Source: Burkholderiales bacterium
GTDB taxonomy: Bacteria > Pseudomonadota > Gammaproteobacteria > Burkholderiales > SG8-41
Direction: 5' to 3'
Length of the DNA: 63,082 bases
NCBI GenBank assembly: GCA_035574195.1
Contig: DATLZE010000170.1
Coordinates: forward strand, 1 to 63,082
Shown here: in pieces, positions 1 to 63,082 of the stretch
How the letters are laid out: every line of letters begins with the position of its first letter
How positions within the stretch are numbered: the first letter of the stretch is position 1
The notes under the pieces: generated by a model
What the model saw: only the letters and a program-made list of their open reading frames with translations
Databases searched by the model: none
Told to the model about the DNA's origin: nothing
Translations under genes and position numbers: made by a program

Positions 1-2
1 GG

Positions 3-2213
3 CTCGCCGACGCGCTGCCGCCCGAGTGGGAGGGGCGCGACATCGGCCTCGTCGGGGTGGTGGCGGGACTGCCGCAGGACTACGGGCGCGGCGTGCGCTT
101 CGAATTCGAGGTCGAGCGCGTTCTCACCGCGGGCGCGCGCACGCCGCGGCGCATCGTGCTCTCGTGGTGGGGCAGTCCCGCGAGGCAGGACCGTCCGGCC
201 TCGTACCCCGTTCTGCGCGCGGGCGAGCGCTGGCAGCTCACGGTGCGGCTCAAGCGCCCGCACGGAGCCGCCAATCCCCACGGATTCGACTACGAAGCGT
301 GGCTGTTCGAGCGAGACCTCCGCGCCACCGGCTACGTCAGGCCGAAGGCGGGAGGATTGCGGCTCGACGCGATGGTGCACCGCCCCGGCTACTGGGTCGA
401 GCGGCTGCGCGAGCACGCTCGCGAGCGCGTCCGGGAGGCGCTGCCGCAAGCGCCCTACGCCGGGGTCGTCGCGGCGCTCGCCATCGGTGACCAGCGCGCG
501 ATTCCTCCCGAGCAGTGGCAGACCTTCACCCGCACCGGCGTCAATCACCTGATGAGCATTTCGGGGCTGCACGTCACCATGGTCTCCGGCCTCGTGTTCG
601 TGCTCGTGCGCGTGCTGTGGCGTCGCAGCCCCCGGCTCGCGCTGCGGTTGCCCGCCGTGAAGGCGGCTACGCTCGCCGGCCTCGCCGCGGCGTTCGCCTA
701 CACGCTGCTCGCGGGCTTCGCGGTGCCGGCTCAGCGCACGCTCTACATGCTCGCGGTGGTGGCCGCCGCGCTGTGGCTGGGCATCGTCGAGTCGGTCTCG
801 GCCGTGCTCGCCGCGGCGCTCCTCGTCGTGGTGCTGCTCGATCCCTGGGCGGTGCTCGCGCCGGGATTCTGGCTCTCGTTCGGTGCGGTGGCCGCGATTT
901 TGTACGTCTCGAGCGGAAGAATCGCGCAGCCGCACCGGCTGGCGAGCTGGATCCGGGTGCAGGCGGCGGTGACGCTCGCGCTGGTCCCGCCGCTGCTCGC
1001 GCTGTTCCAGCAGATCCCGCTCGTGTCGCCGCTCGCCAACGCTTTCGCCATTCCCGTGGTGAGCCTGGTGGTGGCGCCGCTCGCGCTGATCGGGGTGCTG
1101 GTGCCTTTCGATCTCGTGCTGCAGGCGGCGCACGCCGTGATGGGCGCGTGCATGAGCGGGCTGGAGTGGCTTGCCGCGGCGCCCGCCGCGGTCTGGCAGC
1201 AGAGCGCGCCCTCCGCGTGGGCGGTGGCGCTCGCGGTGGCGGCAACCGCCTGGCTGCTTGCCCCGCGCGGGATCCCGGCGCGCTGGCTGGGCGCAGTCGG
1301 CATGATGCCGCTGCTCGCCGCCGCCCCGCCCGCGCTGCAGGCGGGGGAGGCCGATGTCGTGGTGCTCGATGTGGGGCACGGCATGGCCGCCGTGGTGCGC
1401 ACCGCGCGTCACGCGCTGCTCTACGACGCCGGGCCGAGCTTCGGGCCGGACGCCGACGGCGGGAGCCGCATGATCGTGCCCTATCTGCGCGCCGCGGGAA
1501 TCGCGCGGCTCGACGCTCTCGTCGTCAGCCACGACGACGACGATCATTCGGGAGGCGCGCTCTCGGTCGTGCAGGCGGTCCCGGTGGGGTTGCTGATCAC
1601 CTCGCTGCCCGATGCCGATCCGCTGGTGGTGCAGGCCGAGCGCTCGGCCCGCTGCCTCGCGGGCGAGAGCTGGGAATGGGACGGAGTGCGCTTCGAAATC
1701 CTTCACCCGGAGCGCGCGAGCTACGAGGCGCGCGCGCTCCGGGACAACGACCGCAGCTGCGTGCTGAGAATCGTGTCGCGCGGCGGAGCCGTGCTGCTGC
1801 CCGCCGATATCGAGCGGCGCTCGGAGGAGGCGCTGCTGCGGCGGGCGCCCGGGATGCTGCGCGCCGATATCCTGCTCGCGCCGCACCAAGGCAGCCGCAC
1901 GTCCTCGACGCCGGACTTTCTCGACGCGGTCGCTCCCCAGGCGGTGATCTTCCCGGTCGGCTACCGCAACCGCTTCGGCCATCCCCACCGCGAGGTCGCG
2001 CAGCGTTACCGAGATCGCGGCATCCGGATTTACCGCACCGATCGTGACGGCGCGGTCCTGATCGCGCTGCGCGCGCGCGAGGGCATCACGGTGAGGCCGT
2101 ATCGCGCACTCTACCGCCGCTACTGGCACGCGGTCCTTCCCGGCGATCCCGTGGCCGATGCCCTGCGGCTCGAGCCGGGGGGCGGGAGCGGTCCGGCCTT
2201 GCCCGGATCCTGA
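3..2213 (+). CDS. comEC: DNA internalization competence protein ComEC/Rec2 (5' end outside window)
   Basis: Frame open from position 3; GVNHLMSISGLH competence motif, many TM segments, C-terminal metallo-beta-lactamase fold (SHDDDDH, HQGS). Confidence 0.9.
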   Translation, partial: LADALPPEWEGRDIGLVGVVAGLPQDYGRGVRFEFEVERVLTAGARTPRRIVLSWWGSPARQDRPASYPVLRAGERWQLTVRLKRPHGAANPHGFDYEAWLFERDLRATGYVRPKAGGLRLDAMVHRPGYWVERLREHARERVREALPQAPYAGVVAALAIGDQRAIPPEQWQTFTRTGVNHLMSISGLHVTMVSGLVFVLVRVLWRRSPRLALRLPAVKAATLAGLAAAFAYTLLAGFAVPAQRTLYMLAVVAAALWLGIVESVSAVLAAALLVVVLLDPWAVLAPGFWLSFGAVAAILYVSSGRIAQPHRLASWIRVQAAVTLALVPPLLALFQQIPLVSPLANAFAIPVVSLVVAPLALIGVLVPFDLVLQAAHAVMGACMSGLEWLAAAPAAVWQQSAPSAWAVALAVAATAWLLAPRGIPARWLGAVGMMPLLAAAPPALQAGEADVVVLDVGHGMAAVVRTARHALLYDAGPSFGPDADGGSRMIVPYLRAAGIARLDALVVSHDDDDHSGGALSVVQAVPVGLLITSLPDADPLVVQAERSARCLAGESWEWDGVRFEILHPERASYEARALRDNDRSCVLRIVSRGGAVLLPADIERRSEEALLRRAPGMLRADILLAPHQGSRTSSTPDFLDAVAPQAVIFPVGYRNRFGHPHREVAQRYRDRGIRIYRTDRDGAVLIALRAREGITVRPYRALYRRYWHAVLPGDPVADALRLEPGGGSGPALPGS

Positions 2214-2254
2214 TGCCGGCGGGTGCGAGCGGGGGCTGTGTCAAAATATCCGCG

Positions 2255-4468
2255 ATGGCGAATTCTTCATCGCTCAAGCTCGTGCATCCGGCGCAGCCAG
2301 GTCCCGCTTCCGGCGGGCTCGGCCCGCTCCTCGAGCGGCTGAGCCTCGAGGAGCAGGAGACGGTGCGGCGCGCGTACGCGCTCGTCGCGCCGCTCTACGG
2401 CGAGCGGCGGCTTGCCGGCGGCGAACCAGCACTCGAGCACGCGCTCGGCGCCGCGGGCATCGTCGCGGACCTCAAGCTCGACGCCGAGGCGCTCGCCGCC
2501 GCGCTCGCCGCGCCGCTCGCCGGCATCGCGCCGGCGCGCCTGCCGGAGCTCAAGGAGCGCTGCGGCGCGGCGGTTGCGGAAATCGTGGAAGGCGTCGCGC
2601 GCATGGCGCAGATCGGGCTGCTTTCGAGCCGGCCTCAACCGGCGTCGAAGCCCGAGCAACAGGCGGCCCAGCTCGAGGCCCTGCGCAAGATGCTGCTCGC
2701 GATGGTGCAGGACGTGCGGGTGGTGCTGGTGAAGCTCGCCGACCATACCCAGGAGCTGCGCTACGCGGTCAAATCGCAGGATGAGCAGCAGCGGCGCGCG
2801 GTGGCGCAGCTGACGGGCGATGTCTTCGCGCCGCTCGCCAACCGGCTCGGCATCTGGCAGCTCAAGTGGGAGATGGAGGATCTTGCCTTCCGCATCCTCG
2901 ACCCCGCGACCTATCAGCGCATCGCGCGCGCGCTCGACGAGAAGCGTGCGGACCGCGAGCGCTACATCGAGGCGGTCGTCGCCGTCCTGCGCGAGGAGCT
3001 CGCGCGCGCCGGCATCGCGGCCGAGGTCACCGGGCGGCCCAAGCACATCTTCAGCATTTACCGGAAGATGGTGAGAAAAGGCATTGATTTCGAATCGCTT
3101 TATGATATCCGGGCCGTCCGCGTGCTGGTTCAGGACGTGAAGGACTGCTATAGCGTGCTCGGGCTCGTGCACCACCTCTGGACGCCGATTCCGAGGGAAT
3201 TCGACGATTACATCGCCAAGCCCAAGAGCAACCACTACCGCTCGCTGCATACCGCGGTGATCGGGCCCGAAGGCAAGGCGTTGGAAGTCCAGATCCGCAC
3301 CTACGAGATGCACCAGCACTCCGAGCTCGGGATCGCGGCGCACTGGCGCTACAAGGAGGGCACGCGCCACGAGCGCGACTACGACCAGAAGATCGCCTGG
3401 CTGCGCCAGATCCTCGAGTGGAAGGAGGAGGTGGGAGACGCCGGGGAGCTCGCCGAGCGCTTCCGCACGGGCCTGTTCGAAGACACGATCTACGTGCTGA
3501 CGCCGCAGGGCAAGGTGATCGCGCTGCCAGCGGGCGCGACCCCGGTGGACTTCGCCTACCACGTGCATACCGAGCTCGGGCATCGCTGCCGCGGCGCCAG
3601 GGTGGACGGCGTGATGGTGCCGCTCAACACGCCGCTCGCCAACGGCCAGCAGGTGGAGATCCTCGCCGCCAAGGAAGGCGGGCCGAGTCGCGACTGGCTC
3701 AATCCGGCGCTCGGCTACGCGCGCAGTCACACCGCGCGCACCAAAATCCGCCAGTGGTTCAACCGCCAGAACTTGGAGGCGGCGGTGGCCCAGGGGCGCG
3801 CCCTCGTGGAAAAGGAGCTGCAGCGCCAGGGCTTGAGCGCGCTCGGGCTCGAGCGCGTCGCCGCGCGGCTCGGGTTCGATCAGGTGAGCGATTTTCTGGC
3901 CGAGGTCGGGCGCGGCGCGATCGGCCCGCGCCAGCTGCAGGCCGCGGTGCGGGCTCTCGACCCGCGGGCCACGCAAGCGCAGGCGGCGCTCGCCGCGCCC
4001 GCAGCGCCTGCGCGCCGGGCGCGCGCGCCCGCGCGCAAGGCGAGCGTGCTGGTGGTAGGCGTGGACCGGCTGCTCACGCTGCCGGCGAAGTGCTGCAAGC
4101 CGGTGCCGCCCGACGCGATCACGGGCTTCATCACGCGCGGGCGCGGCGTCACCGTGCACCGCTCCGACTGCGCGAACTTGGCGCGGCTCGATCCCGAGCG
4201 GCTGGTCTCCGCCGAATGGGGCGAGGCCGCGGGCGCCGCCTATCCGGCGGAGATCGAGATCGAGGCGGCGGACCGCACCGGGCTGCTGCGCGACATCTCG
4301 GAAGTGTTCGCGCGCGAGCGGATCAACGTCACCGGCACGCGCTCGGTTTCCAGCGAGGCGCGGGCGCACATGCGCTTCACGCTGGAGGTCGCCGACCTCG
4401 CGCAGCTCACCCGCGTGCTCGCGCTGGTGCGGGAAGTGCGCGGCGTCACCCGCGCGGTGCGCCGTTAG
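2255..4468 (+). CDS. relA: (p)ppGpp synthetase RelA (RSH family)
   Basis: GRPKHIFSIY, YDIRAVR, YRSLHT, EVQIRT synthetase motifs; TGS, ZFD and ACT domains; degenerate HD domain as expected for RelA. ATG 2255 preferred over 2213. Confidence 0.9.
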   Translation: MANSSSLKLVHPAQPGPASGGLGPLLERLSLEEQETVRRAYALVAPLYGERRLAGGEPALEHALGAAGIVADLKLDAEALAAALAAPLAGIAPARLPELKERCGAAVAEIVEGVARMAQIGLLSSRPQPASKPEQQAAQLEALRKMLLAMVQDVRVVLVKLADHTQELRYAVKSQDEQQRRAVAQLTGDVFAPLANRLGIWQLKWEMEDLAFRILDPATYQRIARALDEKRADRERYIEAVVAVLREELARAGIAAEVTGRPKHIFSIYRKMVRKGIDFESLYDIRAVRVLVQDVKDCYSVLGLVHHLWTPIPREFDDYIAKPKSNHYRSLHTAVIGPEGKALEVQIRTYEMHQHSELGIAAHWRYKEGTRHERDYDQKIAWLRQILEWKEEVGDAGELAERFRTGLFEDTIYVLTPQGKVIALPAGATPVDFAYHVHTELGHRCRGARVDGVMVPLNTPLANGQQVEILAAKEGGPSRDWLNPALGYARSHTARTKIRQWFNRQNLEAAVAQGRALVEKELQRQGLSALGLERVAARLGFDQVSDFLAEVGRGAIGPRQLQAAVRALDPRATQAQAALAAPAAPARRARAPARKASVLVVGVDRLLTLPAKCCKPVPPDAITGFITRGRGVTVHRSDCANLARLDPERLVSAEWGEAAGAAYPAEIEIEAADRTGLLRDISEVFARERINVTGTRSVSSEARAHMRFTLEVADLAQLTRVLALVREVRGVTRAVRR

Positions 4469-4480
4469 CTGTTTGTTCCT

Positions 4481-4539
4481 GCTACGGAGAGCACAGAGAT
4501 CACGGAGGCGGGCTCGGCGAACCCCGTGTTCTCGGTGGC
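4481..4539. repeat. Imperfect palindromic repeat with 9-nt periodicity (family A)
   Basis: GCTACGGAGAGCACAGAGATCACGGAG...CCCCGTGTTCTCGGTGGC between convergent genes. Confidence 0.6.
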
Positions 4540-4547
4540 TGGCGGGA

Positions 4548-5369
4548 TCAGGCCGTAAAAGCGAGGTGCAAGCCGGTCACGCCGGGCAGCCCTTCGTAAT
4601 CGGAGGACCAGCTCTCGCCGGGCTCGATCGGTAGCGCGGCGGTGAGCGTGCCAGTGGTGACGATCTCCCCGGCGGCGAGCGGCGCAAATTGCGGCTGGCG
4701 CGCCAGCACTTCGGCGAGATGCGCGAGTGCGGCCGCCGGGTGGCCGAGCGCGTTGGCGCCTGCGCCCCGGTCCATGACTTCGCCGTTGCGCTCGAGCGTG
4801 ACCTTGCACTCGCGCAGCTGCGCGAGCACAGCGGCACGCTCCTGCGGGCGGACCTCGTGCGGCGCTCCGACGACGAGCCGCCAGTGGAAGGCGAAATCCG
4901 CAGCCGAGTCGGCGGGCTCGAATTTCCAGTCCGCGAAGTGGCAGTCCACGATCTCGAAGCTCGGCGCGATCCACTCCACCGACTCGAGCACGCGAGCGGG
5001 ATCGCTCACCCCGGCCGCGAGCGGCGCCTTGAGCTTGAAGGCGATCTCCGGCTCGAGGCGCGGCCGCGCGCTGCCTGCGAGAGAGACGCTGGTGCGGCCG
5101 TTCGCGGCGAGAATCACGGTGCGGTCGTAGACATGCGCCCAGATCGGCGCGCTCACCCCGTACTCGGCCCAGATGTTGCGGTTGGTGAAGCCGATCTTGC
5201 GCCCCACGGTGCGCTCGCCGCGCGCGCGCCGCAGCCGCACGATCTCCGCCGCGACCGCGTAGCCCTCGTCCCAGCCGAAATCCGGGTAGCGCTCGACGAT
5301 CGAGCGGACGGTCTTGCCGTTGTCGAGCGCGTCGAGCAACTCGGCGGCAATCGCTGCGATCTTGTTCAC
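4548..5369 (-). CDS. 2-keto-4-pentenoate hydratase / FAH-family protein
   Basis: GRKIGFT, PRLEPEIAF, GEIVTTGT motifs. Confidence 0.8.
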   Translation of the reverse strand: MNKIAAIAAELLDALDNGKTVRSIVERYPDFGWDEGYAVAAEIVRLRRARGERTVGRKIGFTNRNIWAEYGVSAPIWAHVYDRTVILAANGRTSVSLAGSARPRLEPEIAFKLKAPLAAGVSDPARVLESVEWIAPSFEIVDCHFADWKFEPADSAADFAFHWRLVVGAPHEVRPQERAAVLAQLRECKVTLERNGEVMDRGAGANALGHPAAALAHLAEVLARQPQFAPLAAGEIVTTGTLTAALPIEPGESWSSDYEGLPGVTGLHLAFTA

Positions 5370-5383
5370 GGGGAGACCTTTTT

Positions 5384-5533
5384 CGCCGCGCAGAGCGCAG
5401 AGGATGCGGAGAGAATACGTTCGCGATCCCCCATCGAGAGCCGAGCGGCCGACGTATGCCTCATCGATGCGTGCTCTTTGCGGGAATGGCTTGCTGCTCC
5501 GGTCTCCTCTGCGCCCCCAGTGCCCTCGGTGGC
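5384..5533. repeat. Imperfect palindromic repeat with 9-nt periodicity (family A)
   Basis: Left arm CGCAGAGCGCAGAGGATGCGGAGAG; right arm CTCTGCGCC-CCCAGTGCC-CTCGGTGGC. Confidence 0.55.
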
Positions 5534-5540
5534 CGGTCCA

Positions 5541-6335
5541 TTACTTCGCGCAGCGAAAGCCGATATTGTGATGCCCGGACGCCGGGTTGCGCGAGAGGCT
5601 GCGGCCGCGCTGCGTGGCGGTGATTTCCTCGGCCGGCGAGTCGTGGCCGCCGCCGCGCGTGCCGCGCACCGGGCCTGCGGCCAGCTCCTCGCGCCCGTCC
5701 CCGGCCGCATAGGGGTAGGGGCGGTAGGCGCTCGCAACCCATTCCCAGGCATTGCCCGCCATGTCTTGCACGCCGTAGGGGCTCGCACCAGCCGGATGGG
5801 CCGTGACCGGCGCGGTCTCGTTCCAGCCGGCGCCGTAGCGAGCGCGGCTGCGGTCGGGCGCCGAGTTTCCCCACGGATACTTCCTGCCGTCGGTCCCGCG
5901 CGCCGCCTTCTCCCATTCGGCCTCGGTCGGCAGCCGCGCACCGCGCCAGGCGCAGTAATCGCGCGCGCCCGCCCAGGTGACCTCGACCACGGGATGGTCC
6001 CCGTATCCGGGATCGGCCGTCCAGCGGCCGCGGACGCGGTGGATGCGCGCGTCGGGATCGTGCTCGTCGTAGAGCCGCTCCCCGCGTGCGTTGCGGGTGC
6101 CGAGCGCGTTGAGGAACGCTGCGAATTGCGCGTTGGTGACGGGATAGCGGTCCACATGGAAGGCGGCGAGGCTCACCGTATGCGCTGGGCGCTCGTCCGC
6201 GGGGCCATCGTCCGAGCCCATGACGAAGGGGCCGGCGGGAATCGCCACCATGTCCTCGCGCGGCGGCTGCGCCTGCGGCCCCGCCGCAGCCAGCGCGAGC
6301 GAGGCGGCGAGCGCCGCGGGCAACACGGCCCTCAC
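5541..6335 (-). CDS. Secreted FGE-sulfatase (SUMF1/EgtB/PvdO) fold protein
   Basis: Signal peptide; RLPTEAEWEKAARG, DMAGNAWEW, NIGFRC; GTG 6335 overlaps the stop of the upstream gene. The catalytic Cys pair of true FGE is not evident. Confidence 0.8.
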   Translation of the reverse strand: MRAVLPAALAASLALAAAGPQAQPPREDMVAIPAGPFVMGSDDGPADERPAHTVSLAAFHVDRYPVTNAQFAAFLNALGTRNARGERLYDEHDPDARIHRVRGRWTADPGYGDHPVVEVTWAGARDYCAWRGARLPTEAEWEKAARGTDGRKYPWGNSAPDRSRARYGAGWNETAPVTAHPAGASPYGVQDMAGNAWEWVASAYRPYPYAAGDGREELAAGPVRGTRGGGHDSPAEEITATQRGRSLSRNPASGHHNIGFRCAK

Positions 6336-6622
6336 GCGACGCCCTCGGCCACGATCATGCGCGTGCGCGCGGCGCGATCGCGGATCGCGCACGCTGCCCG
6401 GTAGTCCTCGGAGCCCCGCCATCTTATCGCCCGCTCGAAGTCCGGAAACTCGATCACGACGATGCGCTGCGGGCGCCAGTCCCCGTCGAGCGTCTCGGTC
6501 CTGCCGCCGCGCACCAGAAATCGCCCCCCGTGCGCCGCGACCGAGGCGCCCGCGAGCCTGCGGTATTCCTCGATCGCGACCGCATCGGTCACAGCCATCT
6601 CCACGATCACGTATGCAGCCAT
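6332..6622 (-). CDS. DUF1330 family protein
   Basis: MAAYVIVE...HGGRFLVRGG...VVIEFP pattern; GGAGGAG RBS before ATG 6622. Confidence 0.85.
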   Translation of the reverse strand: MAAYVIVEMAVTDAVAIEEYRRLAGASVAAHGGRFLVRGGRTETLDGDWRPQRIVVIEFPDFERAIRWRGSEDYRAACAIRDRAARTRMIVAEGVA

Positions 6623-6663
6623 GTTCTCCTCCCCGCCCGCAACTTCCAAGCCCCTGATTTTAT

Positions 6664-6692
6664 TTGAAGCGGCGCGATGATTCCGCTACAAT
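6664..6692 (+). promoter_or_regulatory. Sigma70 promoter for tRNA-Val/thrS
   Basis: TTGAAG-17 bp-TACAAT. Confidence 0.6.
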
Positions 6693-6703
6693 TTCGCTTC
6701 TTC

Positions 6704-6779
6704 AGGCGCGTAGCTCAGTTGGTAGAGCATCACCTTGACATGGTGGGGGTCGTTGGTTCGAGTCCAATCGCGCCTACCA
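6704..6779 (+). tRNA. tRNA-Val(GAC)
   Basis: AGGCGCG/CGCGCCT acceptor stem, loop TT-GAC-AT, GTTCGAGT T-loop, encoded CCA. Confidence 0.97.
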
Positions 6780-6881
6780 GTTGTTAAATCCGGACGCGTT
6801 GCGCCGGTTTAACTCCGCGCGTTGAGCGGCGGGAGATGGCCGTTCAACGCGCGGAATCGTTTTGAGTGTCGCGAATCGAGC

Positions 6882-8798
6882 ATGCCCGACATACGCCTGC
6901 CCGACGGGTCGGTTAAGAAATTCGATCGCCCCGTCACCGTGGCCGAGATCGCCCGGGCGATCGGCCCCGGGCTCGCGCGCGCCGCGCTCGCGGGCAGGGT
7001 GAACGGCAGGCTGGTGGACACTTCCTTCCGCGTCGAGACCGACGCCGAGGTCGCGATCGTCACCGAGCGCGACCGCGACGGGCTCGAGATCCTGCGCCAC
7101 TCCACCGCCCATCTGCTCGCGCATGCGGTGAAGGAGCTTTTTCCGGAGGCGCAGGTCACCATCGGCCCGGTGATCGAGGACGGCTTCTACTACGATTTTG
7201 CGTTCAAGCGGCCGTTCACTCCGGAGGATCTCGCCGCGATCGAGCGCCGCATGCGGGAGATCGCGCAGCGCGACATCCCGGTCGAGCGCCAGGTGATGCC
7301 GCGCGAGGAGGCGGTCGCCTTCTTCCGCGGCCTGGGCGAGCACTACAAGGCCGAGATCATCGCCGCGATTCCCGACGGCGAGGAGATCTCGCTCTACCGC
7401 CAGGACAACTTCGTGGACCTGTGCCGCGGCCCGCACGTCCCTTCCACCGGCAGGCTCAAGGCGTTCAAACTGATGAAGGTGGCCGGCGCCTACTGGCGCG
7501 GCGATCCCGGCAACGAGATGCTGCAGCGGATCTACGGCACCGCCTGGGCGAGCCGCGAGGAGCTGGAGGCCTATCTGCGCCGGCTGGAGGAGGCCGAGAA
7601 GCGCGACCACCGCCGTCTCGGGCGCGCGCTCGACCTCTTCCACACCCAGGAGGAGGCGCCGGGCATGGTGTTCTGGCACCCCAAGGGCTGGGTGGTATGG
7701 CAGGCGATCGAGCGCTACATGCGGCGCTTGCTCGCCGACAACGGCTACCTCGAGGTGAGGACGCCCGCGGTGCTCGACGTGGCGCTGTGGAAGCGCTCGG
7801 GGCACTGGGACAATTTCCGCGAGAACATGTTTTTCACGGAGTCGGAGTCGCGCCATTACGCGGTGAAGCCGATGAACTGCCCTGGACACGTGCAGATCTT
7901 CAACCAGGGCCTGAAGAGCTACCGGGATCTCCCGCTGCGGCTCGCCGAGTTCGGCGTCTGCCACCGCAACGAGCCCTCGGGCGCGCTGCACGGGCTGATG
8001 CGGGTGCGCGCCTTCACCCAGGACGACGCGCACATCTTCTGCACCGAGCAGCAGGTCGAGCCCGAGGTGATCCGCTTCATCGAGCTGCTGCAGCGGGTCT
8101 ACGCCGACTTCGGCTTCGACGAAGTCAAGGTGAAGCTCTCGACGCGCCCCCCGAAGCGAGTGGGCACGGACCGGCAGTGGGACCGGGCGGAGGCGGCGCT
8201 GAAGACCGCGCTCGAGCACAAGGGGCTCGCCTACGATCTGCAGCCGGGCGAGGGCGCGTTCTACGGCCCCAAGATCGAGTTCTCCCTCACCGACAGCCTG
8301 GGCCGGGTGTGGCAGTGCGGCACCATGCAGCTCGACTTCTCCATGCCGGAGCGGCTCGGGGCCGAGTACGTGGCCGAGGACAACACGCGCCGCGTTCCGG
8401 TGATGCTGCACCGGGCGATCCTCGGTTCCTTCGAGCGCTTCATCGGCATCCTCATCGAGCATTACGCGGGCGCGCTGCCGCTGTGGCTCGCTCCGGTGCA
8501 GGTGGTGGTGATGAACATCACCGAGCGCCAGGCCGACTACTGCGAGCGCGTGGCCGGGGAGCTGAGGCAGGCCGGTTTCCGTGCCGAGGCCGACTTGAGG
8601 AACGAGAAAATTTCCTATAAGATTCGAGAACATAGTTTGCAGAAGCTGCCCTACCAGGTGATCGTCGGCGAGCAGGAAGTGGTGGGGCAGAAGGTTGCCG
8701 TGCGCTCCCGCGGGGGCGGGGATCTCGGCCAGATGAGTCTGGCCGATTTCGTCTCGAGGCTCAGGGCCGAAGAGGCCCGGCTGGGACGCGCGGCGTAA
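6882..8798 (+). CDS. thrS: Threonine--tRNA ligase
   Basis: TGS start [40 protein letters not shown]. Confidence 0.98.
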
Positions 8799-8822
8799 CG
8801 CTAACGGACGCGGAGGCATTAC

Positions 8823-9404
8823 ATCGCACAGGAGAAAGAACCGCGGATCAACGGCGAGATCACTGCGCCGCAGGTTCGCGTCATCGGCGCCAACGGCGAG
8901 CAGCTCGGCATCTTGAGTCTCGCCGCCGCCAACAAGCTGGCCGAAGAGGCCGAGCTCGATCTGGTCGAGATCGCGCCGCAGGCGAACCCGCCCGTGTGCC
9001 GCGTGATGGACTACGGGAAGTACAAGTACCGTGAGAGCAAGAGGCGGCACGAGGCGAAGCTCAAGCAGAAGCAGATCGTCGTCAAGGAAATCAAGTTCCG
9101 GCCGGGCACCGACGAGGGCGACTACCAGATCAAGCTGCGCAACTTGGTCCGTTTCCTGCAGGAAGGCGACAAGGCGAAGGTGACGCTGCGCTTCCGCGGC
9201 CGCGAGATGGCGCACCAGGAGCTGGGGGTGCGGCTGATCGAGCGGGTGAGAGCCGACCTCGAGCCCTACGGCACGGTGGAGCAGTTTCCGAAGCTCGAAG
9301 GCCGCCAGCTCGTGATGGTGCTGGCGCCGCGCAAGGGCGGGGGCAAGGCGCACAAGGCCGCCAAGCCTGCGGCCGCGGCGCAGGCCGCGGGCGCGAAGAA
9401 GTAG
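8823..9404 (+). CDS. infC: Translation initiation factor IF-3 (ATC start)
   Basis: GGAGG 8812-8816, 6-nt spacer, in-frame ATC giving [13 protein letters not shown]; KEIKFRP motif. Confidence 0.95.
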
Positions 9405-9481
9405 CCGCCGAACGGGGATCGCCCGGGCCTCCGAAGCCCCGCCCGCAAGGCGGGCATCCGGTGCCGAACACAGGAGAGATC

Positions 9482-9676
9482 ATGCCGAAGTTGAAGACCA
9501 AGCGCGCCGCCGCCAAGCGCTTCAAGAAGCTCGGGGGCGGGGGGATCAAGCGCACCAAGGCGTTCCTGCGCCACATCCTCACCAAGAAGAACGCCAAGCG
9601 CAAGCGCCACCTGCGCGGCACCACCCCGGTGCACCCCGCGGACCTGCGCACGGTGCGCACGATGCTTCCGTACTAG
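9482..9676 (+). CDS. rpmI: 50S ribosomal protein L35
   Basis: [14 protein letters not shown]...HILTKK; position in operon. Confidence 0.97.
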
Positions 9677-9687
9677 GGAGGACCGAC

Positions 9688-10047
9688 ATGCCACGAGTCA
9701 AGCGCGGCGTCATCGCCCGCGCCGCCCACAAGAAGATCATCCGGCGCGCCAAAGGCTACCGCGGCCGCCGCAAGAACGTGTTCCGCATCGCCAACGAGGC
9801 GGTGATGAAGGCCGGCCAGTACGCCTACCGCGACCGGCGCAACCGCAAGCGCGATTTCCGCGCGCTGTGGATCGCGCGCATCAACGCGGCGGCGCGCGAG
9901 CACGGCCTCACCTACAGCCGCTTCATGAACGGGCTGAAGCGCGCCGCGATCGCCGTGGACCGCAAGGTGCTGGCGGATCTCGCGGTGCTCGACAAGCCGG
10001 CGTTCTCGAAGTTCGTGGAAAAGGCCAGGGCCGGCCTCGGCGCGTAG
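9688..10047 (+). CDS. rplT: 50S ribosomal protein L20
   Basis: MPRVKRGV...LWIARINAA. Confidence 0.98.
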
Positions 10048-10063
10048 CGAGCGGCGCGCGATC

Positions 10064-10093
10064 AAAGGGAGGCCGGCCGGGCCTCCCTTTTTT
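10064..10093 (+). terminator. Intrinsic terminator after rplT
   Basis: AAAGGGAGGCC/GGCCTCCCTTT stem followed by a T run. Confidence 0.85.
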
Positions 10094-10098
10094 GTTGA

Positions 10099-11100
<1,002 letters not shown>

Positions 11101-11128
11101 GCCGCCGAGGCGCCAGGAAACGGCGAGA

Positions 11129-13144
11129 ATGAGAGTCCCGGAGAGCTGGCTGCGCACTTTTGTCAATCCGCCGCTCGCCACGCGCGAGCTCGCGGACGCG
11201 CTCTCCATGGGCGGGCTCGAGGTGGAGCAGATCGAGTCCGACGGCGAGGACCAGGTGCTCACGCTCAAGCCCACCCCCAACCGCGGCGACTGCCTGAGCG
11301 TGCTCGGCGTCGCGCGCGAGGTCGCGGCCCTGACCGGCGCTCCCCTCGCGCTGCCCGAGGTCAGGCCCGCGCGCGCCACCATCGCCGATCGGCTCCCGGT
11401 CGCGCTCGCCGCGCCGCAGGCCTGCCCGCGCTACTGCGGGCGGCTGGTGCGCGGAGTCAATGCCGCCGCCGCGACGCCGCAATGGATGGCGCGGCGCCTT
11501 GCGCGCAGCGGCATCCGCTCGGTGAGCGCTCTGGTGGACATCACCAATTACGTGATGCTCGAGCTGGGGCAACCGCTGCACGCCTTCGACGCGGCACGGC
11601 TCGAGGGCGGGATCCGGGTGCGCTTCGCCGCGCCCGGCGAGAAGCTGACGCTGCTCAACGGCGTGGTGCCGCCACTCGCGCCGGAATTCCTGGTCATCGC
11701 CGACGAGGCGAAGGCGGTGGCGCTCGCTGGCATCATGGGCGGGCTCGACACGGCGGTGAGCGAGGCGACACGCGACGTGTTCCTGGAAAGCGCCTTTTTC
11801 AGCCCGCACGCGATCGCGGGCAAGGCCCGCGCGCTCGGACTCGGTTCCGACTCCGCCTACCGCTTCGAGCGCGGGGTGGATTTCGCCGGCACCGAGACGG
11901 CACTGGAGCGCGCGACCCAGCTCGTGCTCGAGATCTGCGGCGGGGCCGCCGGCCCGGTCACGGAGGCGCGCGCAGCGCTGCCCGCGCGCGATCCGGTGCG
12001 GCTGCGGCTCGCGCGCCTCGAGCGCATGCTCGGCGTGCGCCTCGACGCGGTCCAGACGGGCGACATCCTGCGCCGGCTGCGCTTCGAGTTCACCGCGGCC
12101 GGGGGCGAATTCCGGGTGATTCCTCCCACCTATCGCTTCGACATCGCGATCGAGGAGGACCTCGTGGAGGAGATCGCCCGCATCCACGGCTACGAGAAGA
12201 TCCCGGCCACCCTGCCCGCCGCGCCCGGCGGCATGCTGCCGGCGCCGGAGGCGCGCCGCGAGGTTGCGGCCGTGCGCCGGCTGCTCGTCGCGCGCGATTA
12301 CCAGGAGATCGTGAGTTACAGCTTCGTGGACGCCGACTGGGAGCGCGACCTCGCCGGCAACGCGCGCCCGGTCGCGCTCGCCAATCCCATCGCGGCCAAC
12401 ATGAGCGTGATGCGCTCGAGCCTCGCCGGCAGCCTGATCCAGTGCCTCGCGCACAACCTCGCGCGCAAGCAGTCGCGGGTGCGCATCTTCGAGATCGGCC
12501 GCTGCTTCATGGCGCAGGGGGCCGAGGGCTATCGCCAGCCGCTGCGCATCGGCGCGCTCGCCTACGGCGACGCGCTTCCCGAGCAGTGGGGAAGCCCCGC
12601 GCGGCGCGCCGATTTCTACGATGTGAAGGGCGACGTGGAGGCGCTGCTCGCGCCGCGGCAGGCGCAGTTTCGCGCGACGAGCCACCCGGCGCTGCATCCC
12701 GGCAAATCGGCCGAGGTGCTGGTCGAGGGCAGGCCGGCGGGCTGGATCGGGGAATTGCATCCCCGCTGGCAACAGAAGTATGATCTGCCGCTCGCGCCCG
12801 TCCTGTTCGAACTCGAATACGAATTGATCAGCGAGCGGAGACTGCCGGCGTACCACGAAACCTCGAAATTCCCGCCAGTGCGGCGCGACCTCGCCGTGAT
12901 CGTCGCCGAGGCTGTCCATTATCAGGACGTGATCGAGGTGCTGCGCCGCAACAGCCCGGCCATCGTCACCGAGATCGGGCTCTTCGACGTGTATCGCGGG
13001 GGTCTAGAAAAAGGGAAAAAAAGTCTTGCATTCAGGGTGTTATTGCAGGATACTCACAAGACTCTGACCGACGCGGAAGTGGATTCCGCCATCGCCCGAC
13101 TGGTCCAGGTGTTGCAGCAGGAATTCGATGCGAAACTGCGTTGA
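11129..13144 (+). CDS. pheT: Phenylalanine--tRNA ligase beta subunit, short form without B2 OB-fold
   Basis: [19 protein letters not shown]-terminal [11 protein letters not shown] (FDX-ACB); 671 aa. Confidence 0.95.
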
Positions 13145-13157
13145 AAGAGGGGACAAC

Positions 13158-13466
13158 ATGACATTAACCAAGGCCGAACTTGCGGACCTTCTGTTCGAGA
13201 AGGTTGGCTTCAATAAACGCGAAGCCAAGGACATGGTCGAGTCGTTCTTCGAGGAAGTGCGCAGCGCGCTCGAAAACGGGCAGGGGGTGAAGCTCTCCGG
13301 CTTCGGCAACTTTCAGCTGCGCGACAAGCCGCAGCGCCCCGGCCGCAATCCCAAAACGGGGGAGGAGATTCCGATCACGGCGCGCCGCGTCGTGACGTTC
13401 CACGCATCGCAGAAGCTCAAGGCGATGGTGGAACAGAACTATCATGGAAACAAGCCACAGTCCTAA
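13158..13466 (+). CDS. ihfA: Integration host factor alpha
   Basis: MTLTKAEL...VKLSGFGNF...[11 protein letters not shown]. Confidence 0.97.
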
Positions 13467-13809
13467 GACGCAGCTGCCGCCGATCCCGGCGAAGCGCTAC
13501 TTCACCATCGGTGAGGTGAGCGAGCTGTGCGGCGTGAAGCCCCATGTGCTGCGTTACTGGGAGCAGGAATTCACCCAGCTAAAGCCCGTGAAGCGCCGCG
13601 GCAATCGGCGCTATTATCAGCATCACGAAGTGCTGCTCATCCGCCGCATCCGGGAGCTGCTCTACGATCAGGGCTTCACCATCAGCGGCGCGCGCAACCG
13701 CCTCGACGAGGCGGCCTCCGAACCCTCGCGCGCGGCGCGCGCCACGCACGCCAACCTCGCCGCCGTGCGCAGGGAAATCCAGAGCGTGATCGAGCTGCTG
13801 CGCAGCTAG
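13444..13809 (+). CDS. MerR-family transcriptional regulator
   Basis: [13 protein letters not shown]...[10 protein letters not shown]; usual neighbour of ihfA. Confidence 0.9.
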
Positions 13810-13842
13810 CGATCCGGCGCGCCGCCGCGCGGCAGCCTGGGA

Positions 13843-13848
13843 TATAAT
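13843..13848 (+). promoter_or_regulatory. Host -10 box of the original tRNA-Pro promoter
   Basis: TATAAT 9 nt upstream of the tRNA 5' fragment. Confidence 0.55.
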
Positions 13849-13856
13849 CCGCCGCT

Positions 13857-13899
13857 TCGGGGCGTAGCGCAGCCTGGTAGCGTACCGGCATGGGGTGCC
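13857..13899 (+). pseudogene. Left att repeat: 5' half of tRNA-Pro(GGG)
   Basis: 43 bp identical to 21994-22036; diverges within the 3' strand of the anticodon stem and is followed by AGCTTTTTT. Confidence 0.92.
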
Positions 13900-13949
13900 A
13901 GCTTTTTTCGGTCGCTATCGGTTTGATCGCGCGCCGCGATTCCTTCGCG

Positions 13950-14015
13950 GTTTGAAAATTATGCGCCCCCGAAATCGGCCTCTGTTCTACCCGTAGCATC
14001 CCCGAATTTTCAAAC
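13950..14015. repeat. AATTTTCAAAC motif pair at left end (candidate integrase arm sites)
   Basis: Copies at 13950-13960 (minus strand) and 14005-14015 (plus); same 11-mer at 21899 and 21928. Confidence 0.6.
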
Positions 14016-14033
14016 CGGCCGCCGCGTTCCTCG

Positions 14034-14062
14034 TTGACCCTCATACGGGTTTCCCGTATGAT
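14034..14062 (+). promoter_or_regulatory. Sigma70 promoter with overlapping palindromic operator
   Basis: TTGACC-17 bp-TATGAT; perfect inverted repeat TCATACGGG-ttt-CCCGTATGA at 14041-14061. Confidence 0.75.
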
Positions 14063-14069
14063 GCCCGGC

Positions 14070-14273
14070 ATGAACGCGAAGCGGATTCGTGAGATCCGGG
14101 CCCGCCTGGGGCTCACGCAGCGCGAGCTCGGCGAGCTGCTCAACGTGTCGCCGCGCACCGTGCAGGATTGGGAGCAGGGACGCCACGCGCCGCGGAGCTC
14201 GGCGATTCTGCTCCTGGAGCTGGCCGACCGCGGATTGCTGACGCGGGCGCCTCGTCAAGGCGACCGGGCGTGA
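14070..14273 (+). CDS. Xre/Cro-C1 HTH regulator (probably leaderless)
   Basis: IREIRARLGLTQRELGELLNVSPRTVQDWEQG HTH pattern; ATG at the expected +1 of the promoter. Confidence 0.85.
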   Translation: MNAKRIREIRARLGLTQRELGELLNVSPRTVQDWEQGRHAPRSSAILLLELADRGLLTRAPRQGDRA

Positions 14274-14791
14274 CGAGCGACAATTCCAGGCGCGCCAAAG
14301 AGGAGCGCATCCTCAGACGGGCCGCCGCCATTCTCGAGCGCCGCCTACTCGCCCCTCGCGGCCCGAAAATTCACAGCTCTCACGAGGCGAAGCAGTTCGT
14401 CGCGCTCCGCCTCGCGCACGAGCAGCGCGAGGTCATCCTCGCAATCTGGCTGGACGCCGACGGGCGCGTCCTGGCGGTGGAAGAAGCAGCGTTTGGCACG
14501 GTCCACAAGGTGGTTCTGCATCCGCGGGAGCTCGTGCGGAGTGCGCTCCGCCTCAACGCCTGCCGCCTCATCATCGCGCACAATCATCCGGGCGGCTCGG
14601 CGGACTTCTCCAAGAGCGACCGGATTTTGACGGAATCGCTGCGCCACGCCCTGAGTCTCATAGACGTCGAGGTGCTGGATCATCTGCTGATCGGCGAGCG
14701 CGTCGTGTCGCTGGCCGAGATCGAGGCCAGCGAACGCGCCAAGCAGCCGGAGCGCGCAGCACCACCCGAGGCCTTGCACGAGGCGCCATGA
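14270..14791 (+). CDS. RadC-like JAB domain protein
   Basis: Intact JAMM motif HNH-x7-S-x2-D (HNHPGGSADFSKSD), VLDHLLIG; GTG overlaps the xre stop. Confidence 0.88.
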   Translation: MTSDNSRRAKEERILRRAAAILERRLLAPRGPKIHSSHEAKQFVALRLAHEQREVILAIWLDADGRVLAVEEAAFGTVHKVVLHPRELVRSALRLNACRLIIAHNHPGGSADFSKSDRILTESLRHALSLIDVEVLDHLLIGERVVSLAEIEASERAKQPERAAPPEALHEAP

Positions 14792-15486
14792 TCGCGCGCC
14801 GCCGACCGCCAGCCGCAGCCCGTCGCCGGCGCGCGAGGGCCGCAAAGGCTCGCGCAAGGCGCCCCGTATCGCCTGAACGGCCGCCCGCCCGGGTCGCCGC
14901 TGTAATCGCATCGCTGGCGCCCGGGGAGCGTATTTCGTGGTCGCCCGGGCAAGATCCTGATCGGCTCCGAGCTGCGCTGTGGCTTGCGAGCGGGCCCGGA
15001 CGCGCTTGGCGGGTCGAGCGATGGGCGCAGAGCGTCAAGGACGGCAAGGAGCGGCTCGATCTCGCGCGCAACGTGATCGCTCTGGTCGCGAGGATCCGGG
15101 AACTCTACCGCGCAGGCAACGGGCGGCTCGCCGACATCCTGGTCGAACGGGCCGAGCGGATGGTGGAGCGGGCGGGATACCTCAAGCTTTTTGATCTCGA
15201 TTTGCTGCCGCTATGGGAGCAGCAACGACGGGCTGCCTCGCAACCGAGAAGCAAGGTCGTGATGCTTGTCAGGGACGAAATCGCCGCCGCACTGAGCGCG
15301 GGCGTGCAGCTCACGGCTCGGAGGCTGCTCGATTTCATGCAGCAACGCGGGAAAGCGCTCAAGACCAACGATGGCTACGTGGGATTTCTTGATAATCAAT
15401 CTCACGTTATTGGGTATGTACTTTTTCAATCGTATAAAACCTTGGTCTCCCGAGAGAAGAAGAAGATGAGCGCTGGCAGCTTGTAG
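14788..15486 (+). CDS. Hypothetical protein
   Basis: 232-aa ORF coupled to radC by ATGA; AT-richer 3' end; no family recognised; start uncertain. Confidence 0.55.
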   Translation: MIARRRPPAAARRRRARAAKARARRPVSPERPPARVAAVIASLAPGERISWSPGQDPDRLRAALWLASGPGRAWRVERWAQSVKDGKERLDLARNVIALVARIRELYRAGNGRLADILVERAERMVERAGYLKLFDLDLLPLWEQQRRAASQPRSKVVMLVRDEIAAALSAGVQLTARRLLDFMQQRGKALKTNDGYVGFLDNQSHVIGYVLFQSYKTLVSREKKKMSAGSL

Positions 15487-15565
15487 ACAGAACGCCCTCT
15501 GAGTACGCCGGCGGCGTGCGTGCGCGTGTAAATTAGTCTCATCGGCGAACCAAAAAGGACCTCCT

Positions 15566-16252
15566 GTGGGCCGGCGCCTGATCGAATTTCCAGAATATCA
15601 CGCGTGTTTATCTAAGCTCGAGGAGCTCTCTGTCGAATTTGGGAAAACGAGAGACCAGGCGCGCGATCTCGAGGTTCGCCTCGCGAACCTACGCGGCGCG
15701 CGTGTTTCCGCCGCGACCGACGAGGTTGAGGCCGAAGCGACCGCGCTCGTCGCCGGCAACGACGGCGGCGCGCGCGAAGTCGCCCGTCTACGTGATGACC
15801 TTGCGGCGCTCCGCCATCGCGCCCGCGTGCTCGGGCGTGCAGTGCAGCTCCAAGAGATCGCGCTCGAAGCACTTCGCGGCCGACTGAGTGCGCGCGTCGC
15901 GGCAGAGGTTAAAGAGGAGCACCGCGAACTCGCGCGCCGCATCGCGCGCGCCGCGATCGAACTCGCGCGAGCGCTCGAGGCCGAGGCCGCCTTCCGGCGC
16001 GAGCTCTCAGACGGCGGCATCCTGGCGGATGTTCTACCAGCAGCCCAGCTTCCCGGTTTCCGCCTAGCCGCGGAGGGGTCGCGCATTGGCGCCTTCCTCC
16101 TGCGCTTGCTCGGCGCCGGCCTCATCGCTGTGGATGACTTGCCAGACGAGCTCAAAACCCAGGGCGAGGCGCTTCTTCGCGCAGAAGCGGCGCAGCCGGG
16201 GGTTGTTCCCAGATCGCGGCGGGTCTCTCGTCCCTGGTTTTTCGAGACGTAA
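15566..16252 (+). CDS. Hypothetical coiled-coil protein
   Basis: 228 aa, L/A/E/R-rich heptad-like helical sequence; AAAGGA just upstream of GTG. Confidence 0.65.
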   Translation: MGRRLIEFPEYHACLSKLEELSVEFGKTRDQARDLEVRLANLRGARVSAATDEVEAEATALVAGNDGGAREVARLRDDLAALRHRARVLGRAVQLQEIALEALRGRLSARVAAEVKEEHRELARRIARAAIELARALEAEAAFRRELSDGGILADVLPAAQLPGFRLAAEGSRIGAFLLRLLGAGLIAVDDLPDELKTQGEALLRAEAAQPGVVPRSRRVSRPWFFET

Positions 16253-16263
16253 AGACACCCATC

Positions 16264-16749
16264 ATGCCGGGGCGAACACGCGAGCGCGTGAAGGGGCGGA
16301 GGGCACGCGGAAGTTTCGTGGCATTGCCACACGAGTATTTCGAGAGCCCCGAGTATGCAGAACTGTCGCCGCGCGCGGTCAAGGCGCTGCTCGACATCTA
16401 CTGTCAGTTCCGCGGTTCGAACAACGGCCTGTTGACTGCGTCATGGGGCATCATGCGGGCGCGCGGCTGGCGCTCGAAGTCGAACCTTCGAAACGCCGTG
16501 CGAGAGTTGCTCGACCGCGGATGGTTGATTACCACCCGCCGAGGCGGGCGGCACTGCGCGACCTGTTTCGCGGTAACGTTCTTAGGAATAGACGAGTGCG
16601 GCGGGGCGCTCGATATCACGCCGTCGCCCTACCCGTTGCACTTGTGGCGGCGCTCGTGCTCGCTCCGGAAAAATTTTTTTCCTACCCCACCTGTGTTCGA
16701 AGGAAGGCCACCTGCGGGGCAGAATTGCCCCACCGAGAACACCCTGTAG
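16264..16749 (+). CDS. Winged-HTH protein, putative replication initiator
   Basis: FVALPH...NNGLL...GWRSKSNLRNAVRELLDRGWLITTRRGG pattern, which I recognise from proteobacterial prophage/integrated-element HTH proteins. Confidence 0.6.
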   Translation: MPGRTRERVKGRRARGSFVALPHEYFESPEYAELSPRAVKALLDIYCQFRGSNNGLLTASWGIMRARGWRSKSNLRNAVRELLDRGWLITTRRGGRHCATCFAVTFLGIDECGGALDITPSPYPLHLWRRSCSLRKNFFPTPPVFEGRPPAGQNCPTENTL

Positions 16750-16812
16750 CCCGCATATGGTGCAATCGAAGGCATTTTCGCCAAAATTTCGCCCCACCAG
16801 CGGGGTGCAATT
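16685..16812 (+). repeat. Iteron-like direct repeats
   Basis: CCCCACC at 16685, 16728, 16792; CCACCnGCGGGGnnnAATT at 16708-16726 and 16794-16812 (15/19 identical). Confidence 0.5.
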
Positions 16813-16886
16813 CTATATTTACCATGTGCGCGGTGTTTAGCAGCGTAGCGATGATGAACTCTCGGCGTGAAAATGACGCGGTCGCT

Positions 16887-16909
16887 AACGGTGACTATGG
16901 GTCACCGTT
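16887..16909. other. Perfect 9-bp inverted repeat (terminator or operator)
   Basis: AACGGTGAC-tatgg-GTCACCGTT followed by TTCT. Confidence 0.55.
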
Positions 16910-16981
16910 TTCTCGTCCCGGTCCGGGCGCGGCGAGGCGCGTTGTCCGCGCGCCGCAGCGCGCCGCGCACGTGCTCGGACC

Positions 16982-17070
16982 GGAGGGTGGGTTAAAACTT
17001 CGGGGGCTGGGCGCTGGCGACCGTGCGCCCAATCGCGCGCGCGCCGTCGCGAAATTGGCAAGGGGGGGGT
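16982..17070 (+). promoter_or_regulatory. Candidate cos-like packaging region
   Basis: GGGTGGGTTAAAACTTC...GACCGTGCGCCCAA...CGCGAAATT...GGGGGGGG resembles, from memory, the non-coding DNA upstream of terS in HK97-like prophages; unverified. Confidence 0.45.
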
Positions 17071-17088
17071 TGGCAAGGAGTTTCTAAG

Positions 17089-18897
17089 ATGAGCGCTCTC
17101 GGGAAGCTGGTGATCGAGCTCTCGGCTGATACCGTCCAGTTCGCGAGCGACCTCGGCAAAGCCGCCCGCCTCTCCGAGCAGCGGGCGCAGGAGATCTCGA
17201 GGGCGCTCGGCGTTGCGACGGGCGCGTTCGCCTCGTTGACTGCCGCCGCGGCTGCCTTGGCGAAGTCAGCGATCAACGACATGGACGCGCTCAACAAAAT
17301 GTCGCAGCGAGTCGGGGTGTCGGTTGAAGCGCTCTCGAGCCTGAGATACGCCGCGCAGCTCGCCGACGTGAACACGGAGGCGCTCGGCGTCGGCCTGCGG
17401 AAGTTGAGCGTCCACATGCTCGACGCCCAGGCCGGGACGGGCGAGGCGCATGAAGCGTTCCGGGCCCTGGGCGTCGAGGTGAAGAACGCGGACGGCTCGC
17501 TGCGCGGGGCGCATGACGTGCTGCGCGACGTTGCGAATCGCTTCGCCGCGATGCAGGACGGTGCCACCAAAACCGCGTTCGCGGTGCGATTGTTCGGCAA
17601 GAGCGGCTCCGACCTGATCCCGCTGCTGAACCAGGGCGCTGCTGGCCTGGACCTCGCGGCGAAAGAAGCCGAGCGCTTCGGGCTCATCGTGACCGCCGAA
17701 GCCGCCAAGGCAGCGGAAGAATTTAACGACAACCTGACGCGCCTCGGCCGAGCCGCTTCCGCGCTCGGGATCTCGCTCGCCTCGCCGCTGCTGGAGACTC
17801 TGGTCAGCATCACGAATCAACTGCGGGATGCCGCAACCGCCGCAGGCGGCTTCTGGAAGGCGTTGCTCGATCCCGGCATCAGCGGTATCGCCGACCCGGG
17901 GAAGAAGATCCTCGAGCTCGAGGGCAAGCTCGCGAAGCTGAAAAAGCTGCGCGATGAGCTTTCGGTCCCGACGCTCACGAATCGGCTGAATGATCTCGTG
18001 TTCGGCGACGTGCATGACCTCAATCTCCAAATCGCGGCGCTCGAGAAGCAGCTCGCGATTTTGCGGTCCATGCAGGACATCAAGCTCGAGCGCCTCGCGG
18101 TCGAGTCCATTCATCGAGCGAAGGCGCCGCCGCCGCGGCTGCCTGGTGGCGCCAGAAAAGACGCCGAGAACCTCGTGGGGCGCGCCTGGGCGGAAAATCA
18201 GGAGGAGTGGAACCGGATCATGTCCGAGGCCGCCGCCGCGAGCGACAAGTTCAACGCCACCATGCGCGAGCGCGCCTTCTTCGAAAACATGGCCTGGCCG
18301 GGCGTCGAATCGAGCGAGGAGTTCCAGCGTCGCCTGAAGGCGCTGGACGAGCTGCTCGAGCTCGAGGAACGGCATATGCGGCTCATGGCCGGCTTCGACG
18401 AGACCGGCAAAGATCTGAACGAGACGCTCAAACAGCAAACCGACATCGCCCGCGAGCTGGGGCTGAGCTTCAGCTCCGCCTTCGAGGACGCGGCGATCGC
18501 CGGCAAGCGGCTCTCGGAGGTGCTCAAGGGGCTCGCGCAGGATGTCGCCCGCATTGTCTTTCGTCGCAGCGTGACCGAACCCTTGGCGAGCGCGGTCTCG
18601 AGTTTCGCCGGCGACCTGTTTAAAGGCTTCTTTAGCGCCCGGGCGCACGGTGGCGCGGTCGCGCCCGGGCGCGGTTACGTGGTCGGCGAGCGCGGCCCCG
18701 AGCTGTTCGTCCCGAGCACTGCGGGCGAGATCGTGCCGGCGCACGAGCTCGGGGCGACCACGATCGTAAATCTGGCGGTCAACCTAACATCGCTCGATCC
18801 GCGGGGCGCGGCGGCTGTCATCGCGCAGAACGCGCCCGTCGTGCTCGACATCGTGCGCCGCGAGGCTCACAAGCGACTGCGGGCGAGCCCGGTCTAG
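17089..18897 (+). CDS. Phage tail tape measure protein (602 aa)
   Basis: AAGGAG RBS; MSALGKLVIELSADT N-terminus, Ala-rich helical body, lambdoid-type C-terminus ARAHGGAV...YVVGERGPELFVP. Confidence 0.88.
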   Translation: MSALGKLVIELSADTVQFASDLGKAARLSEQRAQEISRALGVATGAFASLTAAAAALAKSAINDMDALNKMSQRVGVSVEALSSLRYAAQLADVNTEALGVGLRKLSVHMLDAQAGTGEAHEAFRALGVEVKNADGSLRGAHDVLRDVANRFAAMQDGATKTAFAVRLFGKSGSDLIPLLNQGAAGLDLAAKEAERFGLIVTAEAAKAAEEFNDNLTRLGRAASALGISLASPLLETLVSITNQLRDAATAAGGFWKALLDPGISGIADPGKKILELEGKLAKLKKLRDELSVPTLTNRLNDLVFGDVHDLNLQIAALEKQLAILRSMQDIKLERLAVESIHRAKAPPPRLPGGARKDAENLVGRAWAENQEEWNRIMSEAAAASDKFNATMRERAFFENMAWPGVESSEEFQRRLKALDELLELEERHMRLMAGFDETGKDLNETLKQQTDIARELGLSFSSAFEDAAIAGKRLSEVLKGLAQDVARIVFRRSVTEPLASAVSSFAGDLFKGFFSARAHGGAVAPGRGYVVGERGPELFVPSTAGEIVPAHELGATTIVNLAVNLTSLDPRGAAAVIAQNAPVVLDIVRREAHKRLRASPV

Positions 18898-18907
18898 AGG
18901 GGGCGCA

Positions 18908-19192
18908 ATGAAGGCCGAACTGCTGGAAGCCCTGAGACGCAGAGAAGAACGGATCGAGGTGGCCGGCCACGTGCTCATCGTGCGCGAGCCCGCGGCCGGC
19001 GACCAGCTCGATGATCTGTCCAGCGACCCCGACGCGGCCTACAAGTTGATCGTGGCTTGCACATACGACGCCGACGGCAACCGGGTTTTCACCGATGACG
19101 ACATCCCCGCCCTCAAGGCGGCCTCGCGCGGTTACGTGAAGCAGATCATCGAAATTCTCAACCGGATGCTCGTCGAGGATCGCAATGGGTGA
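18908..19192 (+). CDS. Tail assembly chaperone-like protein 1
   Basis: VREP...DADGNRVFTDDD pattern resembling Phage_TAC_1-type chaperones. Confidence 0.65.
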   Translation: MKAELLEALRRREERIEVAGHVLIVREPAAGDQLDDLSSDPDAAYKLIVACTYDADGNRVFTDDDIPALKAASRGYVKQIIEILNRMLVEDRNG

Positions 19193-19518
19193 GACCTCGC
19201 TCTTTTCCGAGCAGATGCTCCAGAACGCGGCACGGAGCAGGCGATTCGTGCAGTCTCTACGGGAAGCCCTCGGGCGTCGGGCCGACGAGATGCAGCGATT
19301 GTCGGCGGGGTTATCGCGCCGCGAGGCGCGCGTTCAGATCGGCGGGCAGATTTTGTGCGTGCGCGAGCCCGCGGCCGGCGACCAGCTCGATGATCTGTCC
19401 AGCGACCCCGACGCGGCCTACAAGTTGATCGTGACTTGCACATACGACGCCGACGGCAACCGGGTTTTCACCGATGACGACATCCCCGCCCTCAAGGCGG
19501 CCTCGCGCGGCTACGTGA
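18979..19518 (+). repeat. 161-bp direct repeat pair (18979-19139 and 19358-19518)
   Basis: Only 2 mismatches (19055 G/19434 A; 19132 T/19511 C). Confidence 0.95.
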
Positions 19519-19610
19519 GGCGGCTCGTCGAGAACATCAGCCGGGTGCTTATCTCGAGGACGTTTACCTATGCTCACCGTCGAGGTGCGCGGCCTGCGCG
19601 AGCTGCGTAA
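19185..19610 (+). CDS. Tail assembly chaperone-like protein 2 (N-terminally extended paralogue)
   Basis: Same core as ORF 18908 plus a helical N-terminal extension; overlaps both neighbours. Confidence 0.55.
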   Translation: MGETSLFSEQMLQNAARSRRFVQSLREALGRRADEMQRLSAGLSRREARVQIGGQILCVREPAAGDQLDDLSSDPDAAYKLIVTCTYDADGNRVFTDDDIPALKAASRGYVRRLVENISRVLISRTFTYAHRRGARPARAA

Positions 19611-20070
19611 CGCCCTGCTGGCGCTGCCGCGCCGCATCGCCCGGCCGCTGCTCAATCGCAGCCTGATGGTAGGCGGGCGGCTGATCCGAGATGAAGCGCG
19701 GGCCCGGGTACCGCTGCTGCGCGTGCCTGACCGGCGGCGCGTGCGCGGCGCGCTGCGGCGCGCGATTCACGCCGGCGTGGCGCGGCCCCAGGGTCACGCC
19801 GCGAGTGTGTGGGTGCGCGTGCGCCCCCTCACGCGCGGCCAGATCGCCGCTTTCAAGCGCAGGGCGGGCGCAGGCGCTCAAAATCCTCTCGATCCGTTTT
19901 ACTGGAGATGGCTGGAGTTCGGCACGTCGAAGATGGCCGCGCGCCCGTTCCTGCGCCCCGCCTTCGAGGCGAAAAAAGAACAGGCCGCGCGCGCAATCAT
20001 CGCCGATCTACGCCCTCGGATTCTCGCCGAGGCTGAAAAACTCGGGCGACGAACAATGGGGGGCTTATGA
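19570..20070 (+). CDS. HK97 gp10-family tail/neck completion protein
   Basis: VEVRGLRELRNAL N-terminus; YWRWLEFGTSKMAARPFLRPAF signature. Confidence 0.85.
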   Translation: MLTVEVRGLRELRNALLALPRRIARPLLNRSLMVGGRLIRDEARARVPLLRVPDRRRVRGALRRAIHAGVARPQGHAASVWVRVRPLTRGQIAAFKRRAGAGAQNPLDPFYWRWLEFGTSKMAARPFLRPAFEAKKEQAARAIIADLRPRILAEAEKLGRRTMGGL

Positions 20071-20291
20071 GACGCCCGCGGCGCACCATCAAACGCGAGT
20101 CGCTCGCGCTCTACCGCGGCCGGCCGCTGGTGCTGATCGTGCCGCCGATCTGTGATGTCATCAGAATTCGCGAAAAAGGCCGCCGAACGGCTTTCGAAAT
20201 TGACCTGTTGAGCGTCTACGACCTCGCCGCGCGCAAGGCCGCAGCGCAGTTGCTTGAACAACGTGGCCGACGCGCAGGGAAAATGCCGTGA
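20067..20291 (+). CDS. Small basic hypothetical protein
   Basis: 74 aa, coupled to both neighbours (ATGA, GTGA). Confidence 0.55.
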   Translation: MRRPRRTIKRESLALYRGRPLVLIVPPICDVIRIREKGRRTAFEIDLLSVYDLAARKAAAQLLEQRGRRAGKMP

Positions 20292-20488
20292 ACTGCCCGA
20301 TTTGCCAGTACCCGCACAGTCACGTGTATCTGACGAAGTCCAACAGCGAGACCGTCCGGCGCCGGCGCGAATGCTTGCGGTGCAAGCACCGCTGGACGAC
20401 GTACGAAACGATGGAGCAGGTGATCGCCAAGTTGGCCGAGATCAGGCGGGTCATCTCCGTGTTGCAGGACCAGTGCGGGGGGGCGTAG
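20288..20488 (+). CDS. Stand-alone zinc-ribbon protein (NrdR N-terminal / Ogr-Delta-like)
   Basis: C-x2-C-x22-C-x2-C with RRRRECLRC...WTTYE; no ATP-cone domain. Confidence 0.7.
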   Translation: MNCPICQYPHSHVYLTKSNSETVRRRRECLRCKHRWTTYETMEQVIAKLAEIRRVISVLQDQCGGA

Positions 20489-20489
20489 C

Positions 20490-21620
20490 ATGTTGCGCGT
20501 GGGGAGGCCGCGGAAGAAGGCGAAGGATCTGCCGCTTGGCGTGTACTCGGTCAAGGGGCGCTTCTACGTGCGCCCCGTCAACGCGGAAATGCGCCGGGTG
20601 TTCGCGACTACGTTCCCGGGCCGGAAATGTGCGCCGCTGGGCGCCGACAAGCACGAGGCCCGCAAGCGGTGGGTTCAGTTGTTCGTCACCGATCGCCCGG
20701 AATCCGCCCAGGCCGGCACCGTCGCCGAGCTGATCGAGCGCTACGAGCGGGACATCATCCCCACCCTGCACGAGCGCACCGGCAGGGACCGCAAAGGCTA
20801 CTGTAAGCGGCTGCGGGATGCCCTGGGGGGCTGGAAATACGCCAGGAGCGAAGCGGAGGCCGCTACCGGGCCGTTCCTGCGTTCCATCCACATCACGCGC
20901 TATCTGCGCGACCAGGAGGCCGCTGGGCGCCCTGTGGCGGGCAACAAGGAGATCCGCTGCCTATCCCGCATCTTTAGGCTCGCAAAGACCCTGTGGGGCT
21001 ATACCGAGTACAACCCCTGCCTCCAGATCGAGCACAACATCGAGACCCCGCGGGGCGTCTACGTGACCGATGACATGTTCCGCCGGGTCTACGACAAGGC
21101 CCCCGCGGTGCTCCAGTGCATGATGGACCTGGCGCAGATGGTCGGCGCGCGTCGCGGCATGATTCTGAAGTTGACGCTCGCCGACGTGACACCCGAGGGG
21201 CTGCGCGTCACGCTCAACAAGCGCAAGCGCACCGAGGCCGTGCGCCGGCAGATTGTGCGTTGGACCGACGACCTGCGGGCTGTGATTGACCGGGCGCTCG
21301 AGCTGCGGGCAAAGGTGCGGGGTGGACAGCGGGAGATCAAGGATCTGGACACCGCGCCCCTGTTCCTCAACCGCTTGGGCAAGGCGTTCAGTGAGACGGG
21401 GTTTAACAGCATGTGGCAACGCGCACGCGCCGCAGCGGGTTTCGAGGCGCACGAAATTCACTTCCACGACCTCAAGGCGAAATCCGTGAGCGACAGCCCG
21501 AACGAGATTGACGCCATGAACCGCGGCGGCCACCTGGACCTCAGAACCACCAGGCGCATCTACCGCCGCAAGCCGATCGAGGTCGTTCCGCTGCCGCGGG
21601 TGAGCGGCAAGCCCGCCTGA
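20490..21620 (+). CDS. int: Tyrosine recombinase/integrase
   Basis: GARRGMILKL (R), FHDLKAK box, GGH...TTRRIY (H, Y); adjacent to the right att repeat. Confidence 0.9.
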   Translation: MLRVGRPRKKAKDLPLGVYSVKGRFYVRPVNAEMRRVFATTFPGRKCAPLGADKHEARKRWVQLFVTDRPESAQAGTVAELIERYERDIIPTLHERTGRDRKGYCKRLRDALGGWKYARSEAEAATGPFLRSIHITRYLRDQEAAGRPVAGNKEIRCLSRIFRLAKTLWGYTEYNPCLQIEHNIETPRGVYVTDDMFRRVYDKAPAVLQCMMDLAQMVGARRGMILKLTLADVTPEGLRVTLNKRKRTEAVRRQIVRWTDDLRAVIDRALELRAKVRGGQREIKDLDTAPLFLNRLGKAFSETGFNSMWQRARAAAGFEAHEIHFHDLKAKSVSDSPNEIDAMNRGGHLDLRTTRRIYRRKPIEVVPLPRVSGKPA

Positions 21621-21893
21621 TATATGCTGCTTACCCTACGAGATCTCTACGAAAGCGGCGGCTCGCAAATCGTCGAGGCCGATGGGAATTCGGCCGGGAT
21701 TGCGGTCGTGAGCGGGATCGGCGCCGCGGTTTTCCTCGCCGAAGGCGAGAGTAATGGAGTCGCGGCGGTCTCCGGCGTTGGCGCGGCGCTGTGGAATGCC
21801 GCTGGCGCGGGCGATGGGGTCGCGGCGGTCTCCGGCGTTGGCGCGGCTCCGCGGAGGCCTCCGCCAGAAGGGTGAGCGGCAAGCCCGCCTGAT
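21598..21893 (+). repeat. 24-bp perfect direct repeats (21598-21621, 21870-21893)
   Basis: GGGTGAGCGGCAAGCCCGCCTGAT, the integrase 3' end, occurs twice 272 bp apart. Confidence 0.95.
21624..21875 (+). CDS. Short Gly/Ala/Val repeat ORF (possible virion-protein fragment)
   Basis: Three 20-aa repeats (G[IV]A[VA]VSG[IV]GAA); 29-bp identical blocks at 21759 and 21819; stop codon lies in the second 24-bp repeat. Confidence 0.45.
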   Translation: MLLTLRDLYESGGSQIVEADGNSAGIAVVSGIGAAVFLAEGESNGVAAVSGVGAALWNAAGAGDGVAAVSGVGAAPRRPPPEG

Positions 21894-21894
21894 G

Positions 21895-21940
21895 CCCGAA
21901 TTTTCAAACTTTCTGGAAAACGCCCGAAATTTTCAAACTT
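21895..21940 (+). repeat. Tandem AATTTTCAAAC motifs at right end
   Basis: Copies at 21899-21909 and 21928-21938; CCCGAATTTTCAAAC at 21895 is identical to 14001-14015. Confidence 0.65.
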
Positions 21941-21977
21941 TTCCGATTGTCAGCCCATCGGCAACCCATTGAACCTT

Positions 21978-21986
21978 TGTTATAAT
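21978..21986 (+). promoter_or_regulatory. Element-borne extended -10 promoter for tRNA-Pro
   Basis: TGtTATAAT 8 nt upstream of the intact tRNA. Confidence 0.7.
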
Positions 21987-21994
21987 TCTGCTCT

Positions 21995-22071
21995 CGGGGC
22001 GTAGCGCAGCCTGGTAGCGTACCGGCATGGGGTGCCGGTGGTCGTGAGTTCAAATCTCACCGCCCCGACCA
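21995..22071 (+). tRNA. tRNA-Pro(GGG), intact copy
   Basis: CGGGGCG/CGCCCCG acceptor stem, CCGGC-ATGGGGT-GCCGG anticodon arm, GTTCAAAT T-loop, CCA. Confidence 0.97.
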
Positions 22072-22079
22072 GATAACAG

Positions 22080-22118
22080 CGGCTGGCAGGAAGGACTTGC
22101 CAGCCGTTTTATTTTATT
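22080..22118. terminator. Intrinsic terminator after tRNA-Pro
   Basis: CGGCTGGCAGG/CTTGCCAGCCG stem followed by TTTTATTTTATT. Confidence 0.85.
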
Positions 22119-22173
22119 GACCGGCGCTCGATGGCGCGCTTCATTTTCCGTCGCGTGCCCGCAGGCGGGAGGC

Positions 22174-22641
22174 TCAGTTTCTCAGGCGCACGCGCTTGCC
22201 GAGGTGCGCGCAATCCTCGTCTGTTTTCAGACCCGCAGCGCGGATGCCGTGCGCCGCGAGCTCCTCGTCCCGCGCCTCGGTGTCGCCGGTGACGCCGACC
22301 GCGCCCACCACTTCGCCGCGCCGGTCCCGGATCAGCCGCCCGCCGCCTTCCGGGAACAGCCTTCCGCCCGAGGCGCGGATCAGATACTCCATGAACAGCG
22401 GCCGCTCCTCGGCGCGCGCGCGCACCAGGCTCGAGGAGCGCCCGAGCGCGAGCGCGGCGTAGGCCTTGCCCATCGCCATCTCGAAGCGCAGCAGCGCCGA
22501 GCCGTCCTCCTTCTTGAAGGCTTTCACGCACGCGCCGGCGTCGGTCACCACGACCGCGAGCGGCCGGCAGCCGAGCTCGCGCCCGCGCGCGAGCACGGCG
22601 TCAATGATGCGTTCGGATTGTTCCAGCGTGAGGCCGCTCAT
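22174..22641 (-). CDS. GlcG/HbpS heme-binding family protein
   Basis: AVVVTDAG...GKAYAAL...GGGRLI...VGAVGVTG; start at MSGLTLEQS. Confidence 0.85.
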   Translation of the reverse strand: MSGLTLEQSERIIDAVLARGRELGCRPLAVVVTDAGACVKAFKKEDGSALLRFEMAMGKAYAALALGRSSSLVRARAEERPLFMEYLIRASGGRLFPEGGGRLIRDRRGEVVGAVGVTGDTEARDEELAAHGIRAAGLKTDEDCAHLGKRVRLRN

Positions 22642-22772
22642 AGCGCATCTCCCTGAACCCGCGTGTCCCGTGAAGGGGCCGATTGTGCGATCGTGCGGGC
22701 CGGGCGTGCAAGCCTTAGAATGGCGGCTCGGGACCGAGCCGGCAGTGCCGGGCCCGTGCAAGATCGAGGAGG

Positions 22773-23780
22773 ATGACGATGCGAAGATCCTGTCACGCCG
22801 CCGCGGCTCTCGCCCTGGCCGTCGCCGCGGCGGCCGGGGGCGCGCCCGGCGCGCGGGCCGCGGAAGGCTACCCGGCGAAGCCGATCCGCCTGATCGTGGG
22901 TTTTGCGCCGGGCGGGGCGAACGATCTCGTCGCGCGGGCGATCGCAACACGGCTCTCCGCGCGGCTCGGGCAGCAGGTGATCGTCGAGAACCGCGCCGGC
23001 GCCGGGGGCAACATCGCGACCGAGCTCGTGGCGCGCGCGGCGCCCGACGGCTACACCTTGCTGCTCGCCTCCGTCGCCTCCTTCGCGATGAGCCCGGCGC
23101 TGCTCGGCAAGGTGCCGTTCGACCCGCTCAACGACTTCGCGCCGGTGACCCAGGCCGCGTGGGTGACGAGCCTGCTCTCGGTCCATCCCTCGATGCCGGC
23201 GCGCTCGCTCAAGCAGCTCGTCGCGCTCGCGAAGAAGCAGCCCGGCGCGATCAACTATGCCACGCCTGGCGTCGGCAGCATCGCGCACCTCACCTCGGAG
23301 CTGCTCTGGAGCACCGCGGGCGTCAAGCTCAACCACGTTCCGTACAAGGGCGGCGGCCCCGCCGTGGTGGACGCGATCGCGGGCCAGGTCGAGGCGATCT
23401 TCTCGCTCATCTCGACGCAGACCCCCCACGTGCGCTCCGGGCGGTTGCGCGCGCTCGCGGTCTCGAGCGCCAGGCGCTCGGGCGCGCTGCCGGAGGTGCC
23501 CACGGTCGCCGAATCCGGCTTTCCGGGATTCGAAGCGAGCGGCTGGCTCGGGCTCGCGTTTCCGGCGCGCACCCCCAAGCCGATCGTGGACCGCATCCAC
23601 AAGGAGACGGTGGCGATCCTGGGGCTGCGCGAGGTCCAGGCCCATTTCGAGGACCTGGGGCTCGACGCCCAGCCGAGCGATCCGGCCTCGTTCCACGCCC
23701 TGATCAGGTCCGAGCACGCGCGGTGGGACAAGGTGGTGAGGGAGGCGGGGCTGCGCGGCAAGACCGCGGGCGGCTCGTGA
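22773..23780 (+). CDS. Tripartite tricarboxylate transporter substrate-binding protein (Bug/TctC)
   Basis: YPAKPIRLIVGFAPGG, ENRAGAGG, HVPYKGGGP. Confidence 0.92.
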   Translation: MTMRRSCHAAAALALAVAAAAGGAPGARAAEGYPAKPIRLIVGFAPGGANDLVARAIATRLSARLGQQVIVENRAGAGGNIATELVARAAPDGYTLLLASVASFAMSPALLGKVPFDPLNDFAPVTQAAWVTSLLSVHPSMPARSLKQLVALAKKQPGAINYATPGVGSIAHLTSELLWSTAGVKLNHVPYKGGGPAVVDAIAGQVEAIFSLISTQTPHVRSGRLRALAVSSARRSGALPEVPTVAESGFPGFEASGWLGLAFPARTPKPIVDRIHKETVAILGLREVQAHFEDLGLDAQPSDPASFHALIRSEHARWDKVVREAGLRGKTAGGS

Positions 23781-23802
23781 GCAACCGACCGCAAGACACG
23801 CC

Positions 23803-24654
23803 TTGAGCCGCAGCCTGCGCATCGCCTGCCTGCAGCTCAGCTCGGGCAACGATTTCGCCGCCAATCTCGCCGCGCTCCAAGGCATGGCGCGCGAGGCCGC
23901 GGCGGGTGGCGCGCGCTTTGTTTTCGCGCCCGAGTACTGCCTGATGCTCGACGGCAGCGGGCGCGTGATGCGCGAACGCGCGCTCGCCCCGGACGGGGAG
24001 CCCGCGCTCTCCGCGCTGCGCGCGCTCGCCCGCGAGCTCGGGGTATGGCTGCTCGCCGGCTCGCTGACGCTGAGAAGCGACGATGGCCGGCTGTGGAACC
24101 GCTCGCTGCTCTTTTCGGCGGAGGGCCGCGTGGCGGCAAGCTACGACAAGATCCACATGTTCGACGCGACGCTCCCGAGCGGCAGGACGATACGCGAATC
24201 GAGCGCCTACCGCCCGGGCGATCGCGCGGTGATCGCCGACACGCCCTGGGGCGGGCTCGGCATGACGGTGTGCTATGACCTGCGCTTCCCCCAGCTCTAC
24301 CGGGCGCTCGCCCGCGGCGGGGCGGTGCTGCTCTGCGTGCCTTCTTCCTTCCAGCGCGAAACCGGGCGGGCGCACTGGCATGCGCTGTTGCGAGCGCGGG
24401 CGATCGAGAACGCGGCTTTCGTGATCGCGCCGGCCCAGTGCGGGGACCATCCCGGGGAACGCATGAGCTACGGGCACTCGCTGGTGGTGGATCCGTGGGG
24501 CGAGGTGCTCGCCGACGCGGGCGAGGCGCCCGGCGTGGTGTACGCCGATCTCGATCTCGGACGGGTGGAACGGGTGCGCGCGATGCTGCCCTCGCTCGCG
24601 CACGATCGGCCGTTCTCTCCTCCTGGCGCGCTGCCGCCGCAGCGTCCGATATAA
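23803..24654 (+). CDS. Carbon-nitrogen hydrolase (Nit1-like)
   Basis: FAPE, YDKIHMFD, VCYDLRFP catalytic triad motifs. Confidence 0.9.
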   Translation: MSRSLRIACLQLSSGNDFAANLAALQGMAREAAAGGARFVFAPEYCLMLDGSGRVMRERALAPDGEPALSALRALARELGVWLLAGSLTLRSDDGRLWNRSLLFSAEGRVAASYDKIHMFDATLPSGRTIRESSAYRPGDRAVIADTPWGGLGMTVCYDLRFPQLYRALARGGAVLLCVPSSFQRETGRAHWHALLRARAIENAAFVIAPAQCGDHPGERMSYGHSLVVDPWGEVLADAGEAPGVVYADLDLGRVERVRAMLPSLAHDRPFSPPGALPPQRPI

Positions 24655-24703
24655 TGGACGCCGGCCGGAGCGGGGCGATCACGAGCCAAGAAAGGAGGCA
24701 CCC

Positions 24704-25264
24704 GTGGGTTACTCGTTACAGGAATTCTGCCGCGACGCGCGCGCAATCCTCAGGCGCGGCGCCTCGCGCGCCGAGGTCGAGAGGATCCGCCCTCTGATGG
24801 AGCGGCTGGTCGTGGACCGCGATTTCGTCGCGGAGTATTTCGGCGAGAATCAGCCGGTGGGGCTCAGGCGAATCTACGTGGATCCCGAGACCGGCTTCGA
24901 GATGATGACCTACCGCTACGAGGAGGCGCGCAAGTCCCAGCCGCACGATCATGGCGACTCGTGGGCGATCTACGCGCAGGTTGCCGAGCACACCGACATG
25001 ACGGAGTGGGAGCGGACCGACGACGGCTCCGACCCGGAGCGCGCGCGGCTCAAGGTGAAGGCCCGCTACCGGCTCGACCCGGGCCGGGCCGGGATCTATT
25101 TCGGGCGCGAGCTGCATTCCACCGCCACGCCGCCCGGCGCACGCTATCTGCGCATCACCGGCACCGACCTCGAGAACGTCGAGCGCCTGCGGATTGACGA
25201 GGCGAGCGGGCGCATCGAGCGCATCCGCGCCCGCCAGACCGGCGCCGCCCGCGCGGGGGCGTGA
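24704..25264 (+). CDS. Cupin / cysteine dioxygenase-like protein
   Basis: [11 protein letters not shown] cupin motif 1; later ELH. Confidence 0.6.
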
Positions 25265-25274
25265 GCCGCGGGCC

Positions 25275-26024
25275 GTGCGCATCCTGCTGAGCAACGATGA
25301 CGGCTATTTTGCGCCGGGCATCGCGCTGCTCGCGGAGATGCTGGCCCCGCTCGCCGCGGTGACCGTGGTCGCGCCCGAGCGCGACCGCAGCGGCTCCAGC
25401 AACTCGCTCACCCTCGACCGCCCGCTCATGGTGCGTCGCGCGCCGAGCGGCTTCTATTACGTCAACGGCACCCCCACCGATTGCGTGCACCTGGCGGTGA
25501 CCGGGCTGCTGCAGGAGCCTCCCGACCTCGTGATCTCCGGCATCAATCACGGCGCGAACATGGGCGACGACACCATCTATTCGGGAACGGTCGCCGCGGC
25601 GACCGAGGGCTTTCTCCTCGGCATCCCCTCGATCGCGATCTCGCTGGTAGCCGAGGGCGAGGGGCGCTTCCGCACCGCGGGGCGCGTGGCGGTGGAGCTG
25701 GTGCGGCGCTTCCAGAGGCGGCCGTTCGGCGAGCCGGTGCTGCTCAACGTCAACGTGCCCGATGTCGAGTACGGGGAGCTGCGCGGGATGGAAGTGACGC
25801 GGCTCGGCCGACGGCACAAGGCGGAGCCGGTGGTGAAATCCACGACGCCGCGCGGCGAGACCGTGTACTGGATCGGAGCCGCCGGCAGCGCGCAGGATGC
25901 GAGCGCCGGAACCGACTTTCACGCGGTGGCGGCCAGTCGCGTCTCGATCACGCCGTTGCAGGTGGATCTCACGCGCTATTCCCAGCTCGAGGCGGTCGGC
26001 GCCTGGCTGGCGCAACCGGGATGA
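25275..26024 (+). CDS. surE: 5'/3'-nucleotidase SurE
   Basis: [32 protein letters not shown]. Confidence 0.95.
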
Positions 26025-26683
26025 GGCCGGGCGGGATCTCCGGCGTCGGCATGACCTCGCAGCGCACGCGGCTGCGCATGGTCGAGCGCCTGCGCGCCCA
26101 GGGCATCCGCGACGAGGCGGTGCTCGCGGCGATGGCCGAGGTGCCGCGCCACATTTTCGTGGACGAGGCGCTCGCGAGCCGCGCCTACGAGGACATCGCG
26201 CTGCCGCTCGGCTTCGGGCAGACCATCTCGAGCCCGCACACGGTGGCGCGCATGACCGAGCTCGCCCGCGCGGGGCAGCCGCTCGCAAGAGTGCTCGAAA
26301 TCGGGACCGGCTGCGGCTACCAGACCGCCGTGCTCGCCCGGCTCGCCGAGCAGGTCTATTCGATGGAGCGCATCGCGGCTCTCGTGAGGAGGGCGCGCCG
26401 CAACTTGCGCGAGGCCGGCATCGGCAACGTGCACCTGCGCCACGGCGACGGCCGCGCCGGCATGCCCGGCGTGGCGCCGTTCAACGCGATCGTCATGACC
26501 GCGGCGGCCGATCTCGTTCCCGAGAAGCTGCTCGCGCAGCTCGAGGTCGGTGGTAGAATGGTTCTGCCGGTGGCGGAGGCCGACGAGCAGCGCCTGTGCG
26601 TGATCGAGCGCACCGGCAAGGGCTATGTGGAGCGCCGTCTCGAGCCGGTACGCTTCGTGCCGCTGCTGCCCGGCATCGGCTAG
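26021..26683 (+). CDS. pcm: Protein-L-isoaspartate O-methyltransferase
   Basis: [26 protein letters not shown]; follows surE. Confidence 0.95.
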
Positions 26684-26780
26684 GTTTTGCGTTCGATGTT
26701 CAGTGTTCGGGGTTCCGGGTTCAAGGCTCGATCCCGGCACCCTTGAATCCCGGAGTCCTGAGCACCGCACCTGGAACCTG
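26684..26780. repeat. Heptad-periodic palindromic repeat (family B)
   Basis: Seven in-phase 7-mers GTTTTGC GTTCGAT GTTCAGT GTTCGGG GTTCCGG GTTCAAG GCTCGAT with a complementary right arm (CTTGAAT...CTGGAAC). Confidence 0.75.
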
Positions 26781-26781
26781 G

Positions 26782-27681
26782 ATGCAGCCATCTTGGAGAG
26801 CGGCTCTTGCAGGAGCGCTGGCCGCGCTGCTGCTGGCGGGCTGTGCCGCGAAGCGCGGCGCGCCGGTGGTGGAGCGCGCGCCCGAGGCGAAGCCTGCGCC
26901 ATCCAAGCCCGCTGTCGCGGCGAAACCGGCGCCGCGGATGCCGGACACCCGGCCCGAGACCTACACGGTCAAGAAGGGCGACACCTTATACAGCATCGCG
27001 CTCGACCACGGGCTCGATTACCGTGAGCTCGCGCAATGGAACGGCATCACCGATGCCGGCGTCATCCGCGCGGGCCAGCAGCTGCGGTTGAGGCCTCCAT
27101 CCCCCGTCGCGGCGGCCGCGCCGTTCAGGGCCGCCCCCGGCGTCGAAGCGCGGCCGCTGGCGGGGGCCGCGCCCGGCGCGGGCGACAACGTCAAATCGGA
27201 GCCCCGAGCGGTGCGCGTGCCGTACTCCGAGCAGGCCCATGCCCAGCTCGCTTCGGTGAGGCCCGACGCACAGGCGGCGCGCCCGGCGCCCGCGCGCGAG
27301 GAGGGCGACGAGACGCCCGACTGGGGCTGGCCGGCGAGCGGCAGAATCATCAGCACCTTCAACGAGAGCGCGGGCCTCAAGGGCATCAGTATCGCCGGCC
27401 GGCTCGGGCAGCCGGTGCTGGCGAGCGCCGCCGGCAGGGTCATCTTCAGCGGCACCGGCATTCGCGGCTTCGGCAAGCTGATCGTGATCAAGCACAACAA
27501 CGCCTTTCTGAGCGTCTACGCGCACAACAGCGAGCTCCTGGTGAAGGAGGGACAGACGGTCGCGAAGGGACAGAAGATCGCCGAGATGGGCGCCACCGAC
27601 GCCGACCAGGTCAAGCTCCATTTCGAAATCCGGCGCTTCGGCAAGCCGGTGGACCCGATCAAGTTCCTGCCGCCCGCCTGA
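26782..27681 (+). CDS. nlpD: LysM/M23 lipoprotein NlpD
   Basis: Lipobox LLAGC, LysM YTVKKGDTLYSIA, M23 YAHN and LHFEIR. Confidence 0.92.
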   Translation: MQPSWRAALAGALAALLLAGCAAKRGAPVVERAPEAKPAPSKPAVAAKPAPRMPDTRPETYTVKKGDTLYSIALDHGLDYRELAQWNGITDAGVIRAGQQLRLRPPSPVAAAAPFRAAPGVEARPLAGAAPGAGDNVKSEPRAVRVPYSEQAHAQLASVRPDAQAARPAPAREEGDETPDWGWPASGRIISTFNESAGLKGISIAGRLGQPVLASAAGRVIFSGTGIRGFGKLIVIKHNNAFLSVYAHNSELLVKEGQTVAKGQKIAEMGATDADQVKLHFEIRRFGKPVDPIKFLPPA

Positions 27682-27692
27682 CCGGCGCCGCA

Positions 27693-27761
27693 GGCTCGAG
27701 CTCGAAGTTGCGGATTCGAGGTTCCAGGAGCGGAGATCGAGTCTTGAACTCGAAACCCCGG
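27693..27761. repeat. Heptad-periodic repeat (family B)
   Basis: GCTCGAG CTCGAA GTTGCGG ATTCGAG GTTCCAG ... CTTGAA CTCGAAACCC between convergent genes. Confidence 0.6.
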
Positions 27762-27762
27762 T

Positions 27763-29721
27763 TCAGGCGGTGAACTGCCTGACCAGGCGTTTCAGCTCGG
27801 CGAGCTCCGCGGGCCCGGCGCCGGCCCCGTAGCGCAGCGCGATGTAGAGCCGGGTGATGGCGTTCACCGCGGCGGACAGATCGGGGCGCAGCCGTTCGAG
27901 CCGGCGCGCGTAGTCGGCGGGCCCCTCGGCGGGGCGGCGCGCGCACCCTCTGCGCTCGAGCTTGGCGCAGAATCTCGCGTAGGCGATCCTCACCGGGTCG
28001 CGCACCCGCGTCCGGATCTGGCGCAGCATCAGCACGGCGAGCCCCGCCATGATGAGGGTCGTGATGCCGAGCAACGCGACCGCCAGCGTCTGCCAGGTCG
28101 CCTCGCTCACGCCCACGCTGGCGAGGAACCGCCGCTGGCGTTCCGGGGTATAACCGAGCACCCACTGGTTCCAGGCGTTCGCCACGAGGTCGAGGGTGAG
28201 CCGCAACTGGCGCAGCAGCTCGAAGTCGCCTCGCACGAGCAGCGGCAAGGGGTCGGTGCGCGGCACCGCCGCCGAAATGCCGGCGTCCACCCGCAGCGGC
28301 GACACCGCCGCAGTGGGATCGATCCGCACCCAGCCCCGGTCGCTCAGCCAAACCTCGGTCCAGGCGTGGGCGTCGGACTGGCGCACGATGATGTAGTTAC
28401 CGAGCTGGTTCACCTCGCCCCCCAGGTAGCCGGTCACGACGCGCGCCGGAATGCCCGCTGCGCGCATCAGGACCACGAACGCCGAGGCGTAGTGCTCGCA
28501 GAAACCCTCGCGCGTGCGGAACAGGAAATCGTCCACCGGATGCTCTCCGAGCAGCGCCGGGGAAAGCGTGTAGAGGAAGTTCTGGGCGCGGAACTGCGCG
28601 AGCACCTGGTTGATGTACTCGCGATCATCCGGGAACCGCTCGCGCAGCGCCCGCGCGTATTCCAGGGTGCGCGGGTTGGACCCGGGCGGCAGTTGCAGCG
28701 CGCGGCGCAGCGCGAGCCGCCGTTCCTGCGCGCCGTGCGCGGAGCCGAGGTACGAGACCATCTCGTAGCGCATGCGCTGGTTCACCGGCTCGAGCGACAG
28801 GACCTGGAAATCCGAGCTCACCAGCGCCCGCGGCGGCGCGGCCGCCGGAAGGTCGAGCGCGAACAGCCAGCGCTTGCCGTGGGGCTCGATCGTGATCTCG
28901 TAGGCCACGCGCTCGCCCGAGAGCTGAGGCGGCTCGGGCGGGGAGTGGAAGAAGCGCGAGGCCGACCAGGTGCGGCCGTCGAAATCCCACATCACCGGAC
29001 CGCGCCAGTAGAGGTGCCGGTGCGCAGGATTGGCCGACTCGAACCGGACGCGGAACGCCACCGCATCCGAGAGGATGAGATTCGAAATGCTGCCCGGCGT
29101 CATCGTGTCGGAGAGCCCGCTCACGCCGGCGTAGGCGTCGTGAGGCAACCCCCACAGCGGTCCCTGGACTCGGGGAAAGAGCAGGAAGAACGCCAGCGTG
29201 AGCGGAGCCGCGTGCGCGAGCATCGAGCCCGCGGCGCGCAACGAGGCCGTGAACGGCGGCTCGGCGCGCCCGTAATGTAGGCTCACCACGGTCGCGGTGA
29301 TGAACCAGGTGCACGCCAGCATGTAGAGCGCGGTGGGGATGCTCTGGGAATAGAAGAAGTTCGTGACGATCAGGAAGTAGCTGAGGAAGGCGAGCAGCAT
29401 CCCGTCGCGCAGCGAGCGCGTCTCGAGCAGCTTCAGCGCGAGCATCACCACGAGCAGCGCGACGCCCGCGTCGCGCCCGAAGAGGGTGCGGTAGTGGAGG
29501 TAGACGCCGACGGTGGCCGCCGCGGCGAGCGGCAGCAGCAGCCAGCGGTTCGGCAGCGCGAGGCGCAGATGACCCAGGTAGGCGCGCCACGCGGCGAGCG
29601 CGGCCGCGAGCGCGCCGATCCACCAGGGCAGGCGCGGGGCGTGGGGCACCGTCACCAGCGCGAGCGAGGCGAGCAGACAGAGCACGTGGCGCAGCGCGAG
29701 CGCCTGTCCCGACTCAGTCAT
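27763..29721 (-). CDS. DUF3488/transglutaminase TgpA-family membrane protein
   Basis: GFCEHYA, RVVTGYLGG, DAHAWTEV triad motifs; N-terminal TM region. Confidence 0.92.
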   Translation of the reverse strand: MTESGQALALRHVLCLLASLALVTVPHAPRLPWWIGALAAALAAWRAYLGHLRLALPNRWLLLPLAAAATVGVYLHYRTLFGRDAGVALLVVMLALKLLETRSLRDGMLLAFLSYFLIVTNFFYSQSIPTALYMLACTWFITATVVSLHYGRAEPPFTASLRAAGSMLAHAAPLTLAFFLLFPRVQGPLWGLPHDAYAGVSGLSDTMTPGSISNLILSDAVAFRVRFESANPAHRHLYWRGPVMWDFDGRTWSASRFFHSPPEPPQLSGERVAYEITIEPHGKRWLFALDLPAAAPPRALVSSDFQVLSLEPVNQRMRYEMVSYLGSAHGAQERRLALRRALQLPPGSNPRTLEYARALRERFPDDREYINQVLAQFRAQNFLYTLSPALLGEHPVDDFLFRTREGFCEHYASAFVVLMRAAGIPARVVTGYLGGEVNQLGNYIIVRQSDAHAWTEVWLSDRGWVRIDPTAAVSPLRVDAGISAAVPRTDPLPLLVRGDFELLRQLRLTLDLVANAWNQWVLGYTPERQRRFLASVGVSEATWQTLAVALLGITTLIMAGLAVLMLRQIRTRVRDPVRIAYARFCAKLERRGCARRPAEGPADYARRLERLRPDLSAAVNAITRLYIALRYGAGAGPAELAELKRLVRQFTA

Positions 29722-30706
29722 GTCCCATGGCCTGGGTTGCGGGCCGCGGAGCCGCGCTCTCGAACAGCGCGAGCGCCTTCAGGCAGCGGTCGCGCTGGGC
29801 ATCCCCCGCGGCGAGCTCCACCGTCTCGCCGGGCAGGCGCATCCCGTAGGCGAGCCCCGCGGCGTGCGCGTCGAGCACCCAGCGCGCAAGATGCGAGAGC
29901 CGCTCCTCCACCCCCATCGCCGGGGGCAGCCGGGCCCAGTCGAGCCACAGCTCGGCCTCGGCCTGTCCCGCGAACTGCTTGGTGAGCAGGCCGGCGTCGC
30001 GCGCTGCGAGCTTCCAGGCGATGTGGCGCGGCGAGTCGCCGACATGGTAGGGCCTGAGCCCCGAGAAATCCTCCTGGCCCTGGCCGCGCTCGATGCCCGT
30101 GCCCGCGCCGCAGGAGGCGGGCGGCAGCGGCAGCCCGGGAGAAGCGGGGCGCGGATAGACGAGACATTGCGTATCGAGCTCGCAATAGGCCCAGGCGTAG
30201 TAGAGGCCGAGCGGGAAACGGGTGAAGAGCGTGATGCGCCCTGGGCGCAGCCATCCGCGGCGCGGGGCGGCGACGCCGACCACGGCCGCCGCCGCCCCGC
30301 GGGCCGGCACGTCCACGTACACCGCCTCTTTGCGGTCGGGCGTGAGGCCGATGGCGTGGCGCTCGGCGGTGCCGGGGTTCTCGAGGTGGATCTCGAAGCG
30401 CGCAATATCGCCGGCGAACACCGGCTGTGCCCTGCCGCCCGCGACCCTCAGGTTGGCGAGGTTGCGAAAGGTGTAGATCATTGCGTTGACGCCCAATGCC
30501 CCGAGCAGGAAGGTGAGCACGAAGCCCAGGCCCAGGCTGTAATTGATCGAGCCGGTGAGCATCAGCAGCAGCACGACCGCGAACGCATAGCCCTGGCGCG
30601 TCGGCAAGATGAACACCCGCCGCTGCACCAGCACGATCGGGCCGCTTTCCGGCCCGCGCCACTGAAACAGCCAGGCGGCGAACCGGTTCTTGAGCGCGGC
30701 GTACAT
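29714..30706 (-). CDS. DUF58 family protein
   Basis: RFPLGL, EDFSGLRPYHVGDSPRHIAWK; start at MYAALKNR. Confidence 0.9.
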   Translation of the reverse strand: MYAALKNRFAAWLFQWRGPESGPIVLVQRRVFILPTRQGYAFAVVLLLMLTGSINYSLGLGFVLTFLLGALGVNAMIYTFRNLANLRVAGGRAQPVFAGDIARFEIHLENPGTAERHAIGLTPDRKEAVYVDVPARGAAAAVVGVAAPRRGWLRPGRITLFTRFPLGLYYAWAYCELDTQCLVYPRPASPGLPLPPASCGAGTGIERGQGQEDFSGLRPYHVGDSPRHIAWKLAARDAGLLTKQFAGQAEAELWLDWARLPPAMGVEERLSHLARWVLDAHAAGLAYGMRLPGETVELAAGDAQRDRCLKALALFESAAPRPATQAMGHD

Positions 30707-30713
30707 TCTTGCG

Positions 30714-30808
30714 ATTACGAGCTTCGAGCTCCGGGCTCGGGATCGAGAGTCCAGGTTCCGCTCGCGCATTCCGCCGACGTTTGGAGCCCGAAGCTCGAAA
30801 CCCGAGCC
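30714..30808. repeat. Heptad-periodic palindromic repeat (family B)
   Basis: ATTACGA GCTTCGA GCTCCGG GCTCGGG ... TTGGAGC CCGAAGC TCGAAAC CCGAGCC. Confidence 0.7.
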
Positions 30809-30818
30809 TGCGCCCCGG

Positions 30819-31775
30819 TCACGGAATGGCGACCTGCTCGATCAACTGATCGGCGATGTCGGCGCCGTTCGCGCGCGTCACCTCGCCGGCGGGAACCAGG
30901 CGGTGGGCGACCACCCCCGGCAGCACCGCCTGGACGTCCTCGGGGACCACGTGATCGCGGCCGTGCATCAGCGCCCAGGCGCGGGAGGCGCGCAGCAGCG
31001 CGAGCGCGGCGCGCGGAGAAAGCCCGTTGACGTAGTCCGCGGTGCGCCGGGTGTGATTGACGATCGCCTGCACGTAGTCGAGCAGGGCCTCCGAGGCGTG
31101 GATCTGCTGCGCGCGCTGCTGCAGTGCGATCAGTTCGGACACCCCCATGCAGGGCCTGAGCTGGGCCAGCAGGTCGCGTCGGTCCTCGCCCTGCAGCAGC
31201 GCGCGCTCGGCCTCGTTGTCGGGGTATCCCAGGTGGATGCGCATCAGGAAGCGGTCGAGCTGCGATTCCGGCAGCGGGAAGGTGCCGACCTGGTAGGAGG
31301 GATTCTGCGTGGCGATGACGAAGAAGGGCTGCGGCAGGCGCCGCGTCTCGCCTTCGGCGGTTACCTGGTGTTCTTCCATCGCCTCGAGCAGCGCGCTCTG
31401 CGCCTTGGGCGTGGCGCGGTTCACCTCGTCGGCCAGCACCACCTGGTTGAAGATCGGTCCGGGATGGAACTGGAAGCCGCCCGTCTCGCGGTTGTAGATC
31501 GACACGCCGATGATGTCGGCGGGCAGCAGGTCGCTCGTGAACTGGATGCGCTGGAAGCCCAGCCCGAGGGAGGCGGCGAGGGCGTGGGCGAGCATGGTCT
31601 TGCCCATGCCCGGGATGTCCTCGATCAGCAGATGGCCGCGCGCGAGCAGGCACGCGACGGCGAGCCGGATCTGGCGTTCCTTGCCGAGAATGATGTTGCC
31701 GACCTGGGCAACGACCCGTTCGAGCGGCTGCGTCATGGGCGCCGGGACGGTGCCATCCTGCAGTGAGTTTGCCAT
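30819..31775 (-). CDS. moxR: MoxR-family AAA ATPase
   Basis: HLLIEDIPGMGKT, RIQFTSDLLPAD, DEVNRA, ATQNP; alternative start 31736. Confidence 0.93.
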   Translation of the reverse strand: MANSLQDGTVPAPMTQPLERVVAQVGNIILGKERQIRLAVACLLARGHLLIEDIPGMGKTMLAHALAASLGLGFQRIQFTSDLLPADIIGVSIYNRETGGFQFHPGPIFNQVVLADEVNRATPKAQSALLEAMEEHQVTAEGETRRLPQPFFVIATQNPSYQVGTFPLPESQLDRFLMRIHLGYPDNEAERALLQGEDRRDLLAQLRPCMGVSELIALQQRAQQIHASEALLDYVQAIVNHTRRTADYVNGLSPRAALALLRASRAWALMHGRDHVVPEDVQAVLPGVVAHRLVPAGEVTRANGADIADQLIEQVAIP

Positions 31776-31808
31776 ATCTCGCGGGTTTCGTCCCGTATAA
31801 TTGCCGCG

Positions 31809-32732
31809 GTGACTCTCGCCATTCTCACCCACGGCGACTGCCTGCTGCACGACATGGGCGCGCACCACCCCGAGTGTCCCGCGCGCCTGACCGCGATCGA
31901 GGACCAGCTGATCGCTTCGCGGCTCGATCCCTGGTTGCTGCGCGTGGAGGCGCCGCTCGCCACTCGCGCCCAGCTCGAGCGGGTGCACGCCCCGGATTAC
32001 ATCACCGCCCTGGAGCGAGCGGCGCCGCGCCGCGGTCTGGTCCACCTCGATCCGGACACCGCGATGTGCCCGCACACGCTCGCCGCCGCGCTGCGCGCGG
32101 CAGGCGCCGCGGCAGCCGCGACCGATCTCGTGATCGCGGGAACCGCCGGCGCGGCCTTCTGCAGCGTGCGCCCTCCCGGGCACCACGCCGAGCGCGCGCG
32201 CGCGATGGGATTCTGCTTCTTCAACAACGTGGCGGTCGCCGCCGCCCATGCGCTCGAGGCGCACGGGCTGGAGCGGGTCGCGATCGTGGATTTCGACGTG
32301 CACCACGGCAACGGCACCGAGGACATCTTCCGCGGCGATCCGCGCGTGATGATGGTGTCCACTTTCCAGCACCCGTTCTATCCTTACAGCGGCCTCGAGG
32401 GCCGGTCCGAGCGCATGGTCAACGTGCCGCTCGCGGCCTACAGCTCCGGAGCGCAGTTTCGCGACGCGGTCGAGCGCCACTGGCTGCCGGCGCTCGAGGC
32501 GTTCGCCCCGCAGATGCTGTTCGTCTCCGCCGGCTTCGACGCGCACCGCGAGGACGACATGGCCATGCTCGCACTGACTGAGGCCGACTACGCCTGGGTG
32601 AGCGCCCGGATCCGGGAAGTGGCGCAGCGTCATGCGCGCGGTCGCATCGTCTCGGTGCTCGAGGGCGGCTACGCCCTGCACGCGCTCGGCCGCAGCGTCG
32701 CGGCCCACATCCGGGAGCTGGGCGGCATCTGA
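31809..32732 (+). CDS. Histone deacetylase family amidohydrolase
   Basis: RPPGHHA, GFCFFNN, DFDVHHGNGT, SAGFD, LEGGY. Confidence 0.93.
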   Translation: MTLAILTHGDCLLHDMGAHHPECPARLTAIEDQLIASRLDPWLLRVEAPLATRAQLERVHAPDYITALERAAPRRGLVHLDPDTAMCPHTLAAALRAAGAAAAATDLVIAGTAGAAFCSVRPPGHHAERARAMGFCFFNNVAVAAAHALEAHGLERVAIVDFDVHHGNGTEDIFRGDPRVMMVSTFQHPFYPYSGLEGRSERMVNVPLAAYSSGAQFRDAVERHWLPALEAFAPQMLFVSAGFDAHREDDMAMLALTEADYAWVSARIREVAQRHARGRIVSVLEGGYALHALGRSVAAHIRELGGI

Positions 32733-32762
32733 ATCGCCCTGCTCGCGACTGGGAGGAAGTTT

Positions 32763-35480
32763 ATGGGCAAGACAGCACAGCGTGGCCTCCGGAGAGCCGC
32801 CGTGCGCAGGCGCACCGGCGAGCTCACGGGGGGCGGGGACGAGCCGTTCTTCCGGCGCCTGTTCGAGGAGAATCCCGTCGCGATGTTGATCCGCGATGCG
32901 GCCCGCGACCGCTGGCTCGAGATCAACCGGGCCGCAGCCGGGCTCTACGGGTACTCCCGCGAGCAGTTCCTCGGCATGAGGAGCCGCGATCTGATCCCCC
33001 TCGAGGAGCGAGCCGCGTGGAACGAGTTCTTCGCTTGCAGGGGATCGCCCGAGGCACTGCGCCGGCGCGGCCGCCACCTCAGGAAGGATGGCGGGACGAT
33101 CGAGGTGGAGGTGGTCTTGCGGGAATACCCGTTCCAGGGCCGGCGCGCCCAGCTACTGGTGGTGAGCGATGTCACCGAGCGCTGGCGCGCCATGCAGGCG
33201 CTCGCCGCGAGCGAACAGCGCTATCGCTATCTCTTCGAGTTCAACCCGACTCCGATGTGGGTGCGCCACCGGGACACTCGCCGCTTCCTCGCGGTGAACG
33301 ACGCGGCGGTCAAGCTCTACGGCTACTCGCGCGAGGAGTTCCTGTCCATGGCGACGGACGAGCTGCGCGCACCCGAGGATCGGGAAGCCTACCGCAGGAT
33401 GGTCGAGAGCCGGGACGAGGGCGCCGATTACATGGCGAACCGCCACCGCCACCGCAAGAAAGACGGGACCTACCTCGAGGTGGAGGTCAATTCGCGGTTC
33501 GTCGAGTTCGACGGCATGCCGGCGCGGCTGGTGATGGTGAACGACGTCACCGAGCGGGTGCGAGCGGAGCAGGCGCTCGCCGAGAGCGAGCAGCGCTACC
33601 GGTATCTCTTCGAGGCCAATCCGGCGCCGATGTGGGTGCGCGACGCCGCAACGGGCGGCTTCCTTGCAGTGAACGACGCGGCGGTCGCGCTCTACGGCTA
33701 CTCGCGCGAGGAGTTCTCGAAGATGGACGGGCTCGGCATCCGGCCGGAGACCGAGCACGACGCCTATCGCGAGTTCATGAGGACGCGCGATCCCCGGGAA
33801 ACCACGGTCCGCCGCTGGCGCCATCGCCGCAAGGACGGCACCGCGATCGAGGTGGAGGTCACCTCGCGCGGCATCGCCTACGAGGGACGTCCGGCGCGGC
33901 TTGCGCTGATCAAGGACGTCACCGAGCAGGTGCGCGCCGAGCAGGCGCTGCGCGAGAGCGAGGAGCGCTTCCGCGCGATCTTCGAGCAGGCCGCGGTGGG
34001 CATGGCCCTGCGCGGCATCGATCCGCGCAATCCGCGCTGGCTGCGCGTCAACCAGAGGCTCGCCGACATCCTCGGCTACACCCGGGAGGAGCTGCTCGAG
34101 CTCACCTCGGTGGACCTCACCCCGCCCGAGGATCACGATCTCGCGATCGAATACAACGAGCAGCTCCTGCGCGGAGAGCTCACGAGCTACACGCGCGAGA
34201 AGCGCTACGTGCGCAAGGACGGCAGCATCATCTGGGCCGAGATCTCGCTCACCGCGGTGCGCGGTCCGGACGGCCGCCCGAGCCATATCATCTCCATCGT
34301 CCAGGATGTGACGGGCCGCAAGCGGGCCGAGGAGGCGCTCGCTCGCGAGCACAACTTGCTGCGCTCCGTGATCGACGCGCTGCCCGACCACGTCTACGTC
34401 AAGGACCGGAATCGCCGCTACGTGCTGATGAACGCGTCGGGATTGCTCGCGCGCGGCCTTCCCGGCGACGAGGATCTGCGCGGCAAAACCGTGTTCGACA
34501 TCCTGCCGCCAGAAGTGGCGGCCCTGTCCGACGCGGAGGACCGCAGAGTGGTCGAGACCGGAGAGCCGATCATCGAGCGCGAGCAGGAGATCGTGCTGCC
34601 CGGGGGCGAGGTCCGCTGGTATCTCACCACCAAGGTGCCGCTGCGCGACGCGGCGGGCGCCATCGCCGGAGTGATCGGAGTGAATCACGACGTGACCGAG
34701 ATCCGCAGGAGCGCCGATACGATACGGCGACTCAACGCCGAGCTCGAGCAGCGGGTCGTCGAGCGCACGCGCCAGCTCGAGGCCGCCAACCGCGAGCTCG
34801 AGTCCTTCGCCTACTCGGTGTCGCACGACCTGCGGGCGCCGCTGCGCAGCATCGCCGGATTCAGCCAGGCGCTGCTGGAGGACTACCGGGAGCGGCTGGA
34901 CGAGACGGGCCTGGATTACCTGCGGCGCGTGCGCAACGCGGCCCAGCGCATGGCTGGGCTGATCGAGGACCTGCTCGCCCTGTCGCGCGTTTCACGAGCG
35001 GAGATGCGCAGCGTTCCCGTCGATCTCAGCGCGATGGCGGCGGAGATCGCCGAGGAGCTGCGGCGCCTGGAACCCGAGCGCAGCATCGCCGTCACGATCG
35101 CGCCGGGGCTCCAGGCGCAGGGCGATCCCAGCCTGCTGCGCGTCGCGCTGCAGAATCTGATGCACAACGCCTGGAAGTTCACTTCGCGGCGCCGCTACGC
35201 GAGCGTCGAGATCGGCGGTATCACGCACCGGGGCCGGCCCGCCTACTACGTGCGCGACAACGGCGCGGGCTTCGACATGGCCTACGCCGGAAAACTCTTC
35301 GGCGCGTTCCAGCGGCTGCACGCCGAGAGCGATTTCCCCGGCACAGGCATCGGGCTCGCGACGGTCCAGCGCGTCATTCACCGCCACGGCGGCGAGGTAT
35401 GGGCGGAGGCCGCAGTGGACCGCGGCGCGACTTTTTTCTTCACCCTGGGCGCGAGCCCGCGGCAGGAGAACCGCTCATGA
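32763..35480 (+). CDS. Multi-PAS sensor histidine kinase
   Basis: Five PAS/PAC units, [11 protein letters not shown]-box, DNGAGF and GTGIGLA ATPase boxes. Confidence 0.93.
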
Positions 35481-36598
35481 CCGCTGCGCTGCGCGTGTTG
35501 ATCGTCGAGGACAGCGAGGACGACACGGCGCTCATCCTGCGGGAGCTGCGGCGCGGAGGCTACGCGCCCGAGCACCGGCGCGTGGACAGCGCGGAGTCGC
35601 TGGAGCAGGCGCTCGCCGCGGGCGAGTGGGACGTCGTGATCTCCGATTTCGCGCTGCCCGGCTTCAGCGGGGCTTCCGCGCTCGAGCTCGTCAAGTGGCG
35701 GGGGCTCGACATTCCCTTCATCATCGTCTCGGGCGTGATCGGCGAGGAGACCGCGGTCGCGGCGATGAAGGCCGGAGCCCACGACTATGTCATGAAATCC
35801 TCGCTCGGCCGCCTGGTTCCGGCGGTGCGCCGCGAGATCCAGGAGGCGGAGGTGCGCCGCGCCAAGCGCCGCTCGGAGCAGGCGCTGCGCGAGGCGCACG
35901 GCCGCCTGCGGGCGCTCTCGAGCCGCATGATGAGGATCCAGGAGAACGAGCGCCGCACCATCGCCCGCGAGCTGCACGACGAGATCGGCCAGGCCCTGAC
36001 CGCGGTCAAGATCAGCTTGCAGTCGCTGCTGCTCGAGGCCGGCTCCGCAGGCAGCGCGCGCCGGATCGAAGAGGGGCTGCGCATCGTGGACCGCGCCCTC
36101 GAGCAGGTGCGCAGCCTCTCGCTCGATCTGCGCCCCTCCCAGCTCGACGACTTGGGGCTCACCGCGGCGCTGCGCTGGTACCTCGACCGCCAGTCGCGGC
36201 TCGCCGGATTCGAGGTCCGATTCGGCGCCGACCCCTTGCCCGGGCGGCTGCACCCCGAAATCGAGACCACGTGCTTCCGGATCGCCCAGGAGGCGCTGAC
36301 CAACGTGCTGCGCCACGCCGGCGCGCGGCGCGTGAGCGTCGAGCTGCGGCGCCGCGACGCGGAGCTCGAGCTCGCGGTCGAGGACGACGGCAGGGGCTTC
36401 GATGTGGCCGCCGCCCGCTGGCGCGCGGCGCGCGGCGCGAGCCTCGGGCTCGCCAGCATGGAGGAGCGCGCGGCGCTCGCGGGCGGGCGCCTCGAGCTCG
36501 CCTCGGCGCCAGGGGAGGGCACGAAAGTGCGCGTGCGCCTGCCGCTCGCTCCCGATCTCGACGAGCCCGGGGGGCGCAATGGAGGGGAGGGAGCGTGA
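35477..36598 (+). CDS. Receiver + HisKA_3 + HATPase hybrid kinase
   Basis: [39 protein letters not shown]. Confidence 0.9.
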
Positions 36599-37248
36599 GC
36601 CGGCTGCGCGTCATTCTGGCCGACGACCACACGCTGGTGCGCGCGGGATTGCGTTCCCTGCTCGGCCAGCTGCCCGAGGTCGAGGTCGTGGCCGAGACGG
36701 GCGACGGGCGCGAGGTGCTGGCGCTCGTGCCGCGGCACCGGCCGGACATCGTGCTGATGGACATCACCATGCCGGGCATGAACGGGCTCGAGGCGACGGC
36801 CCACCTCAGGAAGGATCATCCCGGGGTGAAGGTCGTCATCCTCTCGATGCACGCGAGCGAGGAATACGTGCTGCAGGCGCTGCGCGCCGGCGCGGCAGGC
36901 TACCTCCTCAAGGATTCGGCCACCCTCGAGCTCGCGCTCGCGCTGCAGGCGGTCGCCCGCGGCGAGACTTATCTCAGCCCGCCGATCTCGCGGCAGGTGG
37001 TGGAGAATTACATGCGGCGCGTGGGCGAGGACGTGCGGCCGCTCGCCGCCCTCACCGCGCGCCAGCGCGAGATCCTGCAGCTGATCGCCGAGGGCGCCAG
37101 CACCAAGGACATCGCGCGCCGGCTCGAGCTGAGCGTCAAGACCGTCGAGTCTCACCGCGCCCAGCTGATGGAGCGGCTCGGCATCCACGACGTCGCCGGG
37201 CTGGTGCGCTTCGCCATCCGCCACGGGCTGGTCAGCCCCGAAAAATAG
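36595..37248 (+). CDS. NarL/LuxR-family response regulator
   Basis: VILADDH, LMDITMP, LTARQREIL...SVKTVESHR. Confidence 0.93.
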   Translation: MSRLRVILADDHTLVRAGLRSLLGQLPEVEVVAETGDGREVLALVPRHRPDIVLMDITMPGMNGLEATAHLRKDHPGVKVVILSMHASEEYVLQALRAGAAGYLLKDSATLELALALQAVARGETYLSPPISRQVVENYMRRVGEDVRPLAALTARQREILQLIAEGASTKDIARRLELSVKTVESHRAQLMERLGIHDVAGLVRFAIRHGLVSPEK

Positions 37249-37282
37249 GGGATTTCCCGGGCGAAACTCGGGGAATCCCCGA
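37246..37282. promoter_or_regulatory. Tandem 15-bp palindromic boxes (candidate NarL-type binding sites)
   Basis: TAGGGGATTTCCCGG (37246) and TCGGGGAATCCCCGA (37268), 22 bp apart. Confidence 0.5.
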
Positions 37283-37320
37283 TTTGCCCCTCGCCACCGG
37301 CGGCCTAGGATAGGGCCGCC

Positions 37321-40300
37321 ATGGGGAACATCTCTCCGGGACTGAGCGCGGTCATCGTCCTCAACGTCCTGCTGCTCGAGGACCAGGACGAGGACGCCTT
37401 GCTGGTGGAGCGGGCGCTCCGCGGCACGGGTTGCGCCTATACGCTCAAGCGCGCGCGCAATCGGGCCGAATTCGTCGCGCAGCTCGATCCCGCGCTCGAC
37501 CTCGTGCTTTCGGATTTCCACCTGCCCGATTTCGACGCCCTCGGCGCGCTCGACCACCTGAAGGAGCGCGGTCTCGACATCCCCCTGATCTTGGTGTCGG
37601 GGGAGGCGCGCGAGGAGGAGGTGCTCGCGGCCGTGCGGCGCGGCGCCGCGGACTTCCTGTCCAAGGACCGGCTGGTGAGGCTCGGCGCGGTGATCCGCTC
37701 CGTGCTCGAGCAGCGCGCGCTGCGCCAGCAGGCGCGCGAAGTCCAGCTCGCGCTGGAGCGCAGCCGCGAGGAGCTCGACTTCGCCTTCGAGAACGCCGCG
37801 ATCGGCATCGCGCTCACCACGCTCGACGGGCGCTGGCTGCGGGTCAATCCCGCCCTCGCGCGGCTGATCGGCTATACCGAGGCGGAACTGCTCGCGACCG
37901 ATTGCCGCAGCGTGACCCATCCCGACGACGCGCCGCGCGACATCGAGCTGCTCGAGAAGCTCGTCGCGGGTGAGCTGGGCACTGCCCAGCACGAGAAGCG
38001 CTACATCCACAAGCTCGGGCACGCGGTCTGGACGCAAGTGACGGCCTCGCTGGTGCGCGACCACGAAGGCCGGCCGCGCCATTGCATGCTGCAAGTCCTC
38101 GATACGACCCGGCGCAAGCAGGTCGAGGAGCGGCTGCAGGCCCTGTTCGAACAGGCGGCGGTCGGCATCGCCCACACCACGCTCGAGGGCACGATCCTCG
38201 AGGCGAACCGCAAGCTCGCCGAAATCCTCGGCTATTCCGCGCAGGCGCTGCGCGGGATGACCACGCGCGAGCTCACCCATCCCGAGGACCGCGACCGGCA
38301 GGACGCCCTGCGGCTGGAGCTCATCTCCGGCGCGCGCCGCTCGTTCGGCGGCGAGAAGCGCTGCGTGCGTGCCGACGGGCGCGTGATCTGGGTCCACCGC
38401 ACCGTGACCCTCGCCCGCCCGGCGGCGGGAGGCGCCCCCTATCTCGTCCAGGTATTCGAGGATATCACCGAGCGCAAGCTCGCCGAGCTGGCGCTGCACG
38501 ATTCCGAGCGGCGTTACGCGGAGCTGGTGGATTCCGTCGAGGGCATCGTCTGGGAGGCCGACCCGCGGACACTCCAGTTCACGTTCGTGAGCCGCCGGGC
38601 CGAGCGCCTGCTCGGCTACCCGCTCGAGCGCTGGCTGAAGGAGCCGGCGTTCTGGCGCGACCACCTCCATCCCGACGACCGCGAATGGGCCCTCGCCTAC
38701 TGCGTGAAGGCGACCGCCGAGGGGCGCCCGCACGATTTCGAGTACCGGATGATCGCCGCAGACGGCCGGGTCGTGTGGCTGCGCGACATCGTGAACGTGA
38801 CCGTCGAGGGCGGCCGGCCGGTGCGCACGCAGGGCGTGATGGTGGACATCACCGCAGCCAAGCTGGCCGAGGAGCGCCTGCAGCGCGTGAACCGCGCGCG
38901 CCGGGTGCTCGCCGAATGCAGCCACGCGCTCGTCTACGCGACCTCGGAGCGGGAGCTGCTGCAGGCGATGTGCCGCATCGTGGTCGAATCCGGCGGCTAC
39001 GTGCAGGCGTGGATCGGGCTCGCGCAGGACGACGAGCGCAAATCGGTGCTGCCCGCGGCCAGCGCCGGTTTCGAGGAAGGCTACCTCGAGAAGAAGTCCG
39101 TGACCTGGGCGGGCGGCGAGGAGAACCCGCACACGATGGGGCGGGTGATCGCGACCGGCAGGCGCTACATTTCGCAGAACATCTTCACCGACCCGCCCTC
39201 GCTCCACCTGGTGGAGCGAGGGCGCCTGCGCGGCTTCCAGTCCCTGATCGGCTTGCCGCTCCACGTGGGGGGGCGCTGTATCGGCGGCTTCGCCATCTGC
39301 GCGCGCGAGCCGGACGCGTTCGGAGAGGAGGAGGTCGCGCTGCTCGAGACGCTGGCCCAGGACCTGTCCTACGGCATCGCCTCGCTGCGCGCCGAGGCGG
39401 CCCGCCGGGCGGCCGAGGAGAAGGTGCGGCGCCTGGCCCGGGCCCGCAAGGTGATGGCGGAGTGCAACCACGTCCAGATGCACGCCACCGACGAGACCGA
39501 GATGCTCGAGCGCATGTGCCGCATATTGGTCGAATCCGGCGGCTACAAGATGGCGTGGGTGGGGCTGCCCACCGGCGACTCCGCCCGGCCGATCCGCCCG
39601 GTCGCCCACGCCGGCTACGGGGACGACGCGCCGATGACGGGGCCGGTCGCATGGGACGAGGCGGGCCGCTACCGCGGCTTCATGCACGAAGTGATCACGA
39701 CCGGCGTCCCGCACATCGCGCGCGACATCCTGAACGACCCCGCGCACGCGCGGCGCCGCGCGCGCGCGCTGCAGCACGGCTTCCAGTCCTCGATCGCGCT
39801 GCCGCTCGAAAGCGGCGGGGCGATTCTCGGGGCGATCGCGGTCTACGCGCGCGAGCCCGACGCGTTCGACGAGGAGGAGATCGCGCTGCTCACCGAGCTG
39901 GCGGGCGACGTCGCGTTCGGGCTGTCGAGCCTGCGCGAGCGCGCCGCACGGCGCGCGGCCGAGGCCTCGCTGCACGAGAGCGAGCAGCGCTTTCGCGAGA
40001 TCTTCGAGCAGGCCGCGGTCGGTCTCACGCGGGTGGACCTCGACGGCGTGCTGGTCGAGGTCAACCAGAAGTTCTGCGACCTGCTGGGCTACACCCGCGA
40101 GGAGCTGCTGGGCAAGACAATCAAGGACATCACCCATCCCGAGGATTACGGCAAGGGCGCCCGCTACCGGGAGGGGCTGGCGCAGGGCCCGGCGCAGCCG
40201 GAATCGGGCGAGAAGCGGTTCATTCGCAAGGACGGCACCGCTGTCTGGGTGCGGCGCACCCTGTCCGCCGCCTGCGACGAGTCCGGCAGGCCGAAGTACG

Positions 40301-43300
40301 TGATCAGCGTCATCGAGGACATCACCGCGCGCAAGGAGCTGGAACGGCGCTTCGAGCTGACGTTCGACCACGCCGGAGTCGGCATGACCCAGGTGAGCCT
40401 GGAAGGAGTTCTGCTCCAGGCCAACCAGAGATACGCCGAGCTGCTGGGCTACACCCGCGAGGAGCTGTGCGGGCGCCCGGTGCTCGATTTCACGCACCCG
40501 GAGGACCGGGCTGACACCCTGGAGGCGAGAAGGAAGCTCATCTCCGGCGAGGCCGGGAGCGTGCAGAGCGAGAAACGCCTGCTGCGCAAGGACGGGCGCG
40601 CGATCTGGGTCAACCGCACGGTATCGCTCGCGCGCGACGAGTCGGGAAAGCCGCGCTATTTCGTCAGCGTCATCGAGGACATCACCGCGCGCAAGGAAAC
40701 CGAGGAGCGCTACCGCGCGACCTTCGATCACGCGCCGATCGGCATCATGCACACGGCGCTCGACAGCTATCGCATTCTCCAGGTCAATCCCAAGCTGTGC
40801 GAGATGCTCGGCTACACGCGCGAGGAGCTGCTCGGGATGACGAGCTCGGATGTCGTGCACCCGGACTACCGCTTCCAGGACCGGGCCGAGTACATGGAGA
40901 AGATGCTGCGCGGCGAGATCGCCTCGTTCACCTCGGAGCGCCTCTTCGTGCGCAAGGACGGCACGCCGCTCTGGGTCAACCGCACGGTGGCGCTCGCGCG
41001 CGACGGCGCCGGCAATCCGCTGCACTTCATCCGCATCGTGGAGGACATTTCGGAGCGCAAGCGCGCCGAACAGGAGCTCGAGCGCAAGAACGCGATGACG
41101 CGACTGCTCGAGGAGCTTGCGCGCGCCGCGAACGAGGCGGCCACGCCCGAAGCGGCGATGCGCTCCTGCCTCGAGCGCATCTGCGCGCACGGCGGCTGGG
41201 CGCTCGGGCGGCTCGGCATCTACGGCGCCGGTGCGGACGAGGGCTTCCCCGGGATTTCCTACTGGCATCCGCTGCGGATCGCTCCATACCAGAGCCTCGT
41301 CGCCGCTTCGGGCACCGACTCCTTCTTCGCGCGCGGCGGCCAGTTCATCAGCGTGGTGCTGAAGGAGCAGCGGCCGGTGTGGATCGCCGACATCGCCGGC
41401 TGCCCGGGATTCGGCCGGCAGCAGGCGGCGCTCGCGTGCGGGCTGCGCTCGGCGTTCGCCTTCCCCGTGATCGTGGAGGGCAAGGTTGCGGCGTTCCTGG
41501 AATTCTTCGGGACGGCGCCGCGCGAGCCCGATCCCCTGCTCATGGAGGCGGCGCAGGCCGTGGGCAGCCAGCTCGCGCGCCTGATCGAGCGCTCGCGCGC
41601 GGCGAGGACCGCGGAGCGGATCGCTGCGATCGTGGAATCCTCGCCGGACGCCATGATCAGCATCGGGCTGGACGGCACCATCCTCAGCTGGAACCGGGGC
41701 GCGCAGGAGATCTTCGGCTACCCGGCGCAGGAGGCGCTCGGGCGCAACGTGAGCATGCTCTTTCCCGAGGAGCGGCGGCACGAGATCGGCAGCACGAGAT
41801 CGGCGATCCTCGCCGGCGAGACGGTGCGGGCGAAGGACACGGAACGGCTCGCCCGGGACGGCCGGCGCGTGCAGGTTTCGCTCAGCGCCTCGCCGCTCAG
41901 GGACGGCGCGGGCGAGGTGACCGGCATCGCCCTCGTGTATCGCGACATCACCGAGCGCAAGCAGGCGGAGGAGGCGATCGCACGCGAGCGCGCGCTGCTG
42001 CGCACCATCATTGACGCGCTGCCCGATTACATCTTCGTCAAGGACCGCGACGGCCGGTTCCTCCTCGCCAACGAGCCCTGGCTCAGGGCGCGGGGAATGA
42101 AGCTCGAGGAGATCGTCGGCAAGACGGTGTACGACGTGTTCCCGCGCGAGATGGCGCAGAGCATGGCGGAGCAGGACGAGAAAGTCGTCGCGACCGGCGA
42201 GCCGCTGCTCGACCACGAGACCATGGTGGCGGCGAAGGACGCCGCGAGCGGGGAGGCGGTGTACCGCTGGTCGCTCACGAGCAAGGTGCCGCTGCGCGAC
42301 GCCACGGGCGCGATCATCGGCACGGTCGGCATCGCCCGCGACATCACCGAGCGGCAGCTCGCCGAGCAGGCGCTGCGCGAGAGCGAGGAGCGCTTCCGCG
42401 CGATCTTCGAGCAGGCCGGGGTGGGCATCGCGCTGCGCGCGATCGAGCCGCGCAACCCGCGCTGGCTGCGCGTCAACCAGAGGCTCGCCGACATCTTCGG
42501 CTACACCCAGGAGGAGATGCTCGGACTCACCTCGGTGGACCTCACCCCTGCCGAGGAGCGCGCCCAGGCGATCGAGTTCAACGAGCGGCTCGCCAGCGGC
42601 GAGCTCACGAGCTACACGCGCGAGAAGCGCTACGTGCGCAAGGACGGCCGCGTGATCTGGGCGCGCGTCTCGCTCGCGACCGTGCGCGGAGCCGACGGCC
42701 GGCCGAAGAGCGTCGTGTCGGTGATCCAGGACGTGACCGAGCAGGTGATCGCGGCGCGCCGCCGCGCGATGCAGAGCGCGGTCACCGGCGTGCTCGCCGA
42801 GGCGACGACGGTGGAGGAGGCGATGCCCAAGCTCTGCCGCGCCATCTGCGAGGCGATGGACTGGGCCTACGGCGCGTGGTGGCTCTGGAGCGAGCAGGAG
42901 AACGGGCTGGCCCGTGCCGGTTACTGGTGCAGTTTCGAGCCGCAGTTCGAGGAATCCGACCGCCAATACTGGTTCAAGCTCGGTTCAGGCGGCGGGGGGC
43001 TGGTGAGGCGGGCATGGCGCGAGCAGGAAGCCACCTGGCTCGCCGACATCGGGCAGGAGGAAAGCTTTCTGCGCAGGGCAAGCTGCGCGAAGCTCGGCTG
43101 GCGCAGCGCCTATGCGTTTCCGATCCTCGCCGGCACCGAGGTGATCGGCGTCATGGAGTTCTTCGGGAGCGACTCGCGCTCGCCGGGAGAGGCGCTTTCG
43201 CCGGTCTCGCGCACGGTCGGCAGCCAGATCGGCCAGTTCATCCAGCGCAAGCGGGCGGAGCAGGCGCTGCGCGAGAGCGAGGAGCAGTTCCGCCAGCTCG

Positions 43301-45375
43301 CGGGCAATATCCCGCAGGTGTTCTGGATTTCGGACGCCGCGCAGAAGCGCACGCTCTACCTGAGCCCCGCGGCGCAGACCCTGCTCGGGCGGCCGCTGGA
43401 GGCGCTCCTCTCCCGCCCCCGGCTGCTGGTGCGCGCGGTGCACCCGCAGGACCGCCCGCGCGTGCACGCCGCCCACAAGAGCGCGGCGAGCGGCGGCTAC
43501 GACCTGACCTACCGCGTGGTGCGCCCCGACGGGACCATCCGCTGGGTGCAGGACCGGGCATTCCCGGTGCATGATGCCGAAGGCCGGATCTACCGCATCG
43601 CCGGCATCACGGAGGACGTGACCGAGCGCAAGCTCGCGGAGGAGCGGCTGCTGCACCTCGCGCACTACGACGTGCTGACGAGCCTGCCCAACCGCGTGCT
43701 GTTCTACGACCGGCTGAAGCAGGTGCTGGCGCAGGCGCGGCGCAACCAGTGGACCGTGGGCGTCATGTTCATAGACCTGGACCGCTTCAAGAACGTGAAC
43801 GACACGCTCGGCCACTCCGTCGGCGACCGGCTGCTGCAGCAGGTCTCGGAGCGCCTCATGCGCGCGGTGCGCACCGGCGACACCGTGGGGCGGCTCGGCG
43901 GCGACGAATTCGCCATCGTGCTCTCCAACCTCGCGAGCGCGCAGGACGCGAGCCTGGTCGCGCAGAAGATCATGGCGAGCTTCAGCGAGCCGTTCAAGCT
44001 GGAAGGAACCGAGGTTTACGTCACGGCGAGCATCGGCATCACGCTGTATCCGGACGACAGCACCGACCAGGACACGCTGATCAGGAACGCCGACACCGCG
44101 ATGTACCGGGCGAAGGAAGTGGGGCGCAACAGCTACCAGTTCTACACGCCCGAGATGAACGCGCGCACGCTGGAGCTGCTCGGCATGGAGAACAGCCTGC
44201 GCCGCGCGCTCGACCGCGACGAATTCCTGCTCTACTACCAGCCCAAGGCGAGCATCGCCGATGGCGACATCGTGGGCGTGGAGGCCCTGCTGCGCTGGAA
44301 GCATCCGGAGCGGGGTATGGTCTCGCCGGCCGAGTTCATGCCGGTGCTCGAGGAGACCGGGCTCATCGTGTCGGTGGGCAACTGGGTGTTGAGGAGCGTG
44401 TGCGCGCAGATCAAGGCCTGGGAGCGGGCCGGGATCCGGCCAGTGCCGGTCGCCGTGAACCTGTCCGCCCGCCAGTTCGCCACCCGCGACCTGGGGGCGA
44501 CGATCAAGCGCGTCATCGAGGAGCACCGCGTGGATCCCCGGCTGATCGAGCTCGAGATCACGGAGAGCTCCCTCATGGCGAACACCGAGGAGGCGGTGAG
44601 GACGCTCGAGTACCTGAGCGGCCTCGGCGTGCGGCTCTCGATAGACGACTTCGGCACCGGCTACTCGAGCCTGGCCTACCTCAAGCGCTTCCCGCTCGAC
44701 GCGCTGAAGATCGACCGCTCGTTCGTCGCCGACCTCACCACCGACGCCGACGATTCCACCATCACCCGCGCGGTGATCTCGATGGCGCACAGCCTGGGGC
44801 TCAAGGTGGTCGCGGAAGGCGTCGAGACCGAATCGCAGCTCGCGTTCCTCTCCGAGTACGGCTGCGACGAGATCCAGGGCTATTATTTCGCGCGCCCGAT
44901 GCCCGCGGAGGAATGCGGCGCCTGGCTCAAGGAGGACCGCCGCCTGAAGCGCGCCCGTCCCGGCCCCGCCTCGGACGCGCCGGTGGTGCTGCTGGTGGAC
45001 GACGACGAGGACGCGCTCGCGCTGCTGCGGCGCTCGCTCGCCAAGGACGGCTACCGCATCCTCGCCGCGCGCAACGCGCACGAGGCGCTCGGGCTGCTCG
45101 GCGAGCAGCCGGTGGACGTGGTGATCTCCGACCAGAGCATGCCGGGCATGCCGGGCGTGGAATTCCTGCAGCGCGTGAAGGCGCTCTCGCCGCGGACGGT
45201 GCGCATGATGACGAGCGGCTACACCGATTTCCAGGCGATGACCGACGCGGTCAACAAGGGCGAGATCTTCCGCTTCCTGCCGAAGACCCTGAGCGAGGAG
45301 CGGCTGCGGGCGGATGTGCGCGAGGCGCTGCAGCTGCGGCTGCAGGCAGTGGCGCGCAACGGCCACCCGGCATGA
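37321..45375 (+). CDS. Giant REC-PAS-GAF-GGDEF-EAL-REC protein (2684 aa)
   Basis: By eye 2 REC, about 10 PAS and 4 GAF domains; RTGD..RLGGDEF and [17 protein letters not shown] intact. Confidence 0.92.
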
Positions 45376-45379
45376 GGCG

Positions 45380-45410
45380 GTTCGGCGTTCGAGCCTCGAA
45401 GCTCGCGGAA
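45380..45410. repeat. Heptad-periodic repeat (family B, partial)
   Basis: GTTCGGC GTTCGAG CCTCGAA GCTCGCG. Confidence 0.45.
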
Positions 45411-45459
45411 TCGCCCCTGCTCCATCGAGGATTCGCCGGGGCCGCGACCGGCGAATTCC

Positions 45460-45828
45460 TCACTCGACCACGATCGCCGCGACGACCCTGCGGCCCTCGG
45501 CCGCGAGAATATTGTAGGTGCGGCAGGCGGCCCGGCTGTCCATCACCTCGAAACCGACCCCGGTGGCGGCGAGCGCGCGCGCGAGCTCCGGCCGCAGCAA
45601 GCGCTGCACCGCGCCCGTGCCGACGATCACGATCTCGGGCTTGAGCGTCGCGACGAACGCGAAGTCGGCCTCGGTCAGCGCCCCGGCGCCGCTCACGCTC
45701 CACTCCATCACCGCCTCCGGCGTCACCAGCACGCACTTTTCGTAGCGCACGCGGTTGACGGCGACGTAACCCGCGCCATAGCCGGAGACGAGCTGGCGGC
45801 CTTCGCCGGATATCGGATGCAGCTTCAC
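45460..45828 (-). CDS. Mth938-like domain protein
   Basis: PEIVIVGTG...GFEVMDSRAACRTYNIL; GTG start inferred. Confidence 0.88.
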   Translation of the reverse strand: MKLHPISGEGRQLVSGYGAGYVAVNRVRYEKCVLVTPEAVMEWSVSGAGALTEADFAFVATLKPEIVIVGTGAVQRLLRPELARALAATGVGFEVMDSRAACRTYNILAAEGRRVVAAIVVE

Positions 45829-45896
45829 GCTCTCAATGATAACCTTTTGATTTTGTGGATGGTAGAATTCGCTTTTTTTCGCCTCAGCGAGCCGCA

Positions 45897-47081
45897 ATGG
45901 AAGAGTTTCCCCGCATCAAGCGCCTGCCGCCGTACGTGTTCAACGTCACCGGGGAGCTCAAGCTCGCGGCGCGCCGCCGCGGCGAGGACATCGTGGACTT
46001 CAGCATGGGCAATCCCGACCAGCCCACGCCGCGGCATATCGTCGAGAAGCTGATCGAGGCGGTGCAGCGCCCCGACACCCACCGCTACTCGGTGTCCAAA
46101 GGTATCGTGCGGCTGCGGCGCGCGATCTGCAACTGGTACCAGGGCCGCTACGGGGTCGAGCTCGACCCCGACTCGGAGGCGATCGTCACCATCGGCTCGA
46201 AGGAGGGCATCGCGCACCTCGCGCTCGCGACCCTGGACACCGGAGACATCGTGCTGGTGCCCAATCCCAGCTATCCGATCCACATCTACGGGCCGGTCAT
46301 CTCGGGCGCCGACATCCGCCACGTGCCGATGGCCCCGGACACGGACTTTTTCGAGGCGCTCGAGCGCTCGATCCGCGACTCCTATCCCCGGCCCAAGATG
46401 CTGATCGTCAATTTCCCGAGCAATCCGACGACACAGTGCGTGGACCTCGCCTTCTTCGAGCGGCTGGTCGCGATCGCGCGCGAGCACCACATCTACGTGG
46501 TGCACGACCTCGCCTACGCCGACATCGTGTTCGACGGCTATCGCGCGCCCTCCATCATGCAGGTCGCGGGCGCGCGCGAGATCGCGGTCGAGTTCTTCAC
46601 CATGTCGAAGAGCTACAACATGGCGGGCTGGCGCGTGGGCTTCATGGTCGGCAATCGCGACCTGGTCACCGCGCTCGCGCGCATGAAGAGCTACCACGAC
46701 TACGGCATGTTCACGCCGATCCAGGTCGCCTCGATCATCGCGCTCGAAGGCCCCCAGGACTGCGTCGAGCAGGTGCGCAGGACCTATCAGAGCCGGCGCG
46801 ACGTGCTGTGCGCGGGGCTGAAGGCGCTCGGCTGGCAGGTGGAGGTGCCGAAGGCCACGATGTACGTCTGGGCGCCGATTCCCGCGCCGTACCGCGCGCT
46901 CGGCTCGCTCGAGTTCTCGAAAAAGCTGCTCGCGGAGGCGAAGATCGCGGTGGCGCCCGGCGTCGGCTTCGGCCACTACGGCGACGGCCACGTGCGCTTC
47001 GCGCTGATCGAGAACGAGGCCCGCACGCGCCAGGCCCTGAGAGGCATCCGGGACATGTTCAGGAAGGACGGCGTTCTGTAG
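45897..47081 (+). CDS. alaC: PLP-dependent class I/II aminotransferase (AlaC-like)
   Basis: [35 protein letters not shown]. Confidence 0.85.
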
Positions 47082-47094
47082 CGAGGCGCGAGAG

Positions 47095-48405
47095 ATGAGA
47101 CCGATCAACGTCGGGCTGCTCGGCATCGGCACGGTGGGCGGCGGCACCTTCACGGTGCTCGCCCGCAACCGGGAGGAGATCGCGCGCCGCGCCGGCTGCG
47201 CGATCACCATGAAGCTCGTCGCGGACAGGGACCTCGAGCGGGCGCGACGCGTGGTCGCCGGCCGCGCCGCGGTCACCGCCGACGCGCTGGAGGTGGTGAA
47301 CCATCCGGAGATCGACATCGTGGTGGAGCTGATCGGCGGCACCACCGCGGCGAAGGAGCTGGTGCTCCAGGCGATCGCCAACGGCAAGCACGTCGTCACC
47401 GCGAACAAGGCGCTGCTCGCGCTCCACGGCAACGAGATATTCGCCGCGGCGCAGGAAAAGGACGTGATGGTCGCGTTCGAGGCGGCGGTGGGCGGCGGCA
47501 TCCCGATCATCAAGTCGCTGCGCGAGGGGCTCACCGCCAACCGCATCGAATGGATCGCCGGCATCATCAACGGCACCAGCAACTTCATTCTTTCCGAGAT
47601 GCGCGAGCGGGGCATCTCCTTCGAGCAGGCGCTCGAGGAGGCGCAGCGGCGCGGCTACGCCGAGGCCGACCCCGCTTTCGACATCGAAGGGGTGGACGCG
47701 GCGCACAAGCTCACCATCATGGCGGCGATCGGATTCGGAATCCCGATGCGGTTCCACTCCGCCTACACCGAGGGCATCTCGAGACTCGCGCAGCAGGACA
47801 TCCGCTACGCGGAGGAGCTCGGCTACCGCATCAAGCTCCTCGGCATCACCAAGCGCAAGAGCAGCGGCATCGAGCTGCGGGTGCACCCGACGCTCGTTCC
47901 TGCGCGCCGGCTCATCGCCAACGTCGAGGGCGTGATGAACGCGATCCTGGTCAAGGGCGACGCCGTGGGGCAGACCCTGTATTACGGCGCGGGGGCGGGA
48001 GCGGAGCCCACCGCCTCCGCCGTGGTGGCGGACCTGGTGGACGTGGCGCGCATGCTCACCGCCGACCCGGAGCACCGCGTTCCCCACTTCGCGTTCCAGC
48101 CGGGCGCGCTCGCGGACACGCCGATCCTGCCGATGGGCGAGGTCGAGACCCGCTGCTATCTGAGGATGCGGGTGCAGGACCGGCCGGGGGTGCTCGCCGA
48201 CATCGCGCGGATCCTCGCCGACAGCGCGATCTCGATCGAGGCGATGGTGCAGAAGGAGCCGCACAAGGGCGAGGAGCAGGTGGACATCGTGATGCTCACC
48301 CACCTCGCGCTGGAGAAGAACGTGGACGCCGCGATCGCGCGCATCGAGCGGCTGCCGGCGGTCGTGGGCAGGGTCACGCGCATCCGCCTCGAAGAGCTCG
48401 ACTGA
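47095..48405 (+). CDS. hom: Homoserine dehydrogenase
   Basis: [22 protein letters not shown]-terminal ACT. Confidence 0.96.
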
Positions 48406-48407
48406 AA

Positions 48408-48462
48408 GGCTCCGGGTTTCGTTTTCGCTGCCGGATTCCATGCTCGGAACTCGAAACCCGGG
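48408..48462. repeat. Heptad-periodic palindromic repeat (family B)
   Basis: Perfect arms CCGGGTTTCG (48412) / CGAAACCCGG (48452); shares CTCGAAACCC with 27749 and 30794. Confidence 0.65.
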
Positions 48463-48466
48463 AAAC

Positions 48467-49582
48467 ATGTACTCCGGTTTGATAGACAAGTATCGCGACC
48501 GCCTGCCGGTGGCGGCCGATACGCGCGCCGTCACGCTCGGCGAGGGCGCGACCCCTCTCATCGAGCTCAAAAACCTGCCGCAGGCCGCCCGGCGCGGAGT
48601 GCGCGTCTACGCCAAGCTCGAGGGCGCCAATCCGACCGGCTCGTTCAAGGACCGCGGCATGACGATGGCGGTGACGCAGGCGCTGGAGGAAGGCGCCCGC
48701 GCGATCATCTGCGCCTCCACCGGCAACACTTCGGCCTCCGCCGCCGCCTACGCGGCGCGCGCCGGCATCGCCTGCTTCGTGCTGATCCCGGAGGGGAAAA
48801 TCGCGCTCGGCAAGCTCTCGCAGGCGATGATGCACGGATCGGTCGTGATCCAGATCCGCGGCAATTTCGACGACGGCATGCGGCTCGTCCAGCAGGTGGC
48901 CGCGCGCGCGCCCGTCGCCATCGTCAACTCGGTCAATCCCTACCGCATCCAGGGCCAGAAGACCGTCGCCTTCGAGGTGCTGGAGGCGCTGGGCGAGGCC
49001 CCCGACTACCACGCGCTGCCGGTCGGCAACGCGGGCAACATCACCGCCCACTGGGTCGGCTACTCGGAGTCGGCCGGTCTCGATACGGCCGCGCTCGAGC
49101 CCGCCGAGGGAATGCGGCCGTACGGCAGGCGGAAGCTGGCCGCGCGGCGGCCGGCGATGCTGGGATACCAGGCCGCGGGCGCCGCGCCGATCGTGCGCGG
49201 CCGCCCGGTGGAGAATCCGGACACGGTCGCCACCGCGATCCGCATCGGCAACCCGGTGTCGTGGCGGCAGGCGGTCGCGGCGGCACGGGAGTCAGGCGGC
49301 TGGTTCGCGCAGTGCAGCGACGAGGAAATCCTGCGCGCGCAGGCGCTGCTCGCGCGCTCGGAGGGCGTTTTCTGCGAGCCGGCTTCCGCCACCGCGCTCG
49401 CCGGGGTGCTGAAGGACCTGGAGGCGGGCAAGATCCGGGACGGCGCTCTCGTCGTGTGCACGCTGACCGGCCACGGCCTGAAGGACCCGGACACGGCGAT
49501 CGCGAGCAGCGCGAAGCCGGTGACGGTGCAGGCGGAGCTCTCCGCGATCGAGCAGGTGATCCTGCCGCGCCTCGAGCGCTAG
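48467..49582 (+). CDS. thrC: Threonine synthase (short type)
   Basis: [27 protein letters not shown]; follows hom. Confidence 0.95.
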
Positions 49583-49599
49583 GCCGCGGCGTGCAGGTT

Positions 49600-50277
49600 T
49601 CACGCATGATCGTTGCGGCAGACGAGAACCGTGTCGTAGCCGAAGAGATTGGCCCGCTGCACCGAGCGCACCTCGAGCCTGGCCGACTCGACGAGCGCCT
49701 CGAGCTCCAGATCGCAGCGGTAGCGCAGCGGGCGGTAGAACGGCGCGAGCAGCCGCTCGCAGGCGCGCTCCAGCGCGGCGTGCGAGCGGAAATGGTTGAC
49801 GATCACGATCGTGCTTCCGGGCCGGCACACCCGCATCATTTCTCGAAGCGCGCGCACCGGGTTCGCAAGCCCCGAGAGGGCGTACATGACGGCGGCCTTG
49901 TCGAACCAGCCGTCGGGAAACGAGAGCTTCTCGGCGTCCATTTCGAGCAACGCTTCGACCTGCGTGAGCCGCAGCCGCCTCACGCGCGCCTCGGACCGCG
50001 CCAGCATCTCGCGCGAGATGTCCACGCCGGTGATTCGGGCGTGCTCGGGGTAGAGCGGGAGCGACAATCCCGTGCCGACGCCCACCTCGAGAACGCGCTC
50101 GCCCGGCGCGCAATCGAGCGCCCTCACTGCGAGCCGGCGGCCGTGTTGCAGGCTCGCTCCGAAAACCCAGTCGTAGAAGGGCGCGAGCGCGCCGTAGGCC
50201 TGCCTCACCTGCCGCAGCACGCCGTCCCCGCGGTGGTGGCGCGCGCCCGCCTGCGCTTCTCCGTGCACTTCATCCAT
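49600..50277 (-). CDS. Class I SAM methyltransferase (PmtA-like)
   Basis: VLEVGVGTG, GVDIS, VNHF. Confidence 0.8.
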   Translation of the reverse strand: MDEVHGEAQAGARHHRGDGVLRQVRQAYGALAPFYDWVFGASLQHGRRLAVRALDCAPGERVLEVGVGTGLSLPLYPEHARITGVDISREMLARSEARVRRLRLTQVEALLEMDAEKLSFPDGWFDKAAVMYALSGLANPVRALREMMRVCRPGSTIVIVNHFRSHAALERACERLLAPFYRPLRYRCDLELEALVESARLEVRSVQRANLFGYDTVLVCRNDHA

Positions 50278-51118
50278 TCGATCCTCCCTTTTCGAATCGC
50301 ATCGAAAAATCCACCGCCTTCACGTCCTTGGTGAGCGCCCCGATCGAGATGCGGTGCACGCCGGTCTCGGCGACCGCGCGCACGTTCGCGAGCGTGATGC
50401 CGCCCGAGGCCTCCAGCTCGGCGCGCTCGCCCGCGATCCGCACCGCCTCGCGCATCGTCTCGAGGTCCATGTTGTCGAGCAGGATCAGGGTCGCGCCCGC
50501 CTCCAGCGCCTCGCGCAGCTGCTCGAGGGTCTCGACCTCGACCTGCATCCACATCCCGGGCGGCGCGGCGCGGCGCGCGGCGGCGATCGCGGCGCGGATG
50601 CCTCCCGCCGCGGCGATGTGATTTTCCTTGATCAGCACCGCGTCGTAGAGCCCCATGCGGTGGTTCGCGCCGCCGCCGACGCGCACCGCGTACTTCTGCG
50701 CCGCGCGCAGACCCGGCAGCGTCTTGCGGGTGTCCACGATTCTTGCCCGCGTGCCGGCGACCGCCTCGACGTAGCGGCGGGTTTCGGTCGCCACGGCCGA
50801 GAGCAACTGCAGGAAATTGAGCGCGGTGCGCTCGGCGGTGAGCAGCGCGCGCGCCTGCCCCCGGACCTCGCACACCCGGGCGCCGGGCGCGATGCGCGCG
50901 CCTTCCGCCGCCAGCCACGACACGGCGGCGCGCGCGTCGAGGCGGCGGAAGCACGCTTCGAACCAGCCCTGCCCGCAGAGCACGGCTTGCTGACGGCAGG
51001 TCACGGTGGCGCGCGCGCTCCGGCCCTCCGGCAGCAGCCGAGCGCTCACATCCCCGCTGCCCACGTCCTCGGCGAGCGCCGCGGCGACGTCGCGCTCGAT
51101 CGCAGATGCCAAATCCAT
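50270..51118 (-). CDS. nadC: Nicotinate-nucleotide pyrophosphorylase (carboxylating)
   Basis: DTRKTLPGLR, NHRMGLYD, LIKENH, EASGG. Confidence 0.96.
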   Translation of the reverse strand: MDLASAIERDVAAALAEDVGSGDVSARLLPEGRSARATVTCRQQAVLCGQGWFEACFRRLDARAAVSWLAAEGARIAPGARVCEVRGQARALLTAERTALNFLQLLSAVATETRRYVEAVAGTRARIVDTRKTLPGLRAAQKYAVRVGGGANHRMGLYDAVLIKENHIAAAGGIRAAIAAARRAAPPGMWMQVEVETLEQLREALEAGATLILLDNMDLETMREAVRIAGERAELEASGGITLANVRAVAETGVHRISIGALTKDVKAVDFSMRFEKGGSNG

Positions 51119-51166
51119 CGTTTTCCTCTATATTTGATTCGATTCTAGCGCATCGGAGGGGGCGCG

Positions 51167-52690
51167 ATGGACGGCATGCTGGGCGTCATCACCTACAGCA
51201 TCGGCACCGTGCTGGGGCTGGCGGTGATCGCCGGGTTGTTCCTGCTCATCATCTACGACGTCACCCAGAAGAAGCACACGGTGCTGCGCAATTACCCGGT
51301 CGTCGGGCACCTGCGCTTCTTCTTCGAGAACCTCGGGGAATACTTCCGCCAGTACTTCTTCATGGGCGATCGCGCCGAGATGCCGTTCAACCGCGCGACG
51401 CGCTCGTTCGTCTACCGGCTGGCGAAGGGCGAGGGGAGCATCATCGGCTTCGGCTCGACCAACGACCTGCGCGAGCCGGGTTCGATCATCTTCGTGAACC
51501 ATCCCTTCCCGGTGCTGGAGGAGGACCGCCTGCCCACGCCTTCGCTGACGATCGGCGAGGGCTACTGCGAGCGGCCCTTCGAGGCGCGCTCGATCGTCAA
51601 CGTGAGCGGCATGAGCTACGGCGCGATCTCGGCGCCCGCGGTGCGCGCGCTCTCGCGCGGGGCGGCGCTCGCCGGCTGCTGGGTGGATACCGGGGAGGGC
51701 GGGCTCTCGCCTTATCACCTCGAGGGCGGCTGCGACATCATCATGCAGATCGGCACCGCCAAGTACGGCATCCGCAATCTCGACGGCACCTTCTCTCCGG
51801 AGAAGGCGAAGGACATCGCGCAGCGCGTTAAGGCCTTCGAGATCAAGCTCTCGCAAGGCGCGAAGCCGGGCAAGGGCGGCGTGCTGCCGGGCGGCAAGGT
51901 GACCGAGGAGATCGCGCGCATCCGCGGCATCCCGCCGGGCAAGGACTCGATCAGCCCCAACCGCCACTACGACATCGCGAACATGGAGCAGTTGCTCGAC
52001 CGCATCGCGTACCTGCGCGATCTCACCGGGCGGCCGGTCGGCGTGAAGACCGCGATCGGGGGCTGGGAATTCATCAACGAGCTGTGCGATGCCGTGCTGC
52101 GCCGGGGCAAGGAGTATGCGCCGGACTTTCTCACCATCGACGGCGGCGAGGGCGGCAGCGGGGCGGCGCCCCAGACGCTGATGGACCACATGGCGCTGCC
52201 GATCGCTGAGGCGCTGCCGCGGGTGGTGGACTCGCTGATGCAGTCCGACCTCAAGAGCCGCATCCGGGTGATCGCCGCCGGCAAGCTCGTCACCTCCGCC
52301 CGCGCGGCGTGGGCGCTGTGCGTGGGGGCGGATTTCGTCAACACCGCGCGCGGCTTCATGTTCGCGCTCGGCTGCATCCAGGCGCTGCGCTGTCACACCA
52401 ACACCTGCCCGACCGGGGTCACCACGCACAACAAGCGGCTGCAGCGCGGCCTGGTGGTGGAGGAGAAGTACCTGCGCGTGGCGAACTACTGCATCAATAT
52501 GAACAAGGAGATCGACATGATCGCGCATTCCTGCGGCTGCCGCCATGCGCGAGAGCTGCGGCGCGAGCACGTGCGGATCGTGCAGACCGCCAACCAGAGC
52601 ATTGCGCTCAACATGCTCTATCCCTATCCGGTGGTCGGATCGCGCGCGGCGGCGAGGCGCGCGGCGGAGGCGGCGAGCGCCGCCGCGTAA
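51167..52690 (+). CDS. FMN-binding glutamate synthase family protein
   Basis: MSYGAIS, DTGEGG, EIKLSQGAKPG, CIQALRCHTNTCPTG. Confidence 0.88.
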   Translation: MDGMLGVITYSIGTVLGLAVIAGLFLLIIYDVTQKKHTVLRNYPVVGHLRFFFENLGEYFRQYFFMGDRAEMPFNRATRSFVYRLAKGEGSIIGFGSTNDLREPGSIIFVNHPFPVLEEDRLPTPSLTIGEGYCERPFEARSIVNVSGMSYGAISAPAVRALSRGAALAGCWVDTGEGGLSPYHLEGGCDIIMQIGTAKYGIRNLDGTFSPEKAKDIAQRVKAFEIKLSQGAKPGKGGVLPGGKVTEEIARIRGIPPGKDSISPNRHYDIANMEQLLDRIAYLRDLTGRPVGVKTAIGGWEFINELCDAVLRRGKEYAPDFLTIDGGEGGSGAAPQTLMDHMALPIAEALPRVVDSLMQSDLKSRIRVIAAGKLVTSARAAWALCVGADFVNTARGFMFALGCIQALRCHTNTCPTGVTTHNKRLQRGLVVEEKYLRVANYCINMNKEIDMIAHSCGCRHARELRREHVRIVQTANQSIALNMLYPYPVVGSRAAARRAAEAASAAA

Positions 52691-52692
52691 GG

Positions 52693-52801
52693 TGGGGCTT
52701 CAGTCACCGGGGTCACTGAGGACGCGGAGAAGAGCTGGGTCGAATGGTTCGAATCGGCTATCGTGGCATTGCCCTCTCCGTGTTCTCCGCGACCGAAGCC
52801 C
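52693..52801. repeat. Imperfect palindromic repeat with 9-nt periodicity (family A)
   Basis: GGGCTTCAGT-CACCGGGGT-CACTGAGGA-CGCGGAGAA ... CTCTCCGTGTTCTCCGCGACCGAAGCCC. Confidence 0.6.
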
Positions 52802-52823
52802 GTTAATCAGGTTGGAGAAAACC

Positions 52824-53048
52824 ATGGCAAGGCTGGTCAAGCGCACGGCGACCGGGCCGTACCGGATCGAGGTCGGGGGCGAAGCGAAGTTCATCTGCGG
52901 CTGCGGGCTGTCTAAGAATCAGCCGTTTTGCGACGGCACGCACAAGACGACCGCGCGCACCGAGGAGGCGGGCAAGCTCTACTGGTACGACCAGCAGGGC
53001 GGCCGCCACGAGTGCCCCGACGCGTATCCCGGCATCGCCACCAACTGA
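52824..53048 (+). CDS. CDGSH iron-sulfur domain protein
   Basis: ICGCGLSKNQPFCDGTH; GGAG RBS. Confidence 0.9.
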   Translation: MARLVKRTATGPYRIEVGGEAKFICGCGLSKNQPFCDGTHKTTARTEEAGKLYWYDQQGGRHECPDAYPGIATN

Positions 53049-53129
53049 GACGCCGCGGCGCTCTTGGCAGGCGCCCGTCCGCCCGCTAGGATATGCGTTT
53101 ATGCGAATAAACTGATATAGGAGGAGGCC

Positions 53130-54392
53130 ATGGCCCTCGAAAGAGACCGGAGCGAGGACTCCCGTTCCCGGGAAGTCACCCGGCGCGACTTCATCGCCCG
53201 CCTCGCGGGCGCAGGAGCAGTCACCGCGCTCACCGGCGCGGCGCTGGTGCGCGAGGCGCTCGCCCAGGAGGCGAAGCCCGCGCCCTCCGATCCCCCGGGA
53301 ACGGTTCCCAACGCGCAGGTCATGGCGGAGAAGAGCCCCGCGATGCAGGTGCATTCCGAGCGCCCGCTCACGGCGAGCGTGCCGGCGGAGCAGCACAACT
53401 TCGCGGTGACGCCGACCGACCGCATGTTCATCCGCAACAACCTCCTCACCCCCGACATCGACGCCTCCAAGCACCGCCTGGCGGTGAAGGGCCTGGTGGA
53501 CAAGGAGCTCGCGTTCTCGGTGGAAGAGCTGAAGAAGGCGTTTCCGAACGTCACCCTTCAGGCCATGATGGAGTGCGCGGGCTCGGGGCGCTCGGCCTAT
53601 TCGCCGCGCGCGAGCGGCACGCCGTGGCTGCCGACCGGCGGCATGGGCTGCCCGACGTGGACCGGGGTGCGGCTGCGCGACGTGCTCGCCGCAGCGGGCC
53701 TGAAGCCGAACGCCGCGCACGTCGCGGGGCAGGGCGGGGATTTCGGGGCGGTGCCCACCGCCGCGCCGGTGATCCGCTCGATCCCGCTCGCCAAGGCGAT
53801 GGAGCCGAACACGCTGATCGCCTGGGGCATGAACGAGGCGCCGCTACCCAAGGTCCACGGCTATCCGCTGCGCCTGGTGGTGCCCGGCTGGGTCGGCTCG
53901 GCCTCCACCAAGTGGCTGCACACCCTCACCGTGCTCGACGCGCCGTTCAAGGGAACCTATATGGACCGCAGCTACCGCATCCCGAAGCATCCGGTCCGGC
54001 CGGGCGACAAGCTGCCGCCCGATGCGGTGGTGACCGAAGCCTGGCCGGTCAAGTCCATGATCACCCATCCCGCGCCGAACGCGGCGTTCAAGCTCGGCAA
54101 GCCGGTGCTGATCGAGGGCCGGGCCTGGGTCGGCGAGGGCGCGATCGAGAAGGTCGAGCTCTCCTTCAACGAGGGCGTGACCTGGGTGCGCGCTGCGATC
54201 AATGCCGGCGGCGACAAGTACGCCTGGCGCATCTTCAGCTACGAGTTCTATCCGAAGACACCGGGCTACACCACGGTGATCGCGCGCGCGACCGACGATC
54301 GCGGCAACACTCAGCCGATGATTCCGCCCTGGAATCCGCTCGGCTATTTCTGGAACGGCTGGCACCGCGTCGGCTTCATGGTCGAGGCCTAG
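53130..54392 (+). CDS. Tat-exported sulfite-oxidase-family molybdoenzyme (SorA-like)
   Basis: TRRDFI Tat motif, MECAGSGR Mo-ligand Cys, HGYPLRLVVPG, C-terminal dimerisation domain. Confidence 0.88.
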   Translation: MALERDRSEDSRSREVTRRDFIARLAGAGAVTALTGAALVREALAQEAKPAPSDPPGTVPNAQVMAEKSPAMQVHSERPLTASVPAEQHNFAVTPTDRMFIRNNLLTPDIDASKHRLAVKGLVDKELAFSVEELKKAFPNVTLQAMMECAGSGRSAYSPRASGTPWLPTGGMGCPTWTGVRLRDVLAAAGLKPNAAHVAGQGGDFGAVPTAAPVIRSIPLAKAMEPNTLIAWGMNEAPLPKVHGYPLRLVVPGWVGSASTKWLHTLTVLDAPFKGTYMDRSYRIPKHPVRPGDKLPPDAVVTEAWPVKSMITHPAPNAAFKLGKPVLIEGRAWVGEGAIEKVELSFNEGVTWVRAAINAGGDKYAWRIFSYEFYPKTPGYTTVIARATDDRGNTQPMIPPWNPLGYFWNGWHRVGFMVEA

Positions 54393-54477
54393 GCCCGCGC
54401 CGCGAGCGCCGCGGGAAAGGGCAATGTTCGCGCCCGCCGCGGCGGGCGCAAGGCGGGCTCCCGATCGGTCGTCAGCA

Positions 54478-55107
54478 ATGAGCTGCTTCAGGAAGGCGCT
54501 GCAGGCGGGGGTGGCTGCTGCGGCGGCGCTCGCCACGGCGGCGGGGATCGTGATGGCGCCCTCTTCGGCGCAGGAGCCGGAGCCCGCGAGAACGCTCATC
54601 CCGGGCAAGGGCTCGGACCTTACCACGGCGCGCTGCGCGACCTGCCACGACGCCCAGCACATCACGCGCGCGCGGCTCTCGCGCGGCGAGTGGGAATACA
54701 ACATCCAGAACATGATCGAGCGCGGGGCCCCGATCGCGCCGCACGAAGTCCCGGTCATCCTGGACTATCTCGCGACCTATTACAACCGCGACAGCGCGCC
54801 GCCTGCGCCCGATCCCTCCGCCGCGGGCTACGGCCTCGATGCGGGCGCGGGCGCCGACCCCGCAGCGCGCCTGATCACGACCCACGCCTGCGTCGCCTGC
54901 CACCAGCTCGACCGGCGCCTGGTGGGTCCGTCGTTCCGCGAAGTTGCCGCGAGATTCTCGGGCGACGGCGCCGCGGCGGAGAAGCTCGCGAAGAAGATCC
55001 GGGAAGGCGGCGCCGGCAACTGGGGCAACGTGCCGATGCCGCCGCACCCGCAGCTCTCGGAGGCGGATCTCGGCCAGATGGTCGGCTGGATATTGCGGCA
55101 GAAGTGA
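54478..55107 (+). CDS. Diheme c-type cytochrome
   Basis: Signal peptide; CATCH and CVACH motifs; second domain c551/c552-like (VGPSF, WGNVPMPP). Confidence 0.85.
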   Translation: MSCFRKALQAGVAAAAALATAAGIVMAPSSAQEPEPARTLIPGKGSDLTTARCATCHDAQHITRARLSRGEWEYNIQNMIERGAPIAPHEVPVILDYLATYYNRDSAPPAPDPSAAGYGLDAGAGADPAARLITTHACVACHQLDRRLVGPSFREVAARFSGDGAAAEKLAKKIREGGAGNWGNVPMPPHPQLSEADLGQMVGWILRQK

Positions 55108-55120
55108 GAGCGCGCCGGCG

Positions 55121-56113
55121 CTAGTGGTAGAGCCCGGCGCGCGCCTTGCCGCGGAAGACGCGGTACGAGTAGGCGGTGTAGCCGATGATGAACGGCAGCA
55201 CGAGAAGCGCTGCGGCCAGCACCACCTTGAGCGAGGAGGGATGCGCCGCCGCCTGCCAGATCGTCATGCGGTCCATCACGACGTACGGAAACAGACTGTA
55301 GGCGAGCCCCGCGAAGGCGAGCGCGTAGATCGCGACGGCGCCGGCGAACGGCTGCCAGTCGCGCACGGCGCCGCCGCGCCTGAGCCGGGTCGTGAGGCGC
55401 CAGATCCAGAGCCAGATCGCGGCGCACGCGAGCGGCAGCAGCATCAGGCCGAGCGTGCGCGGGAAATCGAACCACTTGCCGCGCACGGTCGCGCTGGCGA
55501 GCGGGGTCGCCACGCTCACCAGCGCGATGCCGAGCGCGACCCACGCCAGCCCCCAGCGCGTCCAGCCGACCGCCTTGTCGCGCAGCGCGCCCTCGGTGCG
55601 CCAGATGAGCCAGGTGGCGCCGAGCAGCACGTAGCCGCCGCACACGCCGCCGGCGACGATCAGCCCGAACAGAAAGTAGCCGGCGCCCGGCGCAAAGCCA
55701 GTGATGTAGGCCGCGAGCATCAGCCCCTGGGCGGCGGCGGTGACGAAGGAGCCGAACCAGAACAACCAGTTCCACAGCTCGCGGTGCCAGCCCTCGGCCT
55801 TCACCCGCAGCTCGAAGGCCACCCCGCGCAGCATCAGCCCGACCAGCATCACGGTGACCGGCAGATAGAGCGCGGTGAGCACCAGCCCGTGCGCCGCCGG
55901 AAAGGCGACGAGCAGCAGCCCCACGCCGAGCACGAGCCAGGTCTCGTTCGCGTCCCAGAACGGCCCGATCGAGGCGACCATCACGTCCTGCTCGGATTCG
56001 CTCGCCGCCGGCATCAGCATGCCCACGCCCAAGTCGTAGCCGTCGAGCACGACATAGGCGAGAACCGCAGCGCCCATGAGCGCGGCGAAGACGAGCGGCA
56101 GATCGAGCGTCAT
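55121..56113 (-). CDS. cydB: Cytochrome bd oxidase subunit II
   Basis: LDGYDLGVG, PFWDANETWLV. Confidence 0.93.
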   Translation of the reverse strand: MTLDLPLVFAALMGAAVLAYVVLDGYDLGVGMLMPAASESEQDVMVASIGPFWDANETWLVLGVGLLLVAFPAAHGLVLTALYLPVTVMLVGLMLRGVAFELRVKAEGWHRELWNWLFWFGSFVTAAAQGLMLAAYITGFAPGAGYFLFGLIVAGGVCGGYVLLGATWLIWRTEGALRDKAVGWTRWGLAWVALGIALVSVATPLASATVRGKWFDFPRTLGLMLLPLACAAIWLWIWRLTTRLRRGGAVRDWQPFAGAVAIYALAFAGLAYSLFPYVVMDRMTIWQAAAHPSSLKVVLAAALLVLPFIIGYTAYSYRVFRGKARAGLYH

Positions 56114-57468
56114 GCGCTCGCCCCCCGTGCCGCTGCGGCGGTGGCGGCCGCTCCCGCGCCCTTGCCGGCGAGATGGGTGAGCACGACGAGGTAGGAGGCG
56201 AGCAGGACGGCGTAGGTCAGGGCGTAGCCCGTCAGGCTCGCGCCGAGCTGCGCGCCGCTGATCGGTCCCGCGGCCTCGGCAGTGCGCAGGATTCCGGTCA
56301 CGAGCCAGGGCTGGCGCCCGATCTCGGTCACCATCCAGCCGGCGAGCGTCGCGATCCAGCCGGAGAAGGTAAAGCCGGCGAAGGCCCACAGCAGCCACCT
56401 CGGCGGCAACGCGCCTGCTCGCAGGCGCCACGCGCCGTACCAGGCGAGCGCGATCATCAGCGCCCCCATGCCGACCATGACGCGGAACGCGATGAACACT
56501 GGCGCAACCGGCGGCGCCTCCGCGCCGAAGGCATCGAGCCCCTTCAGCTCCGCGTCGGCCTCGTGCCTGAGGATCCAGCTCGCCCCCTTGGGGATCGAGA
56601 TGGCGTAGTCGTTGCGCCGCTCGGCCTCGTTCGGCAGCGCGAAGAGCACCAGCGGAACGCCGCGCCCGCTCTCCCAGATCGCCTCCATCGCCGCGATCTT
56701 CGCGGGCTGGTGCTCGAGGGTGTTGAGCCCGTGCAGGTCGCCGACCACGGCCTGCAGCGGTGCGGCCACGGCAGCGATCGCCACGCCGACGCGCAGCGTG
56801 CGCAGCGCGAGCGCATCGCTGGCCGCCTTGAGCAAGCGCCATGCCGAGAGCCCGGCGAGGAAGAACGCCGCAGTGAGCGCCGAGGCGAGCATCATGTGCG
56901 TGAAGCGGTAGGGAAACGAGGGATTGAAGATGACCGCCCACCAGTCGCCCGCGACGATCTGTCCGTCCGGGGCGGGGACGTGCCCGGCCGGGGTCTGCAT
57001 CCACGAATTGAGCGCGAGGATCCAGAACGCCGAGAGCGTGGTTCCGGCCGCGACCAGCACGGTGGAGGCGAGGTGCGCCCAGCCCGGCACCCGGTTCATG
57101 CCGAAGAGCATGACGCCGAGGAAAGTCGCCTCGAGGAAGAAGGCGGTGAGCACCTCGAAGGCGAGCAGCGGGCCCGCGATGTTACCCACGCGGTTCATGA
57201 AGCCCGGCCAGTTGGTGCCGAACTGGAACGACATCACCACGCCCGAGACCACGCCCATGGCGAAGGAGAGAGCGAACACCTTGGCCCACAGCCGGTAGGC
57301 CTCGAGCCACGCGGAATCGCCGGTGCGCAGGTGCCGCGCGCGGAAGAACACGAGCACCCAGGCGAGCGCGATGGTGAGGGCGGGGAACAGGATGTGGAAG
57401 GAGATGTTCAGCCCGAACTGCGCGCGGGCGAGAAGCAGCGCTTCGCTCGTTGCCAATGCGCTATCCAT
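56110..57468 (-). CDS. cydA: Cytochrome bd oxidase subunit I (short Q-loop)
   Basis: FHILFP, NSWMQTP, EHQPAKIAAME, EIGRQPW. Confidence 0.93.
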   Translation of the reverse strand: MDSALATSEALLLARAQFGLNISFHILFPALTIALAWVLVFFRARHLRTGDSAWLEAYRLWAKVFALSFAMGVVSGVVMSFQFGTNWPGFMNRVGNIAGPLLAFEVLTAFFLEATFLGVMLFGMNRVPGWAHLASTVLVAAGTTLSAFWILALNSWMQTPAGHVPAPDGQIVAGDWWAVIFNPSFPYRFTHMMLASALTAAFFLAGLSAWRLLKAASDALALRTLRVGVAIAAVAAPLQAVVGDLHGLNTLEHQPAKIAAMEAIWESGRGVPLVLFALPNEAERRNDYAISIPKGASWILRHEADAELKGLDAFGAEAPPVAPVFIAFRVMVGMGALMIALAWYGAWRLRAGALPPRWLLWAFAGFTFSGWIATLAGWMVTEIGRQPWLVTGILRTAEAAGPISGAQLGASLTGYALTYAVLLASYLVVLTHLAGKGAGAAATAAAARGASA

Positions 57469-57626
57469 CGCGAGTGCAGTCGGCGTTGCCGGTCCGGCAC
57501 CGCGCCCGCGGAGGCGATCCCCCGCCCCGAGCGGCGCGGCGCGATCCGTGCGTCCTATTCTGCCAGATGACGCCGCGCGCAGGGGCCGGCCGCGGCCCGG
57601 GCGCAGGCACCCGCGGTCCGGCGCCT

Positions 57627-57654
57627 CTTGAAAACGGCATAATGCTCCCAATAT
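57627..57654 (+). promoter_or_regulatory. Sigma32-type promoter for clpB
   Basis: CTTGAAA-13 bp-CCCAATAT, close to the established RpoH consensus. Confidence 0.7.
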
Positions 57655-57685
57655 CGCTTGTAACTGATCGAGCTGAATCGCCCCC

Positions 57686-60286
<2,601 letters not shown>

Positions 60287-60419
60287 TGCGGCCCGCGGAG
60301 CGCGGCTTCAATAAAAACAGGGAGTTTCGCGGAAAACACGAGACGCCGCTTGAAGTCGCGGCGGCACGCGGGCACCGCCCACGCGTTGACTTCGGAGAGG
60401 CAGGGGGGTAAAAAGAATC

Positions 60420-60640
60420 CAGGATCGCGCGACACTCCGGGGCGGGTACCCGCCCCCGGAGCATTCGAGATTCCGGGCGACCGTCCGGATATCGAGCGTC
60501 ATCGCGTCCGGCCGTATGCCGGAAGCTGCGCGGCCCCGCGGGCGGTGCGACGCCGCCCAGTGAAGTGTGCCGCTCTCCGGCGGCACTGCGCCGGTGAACC
60601 CGGACGCCTCAAAGCCCCGCTCCCATGCGGGGCTTTTCAT
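60420..60640. ncRNA. Candidate structured RNA, unassigned
   Basis: Five stem-loops plus a terminal hairpin in about 220 nt; no family recognised; strand not established. Confidence 0.25.
60611..60638. terminator. Bidirectional intrinsic terminator
   Basis: AAAGCCCCGC-tcccat-GCGGGGCTTTT between convergent units. Confidence 0.85.
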
Positions 60641-60650
60641 TGGGAAGCGG

Positions 60651-61793
60651 CTACAGCTGCGGGCGGCGCCAGTAGCCGGTGAGCTCGAGGTAGCCCCGCC
60701 CGGCGGGCTTGCCGCCGATCAGCGCGCGCGCTGCGCCTTCCCAGTAGATCGTGCCGGTAGTGGCGCGCGCGTCGTGCTCCTGGTCGTCGAACAGCGGCTC
60801 GATCACGAGCTCGAGGCCTCCCGCCTGCACCACGAACGACACCGGGTAGGCGGCGCCGGTGCGCGGCGAACGCCACTCGCGGCGCGGGACGAAGCGCACT
60901 TCGTCCGGAGAAAACGTTCTCGTGCGCCCGGCGGCGTCGCGCAGCGCGCCGCCGGCCCAGTAGTGGCCGCCGCGCGCATCGCGCATGCGGAACGCCATCA
61001 GCGCGCCCCCGTCCTCGAGGTTGATGCCGATCCAGTCCCAGCCCGCAGCCTCCTGCTCCATGTATTGCGAGGACCATTCGTGGTCGAACCATGCCGTGCC
61101 GGCGACCTGAACGGATCTCCCGCCGCGGGCCAGCGCTCCGCGGACCCTCAGATGGGGAATGCTGTAGTAATAGCTTGCCGATTCGGGCGCGCGCCCTTTC
61201 CGGCTGTATCCTTCCTGCCCCTGCCTGATGGGCGGCTGCGTGGGAGCGAACGCCAGCTCCATGGAAAACTCCCGCGCGGGGATCAGCGCGCGATAGGCCT
61301 CTTCCCGCTGTTCCAGCCGCCATTCCCCGATCCAGACTTGCACGCGTCCTTGCTCCGCGCCGGCGAGCCCGAAGCCGGCGCGCGCCGCGCGCTGCGCATG
61401 GACGAGCCTGCCGTGCGCGGGATCGGAGAGGGCCGCGTGCGCGATGACGATCTGGCGCGGGGTGAAAGCGCTCGGGTTCTCGTGCCTGAGCTCCGGGCGC
61501 GCGCGGAAGAACGTGACCTGGAAGCCGAGCGGGCCGGTGGGCTCCTCGAGCCAACCCGTGACGTACCACCACTCCAGCCGGAATTCGGGATGGCTGCCCT
61601 CGTCGTGCGGAAAGCGCATGCGGTAGCCCGGGACGACGAGCGCGAACGGCCCCGGGCGCGAGGCCTCGGGCGTCGGGCGTGAATTCGCGCCAGGCGCCTG
61701 GGCGAGGGCAGCGGTGCGCTGCGCCAGCGCGAGCGCCGCGCCGGCCAGAAGGCGGCGCCTGAGCCAGAAACGTTTTTCCGCCGCGCTCTTCAC
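60651..61793 (-). CDS. AttH-like / lipocalin-like (carotenoid 1,2-hydratase family) exported protein
   Basis: HPEFRLEWWYVTG, WFDHEWSS, YWEGA, GYLELTGY; twin-Arg-like leader; GTG start inferred. Confidence 0.8.
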   Translation of the reverse strand: MKSAAEKRFWLRRRLLAGAALALAQRTAALAQAPGANSRPTPEASRPGPFALVVPGYRMRFPHDEGSHPEFRLEWWYVTGWLEEPTGPLGFQVTFFRARPELRHENPSAFTPRQIVIAHAALSDPAHGRLVHAQRAARAGFGLAGAEQGRVQVWIGEWRLEQREEAYRALIPAREFSMELAFAPTQPPIRQGQEGYSRKGRAPESASYYYSIPHLRVRGALARGGRSVQVAGTAWFDHEWSSQYMEQEAAGWDWIGINLEDGGALMAFRMRDARGGHYWAGGALRDAAGRTRTFSPDEVRFVPRREWRSPRTGAAYPVSFVVQAGGLELVIEPLFDDQEHDARATTGTIYWEGAARALIGGKPAGRGYLELTGYWRRPQL

Positions 61794-61813
61794 GCTTCGC
61801 TCGCCACCGGGGA

Positions 61814-63082
61814 TCACCAATCCTCGCGCACCGCGCGCACGACCTCTGCGCTCATCGCCGCGCGCCCGCTCCACACCGCCGTCGCGGCGGCCGCGAGCAC
61901 GATCGCCGCAGCGAGCGCGGCGAGCGGCAGCCACGGCACGGCGAGCTCCATGCTCCAGTGGAAGGACTGGCGGTTGACGACATGGATCAGGATCAGCCCC
62001 ACCACCCAGCCGCTCGCCAGGCCGAAGGCGGCTCCGAGCGCGGCGACGAGCGCGCCCTCGCCGGCGAGCATCTCGGCAATCTCGCGGCGCCTCATGCCGA
62101 GGTGGCGCAGCACTCCGAACTCGCGGCGCCGCGCGAGCGCCTGGGCGCCGAAGGAGACGCTCACCCCAGCGAGCCCGATCGCGATCGCGGCCGCCTCGAG
62201 CGCGTAAGTGATGGCGAAAGTGCGGTCGAAGATCGCGAGCGAGGCCGCACGCACCTCGCGCGGCGTGGCGATCTCGACGGAAGCGCCCTCGGGCAGGCGC
62301 GCGCGCAGCGCGCGCAGCGCCTCGGCGGCGGAGACGCCCTTCGCGAGCCACAGCGCGGCATCGTCGGCGAGGCGGTCGCCCGTGATCGCGATATAGAGCT
62401 CCCGGTCGATCGCGATCGCGCCGTTCTGGCGCGCATAGTCGCGCCAGACGCCCGCCACCGTGAACGCGCGCGATTCGCCGCCGAGCGGCAGTCGCACCTG
62501 TCGTCCCGGGGCGAGCCCGTAGAGGTCGGCTGCGACTTCCGAGACCCACACCGGGGGCGGTTCGCCCGCGCGCGGAGCGAGCGGCGGGGCGGAGAGCGGC
62601 AGCATGCCGCCGTCCGCCGGGATCGGTCGCGCGAGCAGCGTCACCGGCGGGCGGCCCGGGTCGAGCAGCAGGTTCTGGGCGCGCACGAACTCGGCGCGCT
62701 CGATGCCGGGTGTAGCGGCGAGGCGCGCCTGCTCCTCCGGCGTGAGGTACCCGGTCTCGCCGCTGCGCGCTGCGCGCAGATAGAGGTCGGCGGGAAGCAT
62801 GCGCTCGAGCCAGGCTTCGAGCGAGGTGCGGAACGAATGCACCATGATCAACATCGAGACCATGAGGCTGAAGCTCGTGACGACGGCAGCGGCGCTGATC
62901 GCGGCCTGGCGCGGCGTCGCCTTGAGCTGCGCGATCGCGACCGCCGCGCTCGGGCGCGCCGGCAGCGGCAGGCGCCCGAGAAGCAGGGCGGAGAGCCGCG
63001 GCAGCGCGAGGACCGTGCCCAAAAGGATCAGCGCGATGGCGGCGTAGCCCGCGACCGGCAGCCCGTTCACCGGCGGCGCGGC
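61814..63082 (-). CDS. FtsX-like ABC transporter permease (5' end outside window)
   Basis: TM segments, ARRREFGVLRHLG, VNRQSFHWS; frame open to the window edge. Confidence 0.85.
   Translation of the reverse strand, partial: AAPPVNGLPVAGYAAIALILLGTVLALPRLSALLLGRLPLPARPSAAVAIAQLKATPRQAAISAAAVVTSFSLMVSMLIMVHSFRTSLEAWLERMLPADLYLRAARSGETGYLTPEEQARLAATPGIERAEFVRAQNLLLDPGRPPVTLLARPIPADGGMLPLSAPPLAPRAGEPPPVWVSEVAADLYGLAPGRQVRLPLGGESRAFTVAGVWRDYARQNGAIAIDRELYIAITGDRLADDAALWLAKGVSAAEALRALRARLPEGASVEIATPREVRAASLAIFDRTFAITYALEAAAIAIGLAGVSVSFGAQALARRREFGVLRHLGMRRREIAEMLAGEGALVAALGAAFGLASGWVVGLILIHVVNRQSFHWSMELAVPWLPLAALAAAIVLAAAATAVWSGRAAMSAEVVRAVREDW

Follow-up and report, generated by a model that had tools for sequence, protein, structure and literature searches.

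The window analysed here (the whole 63,082-nucleotide stretch of contig DATLZE010000170.1, from a Burkholderiales bacterium) contains an island of 8,137 bp that, judging from its sequence, is best explained as an integrated, helper-dependent mobile element and a candidate phage satellite, originating from a mosaic pool of small islands that target tRNA genes. The proposal includes a conserved 'tail-core' operon, encoding a tail tape measure protein (TMP), two tail assembly chaperones (TAC) and an HK97-gp10-type tail-completion protein, whose transcription would be coupled to that of a Zn-ribbon gene and a tyrosine integrase gene. Taken jointly, we assign this explanation a probability of roughly 0.5. 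Since it encodes a tail ruler together with the corresponding chaperones and a protein of the tail end, but no head genes, the element is probably a phage parasite that inserts its own parts into the tail of a helper.

Insertion site and gene content

The island lies between two copies of a perfect 43-bp direct repeat (100% identity; 13857-13899 and 21994-22036) corresponding to the 5' half of tRNA-Pro(GGG). In at least 16 genomes of the same genus the empty site, merR followed directly by tRNA-Pro, is contiguous, and therefore the island is an insertion. No TMP homologue occurs in the 32 same-genus genomes searched which, together with the empty site, indicates a genuine and recently acquired integrative element. 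It has its own recombinase, an intact tyrosine integrase, in addition to the att sites. The tRNA gene at its right end owes to the element both its 5' half and a promoter-like site (TG-extended TATAAT, 21958-21986, promoter scan). The gene order is xre, radC, o232, o228, o161 (winged-helix), TMP, TAC, TAC', HK97-gp10-like, o74, Zn-ribbon and tyrosine integrase, and the features are as follows.

13857..13899, no strand: attL, displaced 5' half (43 nt) of tRNA-Pro(GGG), chromosomal promoter still in front
14034..14273, +: xre-type HTH regulator (HTH_3, PF01381, E 2e-11)
14270..14791, +: RadC-like JAB-domain protein (PF04002, E 6e-33)
14788..15486, +: o232, no assigned function; start overlaps radC stop (ATGA); coding-type GC3
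15566..16252, +: o228, conserved long three-helix coiled-coil protein (homologues; model pLDDT 90.5)
16264..16749, +: o161, predicted winged-helix DNA-binding protein (structure model pLDDT 79)
16750..17088, no strand: non-coding gap of 340 bp before the tail operon; AAGGAG ribosome site located 8 nt upstream of the ATG of TMP
17089..18897, +: TMP, 602 aa (PF10145, TIGR01760, many TMP PHROGs)
18908..19192, +: TAC copy 1, 94 aa (phrog_344, E 4e-10; 55% identical to the TAC of L071)
19185..19610, +: TAC copy 2 (TAC'), 141 aa (phrog_344, E 2e-8)
19570..20070, +: HK97-gp10-family neck/tail-completion protein, 166 aa (TIGR01725; phrog_5, E 5e-19)
20067..20291, +: o74, small protein, no assigned function; coupled to gp10 by ATGA overlap
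20288..20488, +: NrdR-type zinc-ribbon protein, zn66 (PF22811, E 1e-13)
20490..21620, +: tyrosine integrase (PF00589, phrog_1)
21624..21875, +: o83, repeat-rich ORF inside a 272-bp unit, no assigned function
21994..22036 (attR) and 21995..22071 (intact tRNA-Pro(GGG)), +: right repeat copy forms the 5' part of the tRNA

The initial annotation had described an att-flanked 8137-bp element with int, xre, radC, zinc-ribbon and tail genes whose ORFs look intact and are often stop/start coupled, and the repeats, family matches and coding signals all agree with it. Every ORF displays the GC3>GC1>GC2 coding pattern and is full length with respect to its homologues, stop and start codons overlap at several junctions (radC/o232, gp10/o74 and o74/zn66), and no broken gene (pseudogene or frameshift) was found in the element.

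In the left half, xre probably starts at ATG 14070, located 3' of a promoter-like site recovered by promoter scan (14034-14062). The radC ORF is open from 14168, its GTG at 14270 overlaps the xre stop codon, and its product is 37% identical to RadC of the related island L172. No match to o232 was found in Pfam, PHROGs, NCBIfam or PADLOC, nor any homologue among 400 genomes of the order. About 295 homologues matching o228 in length were recovered among 1.84 billion representatives, and it has no significant match in PDB or PHROG. Homologues of o161 (56-65% identity) are positioned after alpA in small integrase islands (L181/L182 and L172), and another occurs alongside head genes in a Hydrocarboniphaga element. 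The gene had been labelled 'HTH rep-type': the structure model points to a winged helix, but as its PDB matches are weak (CodY DBD, ScpB, RepA N-terminal domain) the 'rep' part of the label is unproven; the protein is possibly an initiator or regulator.

Tail-core operon and integrase module

The TMP scores above the curated cut-offs of both its families (PF10145, 34.9 versus 33.2; TIGR01760, 38.6 versus 28.8) and aligns over its full length with other TMPs, including those of two small metagenomic elements, L071 (55% identity) and L072 (50%). In lambda, the two G/GT chaperones come from overlapping ORFs upstream of the TMP gene, through a programmed -1 frameshift. Here, unlike in lambda, the TAC genes sit downstream of TMP, and a G/GT-type origin of the pair was discarded, given that copy 2 has its own ATG, is read in the +1 frame and contains the entire TAC domain a second time. 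Protein alignment resolves copy 2 into a 37-aa leader plus a complete TAC domain, and the two copies share a 192-nt repeat with 93.8% identity. The gp10-like protein exceeds the TIGR01725 cut-off (51.3 versus 30.8 bits), falls just under that of PF04883 (19.7 versus 21.4) and is 68-70% identical to gp10 of L071. The adjoining o74 has no family match in Pfam, PHROGs, NCBIfam or PADLOC.

As stated in the initial annotation, tail genes (TMP, two TAC, gp10-like) are the only virion genes detected. No ORF matched capsid, portal, terminase, tube, tip or lysis families in Pfam, PHROG or NCBIfam, with four ORFs (o232, o228, o74 and o83) unassigned, and no primase, helicase, terS or recognisable pac/cos site was found in the element.

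The same Zn-ribbon gene also lies immediately upstream of int in L179, L180, L216 and L217, making it a conserved partner gene of this integrase family; its product is possibly a directionality factor or regulator. The integrase has full-length homologues with up to 86% identity, is unrelated to the integrases of L071 and L072, and together with the Zn-ribbon forms a module shared (79%) with a primase island, L178, at the same tRNA-Pro locus. In phages that use integrases of this family, the genes upstream of the Zn-ribbon and int genes are early genes, not tail genes. The o83 unit is flanked on both sides by the same 24 bp of the integrase 3' end, duplicated exactly (21598-21621 and 21870-21893, 100%), and contains internal 58-bp repeats (83%).

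Relatives of the tail genes

Homologues confined to complete prophages would have spoken against the initial annotation, and this is not what was found: the three closest TMPs and a fourth (39% identity) all reside in 9-11-kb integrase elements. L071 (~10.8-10.9 kb) encodes int, HNH, primase, major capsid protein (MCP) and TMP, and L072 (~10.8 kb) int, HNH, a D5-type primase, MCP and TMP, the two gene orders being circular permutations of ~10.8 kb. The fourth element, L172, lies beside a tRNA-Ser and contains int, radC, alpA, an o161-like gene, MCP and TMP, having radC and the winged-helix gene in common with the island described here. No published description of L071, L072 or L172 was found.

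In L071, an independent element, the TMP-TAC-gp10 order adjoining an integrase recurs with protein identities of 55-70%. Comparison of the module between both elements yielded dN/dS values of 0.27-0.34, indicating that it is under purifying selection. All three relatives differ from the element in having MCP, and L071 and L072 also in having primase and HNH genes. In L172, MCP and four small genes separate the o161-like gene from TMP, where the element has only the 340-bp gap; this gap contains no capsid-gene remnant (tblastn, E up to 5). Because a major capsid gene is present in every relative found, the element may have lost one. No close sibling was recovered from 400 genomes of the order, IMG/VR or one metagenome scan. 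The TMP-TAC-gp10-int order is present in more than one element, L071 being the second; the capsid-less set is a single case.

TMPs with 37-44% identity occur in complete siphophages of canonical order (gp10, terminator, tube, TAC, TMP, tip). The closest, of similar length (612-614 aa), belong to the lambda-like uncultured siphophages L073, L076 and L174; that of L073 is 44% identical over 543 aa, and identity to phage TMPs reaches 58-63% in the N-terminal third. These differ from the element in being complete phages, with a tube gene, G/T chaperones before TMP and M-L-K-I-J tip genes after it, and relative to all complete phages examined the tail-gene order of the element is rearranged.

One contig of the same metagenome-assembled genome (MAG), C74, is a Mu-like siphophage and the only candidate of this kind, although binning does not prove that it comes from the same cell. 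The tip proteins encoded by C74 (M/L/K/I/J) share 49-70% identity with their counterparts in the L073 lineage, which has the closest phage TMP. Given that its TMP is only 25% identical to that of the element, over the C-terminal 187 aa, and that no DNA is shared between the two (nor with the 340-bp gap), no helper was identified.

Comparison with known satellites

The element lacks the full virion, packaging and lysis set, as satellites do. In 2026, the PLE satellites of cholera were shown to assemble chimeric tails from a TMP and TAC of their own, which replace those of the helper, and tmp genes were noted also in cf-PICIs and PLE-like elements (PMC12987554). Further reports of TMPs concern EPIPs (PMC12822802) and putative E. 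coli satellites (PMC10448857). The 'new satellite class' of the initial annotation is therefore not supported, and the chimeric-tail idea is no longer new after the PLE work (PMC12987554).

PLEs resemble the element as integrated satellite-type islands with their own tmp and tac cluster and no capsid protein gene, yet functional (PMC12987554). In PLEs the replacement of the helper TMP alters tail length, whereas in the element function is deduced from the genes. PLEs differ in having a large serine recombinase, a RepA_N initiator, a lytic myovirus helper and a baseplate hub (BhuB). The element has a tyrosine integrase (PF00589) at a tRNA and no match to RepA_N or any other replicon; its parts are of siphovirus type, and in place of a hub it has a tail-completion protein of gp10 type.

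Other affiliations fared no better. No ORF encodes the capsid, portal, protease, terminase/HNH, connector, alpA or pri-rep functions of cf-PICIs, and tblastn detected no remnants (E up to 5). P4-like elements are marked by a D5_N-type primase alpha and sid/psu/delta; D5_N/DUF5906 has no match in the element and is present in its relatives L072 and L178. The MCP of MCP+TMP satellites (E. coli phi92-type; EPIP) was not found. cf-PICIs, EPIPs and E. coli satellites are likewise small integrative elements, many of them tRNA-integrated with tyrosine integrases, that keep TMP and miss most tail genes, but they encode capsid genes too (MCP with decoration protein or scaffold), and EPIPs and cf-PICIs also carry packaging or connector genes. 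A gp10-type tail-completion gene in a tail-only set is unreported for these three groups.

Proposed mechanism and alternative explanations

Helper dependence, chimeric-tail assembly and packaging are parts of the proposal that we infer from gene content. When a helper siphovirus whose tail tip is of the lambda type develops in the cell, the element would excise at the tRNA-Pro anticodon-loop core. Its TMP, kept by its own TACs, would load onto the tip complex of the helper and template polymerisation of the helper tube protein, and the gp10-like protein would then close the tail. The products would be chimeric tails of ~90 nm, carrying element DNA in helper-made heads and/or diverting tail assembly from the helper.

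The most serious rival, possible though not probable, is that the element is a dead or decaying derivative of an L071/L172-type capsid and TMP satellite, stripped of capsid and replication genes through deletion or recombination and now non-transmissible, its ORFs having not yet decayed. The occurrence of MCP in all relatives of this TMP lineage, the backbone shared with L172 (radC, o161-like) around the missing MCP region, the lack of a replicon or packaging gene and the single occurrence of the architecture are all in line with it. Decay is nonetheless not apparent in the element itself, in which ORFs are full length with coding-type GC3, the att repeats are perfect, the integrase is intact and capsid remnants are missing; congeners lacking the element point to a recent arrival, and functional capsid-less satellites such as PLE exist (PMC12987554).

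A bolder and rather doubtful interpretation is that the element, L071/L072, L172 and the Hydrocarboniphaga element constitute an undescribed proteobacterial siphophage-satellite lineage in which TMP is the structural gene kept longest. The members would form a graded series, from head, tube and TMP (Hydrocarboniphaga element) through MCP and TMP (L071/L072, L172) to TMP, TAC and tail-completion protein only (the element). The element would then be functional, a 'tail-core-only' satellite whose chimeric tails are assembled on the tip and tube of a helper. It might also encode a small inhibitor of the helper TMP, analogous to Rta of PLE11, with o74 as the candidate; alternatively, a TMP of its own might let it evade TMP-directed superinfection exclusion in helper lysogens.

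Unlikely, in our opinion, is a tail-assembly interference island, whose TMP, TAC and gp10 would act as dominant-negative decoys that poison siphophage tails and protect the host population, own packaging being unnecessary. Tail assembly is a known target of islands and satellites, as in the Tai systems (PMC11364771) and Rta of PLE11 (PMC12987554); lacking tube and tip genes, the module can act only on the parts of another phage, and the duplicated TAC could titrate helper components. However, PADLOC gave no defence match in the element, the same module in L071 is accompanied by capsid and primase genes, in an element that forms particles, and long-term conservation of a full-length TMP and tail-completion protein fits productive assembly better than poisoning. 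Very unlikely is an ordinary defective prophage, left behind when a normal temperate siphophage underwent deletions. Complete phages do encode homologues of all three tail proteins, and an o161 homologue accompanies head genes in the Hydrocarboniphaga element. However, neither deletion, as initially argued, nor circle rotation converts gp10-terminator-tube-TAC-TMP-tip into TMP-TAC-TAC-gp10, the derived order is kept in L071, early genes precede the Zn-ribbon and int genes in phages of this integrase family, and pseudogenes are missing.

Implications

The preferred reading, that of a helper-dependent satellite candidate, describes a capsid-less, tRNA-integrated element in a betaproteobacterial-type genome with a siphovirus-type TMP, TAC and tail-completion protein, its value being limited by an uncultured host, represented by a MAG, and a helper not identified. 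Annotation pipelines are likely to class islands of this type as 'incomplete prophage'. Whether manipulation of tail assembly is a general satellite strategy is a question that arose from the PLE work, on the basis of one myovirus system and gene maps. If the proposal is true, this strategy would extend to siphoviruses and to the head-proximal end of the tail, suggesting that satellites have repeatedly taken over the tape measure.

A lineage-specific insertion at tRNA-Pro(GGG)

The source metagenome-assembled genome comprises 3.1 Mb in 206 contigs, of which the window is one (C170); G+C content is about 70% over the window and slightly lower (63-67%) in the element. The boundaries are formed by a perfect direct repeat, the left copy of which is the displaced 5' half of tRNA-Pro(GGG), directly 3' of a conserved pheS-pheT-ihfA-merR block. 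A chromosomal TATAAT precedes the displaced half, and the intact tRNA gene is preceded by a TG-extended TATAAT-like site brought by the element.

Features of the element and its boundaries (window coordinates)
13857-13899 and 21994-22036: direct repeat, 43 bp, perfect, spacing 8,137 bp
21995-22071: intact tRNA-Pro(GGG), its 5' part being the right repeat copy
plus strand: xre, HTH_3
plus strand: radC (PF04002, E 6e-33)
plus strand: o232, without homologue or family match in the searches made
15566-16252, plus strand: o228, family of about 295 same-length proteins (180-240 aa)
plus strand: o161, winged helix in the structural model, weak PDB matches
from ATG 17089, plus strand: tape measure protein (TMP), 602 aa, AAGGAG site upstream; PF10145 and TIGR01760 above cut-off
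plus strand: two tail assembly chaperone (TAC) genes, phrog_344
plus strand: gp10-like gene, HK97-gp10 family (TIGR01725 at 51 bits, cut-off 30.8; phrog_5, annotated "tail completion or Neck1")
plus strand: o74, between the gp10-like and zinc-ribbon genes
plus strand: NrdR-type zinc ribbon, directly before the integrase
plus strand: tyrosine integrase, last before the repeat-rich ORF
plus strand: o83, repeat-rich 83-aa ORF after the integrase

When the two flanks of the element were joined in silico and searched against 32 other genomes of the genus, a single contiguous match spanning the junction, in which tRNA-Pro comes immediately after merR, was recovered from at least 16 of them. Since this empty site is contiguous in congeners and a homologue of the TMP is absent from all 32 genomes searched, the 8.1 kb constitute a real, lineage-specific insertion.

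Extra copies of the 3' half of tRNA-Pro (35-57 bp), some in arrays, occur in several congeners (G003, G022, G031 and others), whereas the element duplicates the 5' 43 nt of the gene. About 12 nt at the anticodon loop are common to the two repeat types and probably form the crossover core. In this genus, tRNA-Pro(GGG) is an integration hotspot.

Gene content of the element

All genes of the element lie on the plus strand. No match to o232 was found in family profiles (Pfam, PHROGs, NCBIfam, PADLOC), IMG/VR or 400 genomes of the order, and none to o228, a three-helix coiled coil in a confident model (pLDDT 90.5), in PDB, Pfam, PHROGs, NCBIfam or PADLOC. A role of o161 as replication initiator was considered and set aside, the structural matches being too weak to decide on it.

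A 340-bp gap separates o161 from the tightly packed run of tail genes. The second TAC gene encodes a 37-aa leader followed by a complete second TAC domain, and the two genes have 192 nt in common at 93.8% identity (18979-19170 and 19358-19549) between much more diverged flanks, pointing to a recent event of gene conversion or partial duplication. Searches of the TAC and gp10-like proteins against PDB returned nothing significant. At the right end, the last part of the integrase gene is duplicated exactly over 24 bp, and the two copies enclose a 272-bp unit (within 21598-21893) containing o83, whose product consists of G/A/V-rich repeats and whose sequence is built from 58-bp repeats at 83% identity.

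The initial annotation had described an att-flanked element with tail-length and tail-assembly genes as its only virion genes. This observation is confirmed by the repeats, the empty site, the family matches of the tail genes and the lack of any ORF matching a capsid, portal, terminase, tube, tip or lysis profile, with the caveat that four ORFs have no assigned function.

Relatives of the tail genes

Among 5.8 billion proteins, only two TMPs are more than 45% identical to that of the element over their full length, and both are found on Logan contigs, L071 (10.9 kb, 1-10944) and L072 (10.7 kb, 1-10681). L071 encodes, in order, a 153-aa gene, a major capsid protein (MCP, 373 aa), genes of 232, 110 and 66 aa, TMP, TAC (94), a 76-aa gene, gp10 (166), an opposite-strand 71-aa gene, an integrase, three small genes, an HNH protein and a primase. 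The order in L072 is D5_N primase, a 145-aa gene, MCP (374), six small genes, TMP, integrase, small genes, HTH_17 and HNH. Identity between the two amounts to 63% for the MCP, 53% for the TMP, 59% for HNH and 60% for the gene before the MCP. Their gene orders are mutual circular permutations, with similar intergenic lengths over the joined ends (108 and 118 bp; 186 and 222 bp) and no terminal overlaps at the contig ends; judged by the permuted orders and matching lengths alone, each contig seems to represent a complete circle of about 10.8 kb. Both combine an integrase, HNH, a D5-type primase, an HK97-fold MCP and a TMP of about 600 aa, with terminase, portal, tube, tip and lysis genes absent, and no published description of elements of this type was found.

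The element and L071 have in common the order TMP-TAC-x-gp10 followed by the integrase, with identities of 55% for TMP and TAC and 68-70% for gp10, and dN/dS over the tail module is 0.27-0.34 at dS of about 0.9-1.3. More distant TMPs (37-44% identity) occur in complete siphophages (L073, L076, L174, L220, L221, L222 and many IMG/VR loci), the canonical order of which is connector, head-closure, gp10, terminator, tube, TAC, TMP and tip. As the initial annotation had argued, a single deletion of a normal phage would not give the arrangement of the element; on these gene orders, TMP-TAC-gp10 could be reached from the canonical order neither by deletion nor by rotation of a circle. Its conservation between the element and L071 argues that the arrangement is maintained.

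Two further loci were recorded. A 5,136-bp contig of Zoogloea sp. LCSB751 (L078, NZ_MWUM01000054.1), too short to show context, offers a further instance of gp10 coming after the TMP: the stop of the gene for an 856-aa TMP overlaps the start of the gp10-family gene next to it. Hydrocarboniphaga effusa AP103 (NZ_AKGD01000001.1) carries, at 343560-363976 and 140028-160444 (L085 and L086), an element with TerS, TerL, a protease-MCP fusion, portal, gp10, terminator, tube and TMP (663 aa), followed 3' only by a 150-aa structural gene and then integrase and tRNA-Leu, without tail-tip genes. The two copies are 100% identical over 20.4 kb, flanks included, suggesting a segmental duplication or an assembly artefact.

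A mosaic integration backbone

The zinc-ribbon and integrase pair is a conserved module. In ENA/JGI metagenomes, an island of about 10 kb (L178-L180) occupies the same pheST-ihfA-merR-tRNA-Pro(GGG) locus with a 79% identical integrase, which faces the tRNA-Pro 3' end, and the same zinc-ribbon gene. Its cargo comprises a resolvase, HTH_17, a 908-aa D5_N primase and four unknown genes, and a search of 21 kb of sequence revealed no second att copy. In phage-like regions, more distant integrases of this family lie at the end of the early operon, and homologues of o161 (56-65%) come after alpA in small integrase islands.

A JGI metagenome locus beside tRNA-Ser, L172 (1-8435), to which L171 (1-3216) was joined, encodes an integrase, radC, a 280-aa gene, an alpA-like gene, an o161-like gene, four small genes, MCP (455), a 129-aa gene and TMP (653), followed by AT-rich non-coding DNA; its RadC and o161-like proteins are each 37% identical to those of the element. 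The logic of the backbone is the same, but L172 has a capsid gene. The element is thus a three-part mosaic, in which the integration module comes from a primase-island family, the radC/winged-helix backbone resembles that of L172, and the tail-core module resembles that of L071.

A candidate donor of tail parts

The source genome contains neither a second TMP of the element's lineage nor an L071-type capsid. It does include C74, a 31,250-bp contig ending within the J gene, with a Mu-like transposable siphophage (MuA, MuB, Mu F, Mu portal, tube protein) whose lambda-type tail has M/L/K/I/J homologues and an 802-aa TMP with a Tape_meas_lam_C domain. Between C74 and L073, the phage holding the closest phage relative of the element's TMP (44% identity), the M/L/K/I/J tip proteins are 49-70% identical, which makes C74 a candidate, though no more than a candidate, for supplying tip and tube. 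As a demonstrable helper it was rejected as unproven: its TMP is only 25% identical to that of the element over the last 187 residues, the two have no DNA in common, and their joint binning is no proof that one cell contains both.

Proposed mode of action and relation to known satellites

The three recognisable proteins, TMP, TAC and gp10-like, correspond to the ruler, its chaperone and the head-proximal completion protein, all located within a siphovirus tail or capping it; to make a tail from them, the tube and tip of another phage are required. The best-supported reading, to which we give a probability of about one half, is that of a helper-dependent element whose TMP, TAC and gp10-like proteins would be inserted into the tail of a helper siphovirus. 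With the usual figure of about 1.5 angstrom of tail per TMP residue, the 602-aa TMP would specify a tail of about 90 nm, and that of C74 one of about 120 nm.

The satellite reading of the initial annotation is plausible and partly supported, by the insertion and by the tail-core order conserved with L071. Its main weakness is that the capsid-less version was found just once despite wide searches: no close siblings with this gene set were found in IMG/VR (queries TMP, gp10, o161, o228, o232 and the L071 capsid), 185k species genomes (gp10), JGI metagenomes (TMP), 60 relatives and 400 genomes of the order, or INPHARED phages and PLSDB plasmids. Nor was a replicon or packaging signal recognised in the element, or a helper identified. 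A recently crippled derivative of an MCP- and TMP-bearing satellite is a less likely alternative. This single occurrence and the capsid genes of L071, L072 and L172 speak for it; against it, tblastn at E up to 5 detected no capsid or primase remnants, and GC3 is of coding type in all ORFs of the element. An island interfering with tail assembly, of which the tail genes would be the effectors, is unlikely; no known defence genes are present beyond generic HTH. An ordinary prophage remnant, with related TMPs in complete siphophages on one side and the TMP-TAC-gp10 order on the other, is less probable still.

The proposal of a new satellite class is not supported, satellites with their own TMP being already known, and the premise of the initial annotation, by which satellites either target heads alone or take complete tails from a helper, is out of date. 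According to Mathur, Boyd et al. [quoted passage not shown] In E. coli, Barth, Dunham and Seed (2023) described 224 putative satellites that encode an MCP, a decoration protein, a TMP and a baseplate component (PMC10448857), Mycolicibacterium EPIPs carry a TMP and show altered tail lengths (PMC12822802), and mini MCP-only integrative entities have been published (PMC13669383). The element has neither the serine recombinase nor the RepA_N that define PLEs, and lacks the defining features of cf-PICI, P4 and EPIP, so it belongs to none of the four. It would nevertheless work like a PLE, and it is best described as a putative siphovirus-type, capsid-less variant, in an uncultured host, of the satellites now known to carry a tape measure of their own.

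Follow-up and report, generated by a model that had tools for sequence, protein, structure and literature searches.

A siphophage tape measure gene carried by a small, satellite-like integrative element in a Burkholderiales genome

The window analyzed here, a 63,082-nt stretch of Burkholderiales DNA, contains an 8,137-bp mobile element that carries an intact siphophage tail tape measure protein (TMP) gene. The other virion genes of this element are limited to a tail assembly chaperone (TAC) gene, a duplicated, chimeric copy of it, and a gene for an HK97-gp10-like neck protein. Searches with Pfam and PHROG profiles detected no capsid, portal, terminase, tube, or tip genes in the element. Since a complete set of virion genes is absent, the element would have to borrow from a helper. 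By its gene content, it is a small, integrase-bearing, satellite-like island that probably builds hybrid tails from the parts of a helper phage.

Results

The tape measure gene. The 602-aa TMP is encoded on the + strand, in an ORF that opens with an ATG at 17089 and closes with a TAG at 18895-18897. An AAGGAG ribosome-binding site, read directly at 17075-17080 on the + strand, lies 8 nt before the ATG. The GC content by codon position is 0.69/0.46/0.85, which is the pattern of real genes in a genome of ~69% GC. The start codon at 17089 is supported because the N-terminus, MSALGRLVIELSADT, is nearly identical in the closest homologue. Thus, the coordinates, codon bias, and homologous N-terminus bear out the intact ORF with its own ribosome-binding site that the initial annotation had described. 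Its tape measure identity holds equally well: The protein scores 36.0 bits against Pfam PF10145 (PhageMin_Tail; cut-off 33.2) and 38.6 against TIGR01760 (cut-off 28.8), and PHROG tape measure families match it with a best E of 1e-48. It aligns end to end with 17 homologues, keeping 19 of 19 invariant columns, and is 43-44% identical to P0004, P0007, and P0008 over 84-91% of length. The genes for P0004, P0006, P0008, and P0012 occupy the TMP slot of gpU-MTP-G-T-TMP-M-L-K-I-J modules, and the phage outgroups of the TMP tree likewise sit in canonical lambda-like tail modules. On these sequence grounds, ORF 17089-18897 is a genuine, intact siphophage tape measure gene. Its locus is noncanonical: Downstream of the TMP gene come the genes for the chaperone and the gp10-like protein and then the integrase gene, and tube and tip genes are absent. 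As for cultured phages, none of the 50,697 records in a phage collection matches the TMP over more than 42% of its length, and a PDB sequence search with TMP and TAC profiles returned nothing meaningful.

The TMP is a mosaic. In the TMP tree, the window protein and those of two metagenomic contigs, L001 and L002, form one clade (SH-aLRT 100), and the TMPs nearest to it come from other small integrative elements. Within this clade, sequence identity in the ruler segment (residues 261-440) is 52-54%, compared with at most 27% to phage TMPs. The C-proximal residues 441-515 show the reverse pattern, with 56-60% identity to TMPs of phages having lambda-like tail tips and just 29-32% identity to the sister elements. 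Because these residues are phage-like and unlike those of the sister elements, the C-proximal domain of the mosaic protein suggests a match to the tail tip of a helper. The same similarity preserves part of the "lambdoid-type C-terminus" that had been ascribed to the protein, as does a remote BLAST alignment of residues 418-572 with the PF09718-bearing C-terminus of an 802-aa TMP on contig C74 of the same metagenome-assembled genome (MAG) (25% identity, E 7e-6). As a family assignment, however, the label is not supported: PF09718 (Tape_meas_lam_C) did not match the window TMP even at E<=1. Relatives of the protein show subthreshold traces of this family (E 0.011-0.41), and the C74 TMP matches it at E 1e-23.

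The length of the TMP. Among 155 TMP relatives, gathered without a length filter, 602 aa falls at about the 8th percentile (12 of 155 relatives are no longer than this; the median is 699 aa). The protein is short by that measure, but ordinary phages (loci L003 and L089-L091) encode homologues of 612-639 aa in gpU-MTP-G-T-TMP-M-L-K-I-J modules. The initial annotation had proposed a special, satellite-specific shortening, an idea that would be refuted if the closest homologues were same-length TMPs of ordinary phages, which is half the case here. The two nearest homologues are in fact satellite-borne; the next closest are the 612-639-aa TMPs of ordinary phage modules, and the C-proximal domain is most similar to that of phages with TMPs of this size. 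Thus, 602 residues is an ordinary length for this family, the proposed shortening is not supported, and the claim that the protein is unusually short is weak and is not carried forward here. A gap of 200 aa is seen solely against the 802-aa TMP of the C74 siphophage contig; the same-host comparison that had been proposed does give a longer TMP, but one that is unrelated and not linked to the element. At 0.15 nm per residue, the window TMP would specify a tail of ~90 nm. Because the phages sharing its C-proximal domain have 612-639-aa TMPs, the likeliest type of helper would make tails of nearly this length. The gene is therefore more likely to be of value in replacing the helper TMP than in re-measuring the tail.

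The integrative element. The element is flanked by perfect 43-bp direct repeats of the 5′ half of a tRNA-Pro gene. The left copy, attL, is at 13857-13899, and the right copy, attR, is at 21994-22036 inside the intact tRNA-Pro(GGG) gene (21995-22071; the feature as a whole spans 21994-22071, and both copies are on the + strand). In G015, a species of the same genus, the site is empty and the joined flanks align without a break, and in several other species of the genus MerR is followed directly by an intact tRNA-Pro. The GC content of the element is 0.656, as against 0.70 in its flanks. All of its ORFs, which lie on the + strand, are open and have a coding-type codon bias. The source genome is a 206-contig MAG, and the element is present in one sequencing run only, a DNA metagenome.

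The genes to the left of the TMP begin with an Xre-type HTH regulator of 79 aa, a putative repressor (14034-14273; best NCBIfam HTH E 2e-11; GC3 0.84), and a RadC-like JAB protein whose start codon is uncertain (14168-14791; PF04002 E 6e-33). There follow a 232-aa ORF with an Arg-rich N-terminus (14788-15486), a 228-aa ORF that is likely a coiled coil (15566-16252; a weak SMC-like match and otherwise no family), and a 161-aa ORF (16264-16749). The 232-aa and 161-aa ORFs have no match in Pfam, PHROG, NCBIfam, or PADLOC; a DNA-binding or replication-initiator role for the latter would be a guess. To the right of the tail genes are a 74-aa ORF (20067-20291) that matches no family and is a candidate excisionase by position only, and an intact tyrosine integrase of 376 aa (20490-21620; phrog_1 E 2e-26; PF00589 E 1e-8). 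The last ORF, of 83 aa with Gly/Ala/Val repeats (21624-21875), is bounded by a 24-bp repeat of the 3′ end of the integrase gene and has no family match. A search for hidden capsid remnants in the element returned nothing beyond noise at E<=1, and PADLOC defense models matched nothing among its proteins beyond a generic HTH.

The chaperone pair and neck protein. The first chaperone, of 94 aa (18908-19192), matches phrog_344 at E 4e-10. Its AF2 model (pLDDT 80) matches the HK97 TAC structure 2OB9 (Foldseek E 2e-4, TM 0.60-0.63), and its homologues in ordinary phages are encoded immediately upstream of the TMP gene. The second, of 141 aa (19185-19610; phrog_344 E 2e-8), joins a unique 44-aa N-terminus to a duplicated TAC core, which derives from a 379-bp tandem duplication with 174 nt at 96.6% identity. 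The N-terminus weakly resembles a 76-aa ORF of L001. The ATG of the second ORF overlaps the stop of the first (AATGGGTGA) and lies in the +1 frame. We considered a programmed frameshift of the G/GT type and rejected it, since the second ORF has its own ATG and no slippery site was seen; from the sequence, we read the two ORFs as coupling plus the 379-bp duplication. The following gene encodes an HK97-gp10-like neck/tail completion protein (Ne1) of 166 aa (19570-20070; TIGR01725 51.3 against a cut-off of 30.8; phrog_5 E 5e-19), which is 68% identical to its L001 counterpart. The recent, chimeric duplication of the chaperone and the duplicated 3′ end of the integrase gene are signs of rearrangement.

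The region upstream of the TMP gene. A noncoding region of 339 bp (16750-17088, + strand) precedes the TMP gene and contains the stretch that had been called "cos-like". Within it, 53 nt at 17020-17072, including a G8 run at 17062-17069, match positions 1641-1693 of L002 at 41 of 53 nt (E 2e-6). The L002 copy is located upstream of that element's structural operon, which encodes a 145-aa protein and the capsid. This match speaks for an element conserved at corresponding places in the window and L002, but it lends no support to cleavage or packaging there. There is no second copy of the G8 motif in the genome, a G7 run on C74 falls within a methyltransferase gene, and the ends of the L001 and L002 contigs have no terminal overlap. 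On the + strand of 16750-17088, no sigma-70 promoter or terminator was matched; we count the missing promoter match against the chimeric-tail explanation set out in the Discussion.

Related small elements. TMPs of this family also occur on four other small contigs that have an integrase gene or a capsid gene beside the TMP gene: L001, L002, L143, and L185, each a single metagenomic contig. The complete TMPs on small elements, including that of the window (n = 4), are 593-616 aa long. L001 has homologues of the TMP, chaperone, and gp10-like protein in the order found in the window; both elements encode TMP-TAC-x-gp10-integrase in that order on a single strand, and their shared proteins are 55-68% identical. 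Ordinary phages instead encode their gp10 and TAC homologues ahead of the TMP gene. L185 has a RadC homologue in the same relative position as the RadC-like gene of the window, and its ORF between the alpA-like and capsid genes is 37% identical to the 161-aa ORF. A major capsid gene lies upstream of the TMP gene in all four contigs and is absent from the window element, which, unlike these relatives, also lacks terS, HNH, and primase genes. Neither 61 related genomes nor a scan of one genome per species contained a close copy of the element, and no second capsid-less copy of the TMP-TAC-gp10-integrase architecture was found. The assignment of the TMP to a small satellite-like island is thus borne out by the att repeats, the integrase, the absence of tube, tip, capsid, and packaging genes, and these small-element relatives.

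The search for a helper. Elsewhere in the MAG, there is no second PF10145 gene, no second P0001-like gene, and no PF05065 capsid gene. A tblastn panel of 3,479 phage ORFs identified one siphophage contig in the MAG, C74. This phage is of the pac type; its tube protein and chaperones are of different kinds, and it carries the unrelated TMP already described. C74 and the element have no DNA, motif, chaperone type, or TMP family in common, and for that reason we do not accept C74 as a resident helper.

Discussion

What might such an element do with a tape measure? We consider it about evenly balanced whether this satellite-like element, with its functional-looking TMP, TAC, and gp10-like genes, replaces the TMP of a helper and so builds chimeric tails. 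What we infer, rather than observe, is that the element depends on a helper, expresses these genes, and places its TMP in tails, with whatever effect this has on tail length. Against this explanation stand the lack of any phage in the MAG that could be tied to the element as a helper, the absence of terS, HNH, capsid, and primase genes, the signs of rearrangement, and the state of the assemblies, with a 206-contig MAG and relatives on single metagenomic contigs. By analogy with PLE11, when a helper siphophage replicates, the element would excise through its integrase, and the operon of TMP, the two chaperones, and gp10 would be expressed from the 339-bp upstream control region. The TMP-TAC complex of the element may then load onto the tail-tip initiator of the helper, whose tube protein would polymerize around the foreign TMP to give chimeric tails with a lumen protein from the element. 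The gp10-like protein would finish the head-proximal end of the tail. TMP replacement could give the element independence from, or discrimination against, the helper TMP, or a different specificity of entry or of defense evasion.

The idea of a satellite supplying its own TMP already has experimental precedent. Satellite-encoded TMPs were first shown experimentally in 2025-2026, in PLE11 of Vibrio (PMC12987554) and in the EPIPs of mycobacteria (PMC12822802). PLE11 is a PICI-like element of Vibrio cholerae (Mathur, Boyd et al., Nature 2026; PMC12987554), whose chimeric tails contain its own TMP, TAC, and baseplate hub and exclude the helper TMP. Like PLE11, the window element has its own TMP, its own TAC, and one further tail part, and the rest would come from a helper. 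However, PLE11 parasitizes ICP1, a contractile-tailed phage, whereas the window TMP is of a lambda-like siphophage family. As its third part, PLE11 has the baseplate hub (BhuB); in the window element that part is the HK97-gp10-like neck protein, with no hub-like gene. The sole link to PLE proteins is a weak fold match between the window chaperone and PLE1 ORF19 (5IR0; E 1.9). By analogy, then, the window module would work like the PLE module while being outside the PLE family.

The EPIPs, reported in a 2025 bioRxiv preprint (PMC12822802), are TMP-encoding satellites of the Mycolicibacterium aichiense prophage HerbertWM. Their content of terS, capsid, adaptors, integrase, and TMP resembles that of L143, L001, and L185. 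The window element differs from them in lacking terS, scaffold, capsid, and adaptors, and its integrase is a tyrosine recombinase (PF00589), whereas the EPIPs, from actinobacteria, have a serine integrase. EPIP tails also differ in length from those of their helper, but they are longer, not shorter.

A wider reading, which we hold to be less likely than not, would make the window element a minimal, capsid-less siphophage satellite that contributes to the virion nothing but the inner and upper parts of the tail. It would belong to an undescribed proteobacterial lineage of 8-11-kb integrative elements, all with ~600-aa TMPs, in which the ruler is inherited and the tip-proximal domain is swapped in from phages to suit the helper of the moment. 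On this reading, satellites would generally resort to TMP replacement, possibly with shorter tails, in siphophages as they do in the myophage-PLE system. If the window element and L001, L002, L143, and L185 are active, "tail piracy by TMP replacement" would extend to siphophages of the lambda-like kind in high-GC Proteobacteria. Of the cases known, that of the window would also be the most reduced, since it encodes a TMP, a chaperone, and a neck protein and lacks genes for capsid and packaging. Such a small gene set would make it a simple model for finding out which tail parts a satellite must encode itself in order to obtain or mark its own tails. In addition, the mosaic TMP, with a satellite-type ruler and a phage-type tip-proximal domain, offers a way into the evolution of compatibility between TMP and tip.

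The alternative that survives best is decay. Given that terS, HNH, capsid, and primase genes are absent, the window element could be a decayed derivative: An L001- or L185-like ancestor would have lost its capsid, HNH/terS, and primase genes and its ability to spread, leaving the TMP module intact but idle. The capsid gene upstream of the TMP in all four relatives, the chimeric chaperone duplication, the duplicated integrase 3′ end, and the failure of both genome scans to yield a close copy are all consistent with such a history. Yet the element has perfect att repeats, an intact integrase, and ORFs that are all open with a coding-type codon bias, and its TMP retains all of the invariant residues of the family. 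There is also no capsid pseudogene, so any loss must have been clean or the architecture is native. We consider decay unlikely on this balance.

Somewhat less probable still is that the shortness of the TMP was itself selected, with ~90-nm tails that are shorter than those of the helper, in a tail counterpart of capsid-size redirection. The four complete small-element TMPs do lie in the lowest 14% of the 155 relatives, and the nearest phage outgroups in the TMP tree have TMPs of 687-714 aa. A helper with an 802-aa TMP like that of C74 would imply a difference of ~30 nm, and the PLE11 TMP, 95 aa shorter than that of ICP1, gives tails that are 10 nm shorter (PMC12987554). But no evidence connects the C74 phage with the element as a helper, the length change in PLE11 is a by-product and not a demonstrated function, and the ordinary-phage TMPs closest to the C-proximal domain of the window protein are 612-639 aa long.

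The TMP and chaperone might instead act as decoys that cause the tails of an infecting siphophage to misassemble, a form of host defense that would operate irrespective of transfer. Tail assembly is a known target of satellite and prophage genes: PLE11 encodes Rta, which targets it (PMC12987554), and the Tai systems (PMC11364771) are a further example. A foreign TMP-TAC pair would indeed compete for tip complexes and tube protein. However, no Rta-like inhibitor was recognized in the window element, the PADLOC search gave no defense model beyond the generic HTH, and the TMP, full in length, conserved in its tip-proximal domain, and accompanied by a neck protein, looks built for working tails. 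We regard interference as improbable. Least credible of all is an ordinary prophage remnant, in which random deletions in a full-size siphophage left tail genes beside an integrase; it would suit the small size, the phage-derived tail genes, and the tRNA island hotspot, but the rearranged order is conserved in L001 at the protein identities given above, the small-element TMPs form a clade of their own, and the ancestral gp10-...-TAC-TMP order cannot yield TMP-TAC-gp10 on one strand by deletion.

The chimeric-tail explanation can also be set beside other satellites and ordinary phages. P4 Sid and SaPI CpmAB likewise belong to satellites that alter a dimension of the helper virion, but the dimension is capsid size and the means are scaffolding proteins; for the window element, a change in dimension is not expected if the helper TMP is of the 612-639-aa type. 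What defines the cf-PICIs is that they encode a terminase, portal, protease, and capsid of their own. They resemble the window element as integrase-bearing satellites outside the Vibrionaceae that have been reported with predicted TMP genes, but none of their terminase, portal, protease, or major capsid genes was detected in it. The PLE11 study also noted tmp genes in other satellites, cf-PICIs among them (PMC12987554). The ordinary PF10145/TIGR01760 siphophage TMPs of L003 and L089-L091 are homologous to the window TMP over their full length, similar in size, and equipped with the same N-terminal and C-proximal motifs. Their genes sit between the G/T chaperones and gpM-L-K-I-J, whereas in the window the chaperone is downstream and the tube and tip genes are absent. 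Lambda gpH is a distant relative of these proteins.

A discrete element at tRNA-Pro

Downstream of pheT, an IHF/HU-family gene and a MerR-family gene, perfect 43-bp direct repeats (13857-13899 and 21994-22036) enclose an 8,137-bp insert. Each repeat is a copy of the 5′ half of the tRNA-Pro(GGG) gene at 21995-22071, and the insert has a GC content of 65.6% against 70% in its flanks. Once joined, these flanks align without a break in G015, a genome from a species of the same genus, and in several further congeners an intact tRNA-Pro directly follows MerR. Thus, the insert is a discrete integrated element. Several congeners have 1.7–3 kb between MerR and tRNA-Pro (e.g., G003:C121:60191-66349, G009:C62 and G016:C295), and G003 holds an additional partial tRNA-Pro copy; because of these features, the site looks like a hotspot for islands across the genus.

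Every gene of the element lies on the + strand. The upstream half encodes an Xre-type HTH regulator (14034-14273, by family match), a RadC-like protein (14168-14791, by profile match) and three ORFs without a family match, of 232 aa (14788-15486), 228 aa (15566-16252) and 161 aa (16264-16749). A non-coding stretch of 339 bp (16750-17088) separates these from the tape measure protein (TMP) gene (17089-18897), which is followed by a 94-aa tail assembly chaperone (TAC; 18908-19192), a second, 141-aa chaperone copy (19185-19610), an HK97-gp10-like protein (19570-20070; TIGR01725, 51.3 bits against a cut-off of 30.8), a 74-aa ORF (20067-20291), a tyrosine integrase (20490-21620) and an 83-aa ORF with Gly/Ala/Val repeats (21624-21875). 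None of them codes for a capsid, portal, terminase, tube or tip protein. The final 24 bp of the integrase gene (21598-21621) are duplicated exactly 272 bp downstream (21870-21893), and the two copies flank the 83-aa ORF, which has internal 34-bp repeats at 21754-21787 and 21814-21847.

The tape measure gene and its chaperone

The TMP gene is real and its identity is confirmed. As the initial annotation proposed, the ORF is intact, with 602 codons from ATG to TAG, and has its own AAGGAG ribosome-binding site (17075-17080, 8 nt 5′ of the ATG). Its start codon is fixed because the N-terminus, MSALGRLVIELSADT, is nearly identical in the closest homologue. GC at codon positions 1/2/3 is 0.69/0.46/0.85, the pattern of the housekeeping gene pheT in this ∼69% GC genome. 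The protein exceeds the curated cut-offs of both PF10145 (36.0 bits against 33.2) and TIGR01760 (38.6 against 28.8) and matches PHROG tape-measure families with E values down to 1e-48. An 18-sequence alignment shows end-to-end homology to its relatives and a family layout of conserved N-terminal domain, variable helical middle and conserved C-proximal block (LGL.F.SAFEDA...GP.L.VP); all 19 invariant columns are retained. The C-terminus had been called lambdoid, which holds only in a loose sense: PF09718 finds no match even at E≤1, but residues 418-572 align (25% identity, E 7e-6) with a TMP C-terminus that does bear PF09718, encoded elsewhere in this metagenome-assembled genome (MAG) on siphophage contig C74.

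The 94-aa chaperone matches phrog_344, and its homologues in ordinary phages occupy the G position, immediately 5′ of the TMP gene. An AlphaFold model built from a seven-sequence alignment (pLDDT 80, pTM 0.67) has as best Foldseek matches the HK97 tail assembly chaperone 2OB9 (E 2e-4, probability 1.00, TM 0.60–0.63); the sixth-ranked match, a weak one, is 5IR0, the ORF19 protein from a PICI-like element of Vibrio. The 141-aa ORF arose from a 379-bp tandem duplication (18938-19170 and 19317-19549, of which 174 nt are 96.6% identical) and joins a unique 44-aa N-terminus to a chaperone core almost identical to that of the 94-aa protein. This duplication could be a recent rearrangement or a MAG assembly artefact. 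The two chaperone ORFs overlap at AATGGGTGA, which we read as probable translational coupling; a G/GT frameshift was rejected.

Relatives on small elements

The two best TMP matches lie on small metagenomic elements, L001 (10,944 bp; 60% identity) and L002 (10,681 bp; 49% identity over the full length), each encoding a 373-374-aa major capsid protein, TMP, integrase, HNH endonuclease and primase. In a 62-sequence tree, these TMPs and that of the window form one clade (SH-aLRT 100), whose nearest outgroups are TMPs of 687–714 aa in canonical phage modules. The 94-aa chaperone and the gp10-like protein also have counterparts in L001 (55% and 68% identity, respectively), whose 76-aa ORF weakly resembles the N-terminal 44 aa of the 141-aa ORF. 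On two further small, integrase-bearing contigs, a capsid gene is followed immediately by a TMP gene of this family. L143 (11,144 bp) carries integrase, replication initiator, HNH, terS, capsid gene, a 610-aa TMP and tail fibre; L185 (8,435 bp, cut within the TMP gene) carries integrase, RadC, an alpA-like gene, a homologue of the 161-aa ORF, capsid gene and TMP. Neither portal nor large terminase occurs on these four contigs, whose TMPs are of about 600 aa. They resemble the Mycolicibacterium EPIPs in gene content and seem to represent a group of proteobacterial satellites not yet described.

Tail length and the putative helper

The 602-aa TMP had been described as short. It does rank among the shorter members of its family, yet within the family's range. 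Homologues in a 5.8-billion-protein collection are mostly 590–730 aa, in a search with a built-in length window. Pattern-based scans of genomes and viral contigs, with no length filter and small elements left out, yielded 155 complete relatives of 547–1762 aa (median 699 aa), with 12 (8%) at ≤602 aa and 21 (14%) at ≤616 aa. Homologues of 612–639 aa (P0004, P0006, P0008 and P0012) occupy ordinary tail modules ordered gpU, tube protein, G, T, TMP, gpM, gpL, gpK, gpI, gpJ. P0004 and P0008 are 44% identical to the window TMP across 84–91% of its length, and P0006 and P0012 are 56–58% identical in the N-terminal third. TMPs of nearly this length thus belong to ordinary phages, which goes halfway to refuting the initial proposal; the two best matches sit on small elements.

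The TMP is a mosaic. Residues 1-260 are 71% and 57% identical to L001 and L002, respectively, and 44–53% to phage TMPs. The length-setting middle (261-440) is 54% and 52% identical to the small elements, against ≤27% for phage TMPs. In residues 441-515 the relation reverses, with 29% and 32% against 56–60% to phage TMPs (L003, L090 and L091). The ruler appears to have been inherited inside the small-element lineage, and the tip-proximal block appears to have been gained from phages with lambda-like tips. From these identities we infer that the helper would be a phage with such a tip. A helper of that type would have its own TMP of ∼612–639 aa, so a marked change in tail length is not expected, and the tail-length redirection originally proposed is weak.

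The MAG (206 contigs, 91% complete) contains no further PF10145 protein or PF05065 capsid, and a panel of phage ORFs found one siphophage contig in it, C74. Its minus strand (C74:1-20000, cut at the contig end) encodes terS, DNA methyltransferase, TerL, portal, MuF-like protein, protease, capsid protein (311 aa), a 320-aa tail protein occupying the place of the tube gene (“minor tail protein” in PHROG), G, T, a TMP of 802 aa with PF09718, and gpM-L-K-I-J. The phage seems to package by the headful mechanism. Its gpM-L-K-I-J products share roughly 45–70% identity with those of L089-L091, phages whose TMPs are related to that of the window. The TMP, chaperones and tube protein of C74 come from different families, and no common DNA or motif joins it to the element. 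C74 was therefore not taken as the helper; its TMP is longer than 602 aa, but nothing was found that ties this phage to the element. Were it the helper, ∼90-nm and ∼120-nm tails would occur side by side.

A probable satellite with its own tape measure

In the case of the Vibrio satellite PLE11, a TMP, a chaperone and a baseplate hub encoded by the satellite take the place of their ICP1 counterparts in chimeric tails; these tails are 10 nm shorter owing to a TMP 95 aa shorter, and PLE11 thereby escapes Rta, a TMP-targeting inhibitor that it produces itself (Mathur, Boyd et al., Nature 2026, PMC12987554). Predicted tmp genes occur in further satellites, including cf-PICIs (PMC12987554), and Mycolicibacterium EPIPs encode a TMP and have tails of altered length (PMC12822802). 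Given PLE11 and the EPIPs, satellite-encoded TMPs are an already established kind of system. The window element belongs to none of these groups: it has no hub gene, unlike PLEs; its integrase is a tyrosine recombinase, unlike that of EPIPs; and it lacks the capsid or packaging genes of cf-PICIs. It may work much as the PLE module does, but in a siphophage setting and with the gp10-like neck protein as third component, and it has the most reduced gene set so far.

Comparison with related elements and genomes gives good support to a satellite context. The element is about as likely as not a satellite, active now or until recently, that relies on replacing the TMP. Decay from a satellite is a doubtful alternative: the capsid gene, present in four of the five elements and absent only here, speaks for it, and the lack of any detectable capsid-gene remnant speaks against it. 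It is unlikely that shortness of the TMP is itself the selected function, since ordinary phages have, and the probable helper would have, TMPs of similar length, and action mainly through tail-assembly interference seems improbable. An ordinary prophage remnant is highly improbable: the order TMP, TAC, small ORF, gp10, integrase is shared with L001 and so conserved between two diverged elements, and since ordinary phages have gp10 and chaperone homologues upstream of the TMP gene, it cannot come from deletion alone.

The stretch upstream of the tape measure gene

The stretch called cos-like in the initial annotation includes 53 nt (17020-17072, ending in GCAAGGGGGGGGTT) that align with L002:1641-1693 (41 of 53 identical, E 2e-6), where they separate the primase gene from the leading gene of the capsid-to-TMP operon. 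It is, by alignment, a conserved element in an equivalent position, and could just as well be a late promoter or activator site as a packaging site; a search of the + strand found no sigma-70-type promoter or terminator. Contig L001 begins with what looks like the 3′ part of the Illumina TruSeq adapter (L001:1-24, CCCTACACGACGCTCTTCCGATCT), which may mark a physical DNA end. Some 35 nt further on, a G-run precedes the first structural gene of L001, in the region that corresponds to the cos-like stretch. Runs of 6–7 G lie 4–9 nt before the start codons of the window integrase (20477-20483) and of the first structural genes of L001 (83-88) and L002 (1701-1707), and seem to act in ribosome binding. 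For the TMP gene, the AAGGAG is distinct from the G8 at 17062. Elsewhere in the window, a 2,684-aa ORF occupies 37321-45375 on the + strand.
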